Assembly: GCF_051252225.1 (NCBI RefSeq)
Contig: NZ_JBPOGE010000009.1
Location: forward strand, 33,709-97,708
Length of the DNA: 64,000 nucleotides
Reading direction: 5' to 3'
Source of the DNA: Rubritalea sp.
Lineage (GTDB): Bacteria; Verrucomicrobiota; Verrucomicrobiia; Verrucomicrobiales; Akkermansiaceae
In this document: one piece after another, positions 1 through 64,000 of the stretch
How the letters are laid out: every line of letters begins with the position of its first letter
Numbering within the stretch: the first letter of the stretch is position 1
Position numbers and translations under genes: made by a program
Notes under the pieces: generated by a model
Databases searched by the model: none
Told to the model about the DNA's origin: nothing
The model's input: the letters and a program-made list of their open reading frames with translations, nothing else

Positions 1-2
1 AA

Positions 3-257
3 CACAAACACGGCAATGAGTTCACTCCTCCCTACGTTTTGTTAGATCTCATTCTGGAGCTCTACATAGACTATCAGCAATCCGGAGAGGATATTATAAC
101 TGGTCACGGCTATGATGAATCGACAGTAAGATGGGTTCAGAGAAAGGTAGATCTCAACGAGTGGAAGCGTCAACAGGCAGCTCCTAGTATTCGCGTCACC
201 TCTAAAGCTTTTGGAATGAGTCGTAGAATGCCGATGGTGCAGAGCTTTGTAGACTAA
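3..257 (+). CDS. nadE: NAD+ synthetase, C-terminal end (gene starts before the window)
   Basis: Frame open from the window edge. PPY..LD.ILELY and VDLNEWKRQQAAPSIRVTSKAFG..RRMP are the typical NadE C-terminus. Confidence 0.85.
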   Translation, partial: HKHGNEFTPPYVLLDLILELYIDYQQSGEDIITGHGYDESTVRWVQRKVDLNEWKRQQAAPSIRVTSKAFGMSRRMPMVQSFVD

Positions 258-289
258 GTAGTAGAATTTATGTTAGTTTCCTTCTTAAG

Positions 290-1945
290 ATGCTAGTCGC
301 CACTCGTAATAAGCGTCAGGGTAACGTTTTGTTTCGCGCTCTGATCATTCTGCTCCTAGTTATACTAGGTGGCTCTGGTGTGTTCCTCTATTTGAGAAGT
401 GTGGAGTTTAAGAAGCTACGCGTCGCTAAGCTGGAGCGTGTTGCTGAGGCTGAAAGGGATCTTGCTGAAAAGATTCAGAGTAATGTTAATCAGGCTGAAG
501 TCGCGATATCTGATGGGGCATTGGATGAGGCAAAAGACCATCTACGCAGAGCGTCTTTGTTCGACGTGAATGCAGCGTATCAGATGGAAATTGCTCGTGT
601 GACTGGGGTTTATCTTAAGGCTCAGAGAGACAAGCGAAGAGAAGGAGTCATGAAATCTTACCAATCGTCTCTAAACGAGAACAACTTCACAAATGCCATA
701 GAGCTTATTGAGGGGAATCATGACTTATTTAACGAAAGCGACATTTCGAAACTGAGATTTAAAGTAGAAGAAAAAAGGCAAGAGCTTTTGCGTAAAGCAG
801 TATTGAAGTTTAAAGAGGCTCTTAATCATTGGGAGTTAGAGTCTGCAGATGAGGCCCTTGTTGAAATGGAGCTGTGCACGGAGAGTTCCGAGCTCGTGCG
901 CCATACTAAAACTCTCAAAGCCCGAAGAGTTGCAGATAAGCAGGCTCGTGCCTTGGGTGAGAATATACGCTCGCTCGACAAAGGGGCGTTTTCACCTGAA
1001 GTTCATCACAAAATTTCGAGTGCACTACGAAACTATCCAGGGCACCCAGAGTTATGTGAACTGAAGCAGCGTCTAGATACCTACCTCATGGAGATTGATG
1101 TCCCTGGCGACTTTGCCAGCCTCGAAGAGGCTTTGATTGTTGCTCCTGAGAAATGTCACATCCGACTAGGCGCAGGAGTTTTCTTTATTCAGGTGACTAT
1201 TGATAAGGAAATGATGATTTCAGGTCTCGGCCCGAATGTGACCATCTTAGAAGGGGTTTCTTCACCCGTGCCGATGCTCAAAATTGAGAACAAACAAGGT
1301 GTCGTAAAGCTTTCAGAGCTTCAGTTGCGTGGCACTGATTATAAGCAAATTCGGCCACAATCCTTGGTATTGATTGATGGGGTATCCGTTGATTTTAGTA
1401 ATGTGGTTATTACCAACTCCTCGGGCCACGGGGTGGAAATTGCAAGCGGTGCTGTGAGGTTTGAATCCCTGCTTGCGCATCACAACCATAATGACGGGGT
1501 GGCTGTACACGGTGTTAGCTCTACCGTCGAAATGATTGATAGCGAACTATACCTCAATGGGGGAAGTGGGTGTAATACTTGGGAGGGTGCGTCACTGAGG
1601 CTTTCCCGTTGCTCGGCGCAAAACAATGCTCAATCCGGCGTGGTCGCAATCGGTGAAGGGACTGCTCTAACGGTGGACGAGTCGACTGTTTCCTTCAATA
1701 CCCATTCGGGTGTCTACGTGAGTAAAGGAGCTAGAGCTAAAGTCTCAAAATCTCAAATCTCGAAGAATGCTCACTCAGGAGTTTTCGCTCAATGGCCCAA
1801 TACGGCGCTGAGTGTTGTTAGATCTCAAATCACCGACAACGAGGAGTTTGGAATAGTCTGTGACCCTCAAGTAGAGCTTGAAGTAATGGGTACTGAGTTT
1901 GAGGGGAATGCTCTGGGCGGGAAGTTATTGAAAATCATACGCTAG
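290..1945 (+). CDS. Membrane-anchored protein with helical N-region and C-terminal right-handed beta-helix (pectin-lyase-like) repeats
   Basis: N-terminal TM (ALIILLLVILGGSGVFLYL), IDVPGDFASLEEAL lead-in, then repeated N..SGV.v ~23-aa beta-helix turns. Confidence 0.7.
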   Translation: MLVATRNKRQGNVLFRALIILLLVILGGSGVFLYLRSVEFKKLRVAKLERVAEAERDLAEKIQSNVNQAEVAISDGALDEAKDHLRRASLFDVNAAYQMEIARVTGVYLKAQRDKRREGVMKSYQSSLNENNFTNAIELIEGNHDLFNESDISKLRFKVEEKRQELLRKAVLKFKEALNHWELESADEALVEMELCTESSELVRHTKTLKARRVADKQARALGENIRSLDKGAFSPEVHHKISSALRNYPGHPELCELKQRLDTYLMEIDVPGDFASLEEALIVAPEKCHIRLGAGVFFIQVTIDKEMMISGLGPNVTILEGVSSPVPMLKIENKQGVVKLSELQLRGTDYKQIRPQSLVLIDGVSVDFSNVVITNSSGHGVEIASGAVRFESLLAHHNHNDGVAVHGVSSTVEMIDSELYLNGGSGCNTWEGASLRLSRCSAQNNAQSGVVAIGEGTALTVDESTVSFNTHSGVYVSKGARAKVSKSQISKNAHSGVFAQWPNTALSVVRSQITDNEEFGIVCDPQVELEVMGTEFEGNALGGKLLKIIR

Positions 1946-2026
1946 TCAGCATTTAGTTGCTACTTATTCCGTCTTTCCCCATTCCTGATTTGACACTAGC
2001 GCTTGAGCTAGATTCTATCTCGCTCC

Positions 2027-4021
2027 ATGGCAACAGGCTTTTCCTTTTCCAGTCTCAATGATGGACAGCGCGCAGCGGTAGACGCAATTGATGGTCCAGT
2101 ATTGATCCTAGCAGGAGCTGGTACTGGTAAAACGCGTACAGTGACATGTAGGATTGCCCACATGTTGCAGAAGGGGGTGCTGCCTGAGAATATTCTAGCA
2201 GTGACTTTCACCAATAAGTCAGCTTCTGAAATGAAGGAGCGCGTGGCTGGCATGGTTTCGAAATCGGCAGCAGACGTAATGACTGTTTGTACATTCCACT
2301 CACTCTGTGTGCGCATTCTAAGAGAGGGAATTGAAAAGCTCGGTTACAAAAAAAACTTCACAATCTATTCCGGACAAGACCAGATCGGCATGATTAAGCA
2401 GCTTATCGTTCGCAAAGGTGGTAAGGATCTTAACCTAGATGCGAATCAGGTGATTAGTCTGATTTCGAACAATAAAAATGCGGGGATTCCTGCGGATGAT
2501 CAAGCTGATGACTTGGTCGCCGAGATTGCTAAAGCCTATAACAATGAATTAAGAACTCAGAATGCTGTCGATTTTGATGACTTACTGCTTTTAGCTGAAA
2601 AACTTTTGCGGGAGCATAGCGATGTCCGTGAGAATATACGTAAGAAGTACACCCATGTCACGGTGGATGAGTTTCAGGACACCAATGGCCTGCAAATGAA
2701 GCTTCTGCAGCAGCTTGTGGGTGAGCCTTTCAATATCTGTGTAGTGGGAGACGATGATCAATCGATTTATGGATGGCGTGGTGCAGATGTGACTAACATC
2801 CTACAGTTCGAAAGGTTCTTCCCGAACCCAAAGGTTATTCTCCTGGAGGTGAATTATCGTTCATCAGCGGCAGTACTAAATACGGCCAACTCGCTGATTA
2901 AGCACAACCTTGGGCGTAGAGAGAAAGAGCTTAAACCGCATAAACCCGGTGGGAAGCCACTTCGCCTCATCACTATGCCTGGTGACGAAGAGGAGGCGCA
3001 ATTCATTGCCGAGGAGATGCACGAGCGCAATGCTGTGGAAAAAACTCCATGGGAAGATTTCGCCATATTGTTCCGAACTAATGGTCAAAGCCGTAATCTA
3101 GAAGCGGCAATGCGCGAGATGAAAATCCCATACCGTATGGTAGGTGCGCAGAGTTTTTACGACCGCAAAGAAGTGCGAGATTGTATTGCCTACTTACAGG
3201 TTTTGAATAGCCCGATCTCAGATGTCCCGCTTCTACGTATTCTGAATGCTCCGCCTAGGGGTATTGGTCAGGGGTCGACCTTATTGATCACTGAGGCTAG
3301 CCGCGAACGTGAGTGTAGCATCTGGGAAGCAATGGGGGTGGAGGATGTGCTAAGCCAAGTCAGTACTAAGGTGCGTAACTCTGTAAACGCCTTTGTCGAG
3401 TTGACCCTAAAATACCATGAACGGATTCTTAAAAATGAAGAGCCAATGGGGCTGGTTTTTAAGGAGTTCCTTGGTGAAGTTGGCTTTGAAGAATGGATCT
3501 GGCGTTACTGTAAGACTGATAATGAAAAGCAACAGCGCTCCGAGGGTATAAATGATCTGATCTCAGACCTGAATTTTGCCTCGTCCAAAAATAAGACACT
3601 TCAGAAGTTTCTCGATCATATGGCGCTGCAGTCAGATAAAGACGATGATATTGAAAAGCAAAAAGGAGTTTGCATGATCACACTGCACGCCTCCAAGGGG
3701 CTAGAATTCCCTAATGTTTATCTTGTGGGTCTCGAAAATGGTATCCTCCCTCACAAACGTAGTCTTGAAGAAGGGACAACGGATGAGGAACGTCGATTAC
3801 TCTACGTTGGGATTACTCGTGCGCAGGATGAGTTTACTATGAGTTATTGCGCTTGGCGTACTAAGTACGGTGAAAAAGCTAGCTGTGAACCGAGCCAATT
3901 CCTCAAGGAGCTTTCTTTCGCAGACATCATCGAACAGGATTACGACGACATTATGGGAGCTGAGGCGACCGAAGAGGAGACCGAGAGTTTCTTCGATGGC
4001 TTAAAAAGCCTGCTCGAATAG
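2027..4021 (+). CDS. uvrD: UvrD/Rep/PcrA superfamily-1 DNA helicase (copy 1)
   Basis: AGAGTGKT Walker A, VDEFQDTN Walker B, VGDDDQSIYGWRGA, NYRS, TLHASKGLEF, EERRLLYVGITRA. Confidence 0.95.
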   Translation: MATGFSFSSLNDGQRAAVDAIDGPVLILAGAGTGKTRTVTCRIAHMLQKGVLPENILAVTFTNKSASEMKERVAGMVSKSAADVMTVCTFHSLCVRILREGIEKLGYKKNFTIYSGQDQIGMIKQLIVRKGGKDLNLDANQVISLISNNKNAGIPADDQADDLVAEIAKAYNNELRTQNAVDFDDLLLLAEKLLREHSDVRENIRKKYTHVTVDEFQDTNGLQMKLLQQLVGEPFNICVVGDDDQSIYGWRGADVTNILQFERFFPNPKVILLEVNYRSSAAVLNTANSLIKHNLGRREKELKPHKPGGKPLRLITMPGDEEEAQFIAEEMHERNAVEKTPWEDFAILFRTNGQSRNLEAAMREMKIPYRMVGAQSFYDRKEVRDCIAYLQVLNSPISDVPLLRILNAPPRGIGQGSTLLITEASRERECSIWEAMGVEDVLSQVSTKVRNSVNAFVELTLKYHERILKNEEPMGLVFKEFLGEVGFEEWIWRYCKTDNEKQQRSEGINDLISDLNFASSKNKTLQKFLDHMALQSDKDDDIEKQKGVCMITLHASKGLEFPNVYLVGLENGILPHKRSLEEGTTDEERRLLYVGITRAQDEFTMSYCAWRTKYGEKASCEPSQFLKELSFADIIEQDYDDIMGAEATEEETESFFDGLKSLLE

Positions 4022-4049
4022 GTCGACATAACGTCGAGTCACGCTAAAT

Positions 4050-4083
4050 AAAAAAGGCCACCCAAATGAATGGATGGCCTTTT
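4050..4083. terminator. Bidirectional intrinsic terminator between convergent uvrD and rpsP
   Basis: AAAAAAGGCCAcCCA-AATGAA-TGGaTGGCCTTTT hairpin with A/T tracts on both sides. Confidence 0.8.
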
Positions 4084-4106
4084 CGTGTAAAATCTTGAAG
4101 TAAGAA

Positions 4107-4358
4107 TTAAGCTTCGAGAGCTGCTTTCTTCGCTTTCTTGATGATGTCACGTACTGTGTCAGAAGGCTGTGCGCCATTGCCGATCCAGCTGTCTACTTTC
4201 ACAAGATCAATTGTGAAGTTAGTGCCTTCTTGCATTGGGTTATATGTTCCGAGCTGATCGATGTAACGGCCGTCACGACGTGCGCGGCTGTCAACTGCTA
4301 CGATCTTGTAGTAAGGACGATCTTTCGTGCCTTGGCGATTTAGTCTTAGTGCTACCAT
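4107..4358 (-). CDS. rpsP: 30S ribosomal protein S16
   Basis: [33 protein letters not shown] signature. Confidence 0.97.
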
Positions 4359-4533
4359 AATAATATGTGTTTATTTGATAAACGCTTTCCCATTGGTGGG
4401 TCGGCGGGTGCGCGGAACTTGCACAGAACTAGGTGTATTGCCAAGTCAAATCTACCGAAATTGATTGATCTTGACGCAGCTATGTCAAAAAAAGTCGAAT
4501 ATCACCTAGATTGTTGGTTGCTGAAATGGGAAT

Positions 4534-4573
4534 TGGTGCTAAGAAGTCGCTCCGCTAAGAACTTTTAGCACCA
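4534..4573 (+). other. Inverted repeat (13-bp stem, 1-nt bulge) in the obgE leader
   Basis: TGGTGCTAA(G)AAGT-13 nt-ACTTTTAGCACCA ending 24 nt before the obgE ATG. Function unknown. Confidence 0.4.
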
Positions 4574-4596
4574 TTATTTAACTCATTAACGAAGCC

Positions 4597-5703
4597 ATGT
4601 TTGTCGATAATATCCGCGTATACTGTAAGGCCGGGGACGGTGGTAACGGAGTAGTACACTTCCGTCGTGAAAAGTATTTACCAAAAGGTGGTCCTGATGG
4701 TGGCGACGGTGGTGATGGTGGTGACATCATTATTGAATGCAGTGCAAACACTGATAATCTACGTGAGTTCTTCTACGACCCTAAGCTAGTTGCTAAAGGA
4801 GGCGCCCATGGTGCAGGAGCACGTAAGCACGGTAAAAACGGCAAGAAAGTGATCGCACGTGTTCCTCCAGGAACCGTCATCTACAAAAGCCCTGCACTCA
4901 CCATTAAGGATGCAGTTGAACTTGAGCGCAACGAGGGAATCGACCTTGAGCCTATTGCTGACCTCACTAAGCCAGGAGACACTTTCGTGCTCTGCCAAGG
5001 CGGTAAGGGCGGCAAGGGTAACTGGCACTATAAGTCATCCATAAACCGGGCTCCTGAGGAGCACACTCTCGGGACTGAAGGTGATGAGTCGGTCTACTAC
5101 TTTGAGCTACGCCGTATCGCTGAGGCAGGTATGGTTGGTTTCCCTAATGCGGGTAAGTCAACATTGGTAGGAAAGCTTTCTGCTGCCGCTCCTAAGATTG
5201 GCAACTATCCCTTCACCACGTTGAAGCCCACTGTAGGTGTGGTTGAGTTTCCAGGTTTCCGTCGCTGTACTGTAGCGGACATTCCGGGACTTATTGAGGG
5301 CGCGCACGAGAATCGTGGCCTCGGGCACGAATTTTTAAGACACATCACTCGTTGTCACCTTCTTCTATTCGTAGTTGATATGGCTGGATTTGACGGTCGT
5401 GATCCTATCGAAGATCTGCAAACACTTCGTACAGAAGTTAAGATGTATGATGAAGAGCTCGCTGAGTTTCCATGGATCGTGGTAGCTAACAAGATGGATC
5501 TCGAGGGTGCTGAGGAGAATCTCGCAAACTTCAAAATACGTTTCCCTAAGGTGAAAATCATTCCGATTTCAGCAGAAAGTGAATTGGGGCTCGGCGATCT
5601 ACGTGAGTATCTCGATGAAACTGTGGGCTATCACTTGCATGCAGTGAATCTTGAAGAGGATACTGAATCTAGTGAAGAATCAGATGCTCCTGAAGAGGCT
5701 TAA
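4597..5703 (+). CDS. obgE: GTPase ObgE/CgtA
   Basis: Gly-rich Obg domain (GGPDGGDGGDGG), GFPNAGKST, YPFTT, DIPGLIEGA, NKMD. Confidence 0.97.
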   Translation: MFVDNIRVYCKAGDGGNGVVHFRREKYLPKGGPDGGDGGDGGDIIIECSANTDNLREFFYDPKLVAKGGAHGAGARKHGKNGKKVIARVPPGTVIYKSPALTIKDAVELERNEGIDLEPIADLTKPGDTFVLCQGGKGGKGNWHYKSSINRAPEEHTLGTEGDESVYYFELRRIAEAGMVGFPNAGKSTLVGKLSAAAPKIGNYPFTTLKPTVGVVEFPGFRRCTVADIPGLIEGAHENRGLGHEFLRHITRCHLLLFVVDMAGFDGRDPIEDLQTLRTEVKMYDEELAEFPWIVVANKMDLEGAEENLANFKIRFPKVKIIPISAESELGLGDLREYLDETVGYHLHAVNLEEDTESSEESDAPEEA

Positions 5704-5758
5704 TGAGTTAACCCTTAGATCTTAGGGGTGTGAATTTACGCACTCTATTGAAATTGAA

Positions 5759-6130
5759 ATGAGCCCTTCTGAATTAGTTTTCGTATACGGAACTTTACGG
5801 AAGGGGGCATCAAACGCGCAACGCATGACGTCTGCGCGTTTTTTATTTGCAGCATTCTTGCCTGGAGAAATGTACCGAGTGGATTGGTATCCCGGTGTGG
5901 TTTTGGGCGAAGGGTCTAAGGTTATCGGAGAAGTTTACGAGGTGTCACTGGAACTCCTTAAGGAGCTCGATAGGTACGAGGGGTATGAATATGAGTGCAC
6001 TCGCGTATCTGTAGAGGATTCAGTTGGCGTGACTCATGATGTGCTGGTTTATGCTTACAGTCAGGATACAAAAAACCTCCAGAAAATCCCGAGTGGAGAT
6101 TGGCTGGAGGTCGAGAGGGGGATTTCGTGA
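5759..6130 (+). CDS. Gamma-glutamylcyclotransferase (AIG2-like) family protein
   Basis: VFVYGTLRKG, YPG, GEVYEV, LD.YEG motifs. Confidence 0.85.
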   Translation: MSPSELVFVYGTLRKGASNAQRMTSARFLFAAFLPGEMYRVDWYPGVVLGEGSKVIGEVYEVSLELLKELDRYEGYEYECTRVSVEDSVGVTHDVLVYAYSQDTKNLQKIPSGDWLEVERGIS

Positions 6131-6133
6131 AAA

Positions 6134-6688
6134 TTAGCGGGTTGTAAGACCTACGTTTTTGTTCACGAGAGTGATTTTATATGGATCGTAATTATCTCTC
6201 GGTGAGAAAATCCAGCCCGGTGCGCGGTCGAGCACTTGGTAGCCAGAGGCTTTAAATTCAGGTAAAAAGAGGTTGCTGGCTGGATCGTAAATTTTGCGAC
6301 CGGTGTAGGAGCCTGTGAGCTTGTATTCGTAATTCTGATCATACCCGTGGCGGGCGTTTGATGGACCATCTTCCGGGAGGCGGTCTGGCTGCGGGCGCAC
6401 GGATTCATTCATCATGACGAGCTTGGCCTCTGACCAAGGTTGACGTGGTTTACGCACGTAGCCCCAGAAGCGGGTCTTAGAGACAAAGTAGCGGCGAGCA
6501 TAGTAGAAGTCGCCAGTTGGCTCCGTGAGGATATCTAGCTGACGTTGCTCTGCAGTAATCTCTTTACCTCCAAGACTGGAGGACGAGCCTGAGCCGCCGA
6601 TCGTGCCAGCGCAGTTCGTGAGGTTGATGGCTACTAAAGCGGAGGCAATTACTGTGAGACCTCTTGCTATGAATGAATGCATGCGCAC
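6134..6688 (-). CDS. Hypothetical lipoprotein
   Basis: Basic N-terminus, hydrophobic stretch and lipobox-like LTNC followed by a Gly/Ser linker. Confidence 0.6.
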   Translation of the reverse strand: MRMHSFIARGLTVIASALVAINLTNCAGTIGGSGSSSSLGGKEITAEQRQLDILTEPTGDFYYARRYFVSKTRFWGYVRKPRQPWSEAKLVMMNESVRPQPDRLPEDGPSNARHGYDQNYEYKLTGSYTGRKIYDPASNLFLPEFKASGYQVLDRAPGWIFSPRDNYDPYKITLVNKNVGLTTR

Positions 6689-6936
6689 ATCTTTTACGGA
6701 TAGTCTAATGCGTCAAGATCAAGCAGGGCACGTGCAACACTTATTAATTCCGCATTACATACATTGTGTTAAGTTATTAATGTGTTTAAATGAGCTTTGA
6801 TTTAACCATATTGTAATGTTTCTGTGTGAATTGTGCTTTTGAGAAGCACTGTAGGCTTGCTTGCTTGCGCATGCAGATTTATTGAATTTGCGTACACGCT
6901 CATTAGAGCCAACACCAACACAACTTTATATTTCAA

Positions 6937-8208
6937 GTGCCACTCAACGACATACGCAAAAAAATCGATGAGATTGATTCCCAGCTCATTCAGATCCTCA
7001 ACGACCGCGCTTTGAGTTCCGGCACTGAGTCCCTACAAACCGAGTCAGAGTTGCGCAACAAATTGGACAGCCTCAGTGATGGGCGCATCCCAGCGGATTC
7101 GATGTTCTACATTTACCGCGAAATCGTCTCATCTGGTTTGGCTCTCAGCGATGATTCTCAGCTAGCAAAACTCGTTGAGCTCCTCAATGACCGTGCGGAT
7201 TGTGTTCACGTCGTTGGTGAAATTAAGAAAAAAGAAGGTTTGCAGATTTATGCACCTGAGCGTGAAGAATCTCTCCTTCGTAAGCTTTCAGCGCTCAGTG
7301 ATGGCGTAATCCCTGAGAAATCTATCCGAGCGATTTATCGTGAGATCATGTCTGCAGCTCTAGCGCTCGAGGATGATCTTAAAATTGCCTACCTCGGACC
7401 TGAAGGTACTTGGACACACCAAGCTGCCATTTCTAAATTTGGCCACAGTGTTACCTATTTACCTCAGGCTAATTTTGCGGATGTTTTCGAATGTGTTAAT
7501 GATGGCGAAGCCAGTTATGGCGTTGTTCCTATTGAGAATTCAACCGAAGGAGCCGTTTCTCACACGCTCGATCTATTTGTAGATTCTCCATTAAAGATTT
7601 GCGCTCAGATTTTGATGCGTATCGAAAATGGTCTCATGGCTAGTATTTCACGCGATTCCATAAAAACTCTTTATTCACACCCACAGGTGTTCGGGCAATG
7701 TAAGCATTGGATAATAGACAATCTTCCGGATGCCGACCTCGTAGAAGTCTCTTCGACCACTAAGGCTGCTAGCATCGCCAAAGATAAAGCAAATGAAGGT
7801 GCTGCCGCTATGGGTGGCCCTTTAGCTGCTGAAATGTATGGCTTGAACATGCTGGAGTCTGGCATCCAGGATAACTCTAATAATACCACACGCTTTCTAG
7901 TGATTGGCGAGAAAACATGTCCGCCTACTGGTGACGACAGGACCTCCCTGCTCTTTTCCGTTAAAGACGAGCCAGGATCCCTAGTCAAAGCTCTGCAAAC
8001 CTTTCAAGGTCAATCGATCAACATGTCTAAGATCGAATCTCGTCCATCGAAACAACGCGTCTGGGAGTATTACTTCTACGTCGATATTTCAGCTCATGCT
8101 GAAGATGCCAATGTAGTACGCGCCCTCGCCCAACTTGAGGAGCATTGCTCGATGATTAAGATTCTAGGCAGCTATCAAGATATGAAAATTTCAAACACAA
8201 CTAACTAA
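6937..8208 (+). CDS. pheA: Chorismate mutase/prephenate dehydratase with a duplicated chorismate-mutase domain
   Basis: GTG start. AYLGPEGTWT, PIENSTEG, NTTRFLVIG PDT motifs and ACT domain (KIESRPS). Two AroQ-like repeats in the first ~145 aa. Confidence 0.93.
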   Translation: MPLNDIRKKIDEIDSQLIQILNDRALSSGTESLQTESELRNKLDSLSDGRIPADSMFYIYREIVSSGLALSDDSQLAKLVELLNDRADCVHVVGEIKKKEGLQIYAPEREESLLRKLSALSDGVIPEKSIRAIYREIMSAALALEDDLKIAYLGPEGTWTHQAAISKFGHSVTYLPQANFADVFECVNDGEASYGVVPIENSTEGAVSHTLDLFVDSPLKICAQILMRIENGLMASISRDSIKTLYSHPQVFGQCKHWIIDNLPDADLVEVSSTTKAASIAKDKANEGAAAMGGPLAAEMYGLNMLESGIQDNSNNTTRFLVIGEKTCPPTGDDRTSLLFSVKDEPGSLVKALQTFQGQSINMSKIESRPSKQRVWEYYFYVDISAHAEDANVVRALAQLEEHCSMIKILGSYQDMKISNTTN

Positions 8209-8213
8209 CAATC

Positions 8214-9512
8214 ATGCACTCCTTCGAATACAAGAATGGCTCACTTTATTGTGAAGACGTAAACCTTCAGCAAGTTGCTGAGGAGTTTGGTACACCTACT
8301 TATGTGTACAGCGCTGGCACGCTTCGTGATAACTACACACGTCTCGACAATGCTCTAACTGGGCTCGATCACGGCATCGAGTACGCTGTGAAAGCGAATT
8401 CCAACCTCTCAGTTCTCAAGCTTCTTGCTGAGCTTGGGTCTGGATTTGATATCGTTTCAGCTGGTGAGCTCAAGCGCATCATCGCCGCTGGTGGAGATCC
8501 AGGGAAATGTACTTTCGCGGGTGTTGGTAAAACTCGTGCAGAGATCGTGTACGCTATTGAACAAGAAATTTATTGCTTCAATGCTGAGTCTGAAGCTGAG
8601 GTTGCCTTCATTGATAAAGTCGCTGGTGAGCTTGGTAAGAAGGCCCCTGTTGCGATTCGCGTGAATCCAAATGTGGACGCGAAGACTCACAAGTATATTT
8701 CGACTGGTAAGTCAGAGAATAAGTTTGGTGTCGATTTTGAATCTATCGAAGCAGCATATGAGCGCGCATCGAAGTTAGAAAACATCACACTTCGTGGACT
8801 TCAAATGCATATCGGTTCTCAGCTCACTGACGTGAAGCCATTTATCGAAGCTGCTGAAAAAGTGGCTCCACTTGCAGCGAAGCTCAAAGAGCTATACAGC
8901 ATCGAGTTTTTCTCTATCGGTGGTGGTGTCGGCATAGTTTATTCCCCTGCTCTTGCTTCCGGTTCTCAGGCTTGGTGGGACAGCCACACAGAAGAAGCTC
9001 GTCCACTCACACCAGAAAAATATGCAGCTGGTGTTGTGCCGTTCCTTAAAGATCTTGGTTTGAAAATTCTTGTTGAGCCAGGTCGCTATATCTCTGGAAA
9101 TGCGGGTGTTTTACTCACCGAATGTCTCTATGAGAAGAAAGGTTCAGCTAAAACATTTAAGATAGTGGATGCTGGTATGAATGACTTAATCCGCCCAGCT
9201 CTCTACGAAGGTCACCACGAGATCGTCCCAGTAGCTGAGCCTACTAAAGAGACTCCACACATCGCTATGGATGTGGTTGGCCCTATTTGCGAGACAGGTG
9301 ATTTCTTCTGTCAGAATCGCGATCTTCCAGACTTTGCTGAAGGTGAGTTTGTTGCCCTCCTAAGCGCTGGCGCTTACGGATTCGTGATGGCTTCTAATTA
9401 TAACACACGCGGTCTTCCAGCCGAGGTGTTAGTGGATGGCGCAGCTAGAAAAGTGATTCGCCCACGTCAGACTGTTGAGGATATCCTCGCAGCTGAAATT
9501 GCTAATCTTTAA
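8214..9512 (+). CDS. lysA: Diaminopimelate decarboxylase
   Basis: YAVKAN PLP lysine, HIGSQ, EPGR, GPICETGD, GAYG..MASNYN. Confidence 0.96.
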   Translation: MHSFEYKNGSLYCEDVNLQQVAEEFGTPTYVYSAGTLRDNYTRLDNALTGLDHGIEYAVKANSNLSVLKLLAELGSGFDIVSAGELKRIIAAGGDPGKCTFAGVGKTRAEIVYAIEQEIYCFNAESEAEVAFIDKVAGELGKKAPVAIRVNPNVDAKTHKYISTGKSENKFGVDFESIEAAYERASKLENITLRGLQMHIGSQLTDVKPFIEAAEKVAPLAAKLKELYSIEFFSIGGGVGIVYSPALASGSQAWWDSHTEEARPLTPEKYAAGVVPFLKDLGLKILVEPGRYISGNAGVLLTECLYEKKGSAKTFKIVDAGMNDLIRPALYEGHHEIVPVAEPTKETPHIAMDVVGPICETGDFFCQNRDLPDFAEGEFVALLSAGAYGFVMASNYNTRGLPAEVLVDGAARKVIRPRQTVEDILAAEIANL

Positions 9513-10146
9513 GGACCAGCTTTAGAAGAACTCCAGGGATAAGCCGCGACCAAGGTACGGCACGAATGGAGCAGACCAATGACTCTTCTTCTGATAATCT
9601 CGGAACAAGACGTAATTTTTCGATGCGGCTCACCATTAGGTGGGCCGCTTCTTTTTCCACTGGCATACTGAGCCAGAGCATAACAGCGCTGAGTCCCAGG
9701 CTGAAGGCAAAGAGAGAGATCCCTATGATGGGCGGGAGTTTCCCTAGTAGACAACTGAAGCTTACTATGAGGGTCATGAAGAGTGGTGCTAGATGACCGA
9801 GTTTTAACATCTTCAGTCTAAACTCGATTGGGCCAGAATGATTCTCATGTAGCAGTAGCATGCCCAAATCTAGCGAAGCTCTGGCATGGTGCGCGGTGTG
9901 ATAGCTAGTCTCGTAGCTTGCAGGTAAAGTGAGAGTCCTGCCGGGGCAATTGATAGCCCCACGCTTTCCTTTATACTGGATGGTAATGTCCTCTCGGCCA
10001 GTAGTGGCTAAAAATTTATCGAGAAAAACCTTCACGCTGAGGCTTATTTTCTGATCACCGACTAGATGCCGGAGGCCAAAAATATTAGCGAACAAGCCAC
10101 CTGCAATGAAGGGTGCCAAAGACACCAATATCAATAATCTCCACAT
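9502..10146 (-). CDS. Membrane protein resembling putative neutral zinc metallopeptidases, HExxH degenerate
   Basis: TLTLP..Y..S..A...A-LDLGM occupies the position of the family's AAHEVGH. TM pattern and LPVE..A-like SMPVEKEAA follow. Confidence 0.5.
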   Translation of the reverse strand: MWRLLILVSLAPFIAGGLFANIFGLRHLVGDQKISLSVKVFLDKFLATTGREDITIQYKGKRGAINCPGRTLTLPASYETSYHTAHHARASLDLGMLLLHENHSGPIEFRLKMLKLGHLAPLFMTLIVSFSCLLGKLPPIIGISLFAFSLGLSAVMLWLSMPVEKEAAHLMVSRIEKLRLVPRLSEEESLVCSIRAVPWSRLIPGVLLKLVLKD

Positions 10147-10152
10147 AGCTGA

Positions 10153-12876
10153 CTAGTCTATAGTGATACTAGCTGGAAGCGGACTGTGCACGAAGCGAGC
10201 ATGCTGGTGGCTGAGATCCCAGAACATGCTGGAAATAGTTGCATGTTGCTGTCGAAGACTAGATCTACGCTTGTATTCTCCTGCTTGTGTGGTCAATGCG
10301 TGCAATGCTTTATGGCTGGTTTTGATAGCAGATTTACGATCTCCCATCGCAAAATACACCTCTGCCAAGGAGTCTAAGTATGCTGGCTGGTTCGGCTGAA
10401 TCCGCAAGGCAATTTCAGAGTGACGCATAGAGTCTGGGAGATTCGACGTTGCGCGTGAACCAAGCCATGCTATCGTATTGTGCGTATTGTGAGCCTCTGG
10501 GAACATCTTGAGCTCATTCTCTAACTTCTCCCATGATGCGCGAAACCAACGGTCTCGTTCCTTCTTGAGGCTGACTTTTAAAAGGCTCGGGAAAAAGTGA
10601 TTGGCTAATACGCCGTCTCCCGTGAGAGAATTATGTGCGTAGTTGAGGAACTCTATAGCTTGCTTCCTTTTGCCGCTTTCTAGTAAAGCCATGCCGTAGG
10701 TGAAATTTGCCGCAAACCCGAGACGCAATGGAGTGATGGCCGAATTCAGGGGGTAAGCACTTGGATCCATATGGATAGCAGCCTCGACGATAGAAAATGC
10801 GGAGGCTTTTTTCCATTCCTCTTGGTTAATTAGTTGGTAAGAAAAATTGTTAATACTGCTGAGGGACATGAAGAATCCCCAGCTTGTAGAGGTAGAGCCC
10901 GCTAGATTTTGCATCCATACCTCCAGAGCCTCTTCTTGATAACCACATTCGTGAAATACCATGGCCATGTTATTAAGGATTTTCGCATCGCCTAGAGTGA
11001 GAGTCTTGGCGCGCTGGATTAGCTCTTGATAATCACCTTCCTTGCCAAGTTCTTTGTGAGCGAGTGCGTAGCGCGTTAAAGCAATAGGGTTATTTCTAAC
11101 GAACTCAGGCTGGAGCGCGTAGGAATCGATAATACCCTGCCAGTCTAATTGGAGTGTTGCCGCTTCTCTATATTTGGTGATGTAGTGCTCGGTTTCGACA
11201 TCTAAGGCTGTAAGCTGTTTGTAGTAATTGAGCATTTGCACGTAATCGCCCCTTTGCTCGGCGGCGTAGGCTAGAGCTTCGATGAGCTCTAGGCGCTCGG
11301 CCGCTTCGTAGTCTTTAGCGTTTTCTCGTAACTGCTTTTCTAGGGTGGCTCCCTCGGACGAACTGCGTGGGAGTGACATGAGTGTGCAGAGTTCTCTGAA
11401 CTGCTCTTGCTTGCCTTGGTTGTGCTTTGCTAGCTCTTCCCAGAGTTTATCCACATCTGGAGAATCCCCGAAAATCCTATTACTCAGAATATGGAGGTCT
11501 TCATCACTCGGTTTAGATTCATAGATGAATTTGAGCATGAGCTCGGCCATTCCATATTGTGGCATATTGGCTAGAGTATCACGCCAGCTCTCTTCATCGT
11601 TTTTTCTAACTGCTTGAAGGTATTCTTTGTAGATGAAGCCAGCCTCCTCCTTTTTACCTCTCTGGTAGTAAAATCTAGCGAGGCTCTCGATCTTGCTATC
11701 CGATTCGTGGTCGAGATGGTTTTGGTCTAAATCGAGTTCAAGTGAGATTTGTTGCACGACCCATTTCTGAAACGATGCGTAGTCAAGGTTTGGATCCGGG
11801 CAGCCAAACAAGCGAAGCTCCTGAGCTGATGATTCGAGCCCCTGATAGTATCCGCTAGCTAGTGACTTACTGGCTAGTTCAAGTAGAGACTCACCAGTGC
11901 TGCGCTGACCTAAAAGCATCGAGATAGCACTTTGGTAGAGTAGTAGGGTGTCGTCCTGTGGGTCATCTAGTGACTGAGTGAACTCCGCTGCTAAATCAGT
12001 GCTATTTTTTTGGTAGGTGCTTTTAAGGGTCTTGAGCGCATTCCTATGTAGATCTTCATGACTACGCTCGATCAATTCGTTTAAGATGAGATGTGGGTTA
12101 CCCTCGAGCATCGCTATCACACTGAGAATAGCGTCGAGACGCTGGTCTTGGGCAAATTCTTTGAGCAGAGCTATATCCCCTTTGGTCTGTAGGAGTGTGA
12201 GCTTCCAAAGTTGGCGCTCGGCATTCATCTCTTGTGCTTCGAGCTGTTCGAGTTCTTGGTCGAGTTGACCATTCTGTTTCAGCAGGTGCGCCAGAGCCCG
12301 TAGATTAAATTCCTCATAGGGTGCTAGCCGTAGGATAGAGATGGCTTCGTCAATTCTCCCTTCTGTGAGCTCAGAGTATGCCGCGGCTCTCGCTAGCTGG
12401 CGAATGCTGTGCTCGCGGCTTAATTTTTTGCGTACGGCATCATCCTTTTCGTTGCGCAGTAGATACAAGGCCTGCTTATAGGCTCTGAGCTCTCGCAGTG
12501 ATTCTAGTGCCTCAATTTTCGAATGCAGTGATTGGCTGTTGTTGTATTCAGCAATCGCCTGCAGCACGGCTTTGTTTGTCGTCGGGAAAATTCCAGCCTC
12601 GATATTCTGAATTAGCATGGTTGCTCTTGAGGCTAGCTCTGGGTCATCTGAGGCGCTGACGGACTTCAAATGTGGCAACATCACATCACCGAGCTCCCAT
12701 ATTGTACGAGTCGCCGATTCGCGTTCACTAAAACTACCTGAGCCGAGCTGCTTAAGGAGCTGCATATCTAATAGTTCCACATTTTCTGTGGCCGATTCAG
12801 TAATGGTCGGCGCTGATGCTACTAGAGAAGTGTGCGCGCACAGCAAAAGAAACTGTATGTGGTAGATGGGCTTCAT
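10153..12876 (-). CDS. Large exported alpha-helical (HEAT/TPR-like) protein
   Basis: Signal peptide; N-terminal LGSGSFSERESATRTI...DDPEL..RA HEAT-like unit; C-terminal TPR-like AYLDSLAEVYFAMGDRKSAI. Confidence 0.6.
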   Translation of the reverse strand: MKPIYHIQFLLLCAHTSLVASAPTITESATENVELLDMQLLKQLGSGSFSERESATRTIWELGDVMLPHLKSVSASDDPELASRATMLIQNIEAGIFPTTNKAVLQAIAEYNNSQSLHSKIEALESLRELRAYKQALYLLRNEKDDAVRKKLSREHSIRQLARAAAYSELTEGRIDEAISILRLAPYEEFNLRALAHLLKQNGQLDQELEQLEAQEMNAERQLWKLTLLQTKGDIALLKEFAQDQRLDAILSVIAMLEGNPHLILNELIERSHEDLHRNALKTLKSTYQKNSTDLAAEFTQSLDDPQDDTLLLYQSAISMLLGQRSTGESLLELASKSLASGYYQGLESSAQELRLFGCPDPNLDYASFQKWVVQQISLELDLDQNHLDHESDSKIESLARFYYQRGKKEEAGFIYKEYLQAVRKNDEESWRDTLANMPQYGMAELMLKFIYESKPSDEDLHILSNRIFGDSPDVDKLWEELAKHNQGKQEQFRELCTLMSLPRSSSEGATLEKQLRENAKDYEAAERLELIEALAYAAEQRGDYVQMLNYYKQLTALDVETEHYITKYREAATLQLDWQGIIDSYALQPEFVRNNPIALTRYALAHKELGKEGDYQELIQRAKTLTLGDAKILNNMAMVFHECGYQEEALEVWMQNLAGSTSTSWGFFMSLSSINNFSYQLINQEEWKKASAFSIVEAAIHMDPSAYPLNSAITPLRLGFAANFTYGMALLESGKRKQAIEFLNYAHNSLTGDGVLANHFFPSLLKVSLKKERDRWFRASWEKLENELKMFPEAHNTHNTIAWLGSRATSNLPDSMRHSEIALRIQPNQPAYLDSLAEVYFAMGDRKSAIKTSHKALHALTTQAGEYKRRSSLRQQHATISSMFWDLSHQHARFVHSPLPASITID

Positions 12877-12949
12877 GAACTACTTGCCAAGCAGTACTCT
12901 ATATTATCGATACTTTCAAATGGCTAATTCGATCATGCCCTAAAAACAG

Positions 12950-12984
12950 AAAAGACCGACCCAGTTTCCTGAATCGGTCTTTTT
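12950..12984 (-). terminator. Intrinsic terminator after the Lys/Ala-rich protein gene
   Basis: AAAAGACCGA...TCGGTCTTTT stem with T tract. Confidence 0.7.
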
Positions 12985-13008
12985 GATAAATCTAATTAGT
13001 AAGAAAGC

Positions 13009-13248
13009 TTACTCTTCAGTTTTTTCCTCAACTTTTTTAGCTGCTGTCTTCTTAGCTGCTGTTTTCTTAGTAGCTTTCTTAGCTGCTGTTTTCTTAGTAG
13101 CTTTCTTAGCTGCAGGCTTTGCCTCTGTAGCTGGCTTTGCCACCTTCTTTACCGAAGATTTCGCCGCTAATGCTGCATTTGCTTTTTGACGACGAAGATA
13201 CTGCTTACGACGACGACGTTTGATTACTTTGTTGAATTGCTGTCCCAT
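13009..13248 (-). CDS. Small basic protein with histone H1-like Lys/Ala repeats
   Basis: Likely start MGQQ at 13248. Arg-rich N-terminus (KRRRRKQYLRRQK) followed by AAKK(A/T)TKK repeats. Confidence 0.75.
   Translation of the reverse strand: MGQQFNKVIKRRRRKQYLRRQKANAALAAKSSVKKVAKPATEAKPAAKKATKKTAAKKATKKTAAKKTAAKKVEEKTEE
13035..13111 (-). repeat. Coding tandem repeats (27-nt unit and 15-nt sub-units) for KKTAAKKAT
   Basis: TTCTTAGCTGCTGTTTTCTTAGTAGCT repeated on the + strand. Confidence 0.85.
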
Positions 13249-13432
13249 AATATATGTGAGATGCATTTAATCTTTACCAAGCAGGTCTAGCAAGACGAAA
13301 AATTGCGAGACCTTACAATGCTTCCAGTGTTGACCACAGGCTCTCCTGCGAGTAGCTGTGTGCTGTGAGCGAGATCTTCGAGAAGAAGACAGATTCACAA
13401 CCCATTTTAACTTACTGAATTTCAATTACATC

Positions 13433-14596
13433 ATGGCTGGACTAATTATCAAACCTCGCTCCCGCATATACCACGGTCACGACTGGGTCTATTCATCTGA
13501 GATTCAGAAAACCTTTGGAGCTCCAGAGCCTGGCGATGTCATCTCTCTGAAAGATTTCCGCGATCGCCCACTAGGAACTGCGATTTATAATCCTGATTCC
13601 CAGATCGTAGCTCGCCGTATTTCCCGCCGTAAGCAAAAGCTCGACCAAGAATTTTTCGAACGCCGTATTCAGCAAGCAATTGACGTGCGTGAGCGCGCTG
13701 AAGGAGTGGATATGAAGCTTTGTCGTCTTGTCTGGAGTGAATCTGACGCCCTTCCCGGTGTTATTGTAGACTGCTATGGTGACCATTTAGTGCTGCAGAC
13801 TCTGACGCTTGCTATGCACCAGCGCAGAGATATTATCGTGGCTGCTCTACTTACATTGCTCGAGCCAAAAACTATCATTCTCAGAAATGACTCCCCTATG
13901 CTCAAGGCTGAAGGTATTGAGCAAGAAGTCACACTACTCCATGGCGAGAACCCTGGACCTTTTGTTGTCGACGCCAATGGCGTACTTTTCGAAGTAGACC
14001 TACTAGATGGACAGAAGACGGGCCTCTATCTCGATCAGCTCGATGCGCATGCCGCCATCGCGAAACTCGCTAAAGGTAAAAAGGTGCTCGATGTATTCTG
14101 TAATCAAGGTGGCTTCGCACTCGCTTGTGCCAAGGCTGGTGCTGCTAGCGTGACTGCTGTGGATGTTTCAGAAAGCGCTATCGCAGCGACTAATCGTAAT
14201 GCTGAACTCAATGGTGTTGAAATCGAAGCGATCAAACACAACGCTTTCGACTTCCTAAAGCATCACGAAGAGACGTACGACCTGATTATTCTGGATCCCC
14301 CATCGTTCACTCGCAACAAGAAGACTCTCAATGACGCAATGCGTGGCTATAAAGAAATCCACCTTCGCGGACTGAAACTCCTCAACCCGAACGGAATTAT
14401 TTCGACCTATTGTTGTTCTCACCATGCTACACGTGAGCTTTTCCTTCAAAATGTGGTGCAAGCATCCGTCGACGCTAAACGCACACTGCGTATGATTATG
14501 AACCACGGTCAACGACTTGATCACCCAGTCCTTCCTGCGATTCCTGAAACAGAATACCTCAAAGGCTTCACCTTTGAATTAGCACCATCCCGCTAA
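13433..14596 (+). CDS. RlmI-like class I SAM-dependent rRNA methyltransferase
   Basis: Likely start MAGLII at 13433. PUA-like HDWVYSSEI, GQKTGLYLDQ, LDVFCNQGGF, ILDPPSF. Confidence 0.9.
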   Translation: MAGLIIKPRSRIYHGHDWVYSSEIQKTFGAPEPGDVISLKDFRDRPLGTAIYNPDSQIVARRISRRKQKLDQEFFERRIQQAIDVRERAEGVDMKLCRLVWSESDALPGVIVDCYGDHLVLQTLTLAMHQRRDIIVAALLTLLEPKTIILRNDSPMLKAEGIEQEVTLLHGENPGPFVVDANGVLFEVDLLDGQKTGLYLDQLDAHAAIAKLAKGKKVLDVFCNQGGFALACAKAGAASVTAVDVSESAIAATNRNAELNGVEIEAIKHNAFDFLKHHEETYDLIILDPPSFTRNKKTLNDAMRGYKEIHLRGLKLLNPNGIISTYCCSHHATRELFLQNVVQASVDAKRTLRMIMNHGQRLDHPVLPAIPETEYLKGFTFELAPSR

Positions 14597-14608
14597 TTAA
14601 GATCTTGA

Positions 14609-14641
14609 GATGATGGTTAGTGAAATCAGCTAACCATCATC
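14609..14641 (+). other. Intergenic 12-bp hairpin without a T tract
   Basis: GATGATGGTTAG-TGAAATCAG-CTAACCATCATC between the methyltransferase and PHP genes. Confidence 0.5.
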
Positions 14642-14671
14642 ACACACTCTGAAATTCCAAACGACAATGCG

Positions 14672-15472
14672 ATGCCAGCTGATTACCACACGCACACACC
14701 CCTCTGTATGCATGCAGAGGGAGAACCCGAGCAATACATTGATGCTGCAATAGCGGCTGGTGTGACTGAATATGGGATTTCAGACCATGCTCCAGTGGGT
14801 GAAGAGTTTTTCGATGACTGGCGGATGCTTGAATCTCAATTGCCCGAGTACTTTTCCTGGGTAGAACGCGCTAAGGCACACGCTGGAGATAAACTTCCTG
14901 TCCGCGTCGGTATGGAATGCGATTGGCTTCCAGGCTGCGAGAGCTGGATTCAAGACCTACGCTCACGATACGACTGGGATTACCTCATTGGCTCCGTGCA
15001 TTACATCAATGATCAATGGGATTTCGATAACCCAAAATGGGTGGGCTCAAAATGGGCAGAAGCAGATATCGACCAGGTTTGGGAAACCTACTGGAGCACC
15101 TACATTGACATGATTGACAGTGGCTTGTTTGATATTTTCGGACATCCCGATCTCATTAAGAAATTTGGTCACAAGCCAGCTGGAGATTTGAGTCGCTTTT
15201 ACGAACCAGCGATCGATGCGCTCGCCACCTCCGGAGCCATCATCGAGCTCAATACCGCTGGCTGGCACAAACCCTGTGCCGAACAATACCCTCACAGCGA
15301 ATTCCTAGAACTCGCTCGCGATGGTGGTATAGGTCTCGTTATCTCCTCAGATGCCCACCACCCAGCGGAAGTGGCCCGGGATTTTGAAAAAGCCAAAGCT
15401 GTCGCGAAGGCTGCGGGCTACATGGAGACTGTACTCATCGATAAGGGTCAGCGAAGCTACGAAAACCTTTAG
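14672..15472 (+). CDS. PHP-family histidinol-phosphate phosphatase (HisJ-like)
   Basis: DYHTHT, SDHAP, GMECD, GSVH, GHPD, SSDAH metal-binding motifs. Confidence 0.85.
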   Translation: MPADYHTHTPLCMHAEGEPEQYIDAAIAAGVTEYGISDHAPVGEEFFDDWRMLESQLPEYFSWVERAKAHAGDKLPVRVGMECDWLPGCESWIQDLRSRYDWDYLIGSVHYINDQWDFDNPKWVGSKWAEADIDQVWETYWSTYIDMIDSGLFDIFGHPDLIKKFGHKPAGDLSRFYEPAIDALATSGAIIELNTAGWHKPCAEQYPHSEFLELARDGGIGLVISSDAHHPAEVARDFEKAKAVAKAAGYMETVLIDKGQRSYENL

Positions 15473-15578
15473 CGCTGATCAGCGTATTTCCCTTGCTTGA
15501 GCCGGGGATCGCCCTAGCTTCGCGCTATGTTTTTCAAAACCCTTTGTGCTCCGTGCCCACTATTAGTGGGCGGTTTAC

Positions 15579-16088
15579 TTGAGTGATGCTCCTAAGTTTG
15601 AGCATGTGCGGTATAAACCACCGACTGAGCTCGATCAGCCGCGGCCTCTTATTATTGCCTGCTCGCCCCTGCGCAGCAATGTGAACCTCTCCACTATTCT
15701 TCGTACAGCTGGCTGCTGTGGAGTGACAGAAGTCATCGCCACTGGGAGCGCGAAAGTGAATCCTAAGATCGCTCGAGATGGCGCGGAGAATGTGAAGCTC
15801 ACGGTAAAACGGAGCTTAGTCCCGGTCTTAAAAAAGTTGAAGCTTGATGGCTATAAGCTCGTCGGACTTGAGCAAACGACGAATTCGAGCAAGCTAGGGA
15901 CCTACCGCTTCCCACACAAATGTGTCTTAGTGATAGGCTCTGAGCGAGAAGGCTTAGCTCAAGACAGCTTAGACCTGCTCGATGCTGTCGTAGAGATCCC
16001 TATCTGGGGGCTTCCCTTCAGCTACAATGTAGCCACAGCCACGAGCATGTGCGTGTTAGAATACTGCATGCAGTACCCTGAGGGGTAG
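15579..16088 (+). CDS. SpoU/TrmH-family RNA methyltransferase
   Basis: NLSTILRTA, IGSEREGL, EIP, SYNVATA SPOUT motifs. Confidence 0.9.
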   Translation: MSDAPKFEHVRYKPPTELDQPRPLIIACSPLRSNVNLSTILRTAGCCGVTEVIATGSAKVNPKIARDGAENVKLTVKRSLVPVLKKLKLDGYKLVGLEQTTNSSKLGTYRFPHKCVLVIGSEREGLAQDSLDLLDAVVEIPIWGLPFSYNVATATSMCVLEYCMQYPEG

Positions 16089-16098
16089 AACGCGCTAC

Positions 16099-17619
16099 TT
16101 AGTCGTTATCGACTAACTTAATCGCGTCTTTATCGACAAGATGGATACTAAAGGTATGTGGGTTTTCAACAAGCTTTCCAGTAGCTATTATATTTTGGTT
16201 CAGTAGCTTATGCCTGAGTTCTGGGAGTTTTAACTCGGGATAAAACTTGTCTGTGTCCGCTGACATACAGATTGTGCCCTTGCGGGATTTTGCTGAAGTG
16301 AATGTAAGGACGTAGAGGTTGCCTTTTGCGATAATGATATCCTTGAGCACACCTTTGAGCAGCACTTCCTCACCAACATGCGCTTTGGCTTTTTTGACAT
16401 CCTTATATTTAAGGATAACTCCTGTTTCTGGAATATCAGAAGTGTCTACTGAGATCTCGTCTACAGCTTCCTCCTGAGTCTTTTTCTCAGCTTCTTGCTG
16501 CGCCACCATCTTAGCTTCTTGCTGGATACTTTGCTGCTTCGCCTTCTGCTTCTTTGAGGCTTCTTTCTTTGCCGTATTACGTGGCTGGCTATCGATGTCC
16601 TCCAGCTCATATTCAGAAACCACTTCAAAGCCACCCTCATCATCAGAGCCCTGACTAAATATGTACGCGCCACCAGCTAGCACAAGACATGCTAAGACTG
16701 CGATGAGTAACACAGGTGGTTTGCTCTTTGTGGCCACAGGGAGCGAAGTCACCCCTGCTACTGCCGGTGCCGTGTCCTCGGTTTCGTCTGTGGCTAACTC
16801 TTCAGAAAGACCAGCAAAAGCAACTGCTTGAGCAACAGGATTTTCTGGTGCCGCTGTTTGGATGATTTGAGCAACCGGCTGTGGCTCAGGAGTCATTGCG
16901 ATCAGTGCGTCTAAAGCTACTTGTGCGCTGGCATAGCGTTGTTGTGGATCATCGTGAACCATCGCGGCATTCCACGCGCTGAATGCTGGGTCTGCGGCTA
17001 AATCCCCCGCTGCTACTTCTAATGTCTTCCCTAAGCAAAACAGATCAGACTGAGCAGAAGCGTGTTCGCGAGCGATCAGCTCAGGAGCCGTGAAACCATC
17101 ATTCTTAAAATGGTTCACACCATATTTACAGCGCAGTGCTCGGATAGGGTCCCAGGTGATCACCCATGGAGACTTGTGTTCCGCATTGGTGTAGAAAAGT
17201 GAATCTGGAGCTAGTTTTGCCTGTAGGACTCCCATCGCATGTAGACTTACAAATCCTTCGAGAACAGACTTTGCTATTTCATAAGTGAGCTCTAGTCCTA
17301 GTCCAGTACGCTCATACAGTTGCTCCTTTAGGGAGCTGACTTCGATTTGCTCAAAAATGGTACAAGCCTTGCCATCGCATGGGTCTAGACCACCATCCAT
17401 GATAGATCTAACACTCGGTATATTCTGTCCGCTAAATTCACTGATGAGTTGGGTGAATTTCTCTGACCACCCATCTACTTTCCCTATCTCAGAAGAATCA
17501 TCAGTCATATAACGTTTGATCAGGCACTGTTGACCAGATTCCTTCTCAATGGCGCTATAGATCACAAATAACGGAGCTTGCTCCACCATCTCCTCAATCT
17601 GGTAATTCTCTTCAATCAT
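16099..17619 (-). CDS. Membrane-anchored protein-kinase-fold protein (probable pseudokinase)
   Basis: LIK lysine, FTAPE and SDLF.LG retained; HRD and DFG absent. Single TM, then an extracytoplasmic domain. Confidence 0.65.
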   Translation of the reverse strand: MIEENYQIEEMVEQAPLFVIYSAIEKESGQQCLIKRYMTDDSSEIGKVDGWSEKFTQLISEFSGQNIPSVRSIMDGGLDPCDGKACTIFEQIEVSSLKEQLYERTGLGLELTYEIAKSVLEGFVSLHAMGVLQAKLAPDSLFYTNAEHKSPWVITWDPIRALRCKYGVNHFKNDGFTAPELIAREHASAQSDLFCLGKTLEVAAGDLAADPAFSAWNAAMVHDDPQQRYASAQVALDALIAMTPEPQPVAQIIQTAAPENPVAQAVAFAGLSEELATDETEDTAPAVAGVTSLPVATKSKPPVLLIAVLACLVLAGGAYIFSQGSDDEGGFEVVSEYELEDIDSQPRNTAKKEASKKQKAKQQSIQQEAKMVAQQEAEKKTQEEAVDEISVDTSDIPETGVILKYKDVKKAKAHVGEEVLLKGVLKDIIIAKGNLYVLTFTSAKSRKGTICMSADTDKFYPELKLPELRHKLLNQNIIATGKLVENPHTFSIHLVDKDAIKLVDND

Positions 17620-17929
17620 GAAATTTTTTCTACAATTCTCCCTGTAGTTTTATGGGGGGCAATAACAACTAACAGATGTCTAGGCGGATAGTTAGCTCCT
17701 AGAATAATGACATCAAGAGTAAATGCCATCATCGCCCCATTTACTCACCCTTCAGTAGGGTTAACTTTGCGTTTTATACAACTTTATCCTCGCCATCACG
17801 GACCTCACTTTTTATGAGTGAGAGTGATCTCAGCATGTGTCGCTCAGTCATTGTTTTACTACTGTCGCACCCACGTGCGCCCCCCATTCCATTTCACTCT
17901 AAACGCGCCACTCTCCGACCATCCTCAAC

Positions 17930-18276
17930 ATGCCCGCTCAAAGAAGACTGCTAAAAAATCCGCTCAGGCGAAACCGACCAAATCCTTCGCGGAATCTCTC
18001 TTGGAAACCGAGACCAAGCTCCGCGGTTCCGTCGAGTCCTCGGACGTGCGCGTCGCCGACACTGCCAACTACGCCTGGATTCTCTCCAAGGTCTCCAAGG
18101 TCTCCGAGCACGGGGTCGTCGGCTTCGTGCTTGTCAACGGCTCCATATCGACCAACACCAAAGGCGAAGGCGCGATCCGTCAGAAGATCGTCGAGAACTA
18201 CCTCGTCGACTGCATGATCGCTCTTAGTTTGTTCCGGTCATTAATGCGATTCTCTTTCCACCCGTCTCTCAACTAA
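17930..18276 (+). pseudogene. hsdM: Type I R-M methyltransferase (HsdM) relic, frameshifted after MPA and internally deleted
   Basis: N-terminal SFAESLLETETKLRGSVESS joined directly to ANYAWIL...GVVGFVLVNGSISTNTKGEGAIRQKIVENYLVDCMIAL. No NPPF/Y motif. Similarity lost after ~18225. Confidence 0.8.
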
Positions 18277-18294
18277 GCTTTTAGTCGCATACTT

Positions 18295-19392
18295 ATGGAC
18301 GCCCAGCTAACTACATCAAATCCTGAAGCCCAGAAAGCAGGCGACGTCTCTAAATCAGAAACGACAGGGATAAGTGCGGATGCCGCTATAGGAACACCGG
18401 TTGATGATCCCTCAAACATGCAGAAGCGAGACGAGGTTCTCGATAGTATTGGACGAAACGGATTAGTCGTTGTTATCGGTGCGGGCGTCTCGCTTCAATC
18501 GGTTGGTCATCCGGGGCAATCAACTGATGTCGCAGGCTGGCCTGGACTTTTGACCCACGGAGTGGAACACTGCTTGAAGCATCAACTTCTCGTTGCTGAC
18601 GAGGCGAATCTTGTTAGGGAGCAGATCAGGATAGGCACCAACAATGGCAAAACCGACTATCTAATCGAAGCAGCTCAAAGAATTCACGACAGCCTAGATA
18701 AGAGAACCAACGGGCGTTATTGGTGGCTTCATGATTCAATCGGTCAACTTACGGTAAAAGAACCCCGTCTGATTCGGGCGATTCAAGGGATGGGAGGCCT
18801 AGTCACGACTCTGAATTATGACAGTCTTGTGGAAGATGTCACCGAATGGCGCCCTATTGAATGGCATCAACGGACTGAGGTTACACGCTGTATGCACGAC
18901 CGAGAGAGGGACGTAGTACTGCACCTCCACGGATTTTGGAAAAACCCCGATTCAATTATTCTGGATCGACTATCGTATGAAAAAATTAGCGTTCACGAGG
19001 ATACCCGCGATCTCCTTCGCGACTTTTCTCGGAACTACACACTTCTTTTTGTTGGGTGTGGCGACACTTTCTTCGACCCGAATTTCCAGACATTACTTCG
19101 TTGGGCGAGAGATGCGCTTCAGGGAGTTCAACATAGGCACTATATTTTGTGTAGGCAGTCAGATGAGCCGGGGCTCTTCAACTCACTTCAGGAACATGGT
19201 TATCTGGACACCCTAGTCTACGGAGACAGCTATGATTCCCTCAGTCCTTTTTTAGAAGAAATTGGAAAAGAGAGTGGAACATCGTCTGAAGCAACCAATC
19301 CTCCGCTTGTCCCAGTCACAGGATTGAAAGCTGACTCAATTTCAAAACCACTAAAGCCCTTCGATATATGGAAACTCCAAACGCAACGCTGA
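18295..19392 (+). CDS. SIR2-like (NAD+-cleaving, defence-type) domain protein
   Basis: VIGAGVS, WPGLL, TTLNYD, VLHLHG, LLFVGCG..DPNF. The Asn and His typical of active SIR2 NADases are present. Confidence 0.88.
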   Translation: MDAQLTTSNPEAQKAGDVSKSETTGISADAAIGTPVDDPSNMQKRDEVLDSIGRNGLVVVIGAGVSLQSVGHPGQSTDVAGWPGLLTHGVEHCLKHQLLVADEANLVREQIRIGTNNGKTDYLIEAAQRIHDSLDKRTNGRYWWLHDSIGQLTVKEPRLIRAIQGMGGLVTTLNYDSLVEDVTEWRPIEWHQRTEVTRCMHDRERDVVLHLHGFWKNPDSIILDRLSYEKISVHEDTRDLLRDFSRNYTLLFVGCGDTFFDPNFQTLLRWARDALQGVQHRHYILCRQSDEPGLFNSLQEHGYLDTLVYGDSYDSLSPFLEEIGKESGTSSEATNPPLVPVTGLKADSISKPLKPFDIWKLQTQR

Positions 19393-22300
19393 CACCTTCC
19401 CTGATGCAGGAAGTTTTCCTTCTCAAGCGTGATCAGGCAGTCGAAAAAGTGAATGCCGTGTTTGACGGAAAAACGAGAGAGTTATGTATTCGTACTCGAT
19501 ATCCGAAAGAGGTTGCCGGATTCATATCGGCCTGTCTTGCCCAGCGTGGTGAACTCGAAACGGGAGCCGGTCCACGCTGCTCATTCGTTAGTGATAAATC
19601 AACTTGGCACTCTCTTTGCTCACCTGAGAGTGTCACAAACCAGATCCTCATAGCCGATCCAGAACTCGACTTTGATTCTGCCCGCAGTGAGCTGCTGCCG
19701 CATGCTCGGCAACGTGGCCATGCTGTCATCTTCAGTCTTGCTAACCCTCGTCCAGATACTACGGAGGTGGTTACACTCAATGAGCCACAGCAGTTTGATG
19801 TTCTAGAGCTTCTAAAAAAGCATGAATATCCCGCAGGTAAGGCGGAGCAACTTGCCCAACAGAGCAATGGGAATATCCACATATTGACTCGGCTTTTAAC
19901 TGGAACCAATGACCGTCCGGAGTGGGCAAAGGGAGACTTAGGTTACCATTTGCGTTGTCTGGCGCTTTTAGGCGGTTGGAGCGATTCATCGGAACATGAC
20001 CGATCAGCTCTCACTGAAATCATCGGCGAGCATTATGAGATTTGGGTTCAGCGGGTCTATCCGCTCACCAGGAATGATGAACCACCAATCTTGTTGGATG
20101 GAAATTTGTTCCGACCTGTTTCCCGTTACGAGTCTTGGCAACAATTGGGTCATTTTCTGACCGACGGAGACCTTCGTCGGTTTCAAACAGCGTGTGAACA
20201 TCTGCTTGCGGATATTTCACCTGAACTCGAACTTCCAGCGGACGAACGTCATCTTGCAGGTTTCAAAACCAACCGAGAAACCCATTCAGCAGCGCTCCGC
20301 AAAGGTATCGCAGAATCTCTCGCCTTGCTAGGCGGACAAGGAAGTAAACTTTCCTGTAGTCCCAATCTCGCAAGGACAGTTGCTGACAATGTCGTATTTT
20401 CGTTATTCAAGGAGGCAGATTGGCAACGCTGGGCTAGTTTGGGTTCGATCATGCCACAATTGGCCGAAGCTGCTCCAACTGTATTTCTCGATGCCGTCGA
20501 CGAAGCTTTAAAAGATTTAGAATCGAGTCCTCTGAAGGAGCTATTCGCTATTTACGAGGGTTCGATTTTCGGGCGGAACTATCACTGCGGATTGCTATGG
20601 GCACTTGAAGTGCTTGCTTGGAATGCGGATCACTTGAGTCGTGTTTCCGTCGCACTAGCTAAGCTTTGTCAATTCGATCTGCCCCAGAATTCAGGAAATA
20701 ATCCAGCGGCAACATTGCGAAGCATGTTTTTGACATGGTTGCCGCAAACACTGGCTAGTGTGGATGCGCGTCGTGCCGCGGTGGAGCGAGTAATTCAAGA
20801 AAACGTAGAATGCGGTTGGGATCTTCTGCTTGGAGTCTTGCCGGATAGTCACCAAGTTGGAAGCCACAATCAAAAGCCGGCGTGGAGAGATTGGTTTCCC
20901 AGTGACTGGTCCGAAGGAACTACCCGTTCAGTAATGCATAAGCAGGTTCAAAACTATACGAACTTAGCAGTTAACATTGCAATGGGTGATCTTGATAAAC
21001 TCACCGAATTGATTTCTCGCTGGGATCACCTGCCTCGGGAGATTTTCCAGAAAGTGTTGGATCATTTGGAGACGCCGGAAGCTCTGAGACGTCCGAATGA
21101 GGAGCGCTTTAAACTGTGGGAGAAACTTACTGAACAAATCGATCGTCACCGCAAATATGCGGAATCCGACTGGGCGATGCCAGAGGAGGAAATCGTAAGA
21201 TTAGAGAAAGCTGCACTGGCTATCAAGCCGACTGATCCTGCAATAATTCATCAAAGGATCTTCAATTCGTATGCTCATGAATTCTATGTAACGGATAATT
21301 ACGCGGAGGAAGAAAAGGCACTCGCTAAGAGACGTGAAGATGCTGTGACTGAAGTGCTGGAGAAATATGACCCACAGCGAGTAATAGAATTGGCTAGAGT
21401 GGTAAATTTTCCTGTTGAAGTAGGTAGTGCCTTAGGACGAATCGGCACCGAGAATTTGGATCGATTTCTTCTGCCGAAATACCTACAGAACACCGACAAG
21501 CCTGTGGTGGAGCTCGTGCGTGGCTATTTATGGGCACGATACCAGAATGTTCCTGGAGATTGGGTCACAGGCTTAGATCTAAATACTTGGACTTTAAAGC
21601 AGAGAGGCTTATTCTTGTCGTATCTTCCTTTCACTGCTGATGTCTGGCGCTTAGCCGAGCTATTTCTCGGTGATAAGTTGTCAGAGTATTGGAGTCGGAT
21701 TTGGCCTAATGTTTTTCAGGTGAAGGGTAATTTTATTGAGGCAGCTGAAAAGTCTCTTGAAAATGATCGACCAGAAATCGCCATTGATTGCATAAACGCC
21801 CTCAAGCATGAGAATAAGGAGATTCCTACCGGCTTAGCGACTCGGGCAGTAAAACAGCTTTTGACCGATGAACGGGCTGTTGGAAACTTCGATCAACACC
21901 ACTTGCTCGAAGTTATTAAACATCTTCAATCTGCAAATGATGTGGATGCTGACGATATGACCTGGATAGAATTTCAATGCCTTAAGCTGCTAGATCGGTT
22001 CTCGGGCGGGAGTCCAGTGTTTTTGGAGCGCAATTTGGCAACGGAACCTCTATTTTTTCATGATGTCGTTAAAACTTGCTTTCGTTCGGAGAAAGATCGC
22101 GACAAGTCGCCGGAAGTGGACGAACAAACGAAGATTATGGCGGAACAGGCATACCGACTGTTACATAACTGGCACACTCCGCCAGGCACGACATTGGAGC
22201 AAACTATTGACGAACCCGCCTTTATTAAGTGGATTGAAAAATCTCGAGATCTTTGCGAAGAATCGGGACATTGGACAATAGCTCAGCAGATGATTGGGCA

Positions 22301-22607
22301 CAGTTTGAAATATTCTCCTGCTGGTTTAGAGGGTATATTGAAGTACCCAGCAGTGGCGAATTGCTTGGATGCCTCCGAACACGAGCATATGCGCAGAGGT
22401 TTAACTACAGAACTGTTCAACAGCCGCGGAGTCCATGGTTTTAGCGGTGGGAAAGCGGAGTTGGAGTTAGCTGAAAACTATCGCTCGCGTGCCGATCAGT
22501 ATGATTTGGCCAAATTTACGCGCATTGCAACGAGCCTTCGTGGTCTGGCTGAAGGTTTTGAACGCGATGCGGAGCGCGAAACTAAACGAGACCCATATAG
22601 AGACTGA
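19368..22607 (+). CDS. 1079-aa uncharacterised, largely helical protein overlapping the SIR2 ORF (putative sensor)
   Basis: Long open frame with a 25-nt overlap in the -1 frame. N-region has an alpha/beta NTPase-like pattern (strand ILIAD) without a canonical GxxxxGK[ST]. The remainder is Trp/Leu-rich helical repeat-like sequence. Confidence 0.75.
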   Translation: METPNATLTPSLMQEVFLLKRDQAVEKVNAVFDGKTRELCIRTRYPKEVAGFISACLAQRGELETGAGPRCSFVSDKSTWHSLCSPESVTNQILIADPELDFDSARSELLPHARQRGHAVIFSLANPRPDTTEVVTLNEPQQFDVLELLKKHEYPAGKAEQLAQQSNGNIHILTRLLTGTNDRPEWAKGDLGYHLRCLALLGGWSDSSEHDRSALTEIIGEHYEIWVQRVYPLTRNDEPPILLDGNLFRPVSRYESWQQLGHFLTDGDLRRFQTACEHLLADISPELELPADERHLAGFKTNRETHSAALRKGIAESLALLGGQGSKLSCSPNLARTVADNVVFSLFKEADWQRWASLGSIMPQLAEAAPTVFLDAVDEALKDLESSPLKELFAIYEGSIFGRNYHCGLLWALEVLAWNADHLSRVSVALAKLCQFDLPQNSGNNPAATLRSMFLTWLPQTLASVDARRAAVERVIQENVECGWDLLLGVLPDSHQVGSHNQKPAWRDWFPSDWSEGTTRSVMHKQVQNYTNLAVNIAMGDLDKLTELISRWDHLPREIFQKVLDHLETPEALRRPNEERFKLWEKLTEQIDRHRKYAESDWAMPEEEIVRLEKAALAIKPTDPAIIHQRIFNSYAHEFYVTDNYAEEEKALAKRREDAVTEVLEKYDPQRVIELARVVNFPVEVGSALGRIGTENLDRFLLPKYLQNTDKPVVELVRGYLWARYQNVPGDWVTGLDLNTWTLKQRGLFLSYLPFTADVWRLAELFLGDKLSEYWSRIWPNVFQVKGNFIEAAEKSLENDRPEIAIDCINALKHENKEIPTGLATRAVKQLLTDERAVGNFDQHHLLEVIKHLQSANDVDADDMTWIEFQCLKLLDRFSGGSPVFLERNLATEPLFFHDVVKTCFRSEKDRDKSPEVDEQTKIMAEQAYRLLHNWHTPPGTTLEQTIDEPAFIKWIEKSRDLCEESGHWTIAQQMIGHSLKYSPAGLEGILKYPAVANCLDASEHEHMRRGLTTELFNSRGVHGFSGGKAELELAENYRSRADQYDLAKFTRIATSLRGLAEGFERDAERETKRDPYRD

Positions 22608-22765
22608 TTCTGAATAAGATAGTCTTGCCGGAATTCGACGCCTCGAGGGCTTCGGTCCGTGAAATGCGCTGTTGGTTTCAGGAAATCGACGGTGGATGCG
22701 CACGTATAGGGGCCAGGCAATATTTCTTGCTAGAAAGCCAGTATGCAGTGAATTGTTCGTCCGTT

Positions 22766-22846
22766 GGTCAGGGCAAGGACGAGCGCAAGAAGTTCGATAT
22801 CCAGTTTAAAAAGGCGGAGTCCAATTTCAAGATCGCCATCGTGGTG
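22766..22846 (+). pseudogene. hsdR: Type I R-M restriction subunit (HsdR) fragment
   Basis: GKDERKKFDIQFKKAESNFKIAIVV resembles the HsdR segment that precedes DMWLTGFD. The rest of the gene is absent. Confidence 0.6.
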
Positions 22847-23083
22847 GGGATTGAAGTTTGAAATTAGACGTAAGAAATCAGGAAATTAGAACTGATACGA
22901 GTAAGTGGAAGCCTCAGGAAATTTCCGGTGCGGGTGGTGATGCTCGAGTGCCGAGGACGCTTGCCAATCAGCTAGATTGGTAGGTGCCAATCTAGAGGAG
23001 GCCAGAGTCGCGCGGAGAGCTTTAAGAAAAATAGGCGATATTAGGTGGAGTTTTGGCGTGTGTGCGATTAAGCCCCCTCCCCT

Positions 23084-23246
23084 CTACCATCCGCTGCTCT
23101 CGACTTGTCATTTTCCGACCAGGTTTTGGTCAAAGTCGTCGAAGAAGCGTGAGGGTGTTTGCATGTACTCGCCGGTGTCGTTTATTCGATTTATCGTCGG
23201 ATATGTGAGGTAGTAGAGCTCGCCCTTAGCCTGAGTGAGGGTGACT
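23084..23246 (-). repeat. Decayed direct-repeat copy of the 3' end of the second uvrD (26721-26880)
   Basis: 91 of the first 100 nt identical by manual alignment, including the TAG stop and VESSGW. The copy has a TGG>TGA nonsense change and a 3-nt insertion. Confidence 0.95.
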
Positions 23247-23506
23247 TAACCAAACCTAAGTAGGCGTTACCTTCTCTACTGGATTTGTATAATATAACTC
23301 ATCATTACCTCCAAAATATCATCATAATTCAAACTATAGTTTATATTTAACATATTAATGTAATTCATGGATACACGTAAAACGTTTCATATTGAATCGA
23401 GCTCAATATATTGACTTTCAGAAGATTACGAAACATCACCACCCAAGAAACGCACTCTTTTAAACCTATGTAATTAAGAGTGATATATATCTACCCCCAA
23501 GAATTA

Positions 23507-24235
23507 ATGTCTAAAACCGCACTATTTTCAGATATCCACGCGAACCTGAATGCTCTCGAAGCAGTCATTAACGATGCAAAAAGCCAAGGTGTACAAAATT
23601 TCGCATGCTTAGGAGATGTTGTAGGTTACGGCCCCAATCCTATTGACTGCATAGCAGCAGTACAGGCCATCGACTGTGTTTGCGTAAAAGGCAACCATGA
23701 TGAGGATGCATCAAATGATAGAGTGCTTGATAATTTAAATGACCAAGCTCGTGCTTCTCTAGAGTGGACAAGAAGCATGCTAAGTGAGTCACAAAAATCT
23801 TGGCTGGCAAACCTTCCATACAAAAGAAGACTGGGAAGAAACATGCTGGTACATGCGGCTCTAGAAAACCCTGGGGAATGGGAATATCTCCGAAACAGCT
23901 TCGACGCTGAAATAGCGATGCTCACGCAGCCAACGCCTATTTGCTTCTTCGGACACACGCATAAGCCGGTCACCTACACCCAAAAAGGGAAGAGTGTCTC
24001 CGTGCTAACCGAGCAGGAAATAGAGCTCCACCCTGATCAGAAATACCTTATTAATGTTGGGTCTGTCGGCCAACCAAGAGACGGAATTCCAGAGGCTAGC
24101 TATGTAGTCTTCGATCGTGAAAAAAGAACAATTAACTTCAGAAGGGTCAAATATGACATCCACTCTGTGGTCCAGCAAATAACAGAATCAGGCTTACCTC
24201 TCAGCTTAGGCGATCGCCTAATTTCTGCAGCATAA
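23507..24235 (+). CDS. Calcineurin-like metallophosphoesterase (PPP/YfcE-like)
   Basis: SDIHAN, LGDVVGYG, GNHD, HA, FGHTH, NVGSVGQPRD. Likely start MSKT at 23507. Confidence 0.9.
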   Translation: MSKTALFSDIHANLNALEAVINDAKSQGVQNFACLGDVVGYGPNPIDCIAAVQAIDCVCVKGNHDEDASNDRVLDNLNDQARASLEWTRSMLSESQKSWLANLPYKRRLGRNMLVHAALENPGEWEYLRNSFDAEIAMLTQPTPICFFGHTHKPVTYTQKGKSVSVLTEQEIELHPDQKYLINVGSVGQPRDGIPEASYVVFDREKRTINFRRVKYDIHSVVQQITESGLPLSLGDRLISAA

Positions 24236-24250
24236 TTTATCAATATCATC

Positions 24251-24541
24251 ATGTCTAATTTAACCCATTTTCAAGTTCAGCGCGGATCAGTCGTAAGCGA
24301 TTGCATGCCAGAAACATATGAATTCATCAGTCAAAACCTTGACTATTTTTATAGTGCTCTCCAGCCACTCAAGAATGCTTTAGCAGAAGACGGCCCTATC
24401 ACATTCATCTCACACGAATCTCAATGGTCTTTCGCTGTATCTGTAGAGAAATCTGAATTAGGGAGAGTCGCTTCTGGTAGCGGTGTCATCTCTGAGGGTG
24501 GTGCATGTCCATATGACGATCTCAGTGAGGCTATTTCCTAA
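24251..24541 (+). CDS. Hypothetical 96-aa protein, possibly Roadblock/profilin-like
   Basis: In-operon ORF. A beta-hairpin/helix/three-strand pattern is suggested by eye only. Confidence 0.5.
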   Translation: MSNLTHFQVQRGSVVSDCMPETYEFISQNLDYFYSALQPLKNALAEDGPITFISHESQWSFAVSVEKSELGRVASGSGVISEGGACPYDDLSEAIS

Positions 24542-24573
24542 GTACTTGATTCAACACACAAACACTAAATCAT

Positions 24574-25227
24574 ATGTATCAGGAACTCATCGAGCTGCTC
24601 TATGAAAATGAAGCCGTTGAAGCCGTGGCTCTTTTCACCGATCAAGGCCATTTAATAGAAAACCAGCTCGCTATTAGCGAAAGTACGATCACTCAAGTCT
24701 GTGCATCCTTAGTAACCATCAAAAATGGTTTGGCTGGATCCAACAGAGAGATGAAAGGTTTTCTCGTTAAAACCCAGAAATACACCCTGCAAGCGTACGT
24801 GCACAGTGACTTACTTATCCTACTCCAAGTAAGCTCGAATTTCTCCATTAATAAAACGTACCATAATATTCAGTCGCAACTTGGTCAAAAAACTTATTCA
24901 CCCGCTAGTGGTGATGCCCAAGCCGTCTCTAGCAATACTCAGACCGAAGTCGCGCAGAGTGAGCAAGCTGAATACTCCGTGGAATGGGATGATTTTAGAC
25001 AGAAGCTAGCCACACTGATCAAACGCATAGCCCCAAGTGGTGTAGCTAATAAAATGATCGATACTTCAATGAAAGAAGCTGGTTACGCAGATTCCCCCAT
25101 TAGCCTGCCTTTTGAAAATGCAGTCGCTATCGGTCAGTCTGTAGTCGCAAAAATACCTAATGCGAGTCGAAGGAAACTTATTGATCAAGAATTTCAAGTC
25201 TTAGCAGAACAATTTGCGCAGCAATAG
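24574..25227 (+). CDS. Roadblock/LC7 (MglB-like) domain protein with C-terminal helical domain
   Basis: Helix-VEAVALFTDQGHLI-helix-strands pattern in the first ~100 aa, polar linker, helical C-domain. Confidence 0.6.
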   Translation: MYQELIELLYENEAVEAVALFTDQGHLIENQLAISESTITQVCASLVTIKNGLAGSNREMKGFLVKTQKYTLQAYVHSDLLILLQVSSNFSINKTYHNIQSQLGQKTYSPASGDAQAVSSNTQTEVAQSEQAEYSVEWDDFRQKLATLIKRIAPSGVANKMIDTSMKEAGYADSPISLPFENAVAIGQSVVAKIPNASRRKLIDQEFQVLAEQFAQQ

Positions 25228-25272
25228 CCTTTCACCTCACAACATTCAATTTCGATTCTACTCTCTACTCTA

Positions 25273-26586
25273 ATGAAAAAACAGACACTACTTACCACCC
25301 TATTACTTTGGTGCTTATTTTACTCTTCAGCTTACTCACAAGAAGTGGGGGCTGCTGCCCTCGATAAATCCGATAATGTGTTCATTCTTATATGCGCAGC
25401 TATGGTATTCCTAATGCAGGCTGGATTCTGCCTGCTAGAGATGGGTTTCTCTCGCGCTAAAAATGCCATCAACATTGTCATGAAAAATGCCTGTGACATG
25501 TCTGTGGGCTCTATAGGGTTTTTCCTCGTAGGTTTCAGTCTCATGTTTGGCTGGTCACAGGGTGGCATTGTTGGCCTAGGAAATTTTGGGTTTAGCTCTG
25601 ACTTTCTAGGATCAAATGCCATTTGGATTTTCTTCTTATTCCAAGTGATGTTCGCAGCAACGACTGTAACCATTTCCTCCGGCGCAATGGCTGAACGCAC
25701 CTATTTCCCAGGTTACCTTGTTTATGCAGCGATTGCCTGTACCTTCATTTATCCTATACTTGGTCATTGGGTTTGGGGTGGCGCTAGTACTCCTTTCGGC
25801 TTTGGTGGCGGAAAAGGATGGCTCAGCGCATTGGGCTTTCATGACTTTGCAGGATCCACAGTGGTTCACGCAGTAGGTGGCGCATTCGCACTTGCGGGCA
25901 TCATCGTTATTGGGCCACGTCGTGGACGTTTCTTAGACGACGGCAGTGAAAAGATTTTCGCTGGGCACAATATCCCACTTGGCTCATTAGGCATGTTCTT
26001 GCTCTTCTTTGGCTGGTTTGGATTCAACTGTGGGTCAAATTTATCTGCTGGCGCAGAAATAGGAAGAATAGGCGTGAACACACTTCTGGCAGGAAGCGGC
26101 GGCTTAGTAGCTGGCTTGGTATTTCATTGGATATTCAAAGGCTGGGCTGACCCTGAATCTGCCATTAACGGTGCTTTAGGTGGCTTAGTAGGCATCACTG
26201 CTTGTTGTGACGTAGTAGCTCCATGGGCATCTATTCTGATCGGTCTCATCAGTGGTTTTATCACCGTGATTGGCGGCAAGTACCTCCTACGTGCTAAACT
26301 AGATGACGCTGTGGGAGCTATACCTGTTCACCTGTTTTGTGGAATATTTGGCACACTTTGTGTCAGTATTTTCAATGAATCAGCCCCTTTCTCAAACTTC
26401 GGGATCCAAGCTTTAGGAGCTTTTGTAGTCCCAGTTAGTGCTTTTGCATTCAGTTGGTTTGTCTTCTATCTCATCAATAAAACGATCGGTCTACGAGCTT
26501 CAGATGAAGCGCAAGAACAGGGTCTAGACTTTGCTGAGCACTCTGCAACAGCTTACCCAGACTTTGCATCTAATGATGATGAATAG
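25273..26586 (+). CDS. amt: Ammonium transporter (Amt family)
   Basis: FLMQAGF..LE.G..R.KN, FQVMFA, HWVW, DFAGSTVVH, GWFGFN, DDAVGA.PVH. Twin His and Phe gate present. Confidence 0.96.
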   Translation: MKKQTLLTTLLLWCLFYSSAYSQEVGAAALDKSDNVFILICAAMVFLMQAGFCLLEMGFSRAKNAINIVMKNACDMSVGSIGFFLVGFSLMFGWSQGGIVGLGNFGFSSDFLGSNAIWIFFLFQVMFAATTVTISSGAMAERTYFPGYLVYAAIACTFIYPILGHWVWGGASTPFGFGGGKGWLSALGFHDFAGSTVVHAVGGAFALAGIIVIGPRRGRFLDDGSEKIFAGHNIPLGSLGMFLLFFGWFGFNCGSNLSAGAEIGRIGVNTLLAGSGGLVAGLVFHWIFKGWADPESAINGALGGLVGITACCDVVAPWASILIGLISGFITVIGGKYLLRAKLDDAVGAIPVHLFCGIFGTLCVSIFNESAPFSNFGIQALGAFVVPVSAFAFSWFVFYLINKTIGLRASDEAQEQGLDFAEHSATAYPDFASNDDE

Positions 26587-26720
26587 TAGTTCACGATGAC
26601 CGCGAACTACTCTATCACAGATATTCTATTCGTTCTTATTGAGTTTTACTTACAGCATCTACCAAGCATTAAATCTATTTGTACGTTGCTGAATAGGCTG
26701 TGGTAACTCTATCAAGAAAT

Positions 26721-28745
26721 CTACCAACCGCTGCTCTCGACTTGCCATTCTTCGACCAGGTTTTGGTCGAAGTCGTCGAAGAAGCGTGAGGGCGTCTGCA
26801 TGTACTCGCCGGTGTAGCTTCTAGGGTTAGTCGTCGGGTATGTGAGGTAGAGCTCGTCCTTCGCGCGAGTGAGGGCGACGTAGAATAAACGGCGTTCTTC
26901 CTCTAACTGCACATTATCGTCAGTTTCAAGTATTCGCTTGTTTGGGAACATACCATCGGCGAGCCAGACGAGGAAAACGACTTTCCACTCGAGCCCTTTG
27001 GCTTGGTGGATCGAGCTGAGAGTGACCGCGTCTTCGTTCTTTTCCTCTTTCTTAGATTTCGGGTCACCATCGGCAGTGCTCATGAGGGAGAGCTGAGCGA
27101 GGAACTCATTTATATCAGTGTAGCCCTGCGCGTACTGCATGAGCTGCTGGACGTCTTGCTTACGCTGCTCGTAGTTATCGAAGCTCTCGCGCATGTAGTC
27201 ATCGTAAACCCCTTCGGTGATACTGAGGATCATTTCTGAGGGCGCTTGGTAGCCATCGCGGGTGACGAGTTCATCGAGCGTGTAACAAAGCTGTTCCCAG
27301 TGTGCTGCCGCCTTTTTAGGAACTTTGAAGTCACTGAGGTATTCAGAAAATGCGAGTGGTGGGTCTTCGTGCTGGCTGACCGGGCATGCGAGCCAAGCCT
27401 TCCAGAGGTTGTCCGCACTCTTGGGGCCGATCCCTGGCAGCATCCCGGCCATACGCTTGAAAGAAATCTCGTCTTTCCGATTCACTGCGAAACGGATGAA
27501 CGCGGAAACGTCTTTGATGTGTGCTTGCTCAAAGAAGCGGAGCCCGGAAGTGATCTGAAATGGAATGTCGCGTGAGGTCAGCTCCATTTGGATTTCCATG
27601 CTCTGGTAGTGTGCACGGTAGAGTACGGCGATCTCGCTTGGTTCCATTCCCTCGCTCACGAGGTCTTGAATCCGCTGTGTGACAAAGTCTGCCTGAGCTC
27701 GTGGGTCACTGAGTGGAATCACGGCGGGCACCATGCTGCCTTTTCCGCGGGAAGCGCGCAGCTCCTTAGGGATCTGGCTTTCGTTGGCTTTGATAGCCGC
27801 ATTTGAGAGTTCTAAGATCTCTGGGCAGCTGCGGTAGTTGGTCTCGATCTTGTAGACCTTGGCATCTGGGTAGCGCGTGTGGAAGCTGAGGATATTATTC
27901 ATATCCGCACCACGCCACGAGTAGATCGACTGCGCATCGTCCCCCACTACCATTAGGCTATTTTTAGGTCCAACAAGGATGTCAATGAGTTCACACTGGA
28001 TGCTGTTAGTGTCCTGGTACTCGTCTACTAACACATAGCGGAACTTGCGCTGATAGAGCTCGCGCAGGTCTTCGTCTTTCTTGAGCAGCTTGAGCGCCAA
28101 TATCAAGAGATCGTCGAAGTCCATGCAATTGGTATCGAGCTTCTTCTTCACGTAGGCACGTTTGAGTTGCTTGATCTCCTGTTCCCATTCTTTGAAGTAG
28201 GAATAGGATTCTTGGATGATCTCCTCCACTGAGTTCTTCGTGTTCTCTGAGAGACTGAAAATAGAGAGCAGAACGTCAGGCTTAGGGAAGCGGCGGTTCT
28301 TGGTGTCTATCTTTGCCTCAGCGATGAGCGCCCTGAGAATCGATTTTTGATCGTCGGTGTCGAGGATGGAAAAGTTGCGCGTGAAACCTAGTTCATCAGC
28401 GTGTCGGCGCAGCATGCGATTACAGATCGAGTGGAAAGTGCCACCCCACAGCTCACTGGTGTCGTGAGGGATGAGATCGGTCACTCGCTCGAGCATCTCG
28501 CGGGACGCCTTGTTGGTGAAAGTGAGAAGTAGGATGTTTTTAGCGGCGACTTCTTTATCTAGCAGAAAGGCCACGCGGTAGGTTAAGGCGCGTGTTTTCC
28601 CACTACCAGCACCAGCGATCACTAATGCGTGGCCAGGAGGTGAAGTGACGGCAGCATATTGCTGGTCATTGAGCTCTGCTCGGTAATCGATACCTGAGCT
28701 CGTTCCTTCGCTCTGCCTAGAGTTGAGTTTGTATTCGCGCGCCAT
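26721..28745 (-). CDS. uvrD: UvrD/PcrA superfamily-1 DNA helicase (copy 2)
   Basis: AGAGSGKT, VDEYQDTN, GDDAQSIYSWRGA, SIHQAKGLEW, EERRLFYVALTRA. Confidence 0.95.
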   Translation of the reverse strand: MAREYKLNSRQSEGTSSGIDYRAELNDQQYAAVTSPPGHALVIAGAGSGKTRALTYRVAFLLDKEVAAKNILLLTFTNKASREMLERVTDLIPHDTSELWGGTFHSICNRMLRRHADELGFTRNFSILDTDDQKSILRALIAEAKIDTKNRRFPKPDVLLSIFSLSENTKNSVEEIIQESYSYFKEWEQEIKQLKRAYVKKKLDTNCMDFDDLLILALKLLKKDEDLRELYQRKFRYVLVDEYQDTNSIQCELIDILVGPKNSLMVVGDDAQSIYSWRGADMNNILSFHTRYPDAKVYKIETNYRSCPEILELSNAAIKANESQIPKELRASRGKGSMVPAVIPLSDPRAQADFVTQRIQDLVSEGMEPSEIAVLYRAHYQSMEIQMELTSRDIPFQITSGLRFFEQAHIKDVSAFIRFAVNRKDEISFKRMAGMLPGIGPKSADNLWKAWLACPVSQHEDPPLAFSEYLSDFKVPKKAAAHWEQLCYTLDELVTRDGYQAPSEMILSITEGVYDDYMRESFDNYEQRKQDVQQLMQYAQGYTDINEFLAQLSLMSTADGDPKSKKEEKNEDAVTLSSIHQAKGLEWKVVFLVWLADGMFPNKRILETDDNVQLEEERRLFYVALTRAKDELYLTYPTTNPRSYTGEYMQTPSRFFDDFDQNLVEEWQVESSGW

Positions 28746-28751
28746 CTGCTC

Positions 28752-29177
28752 TTACTCTGTAGCTTGCTTGATGGACTTCAAGTATTTCGAGTGCTCATCT
28801 TCAAAGAGTTCTTTCCCCTCAAGTGCGTAGGCCTTGGATAAGAGTTCAAGTGCAAGCTCATTTTGCTCGAGCTCGAGTGCACATTGGCCACGGCGAAGGC
28901 AGAGATACGCATTTTCAAATGAAGTCTCATCACGCTCGAAGACTTCATCGAGATGCACCATTGCCTCGGCAAACTCGTCTTGTTCGAAATGGTTGTCACC
29001 GATGTTAGAAAGCAACCAGATGTAGGCTTTCCACTCTTCTTTAGGAGATGGAAGCAAGTCATGGACTTTCAGTAGGTCACGGTTAGATGCGTGGTAGCGT
29101 TCTTCTTCTTGCGCTTCGAGAGCTTTATTACAGAGCTCTACGACTTGTTCTTTTAGTTCTGGTTCTAGATCCTTCAT
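28752..29177 (-). CDS. TPR-like protein
   Basis: Helical repeats (IGDNHFEQDEF.EA; LRRGQCALELEQ...A). Confidence 0.65.
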   Translation of the reverse strand: MKDLEPELKEQVVELCNKALEAQEEERYHASNRDLLKVHDLLPSPKEEWKAYIWLLSNIGDNHFEQDEFAEAMVHLDEVFERDETSFENAYLCLRRGQCALELEQNELALELLSKAYALEGKELFEDEHSKYLKSIKQATE

Positions 29178-29186
29178 AATAAAAAT

Positions 29187-30146
29187 TTAGTGTGCTCCGA
29201 GGTTCGCGCCAACTGCTATTTGGCCACCTACAAGAAAATCTTTTGCGGGCATGCGGCGCTTCCCATCGGGCTGCAATTCTGTAATGTGCAATCCACCTTT
29301 CAAGCATGCAACTGTTAAGCCGTTTTCGGTACTCACGACTGTGCCGGCTTCAGCGGAAACATCCTGCAGCACTTCGCATTGTGGGAAGACTTTGAGCCTT
29401 TTCTGATTGCCCTTAGTATCTGTAAAGGTGGTAAACGTCCCCGGCCAAGGATCGTAGGCGCGAATTCTGCGCTCGATGATTTCAGCTGGCTGGTTCCAGT
29501 CGATTTCTCCATCATTACGCATCAGCTTCGGAGCGTAGTTTGAGAGAGCGTCATCTTGAGGTGTGCGTGTCGCAGTGCCGTCGCAGAGCATTCCTAGAGC
29601 TTTGAGTAGGCATTGAGCTCCATCATCCATTAAGAGATCATGCAGTACACCCCCTGTGACGTCTGGTGTCAGCTTGAATGGCTTGCTCAGGATCACATCC
29701 CCTTCATCCAGTCCTTCTGTGACGTGCATCACAGTCATTCCGGAATCTGCGTCGCCTTGGTCAATCGCTGCTTGGATACATGAAGCGCCACGGTGCTTCG
29801 GGAGCAGGCTGGCATGTAGATTGATGATGGCAACCTTAGGAATTTCTAGCAACGCCTTTGGCAGGATCTGCCCATAAGCCATTACTACGATGATGTCTGG
29901 ATTTAGGTCTCGGAGGATTTGTAGCTCTTCTTCAGCTTTAACTCTGATCGGCTGAAGCACCGGAATGTTCGCTTGCTCAGCGACTGTCTTGATACGCGGA
30001 GGAGTGAGCACCTGTTTACGCCCTACTGGCTTGTCAGGCTGGGTGATCAGCGCGACGGTTTCGTAAGTAGAGTCGGCGATAAGTGCTTCGAATGCTGGGA
30101 TGGCAATATCCCCTGTTGCCATATAGACAATGCGTTTACTGGACAT
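29187..30146 (-). CDS. fmt: Methionyl-tRNA formyltransferase
   Basis: TQPDKPVGR, VVMAYGQILP, NLHASLLPK.RGA, YAPKL, R.IRA..PWPG. Confidence 0.96.
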   Translation of the reverse strand: MSSKRIVYMATGDIAIPAFEALIADSTYETVALITQPDKPVGRKQVLTPPRIKTVAEQANIPVLQPIRVKAEEELQILRDLNPDIIVVMAYGQILPKALLEIPKVAIINLHASLLPKHRGASCIQAAIDQGDADSGMTVMHVTEGLDEGDVILSKPFKLTPDVTGGVLHDLLMDDGAQCLLKALGMLCDGTATRTPQDDALSNYAPKLMRNDGEIDWNQPAEIIERRIRAYDPWPGTFTTFTDTKGNQKRLKVFPQCEVLQDVSAEAGTVVSTENGLTVACLKGGLHITELQPDGKRRMPAKDFLVGGQIAVGANLGAH

Positions 30147-30293
30147 AAATAAAGTGATGAATGACTCGTTCTACCACGGATTTCACGAATAGCACGAATG
30201 ATTAGAGAGCGAGCGCTAAAAGATAGCGAGTGCTCTAAATAGAGGACGCAAATGCGCCATGGAAGATGGGATGAACGAGAGTGTCGTAGCAAT

Positions 30294-30325
30294 AAAAAAG
30301 AGCTGCCGTGGCAGCCCTTTTTTTT
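30294..30325. terminator. Intrinsic terminator downstream of adk
   Basis: AAAAAAGaGCTGCC-GT-GGCAGCcCTTTTTTTT. Confidence 0.8.
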
Positions 30326-30344
30326 AAGAAATTTAAAGGTCAGC

Positions 30345-30977
30345 TTAGATAGAAACCTTATTCATTTCCTCGTAGAAAGGAAGTGAGACGATCTTACTGA
30401 TGATGTCATGCATGACCTTGATCGGCTGCTGAGTGGCATCGATGTCAGTGCGGATAGCATCTGGATAGAACTCGAGAATTGGCTTAGTTTCCGCTTCATA
30501 GGTGCGGATACGGTCTTCGATTACTGTCTCAGAAGCGTCGTCGATACGGTTCTCACGAAGAGCGCGCTTCTGCATGCGGCGAGCGAGCTCGCTGCGGTCT
30601 GGGCATGAGAGATGGAAAATGTGATGCACCTCGATGTAGTCACTAAGGATTTCAGCCTGCTTTACATTGCGTGGAATGCCATCGAGAATGAGGATATCTG
30701 TCTCAGGGAAGTAGACATTGCCTTCCTTCCAGTTCTCGATTTGAGCTTCCCAGAGCTGGATCGTAAGCTCGTCCGGAACGAGTTGTCCCTTGCTAGAGTA
30801 TTCTACAAATTTTTTCCCGAGCTCAGTGCGCGTGTCGAGTGAACGAAAGACGTCGCCACAGGCGCAGTGGAAGAAACGAGGAACCATGCCCAGCGCTTTA
30901 CCTTGGGTACCTTTTCCTGATCCTGGTGCACCAAGGATGAGGATTGCCGGGCGTTTACTATTGCTCTCATTTGCCAT
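30345..30977 (-). CDS. adk: Adenylate kinase (short-LID type)
   Basis: LGAPGSGKGTQ, GQLVPDE, LDGIPRN..QA, R.DD. Confidence 0.93.
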   Translation of the reverse strand: MANESNSKRPAILILGAPGSGKGTQGKALGMVPRFFHCACGDVFRSLDTRTELGKKFVEYSSKGQLVPDELTIQLWEAQIENWKEGNVYFPETDILILDGIPRNVKQAEILSDYIEVHHIFHLSCPDRSELARRMQKRALRENRIDDASETVIEDRIRTYEAETKPILEFYPDAIRTDIDATQQPIKVMHDIISKIVSLPFYEEMNKVSI

Positions 30978-31123
30978 AGGAGCGGGATGCTAGGGATTGT
31001 CCCTTCTAGAGCAAGCCGAATTCTTGTTAATTGTGACACCCTTGACAGAATCTAGCAGTAAGTCTGGTTAACACTTAAAATTACTCTTGCCCTTCAATGG
31101 CGAAACTCCAATTTTACAGCTGA

Positions 31124-31870
31124 ATGGATTCACACTTTTCACTCTCGCAATTCCGCAGCTTACAAAAAAATTGGGAGCTCCATTATTTCATTGAAACAGA
31201 TTCGACCAATGAGCAGGCGAAGAAGCTCGTTCTCTCTAACCCACCTACGGAGCCATGTGTGTTTTTAGCAGAACAACAGCTTAATGGACGTGGCAGACGT
31301 GAAAACACCTGGACCAGTGCCTACGGCCAAGACTTGCTATTCACCGCCGTGATAGAGACTGGTTTAGCGCTTTCTGATGCGCATAAAGTAGCCACTAGTT
31401 CAGCCCTAGCAGTCGCGCATGCACTCGCGACTTATGGACTACAGCCACAAGTGAAATTCCCTAACGACATCTACCTCAGTAACTCCAAGGTGGCGGGTAT
31501 CCTTATCGAGCAACTCCAGTCGTACACGCTTATTGGAATAGGGATCAATGTGAATTCTATACCGAGCATAGATACCGCCACTTCCCTCTTTACGCAGCTT
31601 GAAAAAACCATTTCTCGAGAAGAATTACTCGCTGCTATTTTGAATCAGCTGATTCAGAAAATCAGTCTCTGCCAAGATCACTATCAACGCATCAGAGCAG
31701 AGATCGAGCCTCTCGATCTATTTTACGATCAGCGGGTTCAATACATAAAAGACTCACAATCCTTTCAGGGAATAGGCAGAGGTCTGAGCAAAAATGGCTA
31801 CCTACTTATCGATCACGGGAGTGGTCCGGAAGAGGTACATACAGGCCATAGCTTTAGATTGATCCCCTAG
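31124..31870 (+). CDS. birA: Biotin-[acetyl-CoA carboxylase] ligase without HTH
   Basis: TDSTN, QLNGRGRR, VKFPNDI, KVAGILIE, GIGINV. Confidence 0.92.
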   Translation: MDSHFSLSQFRSLQKNWELHYFIETDSTNEQAKKLVLSNPPTEPCVFLAEQQLNGRGRRENTWTSAYGQDLLFTAVIETGLALSDAHKVATSSALAVAHALATYGLQPQVKFPNDIYLSNSKVAGILIEQLQSYTLIGIGINVNSIPSIDTATSLFTQLEKTISREELLAAILNQLIQKISLCQDHYQRIRAEIEPLDLFYDQRVQYIKDSQSFQGIGRGLSKNGYLLIDHGSGPEEVHTGHSFRLIP

Positions 31871-32001
31871 GCCGTTGAGCATATTAAAAGGGATATGCTA
31901 GAGTAGCGTACCACTTGTCCATAGTGCCTAGATCCAGAAATAAGAGTTTGCTCTGAGAGCTCCAGATTTATCAGGAGGAGAGCTCTCTGCAACCGGTAAA
32001 C

Positions 32002-32745
32002 TTACTTCGCTGCGTCTTCTTGCTTCAGCGCCTTAGTGATTTCTGCCGCAACCTGAGCCGCCATTTTTTCAGATCCAGCTTTGGCAAAATGGACGTCCCC
32101 CGGCTTACTGAATGAGGAAGCATCCATACTCGCTGTGAGCGCGTATAGATCATCAATAGCAATTCCGTGATTATCCATTACTTGCTTAGCAGCAGCATTA
32201 TACCTCAAGTCGTCTCCCACGAATCTTCCTGCTTCATCTTCAGGGACTTTCGTGGTGCTAGCCCAGATCAGAGTCGCTCCAGTTTTCTCTAAGCGCTCAA
32301 CTAACTGCTCTAAGTTCTGTTGATACTTTTCTATCGGAACTGACACAGAGCCATTGACTTTGTCACGCTTACCATAGGTCTTCGCCTCAGGGTGTCTGAA
32401 GCATAAGTCGTGGAGTCCCCAGTTGAAGTGGATCACGTCCCACTTCTTATCACCAAGCCATTTATTGAGATCCTTCAAACCCCTCTCCGTGTCTCCGCAG
32501 TTCACTCTAGCCTTGTTAGTCGGACGGCTGACATTCGCCACACCATCGAGTAATTCAATCACTGCTGGCGTATAGCCGATTGAGATAGAATCACCGAGTA
32601 AAAGAACATTCGGTAGGTTTACATCCTCCTTTTTATTTTCCTGAATAGAATCAAGGTCTTCTTTAGGCGTGTAAAACTCGCTACTCGCGATGAGTGAGGA
32701 TAATAAAAAGAGTGGGATTGTAAGGAACTTTCGGAAAGTTTTCAT
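32002..32745 (-). CDS. Exported SGNH/GDSL hydrolase
   Basis: Signal peptide, GDSIS, NWGLHD, GDVHF blocks. Confidence 0.88.
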   Translation of the reverse strand: MKTFRKFLTIPLFLLSSLIASSEFYTPKEDLDSIQENKKEDVNLPNVLLLGDSISIGYTPAVIELLDGVANVSRPTNKARVNCGDTERGLKDLNKWLGDKKWDVIHFNWGLHDLCFRHPEAKTYGKRDKVNGSVSVPIEKYQQNLEQLVERLEKTGATLIWASTTKVPEDEAGRFVGDDLRYNAAAKQVMDNHGIAIDDLYALTASMDASSFSKPGDVHFAKAGSEKMAAQVAAEITKALKQEDAAK

Positions 32746-32904
32746 AGGTTTAGAGTGGTTAGTTTACCCTGCAGTATTGCCTAGTAGTCACAGGATTGTA
32801 CTATTTAGATTTCTGAATCAGATAAATACAGGAAATTATTGAGCCATGTGGATCGAAGTTACTTACCAGTTTATTCCCTGTTTCGCGATCGGTGAATAAA
32901 TTGA

Positions 32905-33276
32905 CTAGTGATGCCCAGGCTTTCGCTTGTGAATCCCAACAGAATTTCCGTCTGGATCCTTCACGAAGGCCATGTTGCAGACAGCTGTCTCGATAGGTCC
33001 GAAACTGAATTCCACGTTTGCTTGCTTTAATTCTGCAAGCGCAGCGTCAAAATCGTCCACTTCGAGAGATACGCTACAGCCTTCTGAGCTGGGGTTCAAC
33101 CCTGGAGCTGCTCCGATCGCTAAGGTGCCGGCACCAATATCGTACTCGACCCAATGACCATTTTCTAACTTTTCATCCATCGTGGCCTTGAGCCCGAGAA
33201 CGCCTTCATAGAAGGTGCGAGCGCGTGCCATATCAGTTACCGGATAACAGGAGAATGCGATTTCTTGTATTTTCAT
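32905..33276 (-). CDS. VOC (glyoxalase/bleomycin-resistance) family protein
   Basis: A..FYEGVLGL and F.KDPDGN motifs. Confidence 0.88.
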   Translation of the reverse strand: MKIQEIAFSCYPVTDMARARTFYEGVLGLKATMDEKLENGHWVEYDIGAGTLAIGAAPGLNPSSEGCSVSLEVDDFDAALAELKQANVEFSFGPIETAVCNMAFVKDPDGNSVGIHKRKPGHH

Positions 33277-33554
33277 AGGATTTTTAGAGTCATGTATTTT
33301 GCTCTTAATCAGAATCTAATGTGAAGCTTCATTTGGCTACCTTTTATTAAAAAGTCTCAATTATGAGCCGCTTGCTGAAACGGAGTTGCCGCACACTCAG
33401 ATTTCCCGGTGACTCAAAGGACAGTGTTTTCGGTGACTCGGGTTGTAGCATGAGTACAGATTTTCTTACTCACGTATTTGATCGGCGAGCTATAAAGTGT
33501 TATCTAATCAGTCTTATGATCTGCAGCTTTCGTGTTTGTCTCGGATAAAATGAT

Positions 33555-34001
33555 CTACTTCATCGTCATTAAATCTTCAGGGATCTGGATATTGGTATTA
33601 CCTAAGATTTCTAGAAGTGGGAATTTATCTAGATAAATTTTTTCAGCACTGACAGCATTGGGTTCCATGTAGGTGCTCGGTCCGAGGAGGGCTACAGATT
33701 TACCCACTTCTTTCGAGGCGATCATCAGCCCATAGGCATTATAAATTTCAATCGTGTACGAGGGCTTCTTCTTTTTTTCTGTTTTATTTCGGTACGCGAC
33801 ACTGACGTCTTCTTTACCTATTGCGAATAGAGTAATGAGCTCGTCGTTAACAAAAGCTTCCCCCTCTTTGATTTCATAAAGATATTCGCCATCACGGATT
33901 TCAGGTTTTTGTTTAGATAGATCGATTTCATCATTTGCCTGTAATCCAGCAAACGGTGCTAGCGCTAGCAGTAAGACGATTTTAAAAAGTGGTGATTTCA
34001 T
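33555..34001 (-). CDS. Hypothetical exported protein
   Basis: Signal peptide (MKSPLFKIVLLLALAPFAGLQA). No recognised domain. Confidence 0.55.
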   Translation of the reverse strand: MKSPLFKIVLLLALAPFAGLQANDEIDLSKQKPEIRDGEYLYEIKEGEAFVNDELITLFAIGKEDVSVAYRNKTEKKKKPSYTIEIYNAYGLMIASKEVGKSVALLGPSTYMEPNAVSAEKIYLDKFPLLEILGNTNIQIPEDLMTMK

Positions 34002-34124
34002 GATTTTTTATTGGAGGTGAAGCACGCCAATTACTGGAAATGGAGTGTGCATTAAGTTGATTTGGGATTTCATACAATGGCTCGGCTATAGGTGGGCCAG
34101 AAATTGGGCGCGTGCCTTGTTCGG

Positions 34125-34874
34125 CTAACCCTTCTGGTTTCTTTGTCGATTACCAACAAGAACTAGAGCACCCACACCCAGTAAAATTGTAGATGATGGC
34201 TCAGGAATTGTAGTGTAGTCGATTATTAGGCTCGGTGCAGACGCTCCAGTCGCGGCAAAACGTTTAGCGGTAGTATCTGACAACTCATTACCAATAATAG
34301 TCCAACCATAATTATCGGCGGTGCCGTCTACCCAAGCTTGGACATCGGTCACCAAGCCAGAAGAACTCCACTGATAATCCCCATTAGATCCAACAGCCGT
34401 CTGTGCACTTGTGCTTGAAACGAAGTCGCCACCTGCAGTTGACCAGAGTACACCACCACCTACTCCATCAGACTCTCGATAGAGCCAAGTCGGGTCTCCA
34501 ACTGTGGCTGCTGTTCCAGCTCCTTCGCCTCCAGGCGCATCGGAGGTGCCTTGGTCCCAAAGACTAGTAGTTCGATATATAGAAACAGTTTCACTTCCAG
34601 CTATCGATTGATTCATAGAAATCTCTAATGTCACAGAGTTTATTTGAACATTGTTTAGAGCTGAAAAATCAAATTCGATGAGCGCTCTCCTGCTGTCACC
34701 CAGAGCCGTATTTCCTGCAAAAAAATAGTCCCCAAGTGAATTGGAGAGTTCTCCTTCGCTGTAGATAGTCGTGGTTAGGGTTGCAGACAATACGGCAGTC
34801 GCTGAGTGAACTGACTGCATTCCTAGGAATACCACAGGGAATAAAGATAGTAGTTTTCTAGGTGTTTTTTTCAT
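34125..34874 (-). CDS. PEP-CTERM surface protein with DNRLRE-like domain
   Basis: Signal peptide, RRALIEFD (DNRLRE-like), C-terminal TIPEPSS + TM + basic tail. Confidence 0.85.
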   Translation of the reverse strand: MKKTPRKLLSLFPVVFLGMQSVHSATAVLSATLTTTIYSEGELSNSLGDYFFAGNTALGDSRRALIEFDFSALNNVQINSVTLEISMNQSIAGSETVSIYRTTSLWDQGTSDAPGGEGAGTAATVGDPTWLYRESDGVGGGVLWSTAGGDFVSSTSAQTAVGSNGDYQWSSSGLVTDVQAWVDGTADNYGWTIIGNELSDTTAKRFAATGASAPSLIIDYTTIPEPSSTILLGVGALVLVGNRQRNQKG

Positions 34875-35075
34875 GTAGTCAATGGGAGTTCTTATTTACG
34901 TAAAGCACACCAACTACTGAAATTCTCAGCCTGCTTTGTATCTGGGTAGATGTATTACTCGACTTTCAGCGGGTCGTGTCTTGTTCTTCCATACTGTGAT
35001 TGAGGGGGGCGATCCAAATAATTACTTGAAGTTAGAGAATCGGTTAATAACTGCAATGAGGTTTCTCTGAAGATC

Positions 35076-36275
35076 TTAACTTTTTGTCACACGCACCCTT
35101 TTCCCTGTAGCGTCGACAATATTATTAGTCATAAATATATAGTAATTGAGTCCATTATGACTGTGAGAATAGCGAGCGGTCGTATTTCCATCTCTACATG
35201 TGGTGATCCATTTATAATCGTAATAGTGGAATTTATTCAAAAGACCTTCCCGTTGGCCAATGAATGTTTCACGGTTCAGAGTGATATCAAATCCTGTAAG
35301 CTCTCCATAGATATGGAGTCGACATCCAGTCCACTGCTTCTTCTTGGAAAGTAAGCCAGATTCAAATTCATTGATGAGTTCAAGTGTTGCTAGTTCTTTG
35401 TCTCTCATGACAATGCTTGGAGCTGTCGTAATTTGAGTGTCTTTGGTCTGTGATAGACCACGCATAATCATCTGTACTGCACCATCTTCAAGGTAGAGTA
35501 CATTATCACCAGTTAAAGCCCTTGATAGAGGGTCATTTTTCTCAGGTAAAGCAACAGACTTAGAGGCTACGCGAATTTGACTAGGTTTTATCCCACGGAG
35601 GATTTGAGAGATGTTTTTAAGTTTTTTCACGGCTAGTGGACTTCCACTGATAGTCATCGTGCATTTCTTTCGGGAATAGCTGATCTCAGTCTTATTATTT
35701 TCATCTAGAATAGACGCTAGTTTTTCGAGCGCCTTCTCCTCAGAAGCATTAGTTCTATCCTTGGTTGAAGGAGTGAGGTTTAGAAGCTGATACCAGTCTG
35801 GTGGAAGAGGGATTTCTGACTGCGTTATGGACGGGTCGATGGTGGTTGGTGAGACGGCTACAGTCTGAGTATCTGGAGAATAGCGAAGCTCAGATCCAAA
35901 ATACGCGGCGATGAGCTTGGTGGTCTCTTGATATGTTCCACTTAGGGTGATGTTTAGCGTTCTTTTTTCTGTAGGCGCACCCGTGTATTTAATCTGAAGT
36001 GGTTTTTGTAGAGTGATTTCACAAGTCTCTTTATAGGCCACGTCAATAGCTTTGAACGCCTCATCAAGTGTGACCTGCTTTAAACGTATATCAGGTAAGT
36101 AGAATCTATCTAATTCTTGAAAACTATGTGCCCCCTTCTTTTTCTCAAGGGACTTATTCAAATGCGATAGCAAGGGATGGGAAACAACTTTAGGTGAAGC
36201 TGCATGTACATCAGAGAGAGAGAGGCTCATAGATAGAGCCCCGAACACGACACAGTGTAGGGGTTTTGGGATCAT
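35076..36275 (-). CDS. Exported protein with partial secretin (GspD)-like segments
   Basis: VTLDEAF N-domain-like motif; MRGLSQ...TAPSIVMRDKELATLELINEF resembles the start of a secretin domain. The full barrel is absent. Confidence 0.45.
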   Translation of the reverse strand: MIPKPLHCVVFGALSMSLSLSDVHAASPKVVSHPLLSHLNKSLEKKKGAHSFQELDRFYLPDIRLKQVTLDEAFKAIDVAYKETCEITLQKPLQIKYTGAPTEKRTLNITLSGTYQETTKLIAAYFGSELRYSPDTQTVAVSPTTIDPSITQSEIPLPPDWYQLLNLTPSTKDRTNASEEKALEKLASILDENNKTEISYSRKKCTMTISGSPLAVKKLKNISQILRGIKPSQIRVASKSVALPEKNDPLSRALTGDNVLYLEDGAVQMIMRGLSQTKDTQITTAPSIVMRDKELATLELINEFESGLLSKKKQWTGCRLHIYGELTGFDITLNRETFIGQREGLLNKFHYYDYKWITTCRDGNTTARYSHSHNGLNYYIFMTNNIVDATGKRVRVTKS

Positions 36276-36321
36276 GGTCTTTTATTTAAAGCACAATCCC
36301 ATTTCGGCTGTAAGCCTTAAT

Positions 36322-38541
36322 TTACAGAACAATGTTCACTGCGCAGAACTTATAGCTCGGCTGGCGTGAGTACGGGTCAAAGGACGCCTGAGTGAGCTTG
36401 TTCATCTTAGCGTAGTGCATCGGCATGAAAAGTTGGCCAGGGTAGACGCTTGGAGTAACGCTGGCTGTGACTTCGACTTCGGCTCTGCGGGATTTGATGA
36501 TAATCTTGCTGTTAGGCTCGATGTTGAGTCGCTTGGCGTCGTCTGGATGGATTTCCACGTAGATCTCGCCCGGGTGTAGCATACGCAGCACTTCTGACTT
36601 CTTGGTACGGGTCTCAGTGTGCCACTGGGCTGAGCTGCCGCGCCCAGTTAGGAGCACCCAGGGGTACTCACTATCAGTGGGTTCAGCGACTGGTTTTGGC
36701 TCTTCGAAGATGAACTTTGCCTTTTGGTCTGGGTGGTAGAATTTGCCATCTGCGAATAGACGACGCTGGTTATCCTCAGCGAGACCTGACACTTGGTCGG
36801 GTTTACATGGCCACTGGATTCCGCCGTGGTCATCGACCATACGGTAGCCAGTGACTCCAGAGATATCACATGGTTGCCCTTCAGTGAGCTCGGTGAGCAT
36901 CTTAAAGGCGGCCTCGGGAGATGACCATTTTTTGAAGCGCTCCCCTACTCCCCAATAATGAGAGACGAGTTTGAAAATATTGAAGTCTGATAGTGCTTCG
37001 CCTGGTGCTTCCGCCACTTTTTTTACCAGACCGATACGACGCTCAGAGTTAATGAATACCCCGTCTTTCTCTGCCCAGCCTGCAGCGGGTAAGATGAGAT
37101 CCGCTTGCTGAGCAGTTTCGGTACTGTCGTACATGTCTTGGACGACTAGATAATCGAGCTTCTCCATCGCCTCGCGGTAGCGGTCTTGATGGATCCAAGA
37201 GTGTGAGCCATTCGTAGCAAGCACCCAGAGTCCCTTGATTTTCCCTTCGTGAATGCCTTCGACAATCTGATCGTACGCCATACCGAGCTCAGTAGGGATG
37301 TGTTCTTCTTCGACACCAATAATCTTAGAAACTTTGGCGCGATGCTCAGGGTTGGCGAAATCATGACCACCAAGTAAATTCGTGGTGTTAGAGAATAAGC
37401 GTGAGCCCATCGCATTACACTGACCGGTAATAGAGTTAGCCCCTGTTCCTGGTCTGCCGATATTTCCTGTCATCAGCGCGAGGTTGATAATGGCCTGGGC
37501 GGTACGGACACCTTCATGTGATTGGTTCACGCCCATGGTCCACCAGAAGGAAACGCGCTCACCTCGGTGAATCGTTTCTGCGAGTTTGAGTAATTGCTCA
37601 GGAGTGATGCCAGATTGTTCTTGGACCTGTGTGAGGTCGAAGCCTTTCACGTGCTCTTTGAAGCTCTCGAACTCATTGGTATGTTCGGCGATGAATTTTT
37701 CATCGATCCAGCCCTTCTCGATCAAGAGGTTCGCCAAGCCATAGAAAAAGTAGAGATCGGACTTCGGCAAGATCGGGTAATGCTGAGTTCCGGCAACGGC
37801 TGTTTCAGTCTTACGCGGGTCGATTACCACGATCTCTGGATTGTTCTTATTGCGCTCAATACGCTGCCACATGATCGGGTGCGCGATACATAAGTTAGAG
37901 CCGATAAGAATGATCACATCTGACTCTTCGAAATCTTGATAGGTGTAAGGTGGTGCGTCGAAGCCGAAGCTTTGCTTGTAGGAAACCACAGCGGTCGCCA
38001 TGCACTGACGGGTGTTGCCATCACAGTGGCGTATACCCATGCCAAACTTTGCTAAGGCGCCAAGAAATGCCATTTCCTCTGATACGATCTGACCAGTCGA
38101 TATGAATGCAACTGACTCATCGCCATACTCTTTCTGGATTTTTTTAAAGTTAGAGCAGAACGCGTTCATCGCCTCATCCCAACTAACAGGCTCTAACTGA
38201 CCACCGCGCTGTTTGCGGATCATTGGGTGTGTAGCACGGTCATTCGCCTCGAGTGGCGTGAGAGCTTCCCAGCCTTTTGGACATGCCATACCGAGGTTTA
38301 CTGGGTACTGAGTCGAAGGGGTGAGTGAGACTGCTTTCCCATCTTTTAGGTGCACATTGAGCCCACAGCCAGTAGAGCAGAACCCGCACACGACATTGGT
38401 CGTAGCGTCTGGGACAAGCTTATCTGGTACCTGCCCCAGCCCAAACTTACCTGGTGAGCGAAGAAGCTCAGCCGTCTTCGGCCCTTGCCATTGACGAATG
38501 GGTGGTACGATTTTTTCGAGTGATTTTGGGAGTGTGAGCAT
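36322..38541 (-). CDS. nasA: Assimilatory-type nitrate reductase catalytic subunit (Mo-bisPGD, one 4Fe-4S)
   Basis: CGFCSTGC...[12 protein letters not shown] (Cys ligand), [19 protein letters not shown]...WHT.TRT. No Tat signal. Confidence 0.88.
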
Positions 38542-38542
38542 A

Positions 38543-40240
38543 TCAGTGAGCTTTGTTGATTTCGCCAGGCATCTTAAGAGTGACCACCGCTTGGAAGAAG
38601 ATACTGCGCTCTAACCATTCTCCGATAAGAATAAGTGGTAGGCAGAGTAACGCTGCTGCGGGCTGAGCCAAACCGATGGCTAAACATAGTGAAGCGAGTA
38701 AGAATATGGCCCAACGCACTTTCAGTGTACTGGTAAGTGAGTTCAGCTGAATCAAGGCACTCTTTTTAGCGAAGCTCCAGTCGCTTGATTTCGCTGGTTT
38801 GAGCAATGCAAATTCAGTCAACATCTTGAAAGCTACCGACAGGGTGAAGCCGATTGCTGCGAAGGTGCTAACTGAGCTGTTAAGAATCGATTCTGCAGTC
38901 ACTAAGCCTGCGAAGCCACCGAGCAGTGTGGTTCCGAAGAAGCGAGCGCAGGTCTTAGACATGCTCCAGAAGGCGCGTTTCGTGTCCACGTAGACCATCA
39001 CTGAGCAGAATACGCTGAGAAGACCAAGGACTGCGGAGGAGACACCTGCGCCTGTGGTGATGAACGATGGGATTTCGAAAGTGAGAATTTCAGGGAGGAA
39101 TCCTTGCGCCACTGGGTACCAAAGCAAGGCAGCATAGGCTATCAGTGCCGGCATCCATGCGCTAAAGAGGAGGATTTCGCGACTGAGCCATGAGGTCTTT
39201 AATCCGAGGAAGACGCGCCATGCTCCTAGCGGGCTACCAAGGTGGAGCAAGCTGGAGACGAGTCCAACATTTCCTAACACGACGGCGAGAGCTGAGAGTG
39301 CGAGGGTTACTGTTTGGGAGGAATCAGGAGCTAGAGACTGTACGACGAAACATACGATCGATGCGCCGACAGCAACCTGCGTCAGCATTAGCATCCATAC
39401 GAGCGGCACGTGGTTGTGCGCAGGAGTAAGATCCTTGTCATCTGCAGGATGCATTGCTCCATCAAGATTACGCTTACTGCGGAAATTAGTGGTTGGAAGC
39501 GTGTAATCGGAGCGGAAAGCGCCAGCGACCATGCTGCCGCCTTGCATTGATTTTTCGCGCGACTCCGCCACATTGATCACTTGAATGGAAATAGCTCCGT
39601 TCGGGCAGGATTGTACACATGCAGGGGCTTCACCTTCAGCGAGTCGCTCGTGACACATATCGCATTTTCTAACAATGCCTAGAGCATCATCATATTTAGG
39701 GACATCGTATGGACACTTGAGTGAACAATACTGACAACCGATACATTGGTCATCGAGATGTCTCACAATACCCGTGTCTTCCATTTTCTCGTAAGCTCCC
39801 ACTGGGCAACCATTCAAGCAAGCTGGGTCAGCACAGTGGTGGCAAGCTGAGGTGACGGTCTGCTGTTCTGCCACACCGTCGACTACTCCACGAATCGATC
39901 CTACGTCACGCCAGGATTCTTTATCCTTCAGACCGTTGAGGCTATGACATGCAACAACACAGGCCTTACAGCCGGTGCATTTATCCATGTCTACTTCGAA
40001 AGCGTATTGCTCTCCTGAAGAGGGCTTTTTAATAGGAATGAGATCCTTATAGTATTTCGACTGGATCGGAGTGGTCGCATCTTCATGCTTTTGACTAAAG
40101 CGCTCGACGGCAGATAAACTACGTTGCTCGGTCAGAAGTTGATCAATCAAAGTTATCTCAGCATTAGCCTCTGATAGCTTATCGATTTTTGATGAGTCCA
40201 CCCGATCTAAAACGTGCGCACCCTTATTCATCCCAGTCAT
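38543..40240 (-). CDS. Fusion of DmsB-like 4x[4Fe-4S] ferredoxin and DmsC/NrfD-like membrane anchor
   Basis: CTGCKAC..AC, CHHC..PAC...C, CIGCQYC..KCP, CDMC..PAC..C, then ~8 TM with [11 protein letters not shown]...SWLSRE. Start at 40240 or 40231. Confidence 0.88.
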
Positions 40241-40254
40241 ACTCCTTCTTTTTA

Positions 40255-40271
40255 AGCAAAATGCGTGCCAT
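40255..40271 (-). promoter_or_regulatory. Sigma-54 -24/-12 promoter of the ferredoxin-anchor/nasA operon
   Basis: ATGGCACGCATTTTGCT (GG-N10-GC). Confidence 0.85.
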
Positions 40272-40309
40272 GCACTAATGAAACTCATGAGCCAGAGTAA
40301 TATCTAACT

Positions 40310-40324
40310 GTGAGTTTCGTTCAT
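40310..40324 (-). promoter_or_regulatory. Palindromic T-N11-A box (ATGAAC-GAA-ACTCAC)
   Basis: 10/12 match to RTGAAT-N3-ATTCAY, 38 nt upstream of the sigma-54 17-mer. Confidence 0.55.
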
Positions 40325-42069
40325 CATTTATAGAGAAGAACTAATACGAGTAGCACAAAGAGCGCGCTAGAGGTTATTTTCCAAAAGCGCTCAGGATTAC
40401 GCTCCATGAGCGGTAAATGGCGAGACTCAACATAGAGCGGATTCGGGTCTTTAAGGTCGCGCACGAGCTCGCTCATGCTGGAGTAGCGTGACTCTGCGTG
40501 CACGCTCAGAGCTCGCTTTAGTGCTCCATCTACCCACACTGGCACCATTGGTTTATATTTATAGGCCGGAATGTATTCTAGTAGGCTGAAATCCTTGTAC
40601 GTTTGTGCCTTGGTCCATTTATCTCCATAGGGGCATTTGCCGCCAGTGAGTAGATGGTAAGCAATCATCGCGATGGAGAATTGATCAGACTTCACTCCGA
40701 TAGAAGACTCGATCTCTAGTCTGTATTCGGGTGCGGAGAAGTCGATTGTTCCCAGCGCAGTTGGCTGCTCTATCCCCTGCCCTTTACCGTGAATGCTTTC
40801 AATTTTACAGGATCCGTAATCGATGACAACTGGGCGATCATCAGCGGTGAGCATGATGTTATCTAGCTTCAGATCCTGGTGAATGGTTTCCTTGCGATGG
40901 AGCGCTCGAACACCCGAGACAATCTGTTCGACAATGCGGACAATTTTTAACGTGTCGATATCTCCCTTGTGTGCGTCCATCCACTGAGCAAGCGTCTTCC
41001 CCTTCACCTCCTCCATGAGGTAGTAAAGGAAAGTGGCTTTTTGTGGGCGCTCTACGACCTTAATGAGGTTTTTATGATCCACGCGTCTGCCGATCCATTC
41101 TTCTGCGACAAATCTATCGATGTATGCAGGGTCATCTTGGAAATTCGGCGAAGGCGTCTTCATTACGAAGGCTTCCTTGGTTGAAGTGTCACGCACCCTA
41201 TAGAGTTGGCTTCTTGCGCTCTCAAAGATCACCGACTCGACTTCGAGACCATCGACACTCATACCTGGGTAGAGTAATGGAGGAAATGGGCGTTCACGGA
41301 GAAAGCGCTGAAGCTCTTCCTGATTTGCTCCCGGTACAGCACTAATCTGGACTAGCTGACAGGAGAGGTTGTCGTTACTTCCTGAAAGCAGTGCGGCATT
41401 AACAATTTCTTTGGCGGTAACATCGAGAGATTCGTGACTCTTTATGATATCGAGCATCTGGCTATCACGTAACCATTCGTGGACGCCATCGGTGCTGAGT
41501 AGGAAGAGATCGTTGAGTTCGATGCCAAATTCCTTGAAGTCCACCTTGGGATTCAGATTGAGCCCCATTGCGCGACTTAAATACGTCGTGTTTTTGGAGA
41601 TTTGAGTGCTGTGATCATTGGTGAGCTGCTCGATTTCTCCATTGCGAATACGGTAAATCCGTGTGTCGCCAATATGGAAAATGTGTGCCGTGTTAGAAGT
41701 GAAAATGATAGAGCTATGCGTAGAGAGGTAGCCCTTCTCATTTGCAAGCCCCTCACTGTGCCCCTGACTATAGAGCCATCGATTGAGTGCTGTGAGAATT
41801 CTGTGACCAGAAGTCTTCACTGACCAAGTGTCAGGCGTACTATAATAGTCGGAAAGAAAGCTCTGTACGCACATCTCCGCGGCGAGCTTGCCACCACTTG
41901 CTGCGCTCACCCCATCAGCGATGACGACTGCGATACCTTTCGTGAAGACAGAAGCGGCATCAGGCACATGAATGCCGATGCAGTCTTCGTTTTGTTTTTT
42001 TACTCCCTTGAGGGAGCATTGACCCACTGAGACAGTTAGTGCGTGCTCAGTGGGTAATGTGGTGATCAT
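40324..42069 (-). CDS. PP2C phosphatase - Ser/Thr kinase fusion with C-terminal TM
   Basis: PP2C: IADGV, HIGDTR, STDGV, GSNDN. Kinase: VMK, HQDLKLDN, IDYG, APE. Confidence 0.9.
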   Translation of the reverse strand: MITTLPTEHALTVSVGQCSLKGVKKQNEDCIGIHVPDAASVFTKGIAVVIADGVSAASGGKLAAEMCVQSFLSDYYSTPDTWSVKTSGHRILTALNRWLYSQGHSEGLANEKGYLSTHSSIIFTSNTAHIFHIGDTRIYRIRNGEIEQLTNDHSTQISKNTTYLSRAMGLNLNPKVDFKEFGIELNDLFLLSTDGVHEWLRDSQMLDIIKSHESLDVTAKEIVNAALLSGSNDNLSCQLVQISAVPGANQEELQRFLRERPFPPLLYPGMSVDGLEVESVIFESARSQLYRVRDTSTKEAFVMKTPSPNFQDDPAYIDRFVAEEWIGRRVDHKNLIKVVERPQKATFLYYLMEEVKGKTLAQWMDAHKGDIDTLKIVRIVEQIVSGVRALHRKETIHQDLKLDNIMLTADDRPVVIDYGSCKIESIHGKGQGIEQPTALGTIDFSAPEYRLEIESSIGVKSDQFSIAMIAYHLLTGGKCPYGDKWTKAQTYKDFSLLEYIPAYKYKPMVPVWVDGALKRALSVHAESRYSSMSELVRDLKDPNPLYVESRHLPLMERNPERFWKITSSALFVLLVLVLLYK

Positions 42070-42080
42070 TTAATTTTTAA

Positions 42081-43550
42081 TTAGGAAACTTCGATAAGCT
42101 CCACAGATCCATCAGGCATCACTTCAGCAGTGTGGCCAGCTGGCTCTTCAAGGAAGTATGTGGCGATGAAACCAATGGAGCTAGATGCTGCGATGATCAT
42201 GAAGAAGGTAGAAGCATCGACAAAGGAGAAAATCGTAAGAAATACAACTGCTCCTACATTGCCGTAGGCGCCAGCCATTCCAGCAATCTGACCAGTCATA
42301 CGGCGCTGTACGAGCGGCACCATGGCAAACACTGCGCCTTCGCCGGACTGCACGAAGAATGAGCAGCACATTGTGGCAAGTACGGCGAGCGGTATCGCCC
42401 ATGTGCCGTCAATATGACTCATAGTGAAGTAACCAACTGCTAGACCGACCATGAAAATCATCATGGACTTACGACGACCGAATTTATCTGAAATCAAACC
42501 ACCTGCAGGGCGGGCAATTAAATTCATGAATGCGAAGCCTGACGCGAGGAGGCCAGCTGTCACTGGTGATAGGTCAAATGTTTCCATGAAGAAGAATGGA
42601 AGCATGGAAACTACTGCGAGTTCAGAGCCGAAAGTGACGAAGTAGTTGAGATCGAGAATTGCAACTTGCTTAAATTTGTAGCGGAACATCTCAGGCACCC
42701 CACCCTCTTTGAGCATGGTTTTGTTGACGCGGTAGATTTGACTCACCTGGAAAACGAAGAGTGCTGCTAGGCCGACATAGATCATATTCGTTGTGCTCTG
42801 TGTAAGTAAGCCAACGGAAATCAATTTCCATGCGAGAACTGCAAGAGCTGCATACATAGGTATTGTCATGATGAGGAGGAAGTAGAAGTCACGGCGTGTA
42901 CTTACTTCCATTCCGCCGCTCTTTTTAGGTTTGAAGTAGGTGGCCCCCTTAGGGGTGTCACGCGCAACAATGTAGAAGAAGATCCCGTAAAGGAATGCAA
43001 TCGCTGCGGTACAATAGAGTGAATACCTCCAGCCATTTTCACCACCAAAAATGGTGGCAAGTGTTGGCAAGGTCATCGCTGCAGCGGCTGAACCGAAGTT
43101 ACCCCAACCACCATAAATACCCTCAGCAAGACCGACTTGACGTGCTGGGAACCACTCTCCCACCATGCGGATTCCGATCACAAACCCAGCTCCAACGAAG
43201 CCCATCGCGAAACGCGTAACGGCAAGTTGTTCATAAGTTTGAGCAGATGCAAACAACGCACAGAGCACACCCGATATAATGAGGAGTGTAGAGAAGGTCT
43301 TTCTAGGGCCTAATTTATCTACGAGCATACCCACAATCACACGTGAGGGAATGGTGAGAGCAACGTTTACAATGAGAAGCGCCTTCCATTGCGGTTTAGT
43401 CAGGTTGAATGCTTCTGAAATAACTGCGCCAAGGGGTGCGTGGTTAAACCAGACAACAAATGTAATGAAGAACGCAATCCATGAAACATGGAGAGTGCGT
43501 ATGCTCGGATTCTTTAGATCGAGTACGTTTAACTTATCAGTGGTGTTCAC
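42081..43550 (-). CDS. narK: NarK-family nitrate/nitrite MFS transporter
   Basis: Nitrate-signature [13 protein letters not shown]...[27 protein letters not shown]. Likely GTG start at 43550. Confidence 0.93.
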
Positions 43551-43562
43551 GTTATGGATGAA

Positions 43563-43579
43563 AGCAATACATGTGCCAA
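43563..43579 (-). promoter_or_regulatory. Sigma-54 promoter of narK
   Basis: TTGGCACATGTATTGCT. Confidence 0.85.
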
Positions 43580-43616
43580 AAAGGGTGGTGACGCAAAAAT
43601 GCCAATCATGTCTAAC

Positions 43617-43631
43617 ATGATTGGCATTCAT
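43617..43631 (-). promoter_or_regulatory. Palindromic box ATGAAT-GCC-AATCAT
   Basis: 11/12 match, 37 nt upstream of the sigma-54 17-mer. Confidence 0.7.
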
Positions 43632-43650
43632 TATTTAGCGCTATGAACAC

Positions 43651-44541
43651 TTAGGCAACTACACCCATCGATTTATCAACCAAATCTTGAATTTGTTCTT
43701 TATTGCGGAATCCCATGGTTTCCCCAGCTGAGAAAACGCGAGTCTCCCCTTTGATGTGTGAGCGCTGCTCGAGGAATGCAAGGAGGTGCTCACGGTAAGT
43801 GAAGAACTTCTGATCATTAAAGATTTCCTGTCGGTTACGCGGACGTGGGAAATCAATTTCGAGAATTTCTCCTAACCCAGCCTTAGGGCCATTTGACATC
43901 ATTACACAGCGATCCGCCATAAATACGGCTTCATCAACATCGTGTGTAACAATCATCGCCGTAAGTTTTTCGCGTTCAAGAATATCAATAATGACATCCT
44001 GTAGCTCCATACGAGTCAATGAATCTAGTCGACCAAAAGGCTCATCAAGAAGCAGCACTTTAGGCTGAAGAGCAATCGCTCTCGCTATACCAACACGCTG
44101 CTGCATGCCGCCAGATAGCTCCTTTGGGTATTTCTTCATGGAGTCAGCTAGGCCAACGACAGAAAGTGAATGCTCGACAATCTGCTTCTGAGTAGCCTTA
44201 TTAACGTGTGGATAGACGTTTTTCACTCCAAGCATCACATTAGCGTAGGCTGTCAACCATGGCATCAAGCATGGTGCCTGGAATACCACAGAGCGATCAG
44301 GACCCGGGCCGTCGATCTCCTTATTCCCTACAATGATACCCCCGCCAGAAATCTCATTGAGCCCTGCGAGCATTGTGAGAACCGTGGATTTACCACAACC
44401 AGAGTGACCAATGAGTGAGATGAATTCCCCCTCCTTGATATTTAGGTTGAAGTCTTCAACTACGCGGAAAGGATCACCGTACGGATTCGGGTATTCTTTA
44501 ACGAGATTTGAAATCTCTACAAATTTTAAATTCTCAGACAT
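43651..44541 (-). CDS. nrtD: Nitrate/nitrite-type ABC transporter ATPase (NrtD-like)
   Basis: [30 protein letters not shown]. Confidence 0.88.
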
Positions 44542-44542
44542 A

Positions 44543-45445
44543 TTAGGCTACGTTGTTAGAGTTCTTACTGGAAACAGGGTTTTGCTTGAATGTTGGAGCG
44601 AGCACTGTTGGTGAGAAATTCTTAGGTGTCACCTTAGGCATTGGTATGATATCGGCACTGAGCTTCTTACTCTCTTTATTGAGCCCCATCATGTAGTTGG
44701 TGATCTCAGACTTGAGGCGCATAAATTCTGGATGATCATTCAGTGTGTGGCGGTCACGTGGACGTGCCATGTTCACCTTGAAGTCGTCAGAGAGAGTTGC
44801 CGCTGGCCCCATAGTGAGAGGGACGATGCGATCAGCCATCAGAACGGCTTCGTCCACATCGTTAGTGATCATCACTACTGTACGTTTGTCTTTCTCCCAG
44901 ATATTGAGGATTTGGTCCTGTAGCTCTGATCGAGTGAGGGCGTCTAGTGCTGAGAGCGGCTCGTCAAGCAGCAGAACTTCCGGGTCCAGAGAGAGTGTGC
45001 GTGCAAGCGATGCTCGCTGACGCATGCCGCCTGACAGCTCTTGTGGTTTCTTATCAAATGCGTGATCGAGTTTCACCATTTTCACATAGTGTCGTGCGCG
45101 CTCTTCAAGATCACTCTTGGAGAGTCGAGGGTCCACAGCCCTAATAGCAAGCTTCACATTCTCTACCACCGTCAACCAAGGGAGGAGTGAGTAGTTCTGA
45201 AACATGAGTCCGAGGTCTGGGCCCGGCTCCTTAATGCTCTCCCCTTTGAATCGAACTTCGCCTGTTGAAGGTTTTTCGAGGCCAGAGAGAAGACTCATTA
45301 GTGTACTCTTCCCTGCTCCAGAGAATCCGATGACTGCGACAAACTCATTTTCTTCAACCTTGAGGTTAAGATCCTTGAGGATATCCACCCTGCTGGAGGG
45401 CGGTCCGTAGCTTACTGAAGCGTTATCTATTTCTAAAAATGCCAT
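44543..45445 (-). CDS. nrtC: Nitrate/nitrite-type ABC transporter ATPase (NrtC-like, short form)
   Basis: [32 protein letters not shown]. Confidence 0.88.
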
Positions 45446-45465
45446 AATCTTGGATATTTCTATGA

Positions 45466-47085
45466 TTAAACGCTTACTGCACCGTCGAAGGTAACCATGC
45501 GCTGGAAGACGATCATGATGCGATCAAGAATGAGTCCGATGATGCCCACGAGGAATACGACAACCATCATCTTAGCGAGTGAGTCGGAAGCGCCGTTGTT
45601 GAACTGATCCCACACAAACTTACCAATACCTTCTGATGAGGAGAGGAGTTCCGCAGCGATAAGAACCATCCAGCCGACACCTAGTGAGATACGAAGACCT
45701 GCAAAAATAAGTGGCAGCGCAGACGGAATGACGATCTTGAAAAGACGAGCGAAGAAGCCGAGCTTGAGTACGCGTGCTACGTTCATGTGATCTTTATCGA
45801 TAGACGCTACTCCGAGGGCTGTATTTGCCAAGGTCGCCCAAAGTGAACAGAGAGCCACAGTCACTGCTGAAGCAATGAAGGCTGGATTGATCTTATACTC
45901 ACCGATTAATGGGAGATCCCATAAGAATTCCATAATTGGGTTGTTGTCAGGATCAGGGATGAGACCTGAGACAATGATGAGTGCGATAGGCAACCATACG
46001 ATTGGTGAAACCGGCTTGAAGATGGCGATGAACGGAGTCATGGCAGCCATGAAGGTAGAGTTGAGGCCGCAGAGGATTCCGACTGGAACCGCAATCGCTG
46101 TGCCGATAATAAATCCAGTAAAGACACAGAAAATAGAACGCTTAACCTGGTACCAAATGGTTGCTGGCTTAGCATACTCAGAGTCCTCCATCTTACCTAA
46201 GCGGGATTCAGCTTTAGCAATAGAACGAGCCTTATCATAAGCCGCCTTACCTGTGAGTGTGAGAAACTCAGCATTGGATGCTGTAATCTTCCCTGTAGCG
46301 GACTCCACCTGAATCGCTTTATTGCGATTACTAAGAAGTTCAATTTGCTTCTTAAGGAACTGTTCCTCTTCTGCAGCGAATGTTTGAGTAATGAGGGCGT
46401 CAGCTACTTGTGGGGATTTCATCTCGCGAATCTTATCAATTTCTTTCTTAAGTACAGAGAGCTTCTCTTTATTGGCCTCGCTCTCAGATTCAGCAACCTT
46501 CACCTCACCTTGGTAAGCTGTATAAGCCGCTTGATTACCCGCTGGCAGTGAGTCAGCCTTCACAATGAGTGCCTCCTTTTTAGCGTCTGCTATCTCTTTG
46601 TATTCAACTTTCTTGGCTTTATATTCTGCATCAAGCGGCGCAATGAGCCCTTTAGTCTTTTCGCTCATAGCAGACTTAGCCTGTGTCACCGCTTCGTTCG
46701 CTAGCTTTACACGCTCCTCTACGCCTACAAGTTGCTCTTTCGACTCCTCAAGCATCTGCTCGCGCGCATCACCTGTAAGCTCGTAAGCTTTCATCTTTAG
46801 ATTCTCTCGTTCAGCTTGCTTATCGATGGCGTTGTACCCTTTCCAGGTCTGGGCCGGGTTAGGAAGCGTGCCAGACTTCGTTTGGATCGTTCCTGAGGTG
46901 ACATGCCAGAGGAAGAGGAAGGCTAGCACACCAGCAATGGGGACAAATATCCATTGACCAATCTTCTGGAGCTGGATTTTCGGTTCTTCACCATAACAAA
47001 GCCTCACCACTGGAGCCAGGAATGTGAGGCCACTGAGATCGATGGCTTTTAAGAGTGCGTATTGTAGTTTCTTTAGGAATTTCAT
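45466..47085 (-). CDS. nrtB: Nitrate-type ABC permease with large coiled-coil insertion
   Basis: FKPVSP..WLP, NTA.GV..D..NVARVL EAA loop, [15 protein letters not shown]. Likely start MKFL at 47085 (track start 47154). Confidence 0.88.
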
Positions 47086-47206
47086 AGCGTAAGCAGAAAT
47101 AGTGTTGGCATTGACTAAGCAGGCACTAGACCACCACTTATTAGTTCTGCTCATAACTGAGGTGAATCACTAACATTCACCCCAGAATTCAGCTGGTTCT
47201 ATATGC

Positions 47207-47239
47207 AAAAAAAAGGCCACCTTTTAAAAAGGTGGCCTT
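47207..47239 (-). terminator. Intrinsic terminator between nrtA and nrtB
   Basis: On the - strand AAGGCCACCTTTTT-AAAAGGTGGCCTTTTTTTT. Confidence 0.85.
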
Positions 47240-47270
47240 AATTACAATACTACAGGTATTACTATGAAAA

Positions 47271-48641
47271 TTATGCTTCAGGATCTTTGTTACCGATCTT
47301 GTGGCTATTGAGATATTTGATCGGCTCTTTACCGTCATATTCAACACCATCAATGAAGTCTGTTGTAGGCACTTTGAAGCCATCTGTATCCCAAGGGATA
47401 TCCGCCTTATCGATATTACCTTCTTCTACGAGCATCTTAGCTGCTTCGAGGTAAACTTCAGGAGCATAAACGCTTTTTGCAGTTTCTAGGTACCAATCTT
47501 TAGACTTAGGCTCTGAAATCTGTCCCCAACGACGCATCTGAGTGAGAAACCAGATACCATCAGAGTACCATGGGTAGGTAGCGTTGTTTTTGTAGAATAC
47601 GTTGAAATCTGGCATCTCACGCTTGTCAGTCTTCTGGAAGAAGAAATAGCCAGTCATGGAGTTCTTAATGACATCGTAGTCAGCACCTACATAATTCGGA
47701 CGTGAAAGGATACGTGCAGCTTCTTCGCGGTTTACAAGCTTGCCACTTTCATCGGTCTCATCGAGCCATTTACCAGCACGAATGAGAGCCTTAGTTACAG
47801 CGATGTTAGTTTTTGGATTTTCGTCAGCCCATGCCTTAGATACACCAAATACTTTCTCTGGGTTGTTTTTCCAGATGTCGTAGTTAGTGATTACTGGCAC
47901 ACCGATACCTTTAGCCACAGCTTGCTGATTCCATGGTTCACCCACGCAGTAGCCTTGGATATTACCAGACTCTAGAGTCGCCGGCATCATTGGCGGAGGT
48001 GTTACGGATAGCTCAACTTGAGCGTCGGTACGACCACCTACATCTGACTGCGTATACATACCTGGATGTATATCTGCAGCTGCCAGCCAGTAACGTAGTT
48101 CGTAGTTGTGAGTGGATGTTGGGAAAACCATACCCATTTGAAGCTTCTCACCTTCATCCAACTTCTCAATTACAACTGGCTTCAGAGAATCTGCTGTAAT
48201 AGGGTGTGGAGGGGTGTCTGAATCGAGCTTAGGGTCATTTTCCTGCATCTGCTTCCAGATGTTATTGGATACTGTAATAGCATTACCATTGAGATCCATT
48301 GTGTAGGACGTGACGATGTGCGCCTTAGTACCAAAACCAATTGTCGCTGCAATCGGCTGACCAGAGAGCATATGCGCACCATCTAAATCACCAGAGATTA
48401 CATTATCTAAGAGAGTTTTCCAGTTTGGCTGAGCGACTACATCGACCTGAAGGCCTTCATCATCGAAAAATCCTTTTTCCTTCGCGATTACGAGAGGAGC
48501 GCAATCAGTAAGCTTGATAAAACCAAACTTAAGAGAGTCTTTTTCTACATCGAGCTGCCCAGCGTAAAGAGCAGGTGCTGCCATAACGCTAGCAATAGTG
48601 GCGAGCGTACTAACTTGTTTAATTAACGGGTTCGTTTTCAT
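47271..48641 (-). CDS. nrtA: CmpA/NrtA-family ABC substrate-binding protein
   Basis: [52 protein letters not shown]. Likely start MKTN at 48641. Confidence 0.93.
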
Positions 48642-48663
48642 AATTTGTGAACACCAGCAATCC

Positions 48664-48680
48664 AGCACTACCTGTGCCAA
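48664..48680 (-). promoter_or_regulatory. Sigma-54 promoter of nrtA
   Basis: TTGGCACAGGTAGTGCT. Confidence 0.8.
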
Positions 48681-48717
48681 CCCTCGACACCATAAGGCTT
48701 CGCTATGCATCTAAAAA

Positions 48718-48732
48718 ATGAATCTGATTCAT
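48718..48732. promoter_or_regulatory. Perfect palindromic box ATGAAT-CTG-ATTCAT (candidate LysR site)
   Basis: T-N11-A dyad in the nrtA/lysR divergent region, 37 nt upstream of the nrtA sigma-54 17-mer. Confidence 0.8.
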
Positions 48733-48821
48733 TTCTGCAGATGGTACACATCCTGCTTACATAACATTAATAAATATCCTAGTCTCCCCCGCCTTACACC
48801 TCACACCTAATTTCTCACTCA

Positions 48822-49760
48822 ATGAACTTACCTGAAATACGTCAGCTTAAGATTTTTATAGCTCTAGAAGAAACGCGTTCATTTACTGCAGCGGCCAATA
48901 AGAACTTCATCACGCAATCTGCAGTATCCCACTCTATTAAATCACTAGAGAAGCAGCTAGACTGCAGCCTCATAGAGCGCATGGGTAAACGTATAACCCT
49001 TACCCCATACGGTGAGGTGTTTCTCCATCACGCTAAACGCGTCATTGCTGAACTGGAGTCATCTCTGACTAAAATTGAAACTCTCAAGCACTGGGGTTAC
49101 TCTTCTATTAGGGTAGGTGCTTCAGACACAATCTGCCAGTACATCCTACCTAGTGTTCTTAACACTTTTGCTAGGATGCATCCCAAATGCGAGATTACTG
49201 TTGATCTTGGTGACACATTAGCGATGCAGAAAAAACTGGCGCATGGGCAGCTTGATCTCGCTATTGGTATCCATCTAGCTCCTAGCGACAACAATTTCAT
49301 TTTTACTCCACTCACAGAAGACACGCTTTGCTTTGTAACCTCACCTGATCACGATTGGGTTCAGCGCCAGACTAATAGAGGCGGTTCACTCACAGATGTT
49401 AGACTCATCGCTTACGGTGCTGAAAGTGAGACGATGCGCCTCATTACTAAGCACTTTAGCGAGACCGTCGTGAAATACCGTCACCCGCTTTCCCTGGGGA
49501 ACATGGAAGCTATTAAAGAGATGACAAAAATTGGTCTCGGAGTTGGCATCATCCCCCCTTGGGTCGCCAAGAAGGAATTTGAAAAAGGCGAGTTAGTAGC
49601 CCACACTATATCCTCCCCTCCACCACGACGCAACTGGGGTGTGTTTTCAAATAGCGGAAAAACCTTCTCTCTTCCTGAAGAGGATTTCATTACGATCTGC
49701 CGAGAAGAAATGGAAAAGGCGATCCATACAGGGAGAAAACTAGAAGAAGTGGGAGCGTAA
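48822..49760 (+). CDS. LysR-family transcriptional regulator
   Basis: SFTAAA....TQSAVS..IK.LEKQL...L.ER....TLTP.GE HTH plus substrate-binding domain. Confidence 0.95.
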   Translation: MNLPEIRQLKIFIALEETRSFTAAANKNFITQSAVSHSIKSLEKQLDCSLIERMGKRITLTPYGEVFLHHAKRVIAELESSLTKIETLKHWGYSSIRVGASDTICQYILPSVLNTFARMHPKCEITVDLGDTLAMQKKLAHGQLDLAIGIHLAPSDNNFIFTPLTEDTLCFVTSPDHDWVQRQTNRGGSLTDVRLIAYGAESETMRLITKHFSETVVKYRHPLSLGNMEAIKEMTKIGLGVGIIPPWVAKKEFEKGELVAHTISSPPPRRNWGVFSNSGKTFSLPEEDFITICREEMEKAIHTGRKLEEVGA

Positions 49761-49825
49761 GCTCAGATCGTTAACCAGCTTTTCTAATAGCAGCGCTTTT
49801 CACCTTAGCTTCAATAGATCCTTTT

Positions 49826-49855
49826 AGCTCCATCACACTCTGGTGGAGCTTTTTT
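49826..49855 (+). terminator. Intrinsic terminator after lysR
   Basis: AGCTCCAtCA-CACTC-TGgTGGAGCT-TTTTT. Confidence 0.75.
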
Positions 49856-49892
49856 GTGCCATGCAGTGAGCCCTGAAGTAAACTAAGCATAA

Positions 49893-49907
49893 GTGAATCA
49901 AATTAAT
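49893..49907 (+). promoter_or_regulatory. Palindromic box GTGAAT-CAA-ATTAAT
   Basis: 11/12 match to RTGAAT-N3-ATTCAY, 38 nt upstream of the sigma-54 17-mer. Confidence 0.65.
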
Positions 49908-49945
49908 GTATTGGATTAATTGTACTGGTTGGCACACCTAACATC

Positions 49946-49962
49946 TTGGCACATTCGTTGCT
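49946..49962 (+). promoter_or_regulatory. Sigma-54 promoter of the porin gene
   Basis: TTGGCACATTCGTTGCT. Confidence 0.85.
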
Positions 49963-49976
49963 TGTTGTATGACGTT

Positions 49977-51215
49977 ATGAATAAACGTACATTATTGTCA
50001 TTATTAGCACTCACACAGACAGCAGTAATCGCTGGTGAAGTTCAAGAGATCCCCGTTGTAGAAAAACCGAAAGAAGAGTGGTTTAAGTTCTCCGTCGATG
50101 CTCGTGCTCGTCTTGAGCAGCGCAAGATACAAGGTCTAGATAACTCTTGGGCTGGCACATTCCGTATTCGCCCAGGTTTCTTCGTTGGTAAATCTGAAGG
50201 TTTTGGTGCCTTCGTCGAAACTGAAAGCACTCTTGCTTTCATCGATGATTACGCAAGCGCTCAACCACAACTCAACCCTAATACACCAGGAAACACACGC
50301 ATTGATGATCCTGAGAACAACGAGCTCAATCAGCTTTACGCTCAGTACATCGGCTACGGCGCACTTCTTCGTGGAGGTCGCCAGCGTATCATCTATGATA
50401 ACGCAGCATTTATCGGTAATGTTGGATGGCGTCAGAACGAGCAAACGATGGATGGCGCATTGCTCGACTATAAGAAAGATGCATTCACATTTAAGTATAG
50501 CTACGTAAACCGTGTGAACCGCATATTCGGTGCAGATGCTCTAGGTGCTGCAAGAGCCCTCAAAGGTGCTGCACACTTCGTCAACGGGTCCTACAAGTTT
50601 GGTGAGAATAAGTTTACCGCTTACACCTACCTCATGGATTTTGATGAGTTGTCGTTCTCGCGTGCTAGCAACAACACATATGGTGGCTTCTTCGACTTTG
50701 CTCTTGGCGAAGGATCACTACATACAGAATTTGCCTACCAGACTGAAGCGGGTAACAACGAAGCTGATTACGGTGACTACTACGCTCACGTTTTCTACGG
50801 AGGTAAAGCGAGCATCCTCGACTACAACGTTGGTGTTGAATACCTAGGTGATGAGTTTGTGACTCCCCTCGCTACTGTGCACAAATTTAACGGATTTGCT
50901 GACAGATTTGCTGGCAATCGCCTAGGTTTGGCTCCAGCTGCCGCATGGAATGGCCTTAGTGATGTTTACGCAAGTGCTGGGACAAAAATCGCCGGCGGTG
51001 TGGTACTTACAGGATTCGTACACGCCTTCTGGGATCAGGATTTTGATCAGTTCTACGGATTCGAATTTGATGCTACTGCAGTGAAAAAGTTCAACGATAA
51101 CTTCAAGGCTGTTGCTAAGTACGCCTACTATTTTGGCAATAACGATGATAGTGATTACGTTGCTTTCGAAGACAACATCTCCCAGTTCTCAGTTGAACTG
51201 AACTACACCTTCTAG
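49977..51215 (+). CDS. Outer-membrane beta-barrel (alginate-export/AlgE-like porin)
   Basis: Signal peptide (start MNKR), NELNQLY, RGGRQ....DN..FIGNVGWRQNEQT.DG, C-terminal ELNYTF. Confidence 0.85.
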   Translation: MNKRTLLSLLALTQTAVIAGEVQEIPVVEKPKEEWFKFSVDARARLEQRKIQGLDNSWAGTFRIRPGFFVGKSEGFGAFVETESTLAFIDDYASAQPQLNPNTPGNTRIDDPENNELNQLYAQYIGYGALLRGGRQRIIYDNAAFIGNVGWRQNEQTMDGALLDYKKDAFTFKYSYVNRVNRIFGADALGAARALKGAAHFVNGSYKFGENKFTAYTYLMDFDELSFSRASNNTYGGFFDFALGEGSLHTEFAYQTEAGNNEADYGDYYAHVFYGGKASILDYNVGVEYLGDEFVTPLATVHKFNGFADRFAGNRLGLAPAAAWNGLSDVYASAGTKIAGGVVLTGFVHAFWDQDFDQFYGFEFDATAVKKFNDNFKAVAKYAYYFGNNDDSDYVAFEDNISQFSVELNYTF

Positions 51216-51249
51216 AGGATTCACATAGTTTAGTTATTCAAATCAAATT

Positions 51250-51289
51250 CACCCAATCGATGAATCTCATTCATTGATTGGGTGTTTTT
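51250..51289 (+). terminator. Intrinsic terminator after the porin gene, containing a perfect ATGAAT-CTC-ATTCAT box
   Basis: CACCCAATCGATGAAT-CTC-ATTCATTGATTGGGTG-TTTTT (16-bp stem, one G-U pair). Confidence 0.75.
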
Positions 51290-51306
51290 GTGGCACGCCA
51301 CATGCT
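51290..51306 (+). promoter_or_regulatory. Sigma-54 promoter of nirBD
   Basis: GTGGCACGCCACATGCT. Confidence 0.75.
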
Positions 51307-51340
51307 CAATAAGAATCAACAACTACCCAATTATCCAAAT

Positions 51341-53872
51341 ATGAAAGAAAGAGTAATAGTCGTAGGTAACGGCATGGTCGGATACAAATTCTGTGAACGT
51401 CTCGTAGCTAAAGACGTCGACAAAAAATTCCAAATAGTCACATTCTGCGAAGAGCCACGTCCAGCATATGATCGTGTGCATCTTTCTGAATACTTTTCCG
51501 GTAAAACTGCGGAAGATCTTAGTATGACCCACTTTGATTGGTATGAAGAGAATGGCGTTGAACTTCATATTGGTGAGAAAGTCACCCAGATCGACAAAGC
51601 GGCAAAGCGCGTTATCACATCCTCCGGTAAGGTTGTTGAATACGACAAGCTCATTATGGCTACTGGCTCCTCTCCTTTTGTTCCACCCGTGCCTGGTGTA
51701 GAGAAAAAAGGTGTGTTTGTTTACCGCACGATAGAAGATCTTGATGCAATGCAAGAGTATGCAGCTCATGCTAAATCTTGTGCTGTCATCGGTGGAGGTT
51801 TGCTAGGCCTCGAAGCGGCGAAAGCAGCTCAAGACCTTGGACTCCGTACACATGTAGTTGAGTTTGCACCACGCCTTATGCCAAGACAGCTCGATGAAGC
51901 TGCTGGTATCCTCCTAAAAGACGTTATCGAAGAGCGTGGCATCAAGGTTCACCTCTCTAAATCCACTTCAAATATTGCTGGCGAAGATTCTGTCAAAGGT
52001 ATGGAATTCGCTGACGGCAGCGAACTAAAGGTCGATATGATCATTGTTTCTGCAGGAATTCGTCCACGTGACGAACTGGCAAGTGAAGCTGGAATCACCG
52101 TCGGTCCTCGTGGTGGTATCGAAGTCGATAGTTACCTACTTACTAGCGACCCTAATATTTTCGCAATTGGTGAATGCGCGCTCTATGAAGGCATGATTTA
52201 TGGTCTTGTTGCTCCTGGCTACCAGATGGCTGATGCAGTGAGTGATCTTCTACTAGGCAAAGAAGCTACCTTCACCGGTGCTGATATGTCCACCAAGCTC
52301 AAACTTATTGGTACTGATGTTGCTAGCTTTGGTGCTATCGAAGTACCAGAAGGCTCTGGAGCTCGTGAGATTGTTATTAATGACACGCACAACAAACTCT
52401 TCAAGAAGCTCGTTGTCTCCGCAGACGGCAAAAAACTCCTAGGTGGTATTCTGGTAGGTGATGCAAGTGCCTATGGCTCACTTCACCAAATGTACCTCAA
52501 TGATATGGAGATTAAAGGTGACCCTATCCAACTCATTCTCCCATCTTCCGATGGCGAACCAGTAGGTGTTGGGGTTGGTGATCTTCCTGATTCAGCACAG
52601 ATTTGCTCCTGTGAAGCAGTCACTAAAGGTGAGATCTGTAGTGCTATCGAAAACGGATGTTCTTCTGTAGGTGAACTTAAATCCTGTACTAAAGCAGGAA
52701 CTGGTTGCGGTGGTTGTGTGCCACTTATGACTGATCTCTTTAAAGCAAAAATGAGAGAGTCTGGCGTGGAAGTCAGTGATCGTATTTGTGAGCACTTCGA
52801 TCATTCCCGTAAAGAAATCTATCAAATCGTCCGCGCTACCGGCATCCAGAATTTCAACGAACTCCTAGCCAAGCACGGGAAAGGAATGGGTTGTGAAATT
52901 TGTAAGCCTGTTGCCGCATCCGTCTTCGCATCTTGCTGGAACGTTCCTATCCTTGATAAGGCTCCGCTTCAGGACACCAATGACGCATTTCTCGCAAACA
53001 TTCAGCAGGATGGTACATATTCCGTCATTCCTCGTATCCCTGGTGGTGAAATCACCCCGGACAGTCTCATTGTAATCGGTGAAGTCGCTAAAAAGTATAA
53101 CCTCTACATGAAGCTCACTGGTGGTCAGCGTATTGACCTTCTCGGCGCCCGCGCTCATCAGCTTCCAGCTATCTGGAAAGACCTTATCGATGCGGGCTTC
53201 GAATCCGGTCATGCCTACGGCAAAGCTCTTCGTACGGTAAAATCCTGTGTAGGATCTTCTTGGTGTCGCTTCGGCGTTCAGGATTCCACCACTCTCGCTA
53301 TCGACATCGAAAAGCGCTACCGCGGTATTCGCTCACCTCACAAACTTAAATCAGCAGTATCTGGTTGTGTTCGCGAGTGCGCTGAAGCTCAGTCCAAGGA
53401 TTTCGGTATCATTGCTACGGAAAAAGGCTGGAACCTCTACGTTTGTGGTAATGGCGGTATCGTGCCACGTCACGCTGACCTCTTCGCAACAGACCTCGAC
53501 CGCGAAACTCTCATTAAGTACATCGATCGTTTCCTCATGTACTACATCAAGACCGCTGACAGACTCGAGCGCACATCCACATGGATGACTAAGCTCGAAG
53601 GTGGTCTCGAGCACCTTCAGGATGTAGTAATTAAAGACTCACTTGGTATCTGTGAGGAACTAGAAGCGCAAATGAATCACCTCGTCGACACTTACGAATG
53701 TGAGTGGAAAAACGCAATCAATGACCCAGAGAAAATGAAGCGCTTCAAGCACTTCCAGAACTCTGAGGACGAGGACGAGACTGTAGAATTTGTCGACCTT
53801 CGTGGACAAATCTGCCCTGCACGCCTCAATGAATCAGATGAAAAAGAATCGGGTGAACTCGCTAATGCATAA
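51341..53872 (+). CDS. nirB: NADH-dependent nitrite reductase large subunit
   Basis: GNGMVG, GGGLLGLEAA, two BFD Cys clusters, VKSCVG..WCRFG, SGC.RECAE sirohaem motifs. Likely start MKER at 51341. Confidence 0.97.
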   Translation: MKERVIVVGNGMVGYKFCERLVAKDVDKKFQIVTFCEEPRPAYDRVHLSEYFSGKTAEDLSMTHFDWYEENGVELHIGEKVTQIDKAAKRVITSSGKVVEYDKLIMATGSSPFVPPVPGVEKKGVFVYRTIEDLDAMQEYAAHAKSCAVIGGGLLGLEAAKAAQDLGLRTHVVEFAPRLMPRQLDEAAGILLKDVIEERGIKVHLSKSTSNIAGEDSVKGMEFADGSELKVDMIIVSAGIRPRDELASEAGITVGPRGGIEVDSYLLTSDPNIFAIGECALYEGMIYGLVAPGYQMADAVSDLLLGKEATFTGADMSTKLKLIGTDVASFGAIEVPEGSGAREIVINDTHNKLFKKLVVSADGKKLLGGILVGDASAYGSLHQMYLNDMEIKGDPIQLILPSSDGEPVGVGVGDLPDSAQICSCEAVTKGEICSAIENGCSSVGELKSCTKAGTGCGGCVPLMTDLFKAKMRESGVEVSDRICEHFDHSRKEIYQIVRATGIQNFNELLAKHGKGMGCEICKPVAASVFASCWNVPILDKAPLQDTNDAFLANIQQDGTYSVIPRIPGGEITPDSLIVIGEVAKKYNLYMKLTGGQRIDLLGARAHQLPAIWKDLIDAGFESGHAYGKALRTVKSCVGSSWCRFGVQDSTTLAIDIEKRYRGIRSPHKLKSAVSGCVRECAEAQSKDFGIIATEKGWNLYVCGNGGIVPRHADLFATDLDRETLIKYIDRFLMYYIKTADRLERTSTWMTKLEGGLEHLQDVVIKDSLGICEELEAQMNHLVDTYECEWKNAINDPEKMKRFKHFQNSEDEDETVEFVDLRGQICPARLNESDEKESGELANA

Positions 53873-53894
53873 CATTTAACACATAGAAATTATT

Positions 53895-54230
53895 ATGATT
53901 ACAGAATCAACACAGATCAATGTAGGGGCCGTTTCTAACTTCCCACAAGATCTCGGCAGCTGTGTAAAAATTAACGGAAAACAAATCGCAGTCTTCAATC
54001 TACCTACTGAACAAAAGTGGTATGCCGTTCAGAACTTTAATCCACAAAACCAACGCATGGTGCTTTCACGTGGTCTCACTGGTGATGCGGATGGCGAGCC
54101 AATCGTCATCTGTCCACTTCACAAGCACCGTTATTCATTAGTTACTGGTGAGTGCCTTACTGATAGCGCATATAGCCTCGAAACTTTCCCTATCAAGGAA
54201 GTCGACGGCGAGCTTCTCATAGAAGCCTAG
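53895..54230 (+). CDS. nirD: Nitrite reductase small subunit (Rieske-like)
   Basis: QIAVF, LSRGL.GD, ICPLHK..YSL.TG.C. Confidence 0.93.
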   Translation: MITESTQINVGAVSNFPQDLGSCVKINGKQIAVFNLPTEQKWYAVQNFNPQNQRMVLSRGLTGDADGEPIVICPLHKHRYSLVTGECLTDSAYSLETFPIKEVDGELLIEA

Positions 54231-54261
54231 AATCAGGTGACTCCCCCACTATTTACCTAAT

Positions 54262-54297
54262 AAAAATGCCTTGCAGCGAAAGTTGCTTGGCATTTTT
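54262..54297. terminator. Bidirectional terminator between nirD and uvrB
   Basis: AAAAATGCC...GGCATTTTT. Confidence 0.7.
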
Positions 54298-54351
54298 ATT
54301 TTCTCAAGTCATCCAAAAACCCGTCTCTTAAGGAGATCTCTCAGGCTACTA

Positions 54352-56508
54352 TCACACATCTTTGTAATTTACTTTTTTTACTACTTTGTCTGCTGATCGC
54401 TTAGCTTGTAATTGCTCGATCTGGTCTCTTAGGTGAGCAGCCCTCTCAAATTCTAGTTTACCTGCCGCTTCACGCATCTCTTTCTGTAATTCTGAGATCA
54501 ACTCTAGCGCATTATAGGTCACTTCGTCTTCGGCCACCATAGACTTCGATAGAGCGGCTCCTTCCTTATCTACCTCATAATGCTCCTGCAAGCTCTTCTG
54601 TACCGCGCGGATCACGCTCCGAGGTGTGATTCCATGCTTCTCATTATGAGTTATCTGAATCTCTCGCCTGTAGGCGGTAATATCTAATAGCTGTTGAATC
54701 GAATCGGTAACCTTATCGCAGAACAGTACACATTCTCCATTCACATGACGTGCTGCACGTCCCGCCGTCTGTACCAAGCTCGTTTCATTCCGTAAGAATC
54801 CTTCCTTATCTGCATCCAAAATACAGACTAAAGAAACCTCAGGGAGATCCAGGCCCTCTCTTAATAAATTAATACCGATCAGCACATCAAACTCTGCAGC
54901 ACGCAATGCTCGAAGAATCTCAACGCGTTCAACTGTATCAATGTCAGAATGCAAATAACGAGCCTTTAACCCTACTTTCTCAAGGTAATCTGCTAGGTCT
55001 TCTGCCGTCTTCTTGGTCAGGGTAGTCACCAACACACGTTCATGCTTTTTAATGCGCTCACGACAAAGCTCGATCGTTTTATCAATCTGCCCCTCTAAAG
55101 GCAGCAATGTCAAAACTGGGTCGAGTAACCCAGTGGGGCGGATAATCTGCTCAGCTATTAAAGTAGCACCTCGTTTTTCAACATCAAAGTCTTCTACTCG
55201 CTCACTTGATGGACTCGGGCTCAGCTGCTTCCGCAGCATCTTGATGGCCTGATTCGCCGAAATCTCGCCCCTCTTCCACGGGACATAACTTTTATTCTCA
55301 GGTCGAGAATTCATCATCTCGAATGGTCCAGGCGTTGCCGATATATAGACTCGCTGCTGGGTCATTTCCATAAACTCCTGGAAGCGCAATGGGCGGTTAT
55401 CAAGCGCGCTAGGTAGTCGGAAACCATGATTTACTAGCATAGTCTTCCGGCTCTTATCACCCTCAAACATTCCACCTACTTGTGGGATAGTCGCGTGACT
55501 CTCATCCGCTAACAATAAGTAATCTTCAGGAAAGAAATCTAACAAAGTGTATGGTCTAGCTCCCTTCTCACGACCCGTGACGTGACGTGAGTAGTTCTCT
55601 ATCCCCTGACAAAAACCCATCTCCTGCATCATCTCGATATCATACTCTGTGCGCATTCTGATCCGCTGTGCTTCAATCAACTTCCCTTCGGCCTCAAATG
55701 CCGCCACCGTTTCCTTCATTTCCTTGCGAATTTCTTGAATCGCCTTTTTAAGCTTCGGACTTGAGGTGACGAATTGCTTCGCTGGGTAAAAGAGGTAATG
55801 CGGCATGCTGCCACGCTTCTTGCCGCTCATAGCATCGACCTCAGAAATGCGATCAATCTCATCCCCGAAAAACTCCACGCGTATCGCGGTGTCTTCTAAG
55901 TAAGCTGGTCGCACCTCTACCACGTCGCCCCGGACTCTGAAATGTCCACGTTGAAATGCCACGTCGTTGCGCTCGAATAACAGCTCCACTAACTTCTCTA
56001 GAAAATCATCACGGCCCATCTCCATTCCCTCCTGAATGGTCAGCATCATCTCCTTATAATCATCCGGAGACCCCAAGCCGTAGATGCAGCTCACTGAGGC
56101 AATCACGATCACATCATCGCGCGTGAGTAGACTACCCATCGTGCTTAAACGCAGTCGCTCGATCTCATCATTTACTGCTGAATCCTTCTCAATATAGGTG
56201 TCGGATGCTGGAATATATGCCTCTGGTTGGTAATAATCGAAGTAGGACACGAAGTACTCGACGGCATTGTTAGGGAAAAATGTTTTAAACTCTGAATAAA
56301 GCTGCGCTGCCAGAGTCTTGTTATGACTCATGATCAAAGTAGGCTTACGCGCCTCCTTAATGATGTTTGCCATGGTGAATGTTTTCCCAGATCCAGTGAC
56401 ACCTAGTACTGTCTGGTGAGTGTTTCCAGCACGCAAGGATTTGACAATTTTTTCAATTGCTTGCTGCTGATCACCTTGCGGCGTATAATCACTGACTAAA
56501 TCAAACAT
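54352..56508 (-). CDS. uvrB: Excinuclease ABC subunit B
   Basis: GVTGSGKT, YFVSYFDYYQPEAY, DESH, SATPG, EQIIRPTGLLDP, C-terminal UVR domain. Likely start MFDL. Confidence 0.97.
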   Translation of the reverse strand: MFDLVSDYTPQGDQQQAIEKIVKSLRAGNTHQTVLGVTGSGKTFTMANIIKEARKPTLIMSHNKTLAAQLYSEFKTFFPNNAVEYFVSYFDYYQPEAYIPASDTYIEKDSAVNDEIERLRLSTMGSLLTRDDVIVIASVSCIYGLGSPDDYKEMMLTIQEGMEMGRDDFLEKLVELLFERNDVAFQRGHFRVRGDVVEVRPAYLEDTAIRVEFFGDEIDRISEVDAMSGKKRGSMPHYLFYPAKQFVTSSPKLKKAIQEIRKEMKETVAAFEAEGKLIEAQRIRMRTEYDIEMMQEMGFCQGIENYSRHVTGREKGARPYTLLDFFPEDYLLLADESHATIPQVGGMFEGDKSRKTMLVNHGFRLPSALDNRPLRFQEFMEMTQQRVYISATPGPFEMMNSRPENKSYVPWKRGEISANQAIKMLRKQLSPSPSSERVEDFDVEKRGATLIAEQIIRPTGLLDPVLTLLPLEGQIDKTIELCRERIKKHERVLVTTLTKKTAEDLADYLEKVGLKARYLHSDIDTVERVEILRALRAAEFDVLIGINLLREGLDLPEVSLVCILDADKEGFLRNETSLVQTAGRAARHVNGECVLFCDKVTDSIQQLLDITAYRREIQITHNEKHGITPRSVIRAVQKSLQEHYEVDKEGAALSKSMVAEDEVTYNALELISELQKEMREAAGKLEFERAAHLRDQIEQLQAKRSADKVVKKVNYKDV

Positions 56509-56655
56509 ATCGGCACCAGAATAGCGTAGTTCTAGCAATCGGCAATCCTACCTATGCGGAAAATCCCCAAACGCAGTATACCAGCGAAGGAAGGTTTTTG
56601 TCTTAAATCACTTTCTTTTTCCACCTAGCTGCACAATGGTTCCTCTATCAAAAGT

Positions 56656-57855
56656 ATGAGCGCACTCACTTTCAGTCCTATCGAAGAAATCATCGAAGAC
56701 ATCGCAGCTGGCAAGATTATCATCTGTGCCGATGACCCAACCCGCGAAAATGAGGCAGATCTCATTTGCGCAGCTTCATTAGTCACAAAAGAAATCGTGG
56801 CCTTCATGGCCACCCACGGACGTGGCCTCATCTGCGCACCCATTTCTGAAGAACAGGCAGATGCGCTGGATCTACCACAAATGAGCCGACGCAATACCGA
56901 AGCTCTCAAGACAGCATTCACTGTCTCTGTAGATGCCGCACATGGTATCACCACTGGTATTTCCGCAGCAGACCGCGCTGCAGCCCTGAAGATCCTGGCA
57001 GATCCTAAGAGTTCACCTGATATGTTGGTGAAGCCAGGTCATGTATTCCCTTTAGCTGCTGTTAAAGGTGGCGTCCTTCGCCGCACTGGTCACACGGAAG
57101 CCGCTGTAGACCTAGCCCGTCTCGCTGGTCTCGAACCCGCAGGCGTTATTTGTGAAATCATGAATGAAGACGGTGACATGGCACGCGTTGGGAATCTTGG
57201 AGAATACCAAGAACAGCACGGTCTAAAAGCCTGTACTATCGCGCAGCTCATCGAATACCGTCGGAAATCAGAAAAGCTGGTCCACTGTTCTGAAGTAATC
57301 AAATTACCTACCGACTTTGGTGAGTTTGATTGCCACCTCTACGAGATCGATACTGATGACTCACACCACCTTGCTCTGGTAAAAGGTGAAATCAACTCTA
57401 GCGAGCCAGTCACCGTCCGAGTCCACTCAGAGTGTCTTACTGGTGATGTCTTCATGTCCCGCCGTTGTGACTGTGGTGGGCAACTCCACCAAGCGCTTGA
57501 ACACATTTCCGCCGAAGGCGGCGTCCTACTCTACCTCCGCCAAGAAGGTCGCGGTATCGGGCTCCCAGCAAAGATTCACGCCTACAAACTCCAAGAACAA
57601 GGCTACGACACCGTAGAAGCGAACGAAAAGTTAGGCTACGGTGCTGACCTGCGTGATTACGGTATGGGCGCACAAATACTCCATGATCTAGGCATACGTA
57701 AGATCAGACTCCTAACCAACAACCCTAAAAAAATGGTGGGACTCCAGGGTTACGGTCTCGAGATCGTCGAACAACTTCCAATCCGCCAACTCGCAAACGA
57801 GCACAACGAAAAGTACCTGCAGACTAAAAAAGATCGCATGGACCACTTGCTCTAA
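56656..57855 (+). CDS. ribBA: DHBP synthase / GTP cyclohydrolase II
   Basis: RENEADL, RTGHTEA, RVHSECLTGD...S.RCDCG, QEGRGIG, TNNP.K. Confidence 0.96.
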   Translation: MSALTFSPIEEIIEDIAAGKIIICADDPTRENEADLICAASLVTKEIVAFMATHGRGLICAPISEEQADALDLPQMSRRNTEALKTAFTVSVDAAHGITTGISAADRAAALKILADPKSSPDMLVKPGHVFPLAAVKGGVLRRTGHTEAAVDLARLAGLEPAGVICEIMNEDGDMARVGNLGEYQEQHGLKACTIAQLIEYRRKSEKLVHCSEVIKLPTDFGEFDCHLYEIDTDDSHHLALVKGEINSSEPVTVRVHSECLTGDVFMSRRCDCGGQLHQALEHISAEGGVLLYLRQEGRGIGLPAKIHAYKLQEQGYDTVEANEKLGYGADLRDYGMGAQILHDLGIRKIRLLTNNPKKMVGLQGYGLEIVEQLPIRQLANEHNEKYLQTKKDRMDHLL

Positions 57856-57889
57856 CCACTTTCTCAATTCTTTATTCTAAATCTAAGAC

Positions 57890-59116
57890 GTGTCTAAAAA
57901 AATCAAACAAGCATGGGAGAAGCCCATGCCAAAAGCTCAGTTCGACTTCATGCGTGAAGTCCTCGCCGCCCCCTCTCCTATCGGCCTCGAAGCCTCCATG
58001 TCCTACGGAGTTCTCAAGCCAGCATTCGAGAAGTTCATACCAAAAGATTGGGCTATCCATCAGTTTAAAGGAAATGCTGGTATCGTGGTCGACACTCACC
58101 CTGGGCGTGACGATATGACGAGTGTGATGATTATTGGTCACGCTGATAAGATTCGCCTGCAAGTTCGCAAAATTGATTCCAATGGTAAAATTTGGGTCAA
58201 CACCGACTCCTTCCTTCCCTGCACGCTTGTGGGTCATGAAGTCACGCTGTTCTGCCAAGATCCAAAAAAGCCCGGTAACTACCAAAGTATTGAAGGCGGC
58301 ACTATCGAAGCCCTCGGGGCCATTCACTTCTCTGAGCCAGCTCAGCGCACAGGCGATAAAGGCCTCAAGCCGGAGATGATGTACCTCGAGCTCCAGATGT
58401 ACGGAGCTGATCCTAAAAAGAAGATCGAAGCCCTTGGCATTCGCCCAGGTGACCCGATCATTCTTAATCGCCCAATCAAGCGCGGCTTCTCCGACGACAC
58501 TTATTATGGAGCATACCTCGACAATGGTCTCGGCTGTTTCGTCGTTACTGAAATTGCAAAAATTCTTGCTAAGTCGAAACTCGAGAACATCCGTATTCTA
58601 TACACTATTGCGACCCATGAGGAAATCGGGCGCTTTGGAGCGACAGCTATTGCGGGTGAGTTTAAGCCTGACATCCTAATCGGCTCAGATGTCAATCACG
58701 ACTACGATGCCGCTCCTGGTATGAGCTCGAAACGCATGAATCCGCTCGCCATGAGCAAAGGTTTTTCCATCACTAAGGGCTCCATCACAAGCGAACATCT
58801 CAACACAATCATTGAGGAAGCATGCATGAAAGAAGGTATTCCTTATCAAATGGACTTCGCTGGTCGCGATACAGGTACTGACGCTATGGCTGCGGCGCTC
58901 GCAGGCTTTGACTGTGCTGCCACATCCATCGGATTCCCTATCCGTAACATGCACACTATTTCTGAAACCGGTCATACCAGTGACGTAATAGCCGCTATCC
59001 ACGGCATGGTTGCGACTTTCCGCTCCATGGACAGTATGAACAACGGCAAAGGCCTTACGCGTGACGACCTGAAACAGGGTCACCCACGTCTCGACTGTGC
59101 GAAACCAATCAAATAG
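57890..59116 (+). CDS. M42-family metallopeptidase/hydrolase
   Basis: GHAD, LDN..G, HEEIG, DVNH, GTDA, RNMHT ligands. Confidence 0.85.
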   Translation: MSKKIKQAWEKPMPKAQFDFMREVLAAPSPIGLEASMSYGVLKPAFEKFIPKDWAIHQFKGNAGIVVDTHPGRDDMTSVMIIGHADKIRLQVRKIDSNGKIWVNTDSFLPCTLVGHEVTLFCQDPKKPGNYQSIEGGTIEALGAIHFSEPAQRTGDKGLKPEMMYLELQMYGADPKKKIEALGIRPGDPIILNRPIKRGFSDDTYYGAYLDNGLGCFVVTEIAKILAKSKLENIRILYTIATHEEIGRFGATAIAGEFKPDILIGSDVNHDYDAAPGMSSKRMNPLAMSKGFSITKGSITSEHLNTIIEEACMKEGIPYQMDFAGRDTGTDAMAAALAGFDCAATSIGFPIRNMHTISETGHTSDVIAAIHGMVATFRSMDSMNNGKGLTRDDLKQGHPRLDCAKPIK

Positions 59117-59136
59117 AGAAAATACATCTCTATGCT

Positions 59137-59166
59137 AAAAAGGGCGCCAACTCGGCGCCCTTTTTT
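59137..59166. terminator. Bidirectional terminator
   Basis: AAAAAGGGCGCC-AACTC-GGCGCCCTTTTTT. Confidence 0.85.
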
Positions 59167-59188
59167 ATTTAAATGAAAACCCCGTCTT

Positions 59189-60106
59189 CTATGGCGCGAC
59201 TTTAATATCTGCGCTAGCTCCCATCTCTACCCACAGCTCTAACCACTCGATCTCCTTTTCTGTGAGCTGCTTCTTGCCCTCTGGAGGCATACGTAGGTCA
59301 TCATCAAGTGGAAGGTGAAGGTAAGTTATTAAGGAGCTATCCTCCAAGTCCCCCGGTACCAAACAGGCTGTTTCTTCACCGCCTTCTAACATGTAATCGA
59401 TGGTATCCACTCTAAGCCCGCTCTTTTGCTTTTCAGCACCATGGCAATTCACACATTTTTCTTCTAAAATGGGCTGAACGATATCTTGATAAAGGAAGAC
59501 TTCAGGCTGAGCTGCTTTAGCTTCAGTTGCTTGACGTTTTTCTAAAACCTTACTTGGCCACGCATCATTTGGCTCACCATGAGTGATCTCACCACCGCGG
59601 TGACCAGCAGAAAGCATCACTAAAAAACTGACGCTCAGAAGCACCCCAAAACAAAGCTTCCACCAAGGTTTCCCAATGTAGCACTGCAACTTTACAGCCA
59701 AGGAGGTAAAGACCAAAACCGTAAATAGAATACCATCCCTCTTGTGCTCCTCTAGTAATTCACCTGCTTGATATTGGTCTGTTAGGTACAAACAATAACC
59801 GAACACTGTAGCGAATAGAGCCATAATCGCAGAGAATCCTAGAGCTAATCGCGTATCTACTCGCCAGCGACCACTCGTCACTAATGACATCACTTCAGTC
59901 AGTAAGACATAGCTCATAGCGCCAATCGGCAAATGGAGAAAGATAGCGTGAAATCCCCCAAAATAATTCACCCACAAACCTGCTGAATTCGCGGTCTTCG
60001 GGTTGGCGAAGCCTACCTCAGCAAAGCTTGGCAGCAGCAGTGTAAATATAATGCACAATACACAAACCCCTTGTGCTATGCGTGTCCAATTTTTCTGATT
60101 CATCAT
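59189..60106 (-). CDS. Membrane protein (4-5 TM) with planctomycete-type cytochrome c domain
   Basis: HAIFLHLPIG TM region; PILEEKCVNCHG...SGLR, MPP. Confidence 0.85.
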   Translation of the reverse strand: MMNQKNWTRIAQGVCVLCIIFTLLLPSFAEVGFANPKTANSAGLWVNYFGGFHAIFLHLPIGAMSYVLLTEVMSLVTSGRWRVDTRLALGFSAIMALFATVFGYCLYLTDQYQAGELLEEHKRDGILFTVLVFTSLAVKLQCYIGKPWWKLCFGVLLSVSFLVMLSAGHRGGEITHGEPNDAWPSKVLEKRQATEAKAAQPEVFLYQDIVQPILEEKCVNCHGAEKQKSGLRVDTIDYMLEGGEETACLVPGDLEDSSLITYLHLPLDDDLRMPPEGKKQLTEKEIEWLELWVEMGASADIKVAP

Positions 60107-60161
60107 CTTGCTAGTAATTACTACGGAACTGTGTAGGAAAAATTACATAGATCTCTCTAAT

Positions 60162-60198
60162 AAAAAAGCCCGAAGCCGTTTGACGGGCCCGGGCTTTT
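60162..60198 (-). terminator. Intrinsic terminator after the SNF2 helicase gene
   Basis: AAAAAAGCCCG...CGGGCTTTT. Confidence 0.75.
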
Positions 60199-60224
60199 GA
60201 GTGTGTTATGTATAAACGAAATTA

Positions 60225-63200
60225 TTAAGCCTCTTCCTCGCCGAACATGTCTCCACCGTGGCTGAGAATGAACTGCAAGTCATCGACCCCGAGATTGCTT
60301 GCGAAACCTTCATCACCAAGGACGTTAGTAACAAGCGCTGTCTTCTGGTGTTGTAGAACACGAATCTTCTCCTCCACTGTGTCACGAGTAAGAAGACGGT
60401 ATGCGATAACCTTATTCTTCTGACCAATACGGTGTGTACGGTCAATCGCTTGGTTTTCCACAGCTGGGTTCCACCATGGATCGTAAAGAATAACATAGGA
60501 TGCCGAGGTGAGGTTAAGACCAGCACCACCCGCTTTGAGTGAAAGCATGAATACGGACGCGTCCTTAGTTGTCTGGAAGCTCTCGATCACGCCCTTACGG
60601 TCTTTAGTCTGACCTGTGAGGTAGTGGTAAGGGCGGCTCTCGGTTTCGAGGCGCGCCTTAATGATGTCGAGCATGGAAACAAACTGGGAGAATACGAGTA
60701 CCTTGTGACTTTCTTCACGGAGCTGGTCGAGTAGGTAGAAGAGAGCAATCATTTTTGCACTTTCCTCCTTCAGATACTTCGGATCGATAAGTCCTGGGTG
60801 ACAACAAATCTGACGCAAACGCATAAGTCCCTGAAGAATAGCAAAGGAGTTCTTCTTCACTGCTTCATCAGAATCCAGCCCGAGTAGAGCCTTTTGGATA
60901 CGCTTAAGTTCAGCCTTGTACATGTCAGACTGCACACCCTCCATGACAGCAAAGACCTCTTCTTCCGTACGTGGCGGAAGGTCTTTTGCTACTTGGAGCT
61001 TAGTACGGCGGAGTAGGAATGGTCTAAGTCTCGCAGCAAGACGTGTCTGAGATGACGGATCTTTACGCTTATCAAAACGCTTCTTGAAGTATGCTCGGGA
61101 ACCGAGAACACCAGGCATTGCGAATGCCATGAGTGACCACATATCCATCAAGCGGTTCTCAATAGGCGTACCAGTAAGAACGAGGCGGTTAGCAGAGTTC
61201 AGCTCACGAGCTGACTTAGCAGCCTTAGAATCAGGATTCTTGATCTGTTGACCTTCATCGAGAATAACTGTCAGCCATTTGATGCTATTAAGATCTTCAC
61301 CGCAAACACGGAGCTGAGCGTAATTGAGAACAACTAGATCGAGCTCGTTCTGCGCTTCATCCACAATAAGATCGTCACGAGTACGAAGTATTTTCACCTT
61401 CAGTTCAGCAGCGAATTTCTCCGCTTCTGTAGCCCATACATCAAGAACTGATTTAGGACAGACAACCAATGCTGGACGTTTTTCGCCTGCATCTAAAGCC
61501 TGCCTACGCAGCCAGAGAATGTAAGTGATAGACTGGATCGTCTTACCAAGACCCATGTCATCCGCAAGAATACCACCGAATCGGTTCGTAGAGAGGTAAG
61601 TAAGGAAGCGGAAGCCATCCACTTGATATGGACGGAGAGTCGCATTGAGACCGTCTGGCACAGGAGTATCAAGGTTGACTTGAATATCATGCGCAGAGTC
61701 TTTAATACGCTTCCACGCTTTTGGATCAAACACTTCTGCAGCCTTCGGATCAGCTAACTGGAGCGCATGCATACGGTGAGTTTCGCCAGATAAGTCAAAT
61801 GGATCTAGGCCGAGGCGAGTAACCGCTTCGTGTTGGTCTGGGTCGAGTTTAATCTCGAGACGCATCCAGCCGCCATTTTCCATACGTACATAGCCACCGC
61901 GAGCAGCGACTAACTGACGGATCTGAGCTTTGGTAAGCTCTACACCCTCTACATCGATTACAATTTTAAGATCGAACCAGTCAATGTCTTGGTTAACTAC
62001 CTCGAAGCGAATCGCTGCAGATACTGGGTCAGCAAGAAGTGTCTTAAGCTTGAAGTCCATTTCTACCTGCATTGCTTCAGGTAGGTTCTGAGCCCACTCC
62101 GCAAATTTCTCAGGGAATAGCTTGGTCACACGGGTCTTAAACTCTTCGAGTTTATCGTCATATGTCAGACCCATTTCTTGGAGTAAACCAGGTACAGGGT
62201 AGAGTTCTTCACGTGCAAATCGGAGGAGTTGCTTACCTTTAACAGGCTTTTGCTCGACTAGCTCCCAGCCCTCTTTGACGAGCTTCTCAGTACGGCGATC
62301 TTTTTTCTCAAGAGCGAGTACATTGATTACTAAGTGCTCAGTCTCTGCAGCTGTGAGTCCTTGCTCGATACGCATCTCAAAACGTGGGAATAGATCGAGA
62401 TCTAGTACGCGCTTCTTGAGTGTGTCAGGAAGTTTTGCGCCGATTTTACGAAGAAACTCAACACCCTCGAGCGAGTCAATCACCTGTTTAGGGATCATGT
62501 AGCGTGGCATCACATCTGTATCTTCTAACCAGCGTGATGGTCCAGGGAAGACCGTCTCATCAGATTGATAGAGCTCTTCACGTCCTGGTAGTAATCGTAC
62601 TGAGTGAGACACATTAATGCCCTCATCAGTTACGAGCTGGAGTGCAAAATTGTCAGGATGGTATGGATCATCTTCACATACCCACCTCAGTGGTTCCTTC
62701 ACTACTTTATAGTAGTTCTCATCGAGGTTTACGATGTATCCTTTGAGTGCTGGCTGGCGGAAAAGTCGGTTCATGAAGCGACACGCTTGTTCCGTGTCGA
62801 GATCCATTGTTGCCACACCTTCACCATTATAAAATGCGAGATAGTGTTCCCAAATAACTTGGCTTTGAGAATCCATGCGAAGCGCAGCAGATGCAAAAAG
62901 AGTGACCAAACGCTCAATATCATTCTTCTCGCGCAGGATAAGCCACTCACCTTTGTTCTCACGTACTTCTACGCGAGCTTCATTCATTGTCGAAACGATA
63001 CGGAAATCACATTCGATCGGCTTCTCGGCAGGTGGGCGTTCGTTCACGTCTTCGATACGCTCGTACCACTCAGCGATCTCACGTTCCTTCTCCCAGTCTT
63101 TCATCTTCTTCTGCACATCCTCTAGGTCTGTGACAGCATTCATGAACTCAGGGTAAGGGAGGCGTTTCTTGTAAAATGCGTATGCTAGATAGTTCCAGAA

Positions 63201-63719
63201 TTCTAGAATATCTCCTGGAGGCATTGGCCAGAGTTCAAGTGGATCGTAAGTGACAATCTCCCAGCGTGGATTCAAACGCACCATGTCATGATCGTGCATT
63301 TCACCTTCGATCACATAGCGGCGATAGCGTTTCTCTACCTTGCTAACAAACTCAGCTTCCTTATCGTCAAGCTCGCGATCAAGCTTCTCTTCAATAAGGT
63401 CAATGACTGGAGTGTCATCAAACTCGTTAGGGCTTTCAGGTAGGTCCTCGCCACGGTGCATACGCTCCATCATCGTAGCATAGAGGCATGCGCCAGCGAT
63501 TAATTCATCTTCAGCAGTACAACTGCCAAACCAACGGTTACCTTGAAGGCGGAGACTGGTACGGAAAGTACCGGTCTTGTCTTCCACTCTCCCTTGAATG
63601 AAAAGGTGGTTACCAAAAATCTGAGTGACTGCGCCTTCTTGCTGAAGGTCGTCGCCCCTATTACGTGCTTCTTCGGGGAAGCTATTTAGAAAGTTGAGTG
63701 TTGCTCTATCCGGATTCAT
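60225..63719 (-). CDS. SNF2/SWI2-family DEAD/DEAH helicase-like ATPase
   Basis: LRPYQ..G, LADDMGLGKT, LDEGQ.IKN, TGTPIEN, LRRTK, SLKAGG.GLNLT, DRTHRIGQ. Likely start MNPD. Confidence 0.95.
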   Translation of the reverse strand: MNPDRATLNFLNSFPEEARNRGDDLQQEGAVTQIFGNHLFIQGRVEDKTGTFRTSLRLQGNRWFGSCTAEDELIAGACLYATMMERMHRGEDLPESPNEFDDTPVIDLIEEKLDRELDDKEAEFVSKVEKRYRRYVIEGEMHDHDMVRLNPRWEIVTYDPLELWPMPPGDILEFWNYLAYAFYKKRLPYPEFMNAVTDLEDVQKKMKDWEKEREIAEWYERIEDVNERPPAEKPIECDFRIVSTMNEARVEVRENKGEWLILREKNDIERLVTLFASAALRMDSQSQVIWEHYLAFYNGEGVATMDLDTEQACRFMNRLFRQPALKGYIVNLDENYYKVVKEPLRWVCEDDPYHPDNFALQLVTDEGINVSHSVRLLPGREELYQSDETVFPGPSRWLEDTDVMPRYMIPKQVIDSLEGVEFLRKIGAKLPDTLKKRVLDLDLFPRFEMRIEQGLTAAETEHLVINVLALEKKDRRTEKLVKEGWELVEQKPVKGKQLLRFAREELYPVPGLLQEMGLTYDDKLEEFKTRVTKLFPEKFAEWAQNLPEAMQVEMDFKLKTLLADPVSAAIRFEVVNQDIDWFDLKIVIDVEGVELTKAQIRQLVAARGGYVRMENGGWMRLEIKLDPDQHEAVTRLGLDPFDLSGETHRMHALQLADPKAAEVFDPKAWKRIKDSAHDIQVNLDTPVPDGLNATLRPYQVDGFRFLTYLSTNRFGGILADDMGLGKTIQSITYILWLRRQALDAGEKRPALVVCPKSVLDVWATEAEKFAAELKVKILRTRDDLIVDEAQNELDLVVLNYAQLRVCGEDLNSIKWLTVILDEGQQIKNPDSKAAKSARELNSANRLVLTGTPIENRLMDMWSLMAFAMPGVLGSRAYFKKRFDKRKDPSSQTRLAARLRPFLLRRTKLQVAKDLPPRTEEEVFAVMEGVQSDMYKAELKRIQKALLGLDSDEAVKKNSFAILQGLMRLRQICCHPGLIDPKYLKEESAKMIALFYLLDQLREESHKVLVFSQFVSMLDIIKARLETESRPYHYLTGQTKDRKGVIESFQTTKDASVFMLSLKAGGAGLNLTSASYVILYDPWWNPAVENQAIDRTHRIGQKNKVIAYRLLTRDTVEEKIRVLQHQKTALVTNVLGDEGFASNLGVDDLQFILSHGGDMFGEEEA

Positions 63720-64000
63720 TTGAATGTTCGGTATGTGTGTCTGACCCTTATAAAAGGGCACGAAATTCCGCGAGAGTGACATATCTAGTAACAAATGTGT
63801 CACGCTCACAAATCAGTGGAATGCGACTTTATAAGCCAATTCCCTCTTCACGCAAGAAAAAGCGTGTTCTATTTTCCTAACAGAAAATTAGATTCTATTT
63901 ACTCAAAAAAATAAACTTGAATAGACTTATATTAATCGAGTTACGGGCAATAAGCACACGTATAATGGACGATGTTTTATATGTGTTTGATGAAAGCTAA

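Follow-up and report, generated by a model that had tools for sequence, protein, structure and literature searches.

The orphaned uvrD 3' end in a Rubritalea genome is probably an ordinary scar of old recombination and not a mobile element

Introduction

Behind the uvrD gene of a Rubritalea sp. genome a second, orphaned copy of the gene's 3' end lies at a distance of 3.4 kb, separated from the live gene by an ammonium-transporter operon. The question raised by this arrangement is whether a duplicated gene end betrays an integrative element, as the initial annotation of the window (the whole stretch of 64,000 nucleotides that was analysed) had implied, or whether some other event can account for it. 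The features on which the question turns are the following.

23083..23281, minus strand: orphan copy of the uvrD 3' end (last ~62 codons plus stop), decayed; core 23083-23248
26720..26909, minus strand: matching 3' end of intact uvrD, which pairs with the orphan copy
26721..28745, minus strand: intact uvrD/pcrA, 674 aa (UvrD-helicase 2e-81, UvrD_C 2e-56); orthologues are full-length, with 83-91% identity

Results

The two copies lie on the same strand, are 86-88% identical overall and match in a main segment (23083-23213 with 26720-26850; 131 nt, 88%) and a second one (23213-23248 with 26847-26882; 83%), which a 3-nt insertion in the left copy sets out of register with the first. Gapped local alignment extends the match to 23083-23281 against 26720-26909, that is ~190 nt or 62 codons plus the stop; the outermost 33 nt of the orphan (23249-23281) align only weakly and with many indels, and the longest identical runs common to both repeats do not exceed 23 bases. 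Pairwise alignment thus bears out the same-orientation copy placed at ~23084 by the initial annotation and lengthens it to ~62 codons, and the reported 91 identities in the first 100 nt proved exact on recounting. Genome-wide these are the only two copies, the next-best match having E > 1. Logan contigs from SRR34144890 and SRR34144889, two assemblies independent of the RefSeq one, match the window at 100% over lengths of 13.5-20.4 kb that take in both copies. Because two independent assemblies reproduce both copies, the structure is not an assembly artefact, a possibility that had been raised at the outset. Nothing speaks in favour of a chance similarity or an assembly chimera; both are already refuted by a within-genome match of E = 7e-48 and by the identity of these assemblies across both copies, and their probability is negligible.

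Besides the 3-nt insertion, the orphan carries an in-frame TGA and a cluster of 9 changes within 21 nt. The TGA and the insertion had been pointed out before, and both are seen, so that the description of the far-side uvrD end as decayed stands. Eleven of the 21 substitutions between the copies fall at sites where the intact copy agrees with all eight orthologues compared, and because of this agreement they are, as judged from the alignment, derived in the orphan; the other 10 fall at wobble-type sites, which differ from one orthologue to another as well and are saturated between species. With 11 derived changes and 10 at variable sites, neutral decay accounts for the "synonymous" differences, which require no foreign source. 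The earlier argument from synonymous divergence to a source in a related lineage therefore fails, this being the proportion to be expected under neutral decay.

The copies are each other's nearest relatives. The intact copy is 68-82% identical to ten orthologous uvrD ends and the orphan 60-74% to the same ten, and the relatives rank identically for both, with the orphan 5-10 points lower throughout. Since the two copies are mutually closest (86-87%, with no orthologue above 82%), donor and recipient would have been near kin. Sliding-window identity against eight orthologues gave no significant recombination breakpoint in uvrD; the last 75 codons lose the advantage of G023, the closest species, whose UvrD is 91% identical at the amino-acid level, within window noise.

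The end of the homology involves the adjoining stretches, which are the following.

22608..23082: non-coding stretch of 475 nt, from the gene for a 1079-aa protein to the orphan's stop; unrelated to the spacer after intact uvrD
26587..26719: spacer of 133 nt between the Amt and uvrD stop codons
17610..17724, minus strand: native region upstream of the kinase gene; it aligns collinearly with the G023 uvrD-kinase spacer

The two copies remain homologous up to one base past the TAG stop codon, and beyond it the flanks (475 nt on the orphan side versus 133 nt on the intact side) are unrelated, with an alignment score of 16 against a shuffle mean of 15. This is where homology naturally runs out when two genomes have uvrD in common but different DNA downstream of it. 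An end at this point fits incoming DNA that brought its own uvrD end and recombined homologously on one side only, and it is also to be expected where, as the initial annotation supposed, an incoming element restores the gene with its own copy. Under a tandem duplication or a staggered cut, the same end would be a coincidence of one in hundreds.

This bears directly on a purely intragenomic origin, in which the uvrD 3' end and the operon were duplicated in tandem and one operon copy was then deleted, or in which a long target duplication arose at staggered breaks. Gene-cutting tandem segmental duplications do exist here (contig C2, 73277-73682 and 79625-80028, beside paralogous gene pairs), and that the two uvrD copies are most similar to each other also speaks for such an event. 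However, the homology would have to end exactly at the stop by chance and be followed by unrelated sequences; the operon has a foreign-looking GC3 and is lacking in all close relatives, so that it is no long-standing neighbour of uvrD; and a target duplication of 190 nt matches no known transposition mechanism, with no terminal inverted repeats above chance. We therefore regard an intragenomic origin as quite unlikely.

The spacers after each copy and the one before the kinase gene were each compared with the uvrD-kinase spacer of G023. The 133-nt spacer bears a marginal likeness to it, which was rejected as a match because 54 of 1000 shuffles score as high. The kinase-proximal region gives the sole credible spacer match, with 20 of 1000 shuffles as high for the best local segment. 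This region marks the far boundary of a ~9-kb lineage-specific block (17725-26720), and G023 lacks this interval at the corresponding place, between its uvrD and kinase genes. On either side of the orphan, the block holds the following.

17818..22607, plus strand: defence island beyond the orphan (hsdM relic, SIR2 of 365 aa and its 1079-aa partner)
23282..23506, plus strand: AT-rich non-coding leader of the operon (38% GC in 23200-23799)
23507..24235, plus strand: Calcineurin-like metallophosphoesterase, the operon's first gene
24251..24541, plus strand: 96-aa protein of no Pfam family, kept in every operon copy
24574..25227, plus strand: 217-aa protein of no Pfam family, fast-evolving, the operon's marker
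25273..26586, plus strand: Amt ammonium transporter, 437 aa, the operon's last gene, convergent with uvrD

The metallophosphoesterase frame is open from GTG 23480, and its homologues begin at ATG 23507; the leader has no homologue in other cassette copies, in relatives or elsewhere in the genome. At 36-42%, the GC3 of the operon is the minimum of its neighbourhood (defence island 44-45%, core genes 45-66%). The four genes are conserved as an operon in Akkermansiaceae, for which six other genomic contexts were found, none of them adjacent to uvrD, and in the five other genomes examined no repeats above chance flank it. As the same operon occurs in six other contexts without flanking repeats, the cassette bears no mark of a mobile element, contrary to what had been proposed. 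An Amt gene near uvrD in G011 was set aside: it is a different paralogue (52% identical), it has no partner genes and a kinase gene intervenes.

Among relatives whose uvrD is 83-91% identical, 11 of 11 lack the 3'-end duplicate; the operon is missing from seven genomes of close species and does not adjoin uvrD in four further metagenome or assembly contigs. Four of these loci (G015, G021, L102 and L182) present an empty site with uvrD directly facing PHP, as had been anticipated for sister genomes of an insert bracketed by a duplicate, and no case of the cassette lying beside uvrD without the duplicate was encountered in the 11 relatives. None of the other 24 species in the genus has the SIR2 island. 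In 12 close genomes the interval from uvrD to PHP is filled in at least six different ways: not at all; DUF465; a kinase with SpoU; a polysaccharide cluster; Mur ligase-Xer-GMP transferase; and the present fill of ~11 kb, ~9 kb of which is lineage-specific. The interval behind uvrD is thus variable, but in relatives it mostly holds genes of housekeeping type. Downstream of uvrD at ~90 other loci, ~45 of them with at least 3 kb of flank, there is no 3'-end duplicate, and no att-like reuse of the site was seen. The uvrD 3' end is hence not a recurrent att site.

Protein look-ups for closer strains returned only contigs 100% identical to the window. The closest uvrD is 85% identical in the metagenome scan and 90% among 5.8 billion proteins, and no conspecific or closer genome was found. 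The arrangement expected of a donor, with uvrD beside the operon or the island, was likewise not found, in a test of low power given that the nearest uvrD in the protein search is only 90% identical.

The search for mobility functions was equally negative. Pfam detected no recombinase across every ORF of the block or on the small ORFs in 22467-23213, where an hsdR relic likewise went unsupported, and PF00589 has no match anywhere on the 107-kb contig, in agreement with the earlier remark that no integrase is present. There is no transposase in the insert or the contig, no tRNA or Rfam match and nothing above background in promoter and terminator scans, and the cassette flanks are not repeated elsewhere in the genome. 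The non-coding remainder of 475, 225 and 133 nt is too short to conceal a recombinase relic. Insertion of a transposon or IS element was rejected, there being no transposase, inverted repeats at chance level only (23290-23315 with 26563-26588, 73% complementary) and a duplication of ~190 nt rather than a short one.

These results also weigh on the remnant of a site-specific integrative element, with an attP that mimicked the uvrD 3' end and an integrase and mobility genes that were later deleted. Such an element, e14/phage 21, is known from E. coli K-12, where it enters icd at its 3' end and leaves an icdC pseudogene (Hill, Gray & Brody 1989; PMC13626634). The topology of icd-e14-icdC, in which the copy proximal to the element completes the intact gene while the pseudo 3' end has been displaced to the other side of the element (PMC13626634), is exactly the one seen here, the repeat length is similar, and ~10% neutral decay implies an age sufficient for gene loss. 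Yet between the repeats there is no recombinase or relic of one, only a complete conserved operon and 358 nt of non-coding DNA. The operon stands in its six other contexts without repeats or recombinases, the ~90 other uvrD loci are without a duplicate, and an ammonium-transporter operon would be an unusual sole cargo. An origin of this type is unlikely in our view.

Discussion

Taken together, the orphan is genuine but ordinary: a scar that old recombination left behind uvrD, and not a mobile element. As to its origin we favour, with moderate confidence, a dead duplicate of the uvrD end produced by one-sided, uvrD-anchored recombination with DNA of a close relative. First, the incoming DNA would have carried its own uvrD 3' end beside genes that the recipient lacked, and it would have been anchored through uvrD homology on one side only. 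Second, we infer one of two routes: a circularised fragment may have entered by a single crossover (Campbell-type insertion-duplication), or the event may have been a homology-facilitated illegitimate recombination, a process for which PMC5361080 refers to de Vries & Wackernagel (2002) and Prudhomme et al. (2002). The product would be one complete uvrD and one orphaned 3' end with the 3.4-kb operon between them, and neither a dedicated integrase nor an att system would have been involved. Since then, the orphan would have drifted neutrally by ~10% at otherwise invariant sites. The event postdates the divergence from the nearest sequenced species, yet it is not recent.

Which of the two neighbours came in with this event is a separate matter. 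The initial annotation had the Amt cassette arriving by recombination at the uvrD end. A lineage-specific insert is indeed bracketed by the duplicate; however, the data fit equally well with the SIR2 island and the orphan as the newcomer and the Amt operon as the earlier resident, so that the identity of the arriving segment does not stand as stated.

A second locus of the same genome, aspS, has the same layout of an orphan 3' end, a convergent insert and an intact gene, which speaks for the favoured reading. uvrD and aspS share four parts: the orphan 3' end, a promoter region, an insert transcribed towards the host gene and the intact gene. That these would reflect a new mechanism and not two accidents, namely a recurrent, integrase-independent placement of small cassettes into the 3' ends of housekeeping genes together with a replacement end in Rubritalea, is very doubtful.

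From the scar, gene gain in this uncultured marine verrucomicrobial lineage can be both dated and oriented. Since the lineage parted from the nearest species, a nitrogen-uptake operon and a SIR2 defence island have accumulated behind uvrD, and at least one of these two gains came by one-sided and not by double-crossover recombination. For annotation, 23083-23281 should be entered as a uvrD pseudogene fragment, neither an att site nor a small ORF. Loss of the operon by recombination between the repeats would be predicted to swap the last ten residues of UvrD for two, because the orphan has a premature stop. More generally, a duplicated gene end alone is insufficient for calling an integrative element.

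One of the closest known systems is e14 at icd, where it is also the copy next to the insert that completes the gene. There, too, the displaced C-terminal pseudogene is of similar size and lies in direct orientation on the far side, and the differences between the copies include synonymous ones. In contrast, e14 has an integrase, SOS-induced excision and phage genes, whereas the uvrD locus has no recombinase, phage or conjugation genes and its site is not reused in relatives. Orphaned 3' regions after one-sided recombination are known for Rhs and T6SS arrays (PMC5361080), and the Rhs/CDI/T6SS effector-immunity arrays share with our locus a homology anchor in a conserved gene, new DNA adjoining it, a stranded 3' piece and no need of a recombinase (PMC5361080). 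In those arrays, however, the anchor is a polymorphic toxin gene and the orphans form arrays, whereas here the anchor is a housekeeping repair helicase with a single orphan, the cargo consists of either a metabolic operon or a defence island and no donor arrangement was found. Finally, with its varied fillings the uvrD-PHP interval resembles the hotspots of accessory genes between core genes; turnover by double crossover leaves no duplicate there, whereas here the orphan shows that one exchange was one-sided.

Two copies of the uvrD 3' end

The block between the kinase gene and uvrD has the following layout, in plus-strand order.

16099-17619, minus strand: kinase gene
17818-22607, plus strand: island (hsdM relic, SIR2 gene, gene for a 1079-aa protein)
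Between island and orphan: non-coding DNA, 475 nt
23083-23281, minus strand: orphan uvrD end (left copy)
Between orphan and operon: AT-rich leader, 225 nt
23507-24235, plus strand: metallophosphoesterase gene (operon)
24251-24541, plus strand: 96-aa gene (operon)
24574-25227, plus strand: 217-aa gene (operon)
25273-26586, plus strand: Amt, ammonium transporter gene (operon)
Between Amt and uvrD: spacer, 133 nt
26721-28745, minus strand: uvrD

The direct repeat of the uvrD 3' end reported in the initial annotation is real, and the identities counted there, 91 over the first 100 nt, are confirmed exactly. Repeat search and MAFFT align 23083-23213 with 26720-26850 (131 nt, 88% identical) and, past a 3-nt insertion in the left copy that parts the two segments, 23213-23248 with 26847-26882 (83%); gapped local alignment extends the similarity to 23281 and 26909 (~190 nt), the added stretch being weak and indel-rich. 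The right copy forms the 3' terminus of an intact uvrD/pcrA gene (674 aa). The left copy contains an in-frame TGA, such that its translation ends ...GEYMQTPSRFFDDFDQNLVGK-stop-QVESSGW-stop. These are the only copies of the uvrD end in the source genome (3.5 Mb, 45 contigs). Logan assemblies of the runs SRR34144890 and SRR34144889 match the window at 100% identity across 13.5-20.4 kb and span both copies, which rules out an assembly artefact.

The operon and uvrD are convergent. No ORF of the block has a recombinase or transposase domain and the whole 107-kb contig has no match to PF00589, in keeping with the proposed absence of an integrase; nor was there any tRNA or Rfam match, or a further copy of the non-coding flanks elsewhere in the genome. 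The 220 nt directly past the orphan stop codon (22862-23082) include a short palindrome-like stretch (ccaatcagctagattgg ... ccaatctag) and match nothing in relatives or in the rest of the genome.

Direction of change and age of the duplicate

The core alignment of the copies holds 21 substitutions in 159 positions. At 11 of these the intact copy agrees with all eight orthologues compared and the orphan with none, which makes these changes derived in the orphan. G-to-A and C-to-T account for many of them, the change of TGG to TGA included. The remaining 10 fall at wobble-type sites that vary among orthologues too. Overall, a neutrally decaying copy paired with a normally evolving gene would be expected to show these levels of change, ~10% at constrained and ~19% at wobble sites, so that the synonymous differences, initially read as the sign of a foreign allele, provide no evidence for one.

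Each copy is the nearest relative of the other (86-87% identical), with identities to ten orthologous uvrD ends of 68-82% for the intact copy and 60-74% for the orphan. The event must thus postdate the divergence from the nearest sequenced species, which has a uvrD of 79% DNA identity; even so, it is old.

A variable interval downstream of uvrD

The frame conserved across twelve genomes or contigs (uvrD identity 83-100%) is Adk-Fmt-TPR-uvrD, followed by a variable interval and then PHP-methyltransferase.

States of the uvrD-PHP interval in relatives (G, genomes; L, loci or contigs)
Empty, uvrD facing PHP across 20-50 nt: G015, G021, L102, L182
92-aa DUF465 gene: L179, L180
Kinase and SpoU: G023 (closest species)
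Polysaccharide cluster: G008, L181
Mur ligase, Xer-like recombinase, GMP transferase: G016
Broken by contig end: G002

The empty site predicted for sister genomes thus exists, and at least six states occur among the 12 close genomes (downstream of uvrD, L039-L044, L102, L179-L182). Relative to G023 the window has a surplus of ~9 kb (17725-26720), whose far boundary is set by 17610-17724, collinear with the G023 uvrD-kinase spacer. The suggestion that the uvrD 3' end is an insertion hotspot holds as far as the interval is variable, but among ~90 uvrD loci from genomes and metagenomes not one has its uvrD 3' end duplicated downstream. The interval is a synteny break point; on the evidence of these loci, the uvrD end is not a reused attachment site.

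The G016 interval encodes a 292-aa XerC/D-like tyrosine recombinase amid its Mur-ligase and GMP-transferase genes, probably a housekeeping Xer. In the closest relatives, Adk-Fmt-TPR-uvrD is immediately preceded by the gene for another, distant UvrD-family helicase (~30% identical, 664 aa) (31-1452 in L039 of G023; 5839-7833 and 2033-4027 in L179/L180).

The Amt operon in other contexts

Only two other species of the genus have the 217-aa marker gene and the full four-gene operon, G006 (Amt 72-73% identical) and G013 (67-68%); both are also present in a few metagenome-derived genomes. The nearest operon, L158 (GCA_051252195.1, same sample series), encodes an 83% identical Amt, 74% phosphoesterase and 57% 217-aa protein, and its DNA homology covers exactly 23507-26587, the coding block. 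Neighbours differ at every locus (ExbBD and a PEP-CTERM protein; ParB; phosphoribosyltransferase; M48 peptidase and TrkH; sulfatase); in none of these contexts is uvrD beside the operon or are there flanking direct repeats above chance. GC3 is 36-42% in the four operon genes, 44-45% in the island, 66% in uvrD and 44-59% in other core genes nearby (genome GC 47.6%). The varied contexts without flanking repeats, the homology confined to the coding block and the low GC3 mark the operon as a conserved functional unit that was gained horizontally here; it is not a self-mobile element.

The four genes are conserved together in at least seven Akkermansiaceae genomes or contigs with unrelated neighbourhoods (window 23507-26586; L158, L162, L163, L071, L072). 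The 96-aa and 217-aa proteins match no Pfam family, and in G034 and G038 the partner of a distant 217-like gene is an Amt of 52-53% identity.

Similar repeats in the same genome

We screened the source genome for two-copy direct repeats of 100-450 nt within 40 kb, of which one copy lies in a long ORF and its partner does not; this yielded the uvrD pair and a few others. The clearest parallel is aspS: the last ~286 nt of the 609-aa AspRS gene (C1:361825-362110) recur at 360513-360792, 95% identical and ~1 kb apart, with a single 200-aa PEP-CTERM gene between them reading towards aspS. This four-part layout is that of uvrD, the aspS case being the younger; its homology gives out ~ten bases ahead of the stop codon, and each copy has its own final codons. 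Relatives hold another gene in this gap (in G015, a 310-aa gene between a cupin-like neighbour and aspS), so there is no clean empty site. The parallel adds slightly to the interest of the uvrD scar.

On C18, 234-nt direct repeats (32599-32832 and 43860-44092, 80% identical) surround an 11-kb block encoding a HipA-like kinase with a small HTH partner, 994-aa ATPase-like and 598-aa proteins, a cytosine-methyltransferase fragment and a 287-aa protein, possibly a defence or toxin-antitoxin island with repeat boundaries. On C2, the terminal 406 nt of a 398-aa gene have been duplicated (73277-73682 and 79625-80028, 85% identical) beside a second copy of a pair of genes (227 aa and ~1145 aa). Here an ordinary tandem segmental duplication has its edge inside a gene, which shows a further way for orphan gene ends to arise in this genome.

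Proposed origin of the duplicate

Most telling is the point at which homology between the uvrD copies ends: one base past TAG, with unrelated sequences beyond, as expected if the copies came from two genomes that share uvrD and differ downstream. Tandem duplication or staggered-break target duplication could also be considered as the source of the repeat; under either, an end at that very base would be a coincidence.

An origin from two genomes can be conceived in two ways. First, the donor could have had uvrD adjoining the operon; recombination within the final ~190 nt of uvrD, by a circularised fragment or in a one-sided event, would have displaced the resident 3' end, which is still joined to the resident downstream DNA, the island. 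Second, the donor could have had uvrD adjoining the island; a linear fragment starting 190 nt inside uvrD, with a homology anchor on the kinase side, would have been joined illegitimately beside the resident operon. Both account for the structure equally well. No genome with uvrD identity above 90% was found in any collection searched, nor any relative of the island within the genus. Both routes are types of integrase-independent insertion known from transformation experiments.

Taken together, the integration footprint initially proposed was right in outline: the uvrD duplicate is best explained as an old scar, left in a variable interval by recombination without an integrase. It marks neither a mobile cassette nor an att site, given the lack of a recombinase in the block, of flanking repeats at other operon loci and of reuse in ~90 loci. 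The scar is a fresh example of an already known type of event. Insertion without an integrase has been put forward to explain orphaned 3' regions of Rhs and T6SS loci (PMC5361080). The topology is also that of e14/icd/icdC (PMC13626634), which, however, is integrase-dependent, whereas the uvrD locus bears no trace of an integrase.

Follow-up and report, generated by a model that had tools for sequence, protein, structure and literature searches.

Two adjacent genes on the minus strand of a 64,000-nucleotide stretch of Rubritalea sp. DNA, referred to below as the window, encode a molybdenum-enzyme catalytic subunit and a fusion of DmsB-like and DmsC-like domains. Sequence comparison and structure modelling together lead us to propose, with a probability of about 0.6, that the two gene products form an inward-facing, membrane-bound, menaquinol-fed assimilatory nitrate reductase. 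Both components belong to known kinds, namely Nas enzymes and DmsABC-type complexes, of which the predicted module would be a variant. In reviews and phylogenies, assimilatory nitrate reductases appear as soluble enzymes with NAD(P)H, ferredoxin or flavodoxin as electron donors, and to our knowledge supply from the quinone pool is not listed for them in textbooks. The first-pass annotation of this DNA had read the pair as a quinol-fed, cytoplasm-facing hybrid, and that reading is supported, by computation only, by the topology, the quinol-site residues, the gene pairing and the cluster context.

The gene pair sits within a nitrate-assimilation cluster (NrtABCD, MFS, LysR and NirBD) and has its own sigma-54 box (Table 1). 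Four perfect sigma-54 boxes occur in the window, three of which fall inside this cluster, and a scan for a terminator or sigma-70 promoter downstream of nas found none. Judged by its gene content and its sigma-54 boxes, the cluster is an N-regulated nitrate assimilation locus. The PP2C/kinase gene and the MFS gene are neighbors in 11 or more related loci. The open reading frames of the pair run from 36322 to 38541 (739 aa) and from 38543 to 40288 (581 aa), with the fusion gene upstream. We place the start of the fusion gene at the ATG at 40240, where its homologues begin and ahead of which lies the Shine-Dalgarno sequence AAGGAG. The ATG at 40288 was rejected on the same two grounds and because the sigma-54 box would lie inside the longer frame; the homologues, the AAGGAG and the promoter position all bear out the start at 40240 chosen at first pass.

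Table 1. Coordinates of the gene pair, its motifs and its neighbours in the window
Feature	Position	Strand	Evidence
Catalytic subunit (P0001), 739 aa	36322..38541	-	Pfam domains, NapA relative, tree, no Tat motif
Cys180 codon, predicted Mo ligand, followed by Met (RQCMATAV)	38002..38004	-	Alignment to NapA 2NAP
FS0 [4Fe-4S] motif, C52, C55, C59, C87	38281..38388	-	Cys invariant in 19 orthologues
N-terminal extension of catalytic subunit, about residues 14-49	38395..38502	-	Family-specific; in the place of the Tat signal of exported relatives
Electron-transfer and anchor subunit, DmsB-DmsC fusion (P0002), 565 aa	38543..40240	-	Pfam, NCBIfam, alignment to E. coli DmsB+DmsC
DmsC-type eight-helix membrane domain, P0002 residues 293-565	38594..39412	-	PF04976, AF2, Foldseek, loop charge
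Predicted quinol-site loop HLGSP...SWLSRE, H349 to E371 of P0002	39176..39244	-	Alignment to DmsC H65...E87
Four-cluster [4Fe-4S] domain, P0002 residues 94-240, 16 Cys	39569..40009	-	TIGR02951, invariant Cys, Foldseek
N-terminal extension of fusion, LIDxLLxEQ...ERFSQxHE...YYxDLIP	40010..40150	-	Conserved across phyla
Sigma-54 box TGGCAC-N5-TTGCT, just upstream of fusion gene	40255..40270	-	Perfect match
PP2C phosphatase / Ser-Thr kinase fusion, C-terminal hydrophobic tail	40324..42069	-	Pfam
Nitrate uptake: MFS transporter, two ABC ATPases, permease, NMT1_2 binding protein	42081..48710	-	Pfam
Divergent LysR regulator, porin-like protein, NirB and NirD (NAD(P)H nitrite reductase)	48822..54230	+	Pfam

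The catalytic subunit matches the Pfam domains Molybdop_Fe4S4 (PF04879), Molybdopterin (PF00384) and Molydop_binding (PF01568). It ends at the last of these, with no Fer2_BFD domain detected by Pfam; the Nas proteins of Klebsiella, Paracoccus, Ralstonia and Pararhizobium are 866-913 aa long and have Cys-rich tails. A twin-arginine motif was found in none of 19 catalytic subunits and none of 19 fusions, whereas both NapA controls were positive. The closest solved relative is the NapA of Desulfovibrio desulfuricans (E 3.5e-111), with whose RLCMASAV the motif RQCMATAV aligns, such that Cys180-Met corresponds to C140-M141 of 2NAP. The longer motif DGNTRQCM is present in all 19 members of the family, and the Nas and Nap references share the Cys-Met pair. 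In a tree whose references do not include cyanobacterial NarB and Bacillus subtilis NasC, the family is monophyletic (SH-aLRT 99), falls on the Nas/Nap side and is separated from FdhF (SH-aLRT 97), with the Cetobacterium type and haloarchaeal NasA as its sisters. By sequence, then, the catalytic subunit groups with nitrate reductases and not with formate dehydrogenases, and a formate dehydrogenase reading was ruled out on the Cys-Met motif and the tree. Three features claimed for this subunit at first pass, its Nas/Nap-type identity, its lack of a Tat signal and its lack of a BFD-like C-terminal Cys tail, all stand: the first on the Cys-Met ligand motif and the split from FdhF (in the tree without NarB), the second on the missing motif here and in 18 orthologues, and the third on the agreement of Pfam with the length comparison.

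No curated NCBIfam cut-off is reached, the scores being 455 bits against 1100 for NasC (NF047855), 455 against 1000 for NasA_Halo (NF041323) and 515 against 666 for Fdh-alpha. Because it falls below the curated NasC and NasA cut-offs, we regard the protein as a member of a separate clade and not as a curated equivalog. The clade is also set apart by its N terminus: FS0 starts between residues 45 and 67 in all 19 members, whereas in canonical Nas, in FdhF and in the Cetobacterium type it starts between residues 8 and 19, and the extension contains the conserved residues G20, T23, G34-L35-G36 and P39. Examination of the genome revealed no Nar or Nap, its other MopB proteins being a YdeP-type protein and NuoG. 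Judged on these MopB proteins, the catalytic subunit is the only nitrate reductase candidate in the genome.

The partner protein carries Fer4_11 at residues 145-236 and DmsC (PF04976) at residues 293-565, the latter scoring 65 bits against a cut-off of 22.3. The DmsB model TIGR02951 gives 131 bits over residues 94-239, short of its equivalog cut-off of 214. All 16 Cys are invariant and fall into four groups, and eight transmembrane helices are predicted, in keeping with the earlier description, which Pfam also upholds, of four Cys clusters fused to a DmsC-like domain of about eight helices. The NarH model scores marginally, at 50 bits where its cut-off is 524, and a profile search gave no match to the NarI or NarG families. 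Foldseek matches the iron-sulfur domain to FdnH and PsrB and the membrane domain to ActC and PsrC. In the AF2 single-chain model the DmsC domain has a pLDDT above 90 and is the best-conserved fold, and the iron-sulfur domain is of low confidence. E. coli DmsB and DmsC are colinear with the fusion, and DmsC H65 and E87 correspond to H349 and E371, which are invariant, along with the surrounding loop, across four phyla. E87 of DmsC is credited with a role in menaquinol binding (Geijer and Weiner 2004, as cited in PMC6303296). In the sources the fusion gene is labeled as a DMSO reductase anchor or a formate dehydrogenase iron-sulfur subunit, which we consider a mis-annotation.

Positively charged residues are distributed very unevenly over the loops of the anchor, with a mean per protein of 11.4 Lys and Arg on the iron-sulfur side and 0.57 on the far side in 19 sequences from four phyla. 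The bias of E. coli DmsC is the opposite, at 2 on the iron-sulfur side versus 5 on the far side. Because of this charge bias we place the iron-sulfur side in the cytoplasm; by the positive-inside rule on its own, the iron-sulfur domain and the quinol-site loop are predicted to be cytoplasmic, the reverse of E. coli DmsC. The cytoplasm-facing arrangement proposed at first pass is favored by the loop charges and by the absence of an export signal from either protein, and a periplasmic orientation was ruled out on the same evidence.

At the junction of the two genes the sequence reads TGA-T-ATG, which confirms the 1-nt gap noted at first pass. Across the 80 loci compared, which come from four phyla, the gene immediately downstream of the fusion is a nas orthologue in about 70, frequently with an ATGA overlap, and conservation on this scale excludes chance pairing. 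Of 201 genomes of the phylum, 17 encode the fusion and 17 the N-terminally extended Nas, and the two sets coincide exactly. One scan found the gene pair in at least 584 species genomes of Verrucomicrobiota, Planctomycetota, Myxococcota and Poribacteria; similar pairs are therefore present in PVC genomes, as the first-pass annotation had anticipated, but that range was too narrow. Neighbors of the pair in other loci are nirA, nirBD or GOGAT. Three of the 80 loci have the fusion gene beside nirA and nas elsewhere in the genome, which rules out that the fusion always adjoins nas and indicates that its role may not be restricted to Nas. In a sister clade without the anchor, a small soluble iron-sulfur protein and an FAD enzyme are found instead, and this donor set suggests that the anchor replaces a donor module.

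Prediction of the complex of the catalytic subunit with the fusion, as proposed at first pass, gave an ipSAE of 0.87 against 0.00 for the best of three controls, favoring the pair, with the proviso that the score may mirror likeness to the solved complexes FdnGH, PsrAB or ArrAB and not pair-specific binding. For calibration, 58 of 80 solved complexes reach the mark used for this score, as do 2 of 110 mismatched pairs. The model runs agree in at least 80% of contacts, with a partner pLDDT of at least 82. At the interface, the FS0 region (residues 83-92) faces the first cluster motif of the fusion, and the N-terminal extension of the catalytic subunit lies on the iron-sulfur domain, touching the N-terminal extension of the fusion. 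The two proteins are accordingly predicted by the model to dock cluster to cluster.

In the mechanism that we propose, the eight-helix anchor would oxidize menaquinol at a DmsC-type site on its cytoplasmic side, and electrons would pass through the four [4Fe-4S] clusters of the DmsB-like domain to FS0 and then to the Mo-bisPGD centre. Imported nitrate would be reduced to nitrite by the 739-aa subunit, and the nitrite would then go to NirBD. We infer complex formation, nitrate as the substrate, quinol as the donor and the direction of electron flow. The whole would amount to a DmsABC-type complex turned inside-out and equipped with a Nas-type catalytic subunit. MenA is present, and on that evidence the Rubritalea genome makes menaquinone. 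If protons from the quinol site were released to the cytoplasm, the enzyme itself would be electroneutral, and NADH would be spent via complex I and not directly on nitrate. An unlikely variant has the inverted anchor being electrogenic, with quinol protons delivered to the periplasm so that assimilation is energy-conserving, and, in the many genomes where nirA, the fusion gene and nas follow one another in that order, the same wire also feeding the siroheme nitrite reductase. A periplasmic proton lead through the anchor has been proposed in the opposite sense for QrcD. If the anchor were electrogenic, nitrate assimilation would conserve energy and not cost reductant; if the wire fed NirA, the quinone pool would supply all eight electrons needed to turn nitrate into ammonium.

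The fusion might instead serve as a tether or scaffold that holds Nas in place, for example by the nitrate importer, with a soluble donor (NirB/NirD or ferredoxin) feeding the iron-sulfur clusters and the DmsC domain performing no quinol oxidation or acting as an overflow. Paracoccus NasB/NasG donate electrons to nitrate reductase, and NirB/NirD could in principle do likewise; here the genes for NirBD, which has an NAD/FAD module of its own, lie 11 kb from the pair. Ferredoxin-type NirA is encoded directly upstream of the fusion gene in many related loci, and ferredoxin-like donors must therefore exist in those cells. However, a mere tether hardly explains why the quinol-site His and Glu and their loop are invariant across four phyla. 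Also against this reading, no fold in the model is better conserved than the membrane domain, and it is the anchorless sister clade that uses the soluble iron-sulfur protein and FAD enzyme. The conserved, translationally coupled partner is the DmsB-DmsC fusion and not an NAD(P)H diaphorase, ferredoxin or flavodoxin. Among the Pfam-scanned open reading frames at 25-56 kb of the window, NirB is the only NAD/FAD module, and for these reading frames the first-pass statement that no NasC/NasB diaphorase is encoded apart from NirB is accurate. We consider a tethering role to be quite improbable.

Quinol, an iron-sulfur wire and a cytoplasmic molybdenum enzyme add up to the function of Nar, and the genome has no other nitrate reductase, both of which would suit a mainly dissimilatory quinol:nitrate oxidoreductase, NarGHI-like in its use for respiration or redox balancing, with assimilation incidental. 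In mycobacteria, NarGHI does serve assimilation. Yet the pair is embedded among uptake and nitrite-to-ammonium genes with sigma-54 boxes and a LysR regulator, its neighbors elsewhere are likewise assimilatory (nirA, nirBD or GOGAT), and no redox loop would arise from a quinol site that faces the cytoplasm, leaving a dissimilatory role distinctly improbable. Still harder to sustain is a substrate other than nitrate, whether for a cytoplasm-facing formate:quinone oxidoreductase or for a reductase of chlorate, selenate or another oxyanion. Such a substrate would fit the top NCBIfam score, which is that of Fdh-alpha, and the failure to reach any curated cut-off, but Cys-Met and not Sec/Cys-His occupies the ligand position, the tree splits the protein from FdhF and the gene context is that of nitrate assimilation; we give this reading very little credence.

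The proposed menaquinol-fed enzyme combines features of several known systems. Like classical Nas (Klebsiella NasA, Paracoccus NasC, B. subtilis NasC, cyanobacterial NarB and haloarchaeal NasA), the catalytic subunit is predicted to be a cytoplasmic Mo-bisPGD protein with FS0, Cys-Met and no Tat signal, lies in an assimilation gene context and falls on the same side of the tree (in which NarB and B. subtilis NasC are not represented). It differs from them in its 30-35% identity, its N-terminal extension of about 45 aa, its lack of a BFD/2Fe-2S tail and its partner, a four-cluster protein fused to a membrane anchor. The pair resembles E. coli DmsABC in having a molybdenum subunit, a four-cluster subunit and an eight-helix, haem-free quinol anchor. 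It departs from that complex in joining B and C in one polypeptide, in lacking a Tat signal, in its opposite predicted orientation, in having a catalytic subunit of the Nas/Nap and not the DmsA clade, and in a role that would be assimilatory. The sulfite:quinone oxidoreductase SoeABC of Allochromatium vinosum and Ruegeria pomeroyi is the known precedent, a membrane-bound complex of molybdenum and iron-sulfur subunits with an NrfD/PsrC-like anchor that works on the cytoplasmic side (PMC6335251). By description and predicted topology, the Rubritalea pair shares with it the molybdenum and iron-sulfur subunits on the cytoplasmic face of an anchor of the NrfD/PsrC/DmsC fold. However, Soe has SoeB and SoeC as two polypeptides, acts on another substrate, has a catalytic subunit of another clade and passes electrons from substrate to quinone, whereas the Rubritalea pair would pass them from quinol to substrate. 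In functional terms the pair is predicted to be like NarGHI, with quinol oxidized at the membrane and nitrate reduced in the cytoplasm via an iron-sulfur subunit, but it has no haem-b NarI anchor, its Mo ligand is Cys and not Asp, and its catalytic clade is another.

Other Nas architectures have been described (PMC4013037). According to a phylogeny published in 2020, members of the clade of Nas, Nap, AioA and cytoplasmic Fdh are never associated with the canonical four-cluster or membrane-anchor subunits (PMC7331816); as read from its encoded domains, the gene pair contradicts this statement. Our literature search (assimilatory nitrate reductase with membrane anchor or quinol; Verrucomicrobia nasA) found neither a description of the module nor an experiment on any of its members. 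Metagenome surveys would score the fusion gene under the labels of a DMSO reductase anchor or formate dehydrogenase. The comparisons and models point to nitrate in marine Rubritalea probably being reduced with electrons of the respiratory quinone pool. Quinol-dependent nitrate reduction, if it occurs, would change both what assimilation costs in reductant and what it yields in energy relative to current models, and the carriers of the gene pair are abundant marine and soil bacteria.

The catalytic subunit, P0001, carries three Mo-bisPGD Pfam domains (Fe4S4, Molybdopterin and Molydop_binding) with none C-terminal to them, and its gene (nas) follows that of P0002, the DmsB-DmsC electron-transfer and anchor protein, after a gap of one base (...CAC TGA T ATG CTC...). 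P0002 is a fusion in which residues 94-240 make up a DmsB-like four-cluster domain, with 16 cysteines arranged as four groups, and residues 293-565 a DmsC domain (PF04976, 65 bits against a cut-off of 22.3). Homologues of the fusion start at the position of the ATG at 40240, an AAGGAG is found upstream of this codon, and a perfect sigma-54 box falls within the longer frame. Therefore, ATG 40240 is the true start, and the same three observations rule out the ATG at 40288. The first-pass annotation had already placed the start at 40240 and described a 739-aa subunit coupled by a 1-nt gap to a fusion of four clusters with DmsC, a description that the ORF lengths, the junction, the domains and the eight modelled helices all confirm.

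Coordinates of features in the window and in related loci
Feature	Position	Strand	Remark
P0001 ORF, 739 aa	36322-38541	-	ORF calling
P0002 ORF, longest frame, 581 aa	38543-40288	-	ORF calling
Perfect sigma-54 box, TGGCAC-N5-TTGCT	40255-40270		Inside the longer mechanical frame of P0002
PP2C phosphatase and Ser/Thr kinase ORF, 581 aa	40324-42069	-	Hydrophobic tail at end
ORF of 399 aa	35076-36275	-	Just 3' of nas; signal-like N-terminus
Sigma-54-type boxes	43563-43578, 48664-48679, 49947-49962, 51291-51306		Within the 5' ends of the MFS, NrtA, porin and NirB ORFs (mechanical calls)
YdeP-family/FdhF oxidoreductase, 764 aa	G000:C9:98689-100983 (= L082:1138-3432)		Same genome, about 1 kb beyond the window end; TIGR01701, 895 bits
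Nas orthologue, 932 aa	L075:11737-14535		Poribacteria; C-terminal extension of about 200 aa without Pfam match
Second molybdopterin oxidoreductase, 669 aa	L045:11918-13927		Verrucomicrobial; lacks FS0; between fusion and nas
4Fe-4S dicluster protein (135 aa), FAD-dependent oxidoreductase, TDT-family transporter	L085:5980-10697		Cetobacterium somerae plasmid p1; after Nas-like gene
nirA and fusion, nas unlinked	L064:8239-11545, L067:7537-11578, L071:8087-11551

Upstream on the same strand are genes for a PP2C/Ser-Thr kinase fusion, an MFS transporter, two ABC ATPases, a permease and an NMT1_2 binding protein, and divergent genes encode a LysR regulator, a porin-like protein, NirB and NirD. The window contains four perfect sigma-54 boxes, three of them within this nitrate cluster, and two boxes with one mismatch lie upstream of nrtA and nirB. 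Because sigma-54 boxes fall inside their longest frames, the MFS, NrtA, porin and NirB proteins probably start further downstream. The PP2C/kinase gene sits between the genes for the MFS nitrate transporter and the DmsB-DmsC fusion, and in 11 or more related loci its orthologue (47-78% identical) adjoins the MFS gene, an arrangement that suggests post-translational control of nitrate uptake. The 399-aa ORF, with no Pfam match and no counterpart in any of 80 related loci, is probably unrelated to the fusion and nas pair (the module).

The most likely reading, to which we assign a probability of about 0.6, is that menaquinol would be oxidised at the DmsC site on the cytoplasmic side, its electrons passing through the four [4Fe-4S] clusters of the fusion to FS0 (the N-terminal cluster of P0001; C52, C55, C59, C87) and on to Mo-bisPGD. 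Nitrate imported via NrtABCD or the MFS transporter would be reduced there to nitrite, which NirBD would convert to ammonium. Menaquinol is thermodynamically ample as a donor to the nitrate/nitrite couple. The quinone is assigned as menaquinone because MenA is encoded in the genome and the futalosine marker that we looked for there was not found. P0002, whose nearest homologues come from Rubritalea, a genus of Verrucomicrobiota, is the product of the genome's sole DmsC-domain gene. A rival reading holds the complex to be mainly dissimilatory. The genome (97% complete) contains only three MopB-type proteins, namely P0001, a YdeP-family enzyme and NuoG, and is therefore without Nar or Nap; NrtABCD, MFS, nirBD or nirA genes are found near the pair in most of the 80 related loci. 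The YdeP-family enzyme is the only other true Mo-bisPGD enzyme of the genome.

Another alternative is a substrate other than nitrate. Against curated models P0001 scores 515 bits for Fdh-alpha, 455 for NasC, 455 for NasA_Halo and 355 for NapA, every one under its cut-off, and it shares 28-35% identity with named Nas, NapA and FdhF proteins encoded on plasmids and chromids, the nearest in that comparison being a Cetobacterium enzyme at 44%. The closest solved relative is the monomeric NapA of Desulfovibrio desulfuricans (E 3.5e-111), whose Mo ligand Cys140-Met141 aligns with Cys180-Met181 (RQCMATAV) of P0001, and all 19 orthologues examined contain DGNTRQCM. In a tree of 30 sequences (LG+G4 with SH-aLRT support and the YdeP paralogue from this genome as root; cyanobacterial NarB and B. 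subtilis NasC outside the set), the P0001 family is monophyletic (99), groups with the Cetobacterium type (100) and haloarchaeal NasA (94), and falls on the Nas/Nap side, separated from FdhF (97). Judged from its sequence, P0001 is a nitrate reductase forming its own clade, in keeping with the Nas/Nap-type motifs noted at first pass. The family has an N-terminal extension of about 45 conserved residues, so that FS0 starts at residue 45-67 rather than 8-19 as elsewhere, and, unlike canonical Nas, it has no C-terminal 2Fe-2S tail, as the annotation had stated. A third possibility is that the fusion is a tether and that electrons come from a soluble donor. The sister Cetobacterium enzyme has neither extension nor anchor and is followed by genes for a small 4Fe-4S protein and an FAD oxidoreductase, which look like a soluble donor module replacing the membrane anchor; donor modules thus seem to be swapped between clades. 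Among Nas-family representatives, some (P0126, P0146, P0195) are of far greater length or have a late start: a 929-aa one does not enter the Nas part until residue 237, and a 656-aa one has the Nas N-terminus at residue 397. These could be fusions with the partner or read-through gene calls.

Menaquinol oxidation on the cytoplasmic side agrees with the predicted orientation of the fusion. No twin-arginine motif or hydrophobic signal was detected in any of 19 catalytic subunits or 19 fusions, and both NapA controls were detected. As there is no helix N-terminal to it, the FeS domain must remain on the side of synthesis. Across the 19 fusions, from four phyla, Lys plus Arg averages 11.4 per protein in FeS-side loops, with another 3.7 in the linker, versus 0.57 in far-side loops, whereas E. 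coli DmsC shows the opposite bias in the same alignment columns (2 vs 5). The positive-inside rule therefore predicts a cytoplasmic FeS domain and an anchor inverted relative to DmsC; both the missing Tat signal and the cytoplasm-facing arrangement had been proposed in the first-pass annotation. In the AlphaFold model of P0002 the membrane domain has eight long helices (pLDDT >90), and the FeS domain is poorly modelled, with clusters absent; Foldseek matched the FeS part to FdnH, PsrB and ArrB and the anchor to ActC and PsrC. The fusion is colinear with E. coli DmsB plus DmsC, and MLH65LGSP...SNE87I of DmsC aligns with LLH349LGSP...SRE371I of the fusion, His65 being a quinol-site residue of DmsC. 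Both H349 and E371 are invariant across the fusion family. For DmsC, the importance of Glu87 in binding menaquinol was reported by Geijer and Weiner 2004 (cited in PMC6303296). By predicted topology, the putative quinol-site loop would lie on the cytoplasmic face, adjoining the FeS domain, and with the site on that face the enzyme itself would be electroneutral.

Complex prediction used the full catalytic subunit and fusion residues 20-278, each with a 19-row alignment, and a score mark attained by 58 of 80 solved complexes and 2 of 110 mismatched pairs. The pair passed this mark at 0.87 (best of three controls, 0.00), a result that indicates likeness and not proof of binding since similar complexes (FdnGH, PsrAB) are already solved. 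Contact agreement between runs was at least 80%, with partner pLDDT of at least 82. In the model, the contacts of least error join residues 85-91, around FS0 Cys87, to fusion residues 92-103, which include the first CxxCxxCxxxC group, and the family-specific N-terminal extensions of the two proteins contact one another and the FeS domain.

One pattern scan found a relative in at least 584 species genomes, the best 80 of these relatives belonging to Verrucomicrobiota, Planctomycetota, Myxococcota (Sorangium) and Poribacteria, a range wider than the PVC genomes in which similar pairs had correctly been anticipated. Directly 3' of the fusion, some 70 of these 80 loci carry a Nas orthologue (56-83% identical), whose gene often overlaps it by four bases (ATGA), and the majority of loci without an adjacent nas end at a contig edge. 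The fusion occurs in 17 members of a sample of 201 high-quality genomes from the phylum, and these same 17 are the only ones with a family-type Nas scoring >1000 bits, the extension lying within the match in 16; in another 15, the Nas- or Fdh-type proteins all score lower and lack the extension. As relatives are not independent, this co-occurrence is a pattern and not a statistic.

In three genomes (Luteolibacter sp. AS25, a Haloferula MAG and an Akkermansiaceae MAG) the fusion has no adjoining nas, and a NirA-type siroheme nitrite reductase gene lies just upstream of it. Their Nas orthologue, 57% identical and bearing the extension, is encoded elsewhere in the genome; in Luteolibacter sp. AS25 it adjoins a glutamate synthase gene, and no fusion-like gene was found in its 1.5-kb flanks. 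In about 35 of the 80 loci nirA precedes the fusion at a distance of no more than about 200 bases, in the order nirA-fusion-nas. From this gene order, the four clusters of the fusion may also serve NirA and nitrite reduction.

The module functions like DmsABC, but inside-out, and like SoeABC, a Mo/FeS/NrfD-type complex facing the cytoplasm (PMC6335251), but in reverse; delivery is the same as in NarGHI, but the parts are unrelated. Neither the curated NasA and NasC models nor that for DmsB includes it as an equivalog. Our literature search found no published description of the module, and Wells et al. 2020 state that four-cluster or anchor subunits are not associated with any member of the Nas/Nap/AioA/cytoplasmic-Fdh clade (PMC7331816). 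The module is widespread and routinely mis-annotated. Under the proposed mechanism, the benefit would lie in oxidising NADH via complex I instead of directly.

Follow-up and report, generated by a model that had tools for sequence, protein, structure and literature searches.

In the accepted picture, promoters read by sigma-54 fire only when AAA+ enhancer-binding proteins (bEBPs) act on them from a distance, and LysR-type regulators (LTTRs) are sigma-70 activators. The window, by which we mean the whole 64,000-nt stretch of DNA that was analysed, comes from the genome of a marine Rubritalea (Verrucomicrobia), and to our knowledge nothing is known experimentally of nitrogen regulation in this phylum. 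It carries a nitrate/nitrite assimilation island which, judged from its predicted elements, pairs two regulatory systems that normally work apart, a candidate LysR-type operator and a sigma-54 promoter. What might a LysR protein do at such promoters, and which protein would supply the ATPase?

The island is predicted to consist of six transcription units, each headed by a sigma-54 (-24 GG / -12 GC) promoter: the FeS-anchor gene with nasA; narK with a PP2C/kinase gene; nrtA, with read-through into nrtBCD; lysR; a porin gene; and nirBD. The genes are as follows:

36322..38541, minus strand: nasA, assimilatory molybdopterin nitrate reductase (Pfam Molybdopterin, Molydop_binding, Molybdop_Fe4S4)
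38543..40240, minus strand: 4Fe-4S ferredoxin fused to a DmsC-like membrane anchor (Pfam Fer4_11 and DmsC)
40324..42069, minus strand: PP2C phosphatase fused to a Ser/Thr kinase (Pfam PP2C_2 and Pkinase)
42081..43550, minus strand: narK-type MFS nitrate/nitrite transporter (Pfam MFS_1)
43651..47154, minus strand: nrtD, nrtC and nrtB, two ABC ATPases and a permease (ORFs and translations; the Pfam search, with BPD_transp_1, covered only the permease, the ATPases being identified from their translations)
47271..48641, minus strand: nrtA, periplasmic nitrate-binding protein (Pfam NMT1_2)
48822..49760, plus strand: LysR-type regulator of 312 aa (Pfam HTH_1 and LysR_substrate)
49977..51215, plus strand: outer-membrane porin of the Alginate_exp family (Pfam; signal peptide in the translation)
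51341..54230, plus strand: nirB and nirD, NAD(P)H nitrite reductase (Pfam Pyr_redox_2, NIR_SIR and Fer2_BFD; Rieske_2)

Terminators are located 3' of nrtA (47239-47213) and after the LysR gene (49826-50). The true start of the FeS-anchor gene is the ATG at 40240 and not 40288; the longer ORF call would contain the sigma-54 element.

A preliminary description of this DNA had proposed a five-promoter sigma-54 regulon. All five elements are present, as TGGCAC-N5-TTGCW with GG and GC exactly 10 nt apart, but a sixth before the LysR gene had been overlooked, as had members outside the island. The transcription start sites (TSSs) given here are predicted from sigma-54 geometry (~12 nt downstream of the GC).

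40255..40270, minus strand: sigma-54 promoter of the FeS-anchor/nasA operon, TGGCACGCATTTTGCT, predicted TSS ~40244, kept in relatives
43563..43578, minus strand: sigma-54 promoter of narK, TGGCACATGTATTGCT, predicted TSS ~43552
48664..48679, minus strand: sigma-54 promoter of nrtA, TGGCACAGGTAGTGCT, predicted TSS ~48653
48742..48757, plus strand: weaker sigma-54-type promoter of the LysR gene, TGGTACACATCCTGCT, predicted TSS ~48768
49947..49962, plus strand: sigma-54 promoter of the porin gene, TGGCACATTCGTTGCT, predicted TSS ~49973, 4 nt 5' of the ATG
51291..51306, plus strand: sigma-54 promoter of nirBD, TGGCACGCCACATGCT, predicted TSS ~51317

The start codons lie 11-37 nt past the sigma-54 16-mer at distances kept in relatives; the GTG start of narK (43550), also kept in position, falls at +2/+3 of the predicted TSS. 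With the looser pattern TGGYAY-N6-TGCW the window yields 9 matches against 1.19 expected, a number that none of 100 shuffles reached. The element before lysR forms a conserved block in a seven-species alignment, and TGGTAY-N6-TGCT is found upstream of lysR in 11/11 relatives (TGGCAT in L010). By this predicted promoter the LysR gene would itself be sigma-54 dependent.

The dyads upstream of these promoters share the 15-bp motif ATGAA-N5-TTCAT. One had been claimed at a fixed distance upstream of each of the five promoters and is indeed there, the centres being -73, -72, -72, -73 and -72 in the order nasA, narK, nrtA, porin, nirB; the chance of a match with up to 3 mismatches at one fixed position is estimated at ~4e-4. 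Together with their proximal partners they are:

40310..40324, minus strand: distal dyad of FeS-anchor/nasA, ATGAACGAAACTCAC, centre -73, overlapping the stop codon of the kinase gene
43617..43631, minus strand: distal dyad of narK, ATGAATGCCAATCAT, centre -72
43595..43609, minus strand: proximal degenerate dyad of narK, ATGATTGGCATTTTT, centre -50
48718..48732, no strand assigned: perfect dyad common to the divergent promoters, ATGAATCTGATTCAT, -72 of P_nrtA and -43 of P_lysR
48696..48710, minus strand: proximal dyad position of nrtA, ATGCATAGCGAAGCC, centre -50, the ATG half-site alone conserved
49893..49907, plus strand: distal dyad of the porin gene, GTGAATCAAATTAAT, centre -73
51238..51252, plus strand: distal dyad of nirB, TCAAATCAAATTCAC, centre -72, the right half alone conserved
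51260..51274, plus strand: perfect proximal dyad of nirB, ATGAATCTCATTCAT, centre -50

The nirB site previously called weak is thus the distal dyad, and the perfect proximal one had been missed; in 8 relatives the conserved dyad position of nirB is -50. The candidate operator of the target promoters is therefore a 37-bp element of two 15-bp dyads with centres 22 bp apart, at ~-72 and ~-50: an interrupted dyad with T-N11-A has a second, weaker partner at a distance of about two helical turns, and three of the four half-sites are kept per promoter. Primary-site centres group at -73/-72 (19 promoters), -63/-62 (4) and -50/-49 (11), with -40 also represented. In the -72 class (19 non-identical promoters from 12 genomes) a second ATG follows exactly 22 bp past that of the dyad, its letters being kept in 17, 19 and 15 of the 19; in the -50 class a TCA half-site is found 22 bp upstream, at -11 to -9 of the proximal dyad (letters in 10, 11 and 11 of 11 promoters). 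The perfect dyad reported between the divergent LysR gene and nrtA was confirmed, and a dyad lies between divergent lysR and nrtA or narK in 11/11 relatives as well as in the window. As this single dyad is also at -43 of the lysR promoter, autoregulation is possible.

The regulator itself is of LysR type over its 312 aa (PF00126, 2.6e-21; PF03466, 6.5e-39). An alignment with E. coli MetR reveals a recognition helix of MetR type, TQSAVSHSIKSLE: the core reads TQSAVSHS in the island LysR, TQSALSHQ in E. coli MetR and TQSALSHS in Rubritalea MetR, and differs in the other four LTTRs of the genome. The island protein was rejected as a MetR orthologue, scoring 77 bits with NF011950 against a cut-off of 382, and the genome has a separate one (C4:189721, 197 bits with the same model) adjoining a divergent metE-like operon with its own site. 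Among full-length PDB relatives of the island LysR are CbbR/CmpR-like proteins, OxyR, BenM and NtcB; NtcB scores 63 bits and the CbbR/CmpR-like proteins score higher.

The operator of MetR comprises two 15-bp repeats of ATGAA-N5-TTCAT, spaced by 22 bp and placed at -63/-41 of metE (PMC5002191). The metE/metR region of E. coli and Salmonella thus has in common with the island the operator sequence, the 22-bp pairing, a better conserved distal dyad, a divergent regulator gene and a recognition helix of type TQSA(L/V)SH; it differs in pathway and in having a sigma-70 promoter with sites at -63/-41, whereas the island has sigma-54 promoters with sites at -72/-50. The 15+7+15 bp layout recurs in the tetramer operator of OxyR, with other half-sites, another signal and another sigma factor. 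That operator (ATAG-N7-CTAT, N7, ATAG-N7-CTAT) is contacted in four successive major grooves.

Could the association be devoid of regulatory meaning, the GG/GC elements not being functional sigma-54 promoters, or the dyads being MetR sites or by-products of terminators? Two of the dyads do belong to terminator hairpins, the proximal and distal dyads of narK together forming that of nrtD and the proximal dyad of nirB the top of the porin hairpin (51250-84). The MetR orthologue, moreover, has the same recognition helix and recognises the same motif, a point that we also count against our preferred reading, given below, as the two regulators would need some other basis for their specificity. Against this stand six sigma-54 elements within 11 kb, each directly followed by a start codon and each kept across genera while the flanks drift. 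Sigma-70-like promoters, by comparison, are not enriched (6 matches versus 15.7 expected), and the MetR gene has a divergent operon and site of its own. We regard an explanation without function as very improbable.

A comparison of orthologous upstream regions, suggested in the preliminary description, revealed that the composite of dyad and sigma-54 element beside the LysR orthologue is conserved in Rubritalea, Oceaniferula and other Verrucomicrobiales, with the spacing from promoter to start codon preserved. The composite occurs in 13/17 Rubritalea genomes possessing the LysR versus 1/8 lacking it, the single exception being a 70%-complete MAG which carries island-type promoters. Within the genus it is hence confined to genomes with this LysR or the island, and a reversed-pattern control gave 0 in all 25 genomes.

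The motif is not restricted to the island. Of the 12 perfect ATGAA-N5-TTCAT sequences in the genome, 6 lie no more than 90 nt upstream of a sigma-54 element. Four perfect composites are found outside the island, before glnII, amtB, a small ORF on contig C1 and the gene of an outer-membrane protein in the urea cluster; in front of the FNT-cyanase operon, a dyad with one mismatch is centred at -72. ATGAA-N5-TTCAT is also the sole inverted repeat common to the 300-nt upstream regions of 12 nitrogen-related sigma-54 promoters (6/12; shuffle maximum 2). Two observations weigh against our reading. The dyads of amtB (-67, seen in the closest relatives only), glnII (-41) and the urea-cluster gene (-58) are out of the island register. 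In addition, a genome of another family (G011) carries the composite at glnK-amtB and urtB; there the best match to the LysR reaches only 29% identity, and a second LTTR, next to a third composite promoter, 27%.

The statement that there is no NtrC-like gene holds for the window, but the genome encodes RpoN (PF04552, C10:9114), and the search for bEBPs which the preliminary description recommended uncovered four full-length ones (PF00158), all outside the window. The most NtrC-like, bEBP1, lacks HTH_8 in Rubritalea, a domain present in its orthologue from another family. The second, bEBP2 (C9:18006-19430), likewise NtrC-like, is encoded with its kinase and has HTH_8 intact. Orthologues of both are found in all Rubritalea genomes searched (16/25 of the genus).

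Enhancers of bEBPs are usually located 80-150 bp or more upstream and act by looping, largely independently of position. The dyad might nevertheless serve an HTH-bearing bEBP, for example bEBP2, as its enhancer (UAS); that bEBP would be the nitrogen regulator, and the LysR would bind elsewhere or play a minor part. Its occurrence at the amtB, glnII, urea-cluster and cyanase promoters resembles an NtrC regulon; the dyad is, as NtrC sites are, a palindrome of odd length, a hexamer could form from a nucleus on tandem sites, and bEBP2 retains its HTH_8. As a bEBP enhancer the dyad failed on position, the centres being fixed at -73/-72, -63/-62, -50/-49 and -40 with no element farther upstream; enhancers are not so fixed, and the -50 and -40 sites are too near for looping. 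It failed on co-occurrence too: the LysR-less Rubritalea genomes searched for bEBPs (5/8) all have bEBP1 as well as bEBP2, and wherever amtB was recovered from them its sigma-54 promoter is present without the dyad, yet none has the composite. Both the sequence and the 15+7+15 layout are, furthermore, those of the MetR operator, and this explanation appears to us quite unlikely.

Alternatively, the LysR could be purely architectural, a ligand-controlled substitute for IHF which bends the DNA lying between the promoter and a remote enhancer concealed in nearby coding sequence. This corresponds to the second option of the preliminary description. The operator fills -80 to -42, where IHF sites lie in many sigma-54 promoters, and LTTRs are known to bend DNA to an extent altered by ligand. 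No second motif, shared or conserved, turned up within 300 nt upstream of the 12 promoters or in the 115-bp inter-TSS region (seven-species alignment), and the upstream flanks vary from promoter to promoter (coding sequence, terminators, the lysR promoter). We hold this to be improbable.

What the sequences show is the elements, where they lie, how they are conserved and that they co-occur with the LysR gene; that the LysR binds, whether it activates or represses, what its ligand is and which bEBP acts are inferred. The reading that we favour, and consider probable with considerable reserve, is that a LysR tetramer serves as pathway-specific co-regulator at sigma-54 promoters, with the ATPase contributed by a bEBP lacking a local enhancer. 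The LysR and sigma-54 co-regulation proposed earlier thereby gains an operator like that of MetR, a MetR-type helix and a composite conserved beside the LysR and missing from Rubritalea genomes which lack the LysR but keep both NtrC-like bEBPs; it has to be amended to a double dyad at -72/-50, to six promoters plus outside members, and to bEBPs encoded elsewhere in the genome. The LysR most likely binds the double operator as a dimer of dimers, like MetR and OxyR, and would supply pathway-specific control, its presumed ligand being nitrate, nitrite or a related metabolite. The bEBP probably carries the nitrogen-status signal. Since sigma-54 holoenzyme cannot open DNA alone, the ATPase must come from one of the four bEBPs elsewhere; given that there is no second conserved upstream element and that bEBP1 has lost its HTH, the activator probably works without an enhancer of its own. 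The LysR may contribute by making the closed complex more stable or bending it, or by keeping the activator close to it.

We know of no LTTR shown to activate a sigma-54 promoter. The known contacts are repressive (NAC at Pnac, AtzR at PatzR), which lends some credit to the view that the LysR on the double dyad mainly represses or anti-activates, is relieved by nitrate or nitrite, and leaves all activation to a bEBP. The dyads at -43 of P_lysR and -41 of glnII do abut the -24 element, but the operator of the target promoters ends at ~-43, clear of the -24/-12 elements, and positions kept within 1 bp at steps of ~10-13 bp (-72, -62, -50, -40) are those expected of an activator facing RNA polymerase. 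Repression as the main role is, in our estimation, unlikely.

A bolder form of the co-regulator reading, which we put forward as a tentative and somewhat unlikely proposal, is that the enhancer-binding function is split: bEBP1 lacks the Fis-type HTH, and the LysR tetramer at the helix-phased -72/-50 sites does the tethering and promoter selection. If true, an LTTR would directly and positively co-activate transcription by sigma-54, the transcripts being largely leaderless. Chlamydia CtcC and Helicobacter FlgR likewise have no DNA-binding domain. Each of those organisms has just one sigma-54 regulon, a small one, whereas Rubritalea has four bEBPs and several regulons, so that the specificity of an HTH-less bEBP would need another source.

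Other systems share parts of the arrangement. NtcB acts with NtcA at cyanobacterial nirA-nrtABCD-narB as a nitrate/nitrite-specific LTTR, bound upstream of and alongside a global nitrogen activator, but at a sigma-70-type promoter and with a CRP-family partner; the partner in the island must be an AAA+ bEBP. In the NtrC-nac cascade of Klebsiella the LTTR gene also has a sigma-54 promoter with an LTTR site adjoining; NAC, the textbook coupler, acts on sigma-70 promoters, while in the island the LTTR targets are sigma-54 promoters too. At PatzR of Pseudomonas sp. ADP an AtzR site adjoins a sigma-54 promoter that NtrC activates without a specific enhancer; AtzR only represses PatzR, and its activated target PatzDEF is sigma-70 dependent, unlike what is proposed for the island LysR. 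Klebsiella nasF combines sigma-54 with dual control of nitrate assimilation by nitrogen status (NtrC enhancer) and nitrate (NasR antitermination), but the predicted island leaders of 1-25 nt have no room for an antiterminator. The ANTAR profile PF03861 had no match in the genome, nor in the control genomes.

If functional, the arrangement would be a short-range route to ligand-specific control of sigma-54 transcription, possibly a means of directing an activator without a DNA-binding domain, and would offer a first picture of nitrogen regulation in the Verrucomicrobia. The system is small and cleanly testable, with six promoters, one regulator and relatives in culture, among them R. marina, R. 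spongiae, R. tangerina and R. profundi. Lastly, the PP2C/kinase gene is predicted to share one transcript with narK, and the translation has a hydrophobic C-terminal stretch which we read as a putative membrane helix.

The window (C9:33709-97708, from a 3.5 Mb genome in 45 contigs) carries a nitrate/nitrite assimilation island with the following genes:

36322-38541, - strand: nasA (Pfam)
38543-40240, - strand: 4Fe-4S/DmsC-anchor fusion (Pfam)
40324-42069, - strand: PP2C phosphatase/Ser-Thr kinase fusion (Pfam) with a hydrophobic C-terminal stretch (read from the translation)
42081-43550, - strand: narK (Pfam)
43651-47154, - strand: nrtDCB (permease by Pfam; ATPases read from translations only)
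47271-48641, - strand: nrtA (Pfam)
48822-49760, + strand: LysR-type regulator (Pfam)
49977-51215, + strand: porin of the Alginate_exp type (Pfam)
51341-54230, + strand: nirBD (Pfam)

Terminator-like hairpins are located 3' of nrtD, nrtA, lysR and the porin gene and, together with the sigma-54 promoters, they define six transcription units. The gene for the PP2C/kinase fusion shares its unit with narK, and its product may take part in post-translational signalling of nitrate or nitrite. A kinase gene is also present in the nas cluster of P. aeruginosa. The LysR is 81-94% identical to its relatives in Rubritalea spongiae, R. marina, R. tangerina and R. profundi, which assigns the genome to Rubritalea (Verrucomicrobiales) and speaks against a gammaproteobacterium with NtrC/NasR control.

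The preliminary description listed five sigma-54 elements, all of which were found and are near consensus. The pattern TGGYAY-N6-TGCW has nine matches in the window against 1.19 expected, a number reached in none of 100 shuffles. An extra sigma-54-type element, TGGTACACATCCTGCT, is located at 48742-57 (+), 65 nt 5' of the LysR start. Alignment of the nrtA-lysR intergenic region from seven Rubritalea species revealed four conserved blocks: the nrtA -24/-12 element, a GATG half-site, the dyad (ATGAA-N5-TTCAT) and TGGTAC-N6-TGCT. The element TGGTAY-N6-TGCT precedes lysR in 11 of 11 relatives (as TGGCAT in locus L010), with the dyad 43-46 bp from the predicted lysR transcription start site (TSS) in nine of them. 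Since this element is conserved, lysR is itself predicted to be sigma-54 dependent, which brings the sigma-54 promoters of the island to six. A scan for sigma-70 promoters gave fewer matches than were obtained in shuffled sequence.

The start of narK (43550; GTG or ATG) lies 11-12 nt past the 16-nt sigma-54 element, that of the porin gene (49977) 14-15 nt, that of the FeS-anchor gene (40240) 11-14 nt, and that of nrtA (48641) 22 nt, and these distances are kept across genera (relatives L001-L011). Taken with sigma-54 geometry, such short distances predict mRNAs which are leaderless or have leaders of 1-12 nt, and which lack a Shine-Dalgarno sequence. A similar gap, of approximately 12 nt, occurs at one further sigma-54 promoter of the genome at least (C5:219419). 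A search for transcript evidence gave no RNA runs that include the island.

The dyads which had been reported at five promoters are present, centred at -73, -72, -72, -73 and -72 relative to the TSS predicted from sigma-54 geometry. At nirB the weak -72 site exists as described, but a perfect dyad with its centre at -50, ATGAATCTCATTCAT (51260-74), had been overlooked; in relatives (8 genomes) the strong nirB dyad is always at -50/-49. The window and 11 related loci yielded 38 dyad-bearing promoters, with primary sites in classes at -73/-72 (19), -63/-62 (4), -50/-49 (11) and -40 (1). In the -72 class an ATG is found exactly 22 bp past the ATG of the dyad (A in 17, T in 19 and G in 15 of 19 non-identical promoters), and in the -50 class a TCA exactly 22 bp before that of the dyad (10, 11 and 11 of 11 promoters). 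The second site was counted by columns; a PWM-based search was dominated by self-overlap at +/-13. The column counts show the -72 and -50 classes to be one structure. The complete element reads (ATGAA-N5-TTCAT)-N7-(ATGAA-N5-TTCAT), its two dyads being centred near -72 and -50, and any given promoter keeps half-sites 1-3 or 2-4. One dyad is common to the nrtA (-72) and lysR (-43) promoters.

The porin terminator hairpin (window 51250-51284) has the proximal nirB dyad at its top, and the nrtD terminator (window 43598-43628) has the two narK dyads as its stem. In relatives the flanking stem of the terminator displays compensatory substitutions and the ATGAA..TTCAT apex is kept, so that a single element appears to serve as both RNA terminator and DNA operator. 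An inverted repeat, GGTGAAT-gttagtG-ATTCACC, is located at 47160-47180 (-), 3' of the nrtA terminator and 8 nt before the nrtB ATG (47154). It contains the dyad half-sites at a spacing of N7 instead of N3; no sigma-54 element was found at this repeat.

MetR recognizes two 15-bp ATGAA-N5-TTCAT repeats at -63/-41 of metE, the distal one being better conserved (PMC5002191). The MetR operator is the same as that of the island in sequence, 15-bp size and 22-bp pairing. The 15+7+15 arrangement is also that of OxyR operators. E. coli metR, taken from the annotated genome, was aligned with all six LysR-type transcriptional regulators (LTTRs) of the Rubritalea genome. A TQSA(L/V)SH recognition helix is common to the island LysR ITQSAVSHSIKSLE, E. 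coli MetR QTQSALSHQFSDLE and the Rubritalea MetR orthologue LTQSALSHSMSKLE, the best NCBIfam match of which is MetR; in the remaining four LTTRs the His position is occupied by Q, R or G. The closest solved relatives of the island LysR are CbbR/CmpR-like proteins, OxyR, BenM and NtcB, and comparison with the MetR family model led us to reject the possibility that it is a MetR orthologue. The MetR orthologue (C4:189721-190611) and a DUF1852/metE-like operon are transcribed divergently from a region (C4:189630-189720) that contains the orthologue's own site, ATGAGCAATGCTCAT. That a nitrate LysR and a MetR orthologue have the same predicted recognition helix raises the question of cross-talk.

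The dyad could be bound by the LysR or by an enhancer-binding protein (bEBP). Within the genus, 17 of 25 Rubritalea genomes possess the LysR; orthologues of bEBP1 and bEBP2, two of the four bEBPs listed below, are present in all 16 Rubritalea genomes searched for them. The exact composite pattern (TGAA-N5-TTCA, 10-40 nt, TGGCAY-N6-TGC) was matched in 13 of the 17 genomes with the LysR versus one of the eight without it, and a reversed-pattern control gave zero matches in all 25. The sole exception is a 70%-complete MAG with two matches, at nasA- and nirB-type promoters. A search of the genomes lacking the LysR for nirB, as a sign of islands without the regulator, gave none. Composites outside the island (e.g. 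amtB) occur only in genomes with the LysR. If the dyad were a general enhancer for an NtrC-like bEBP, it should persist at amtB in the remainder; where amtB was recovered from these genomes its sigma-54 promoter is kept, and the dyad is absent. ATGAA-N5-TTCAT is the only inverted repeat common to the 300 nt 5' of 12 nitrogen-related sigma-54 promoters, being present at six of them versus two or fewer in shuffles. No second shared upstream motif of the NtrC-type UAS kind was found in these regions or in the seven-species nrtA-lysR alignment.

The preliminary description reported no enhancer-binding protein; this holds for the window, but rpoN and four bEBPs are located elsewhere in the genome:

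C3:19242-20597: bEBP1, an orphan response regulator, best match NtrC
C9:18006-19430: bEBP2, with a PAS histidine kinase as its partner
bEBP3, PEP-CTERM-box regulator-like
bEBP4, RtcR-like, as judged from its N-terminal region and 532-aa length only

A PEP-CTERM-box bEBP-like gene lies at C10:31377-32729. An ANTAR search gave no match, and the control genomes were also without one. The bEBP1 gene adjoins uppS here, as it does in all four further families that were inspected. The protein ends in '...AAQLLGMKSIS*', and an HTH_8 search of it gave no match. Across loci L019-L032, L053 and L056, orthologues from 13 other Rubritalea genomes have the same truncation or acidic/neutral 'recognition helices' (e.g. 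AAKKLNISVVELEGLL), and in those of two other Verrucomicrobiales families the helix LGMTRATFKKRIEKY is basic and HTH_8 is matched. Within Rubritalea, the truncated form belongs to the clade of this genome and the non-basic helices to other clades. Since all 13 are truncated or non-basic, loss of the HTH is a lineage trait; a frameshift or assembly error was rejected, though the +1 frame gives an HTH-like 'RVFLKTIKR'.

The sigma-54 holoenzyme requires an AAA+ ATPase and, for this reason, the LysR is not the whole story. CtcC, FlgR and NtrC at PatzR are known to activate with no enhancer of their own, and a bEBP1 without an HTH would fit such a mode. We propose that the LysR would bind the operator as a tetramer and would sense nitrate, nitrite or a related metabolite, that a bEBP would signal nitrogen limitation, and that the LysR would give promoter-specific help to an activator working without a dedicated enhancer. 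Its action on the sigma-54 promoters would be positive, as suggested by positions fixed at approximately 10-13-bp steps and not overlapping the -24 element, and it may autoregulate from the -43 site. The LysR plus sigma-54 co-regulation proposed earlier is supported in its core by sequence comparison, but its details need correction. In function this system resembles the cyanobacterial pair of NtcB and NtcA, as well as the NtrC to nac cascade, but in Rubritalea the LTTR targets are themselves sigma-54 promoters. Full-text literature searches returned no report of an LTTR acting positively at sigma-54 promoters and nothing on nitrate regulation in Verrucomicrobia, and a 2025 survey of sigma-54 regulons makes no mention of LysR or leaderless transcripts. 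The operator system is clearly testable.

Genome-wide, six of the 12 perfect dyads lie within 90 nt 5' of a sigma-54 element, the estimated chance expectation being approximately 1e-3 per dyad. Those at amtB (-67), glnII (-41) and an outer-membrane protein gene of the urea cluster (-58) do not share the register of the island class, and among the Rubritalea genomes examined only this one and its closest relative have the amtB dyad. At C3:14270-16313 the genes for an FNT-family transporter and a cyanase (cynS) follow a sigma-54 promoter with a dyad, ATTAATAAAATTCAT, at -72, and cyanate or nitrite uptake therefore probably belongs to the same regulon. Consensus sigma-54 elements also precede dnaK and several genes for PEP-CTERM-anchored proteins (C6:137975, C7:4427, C16:23627, C17:7226); the dyad is absent from all of these promoters. 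In G011, a genome from another family of the order, the composite is found 5' of glnK-amtB, urtB and an NMT1-like gene (loci L016 and L017), the last within a formamidase/amide-transport (amide-utilisation) cluster. The LTTR adjoining this gene has an SPSAISHS helix and only 27% identity to the island LysR. These composites and the adjoining LTTR suggest that related LTTRs may govern broader nitrogen regulons elsewhere in the Verrucomicrobiales, and that the Rubritalea LysR may belong to this group of regulators.
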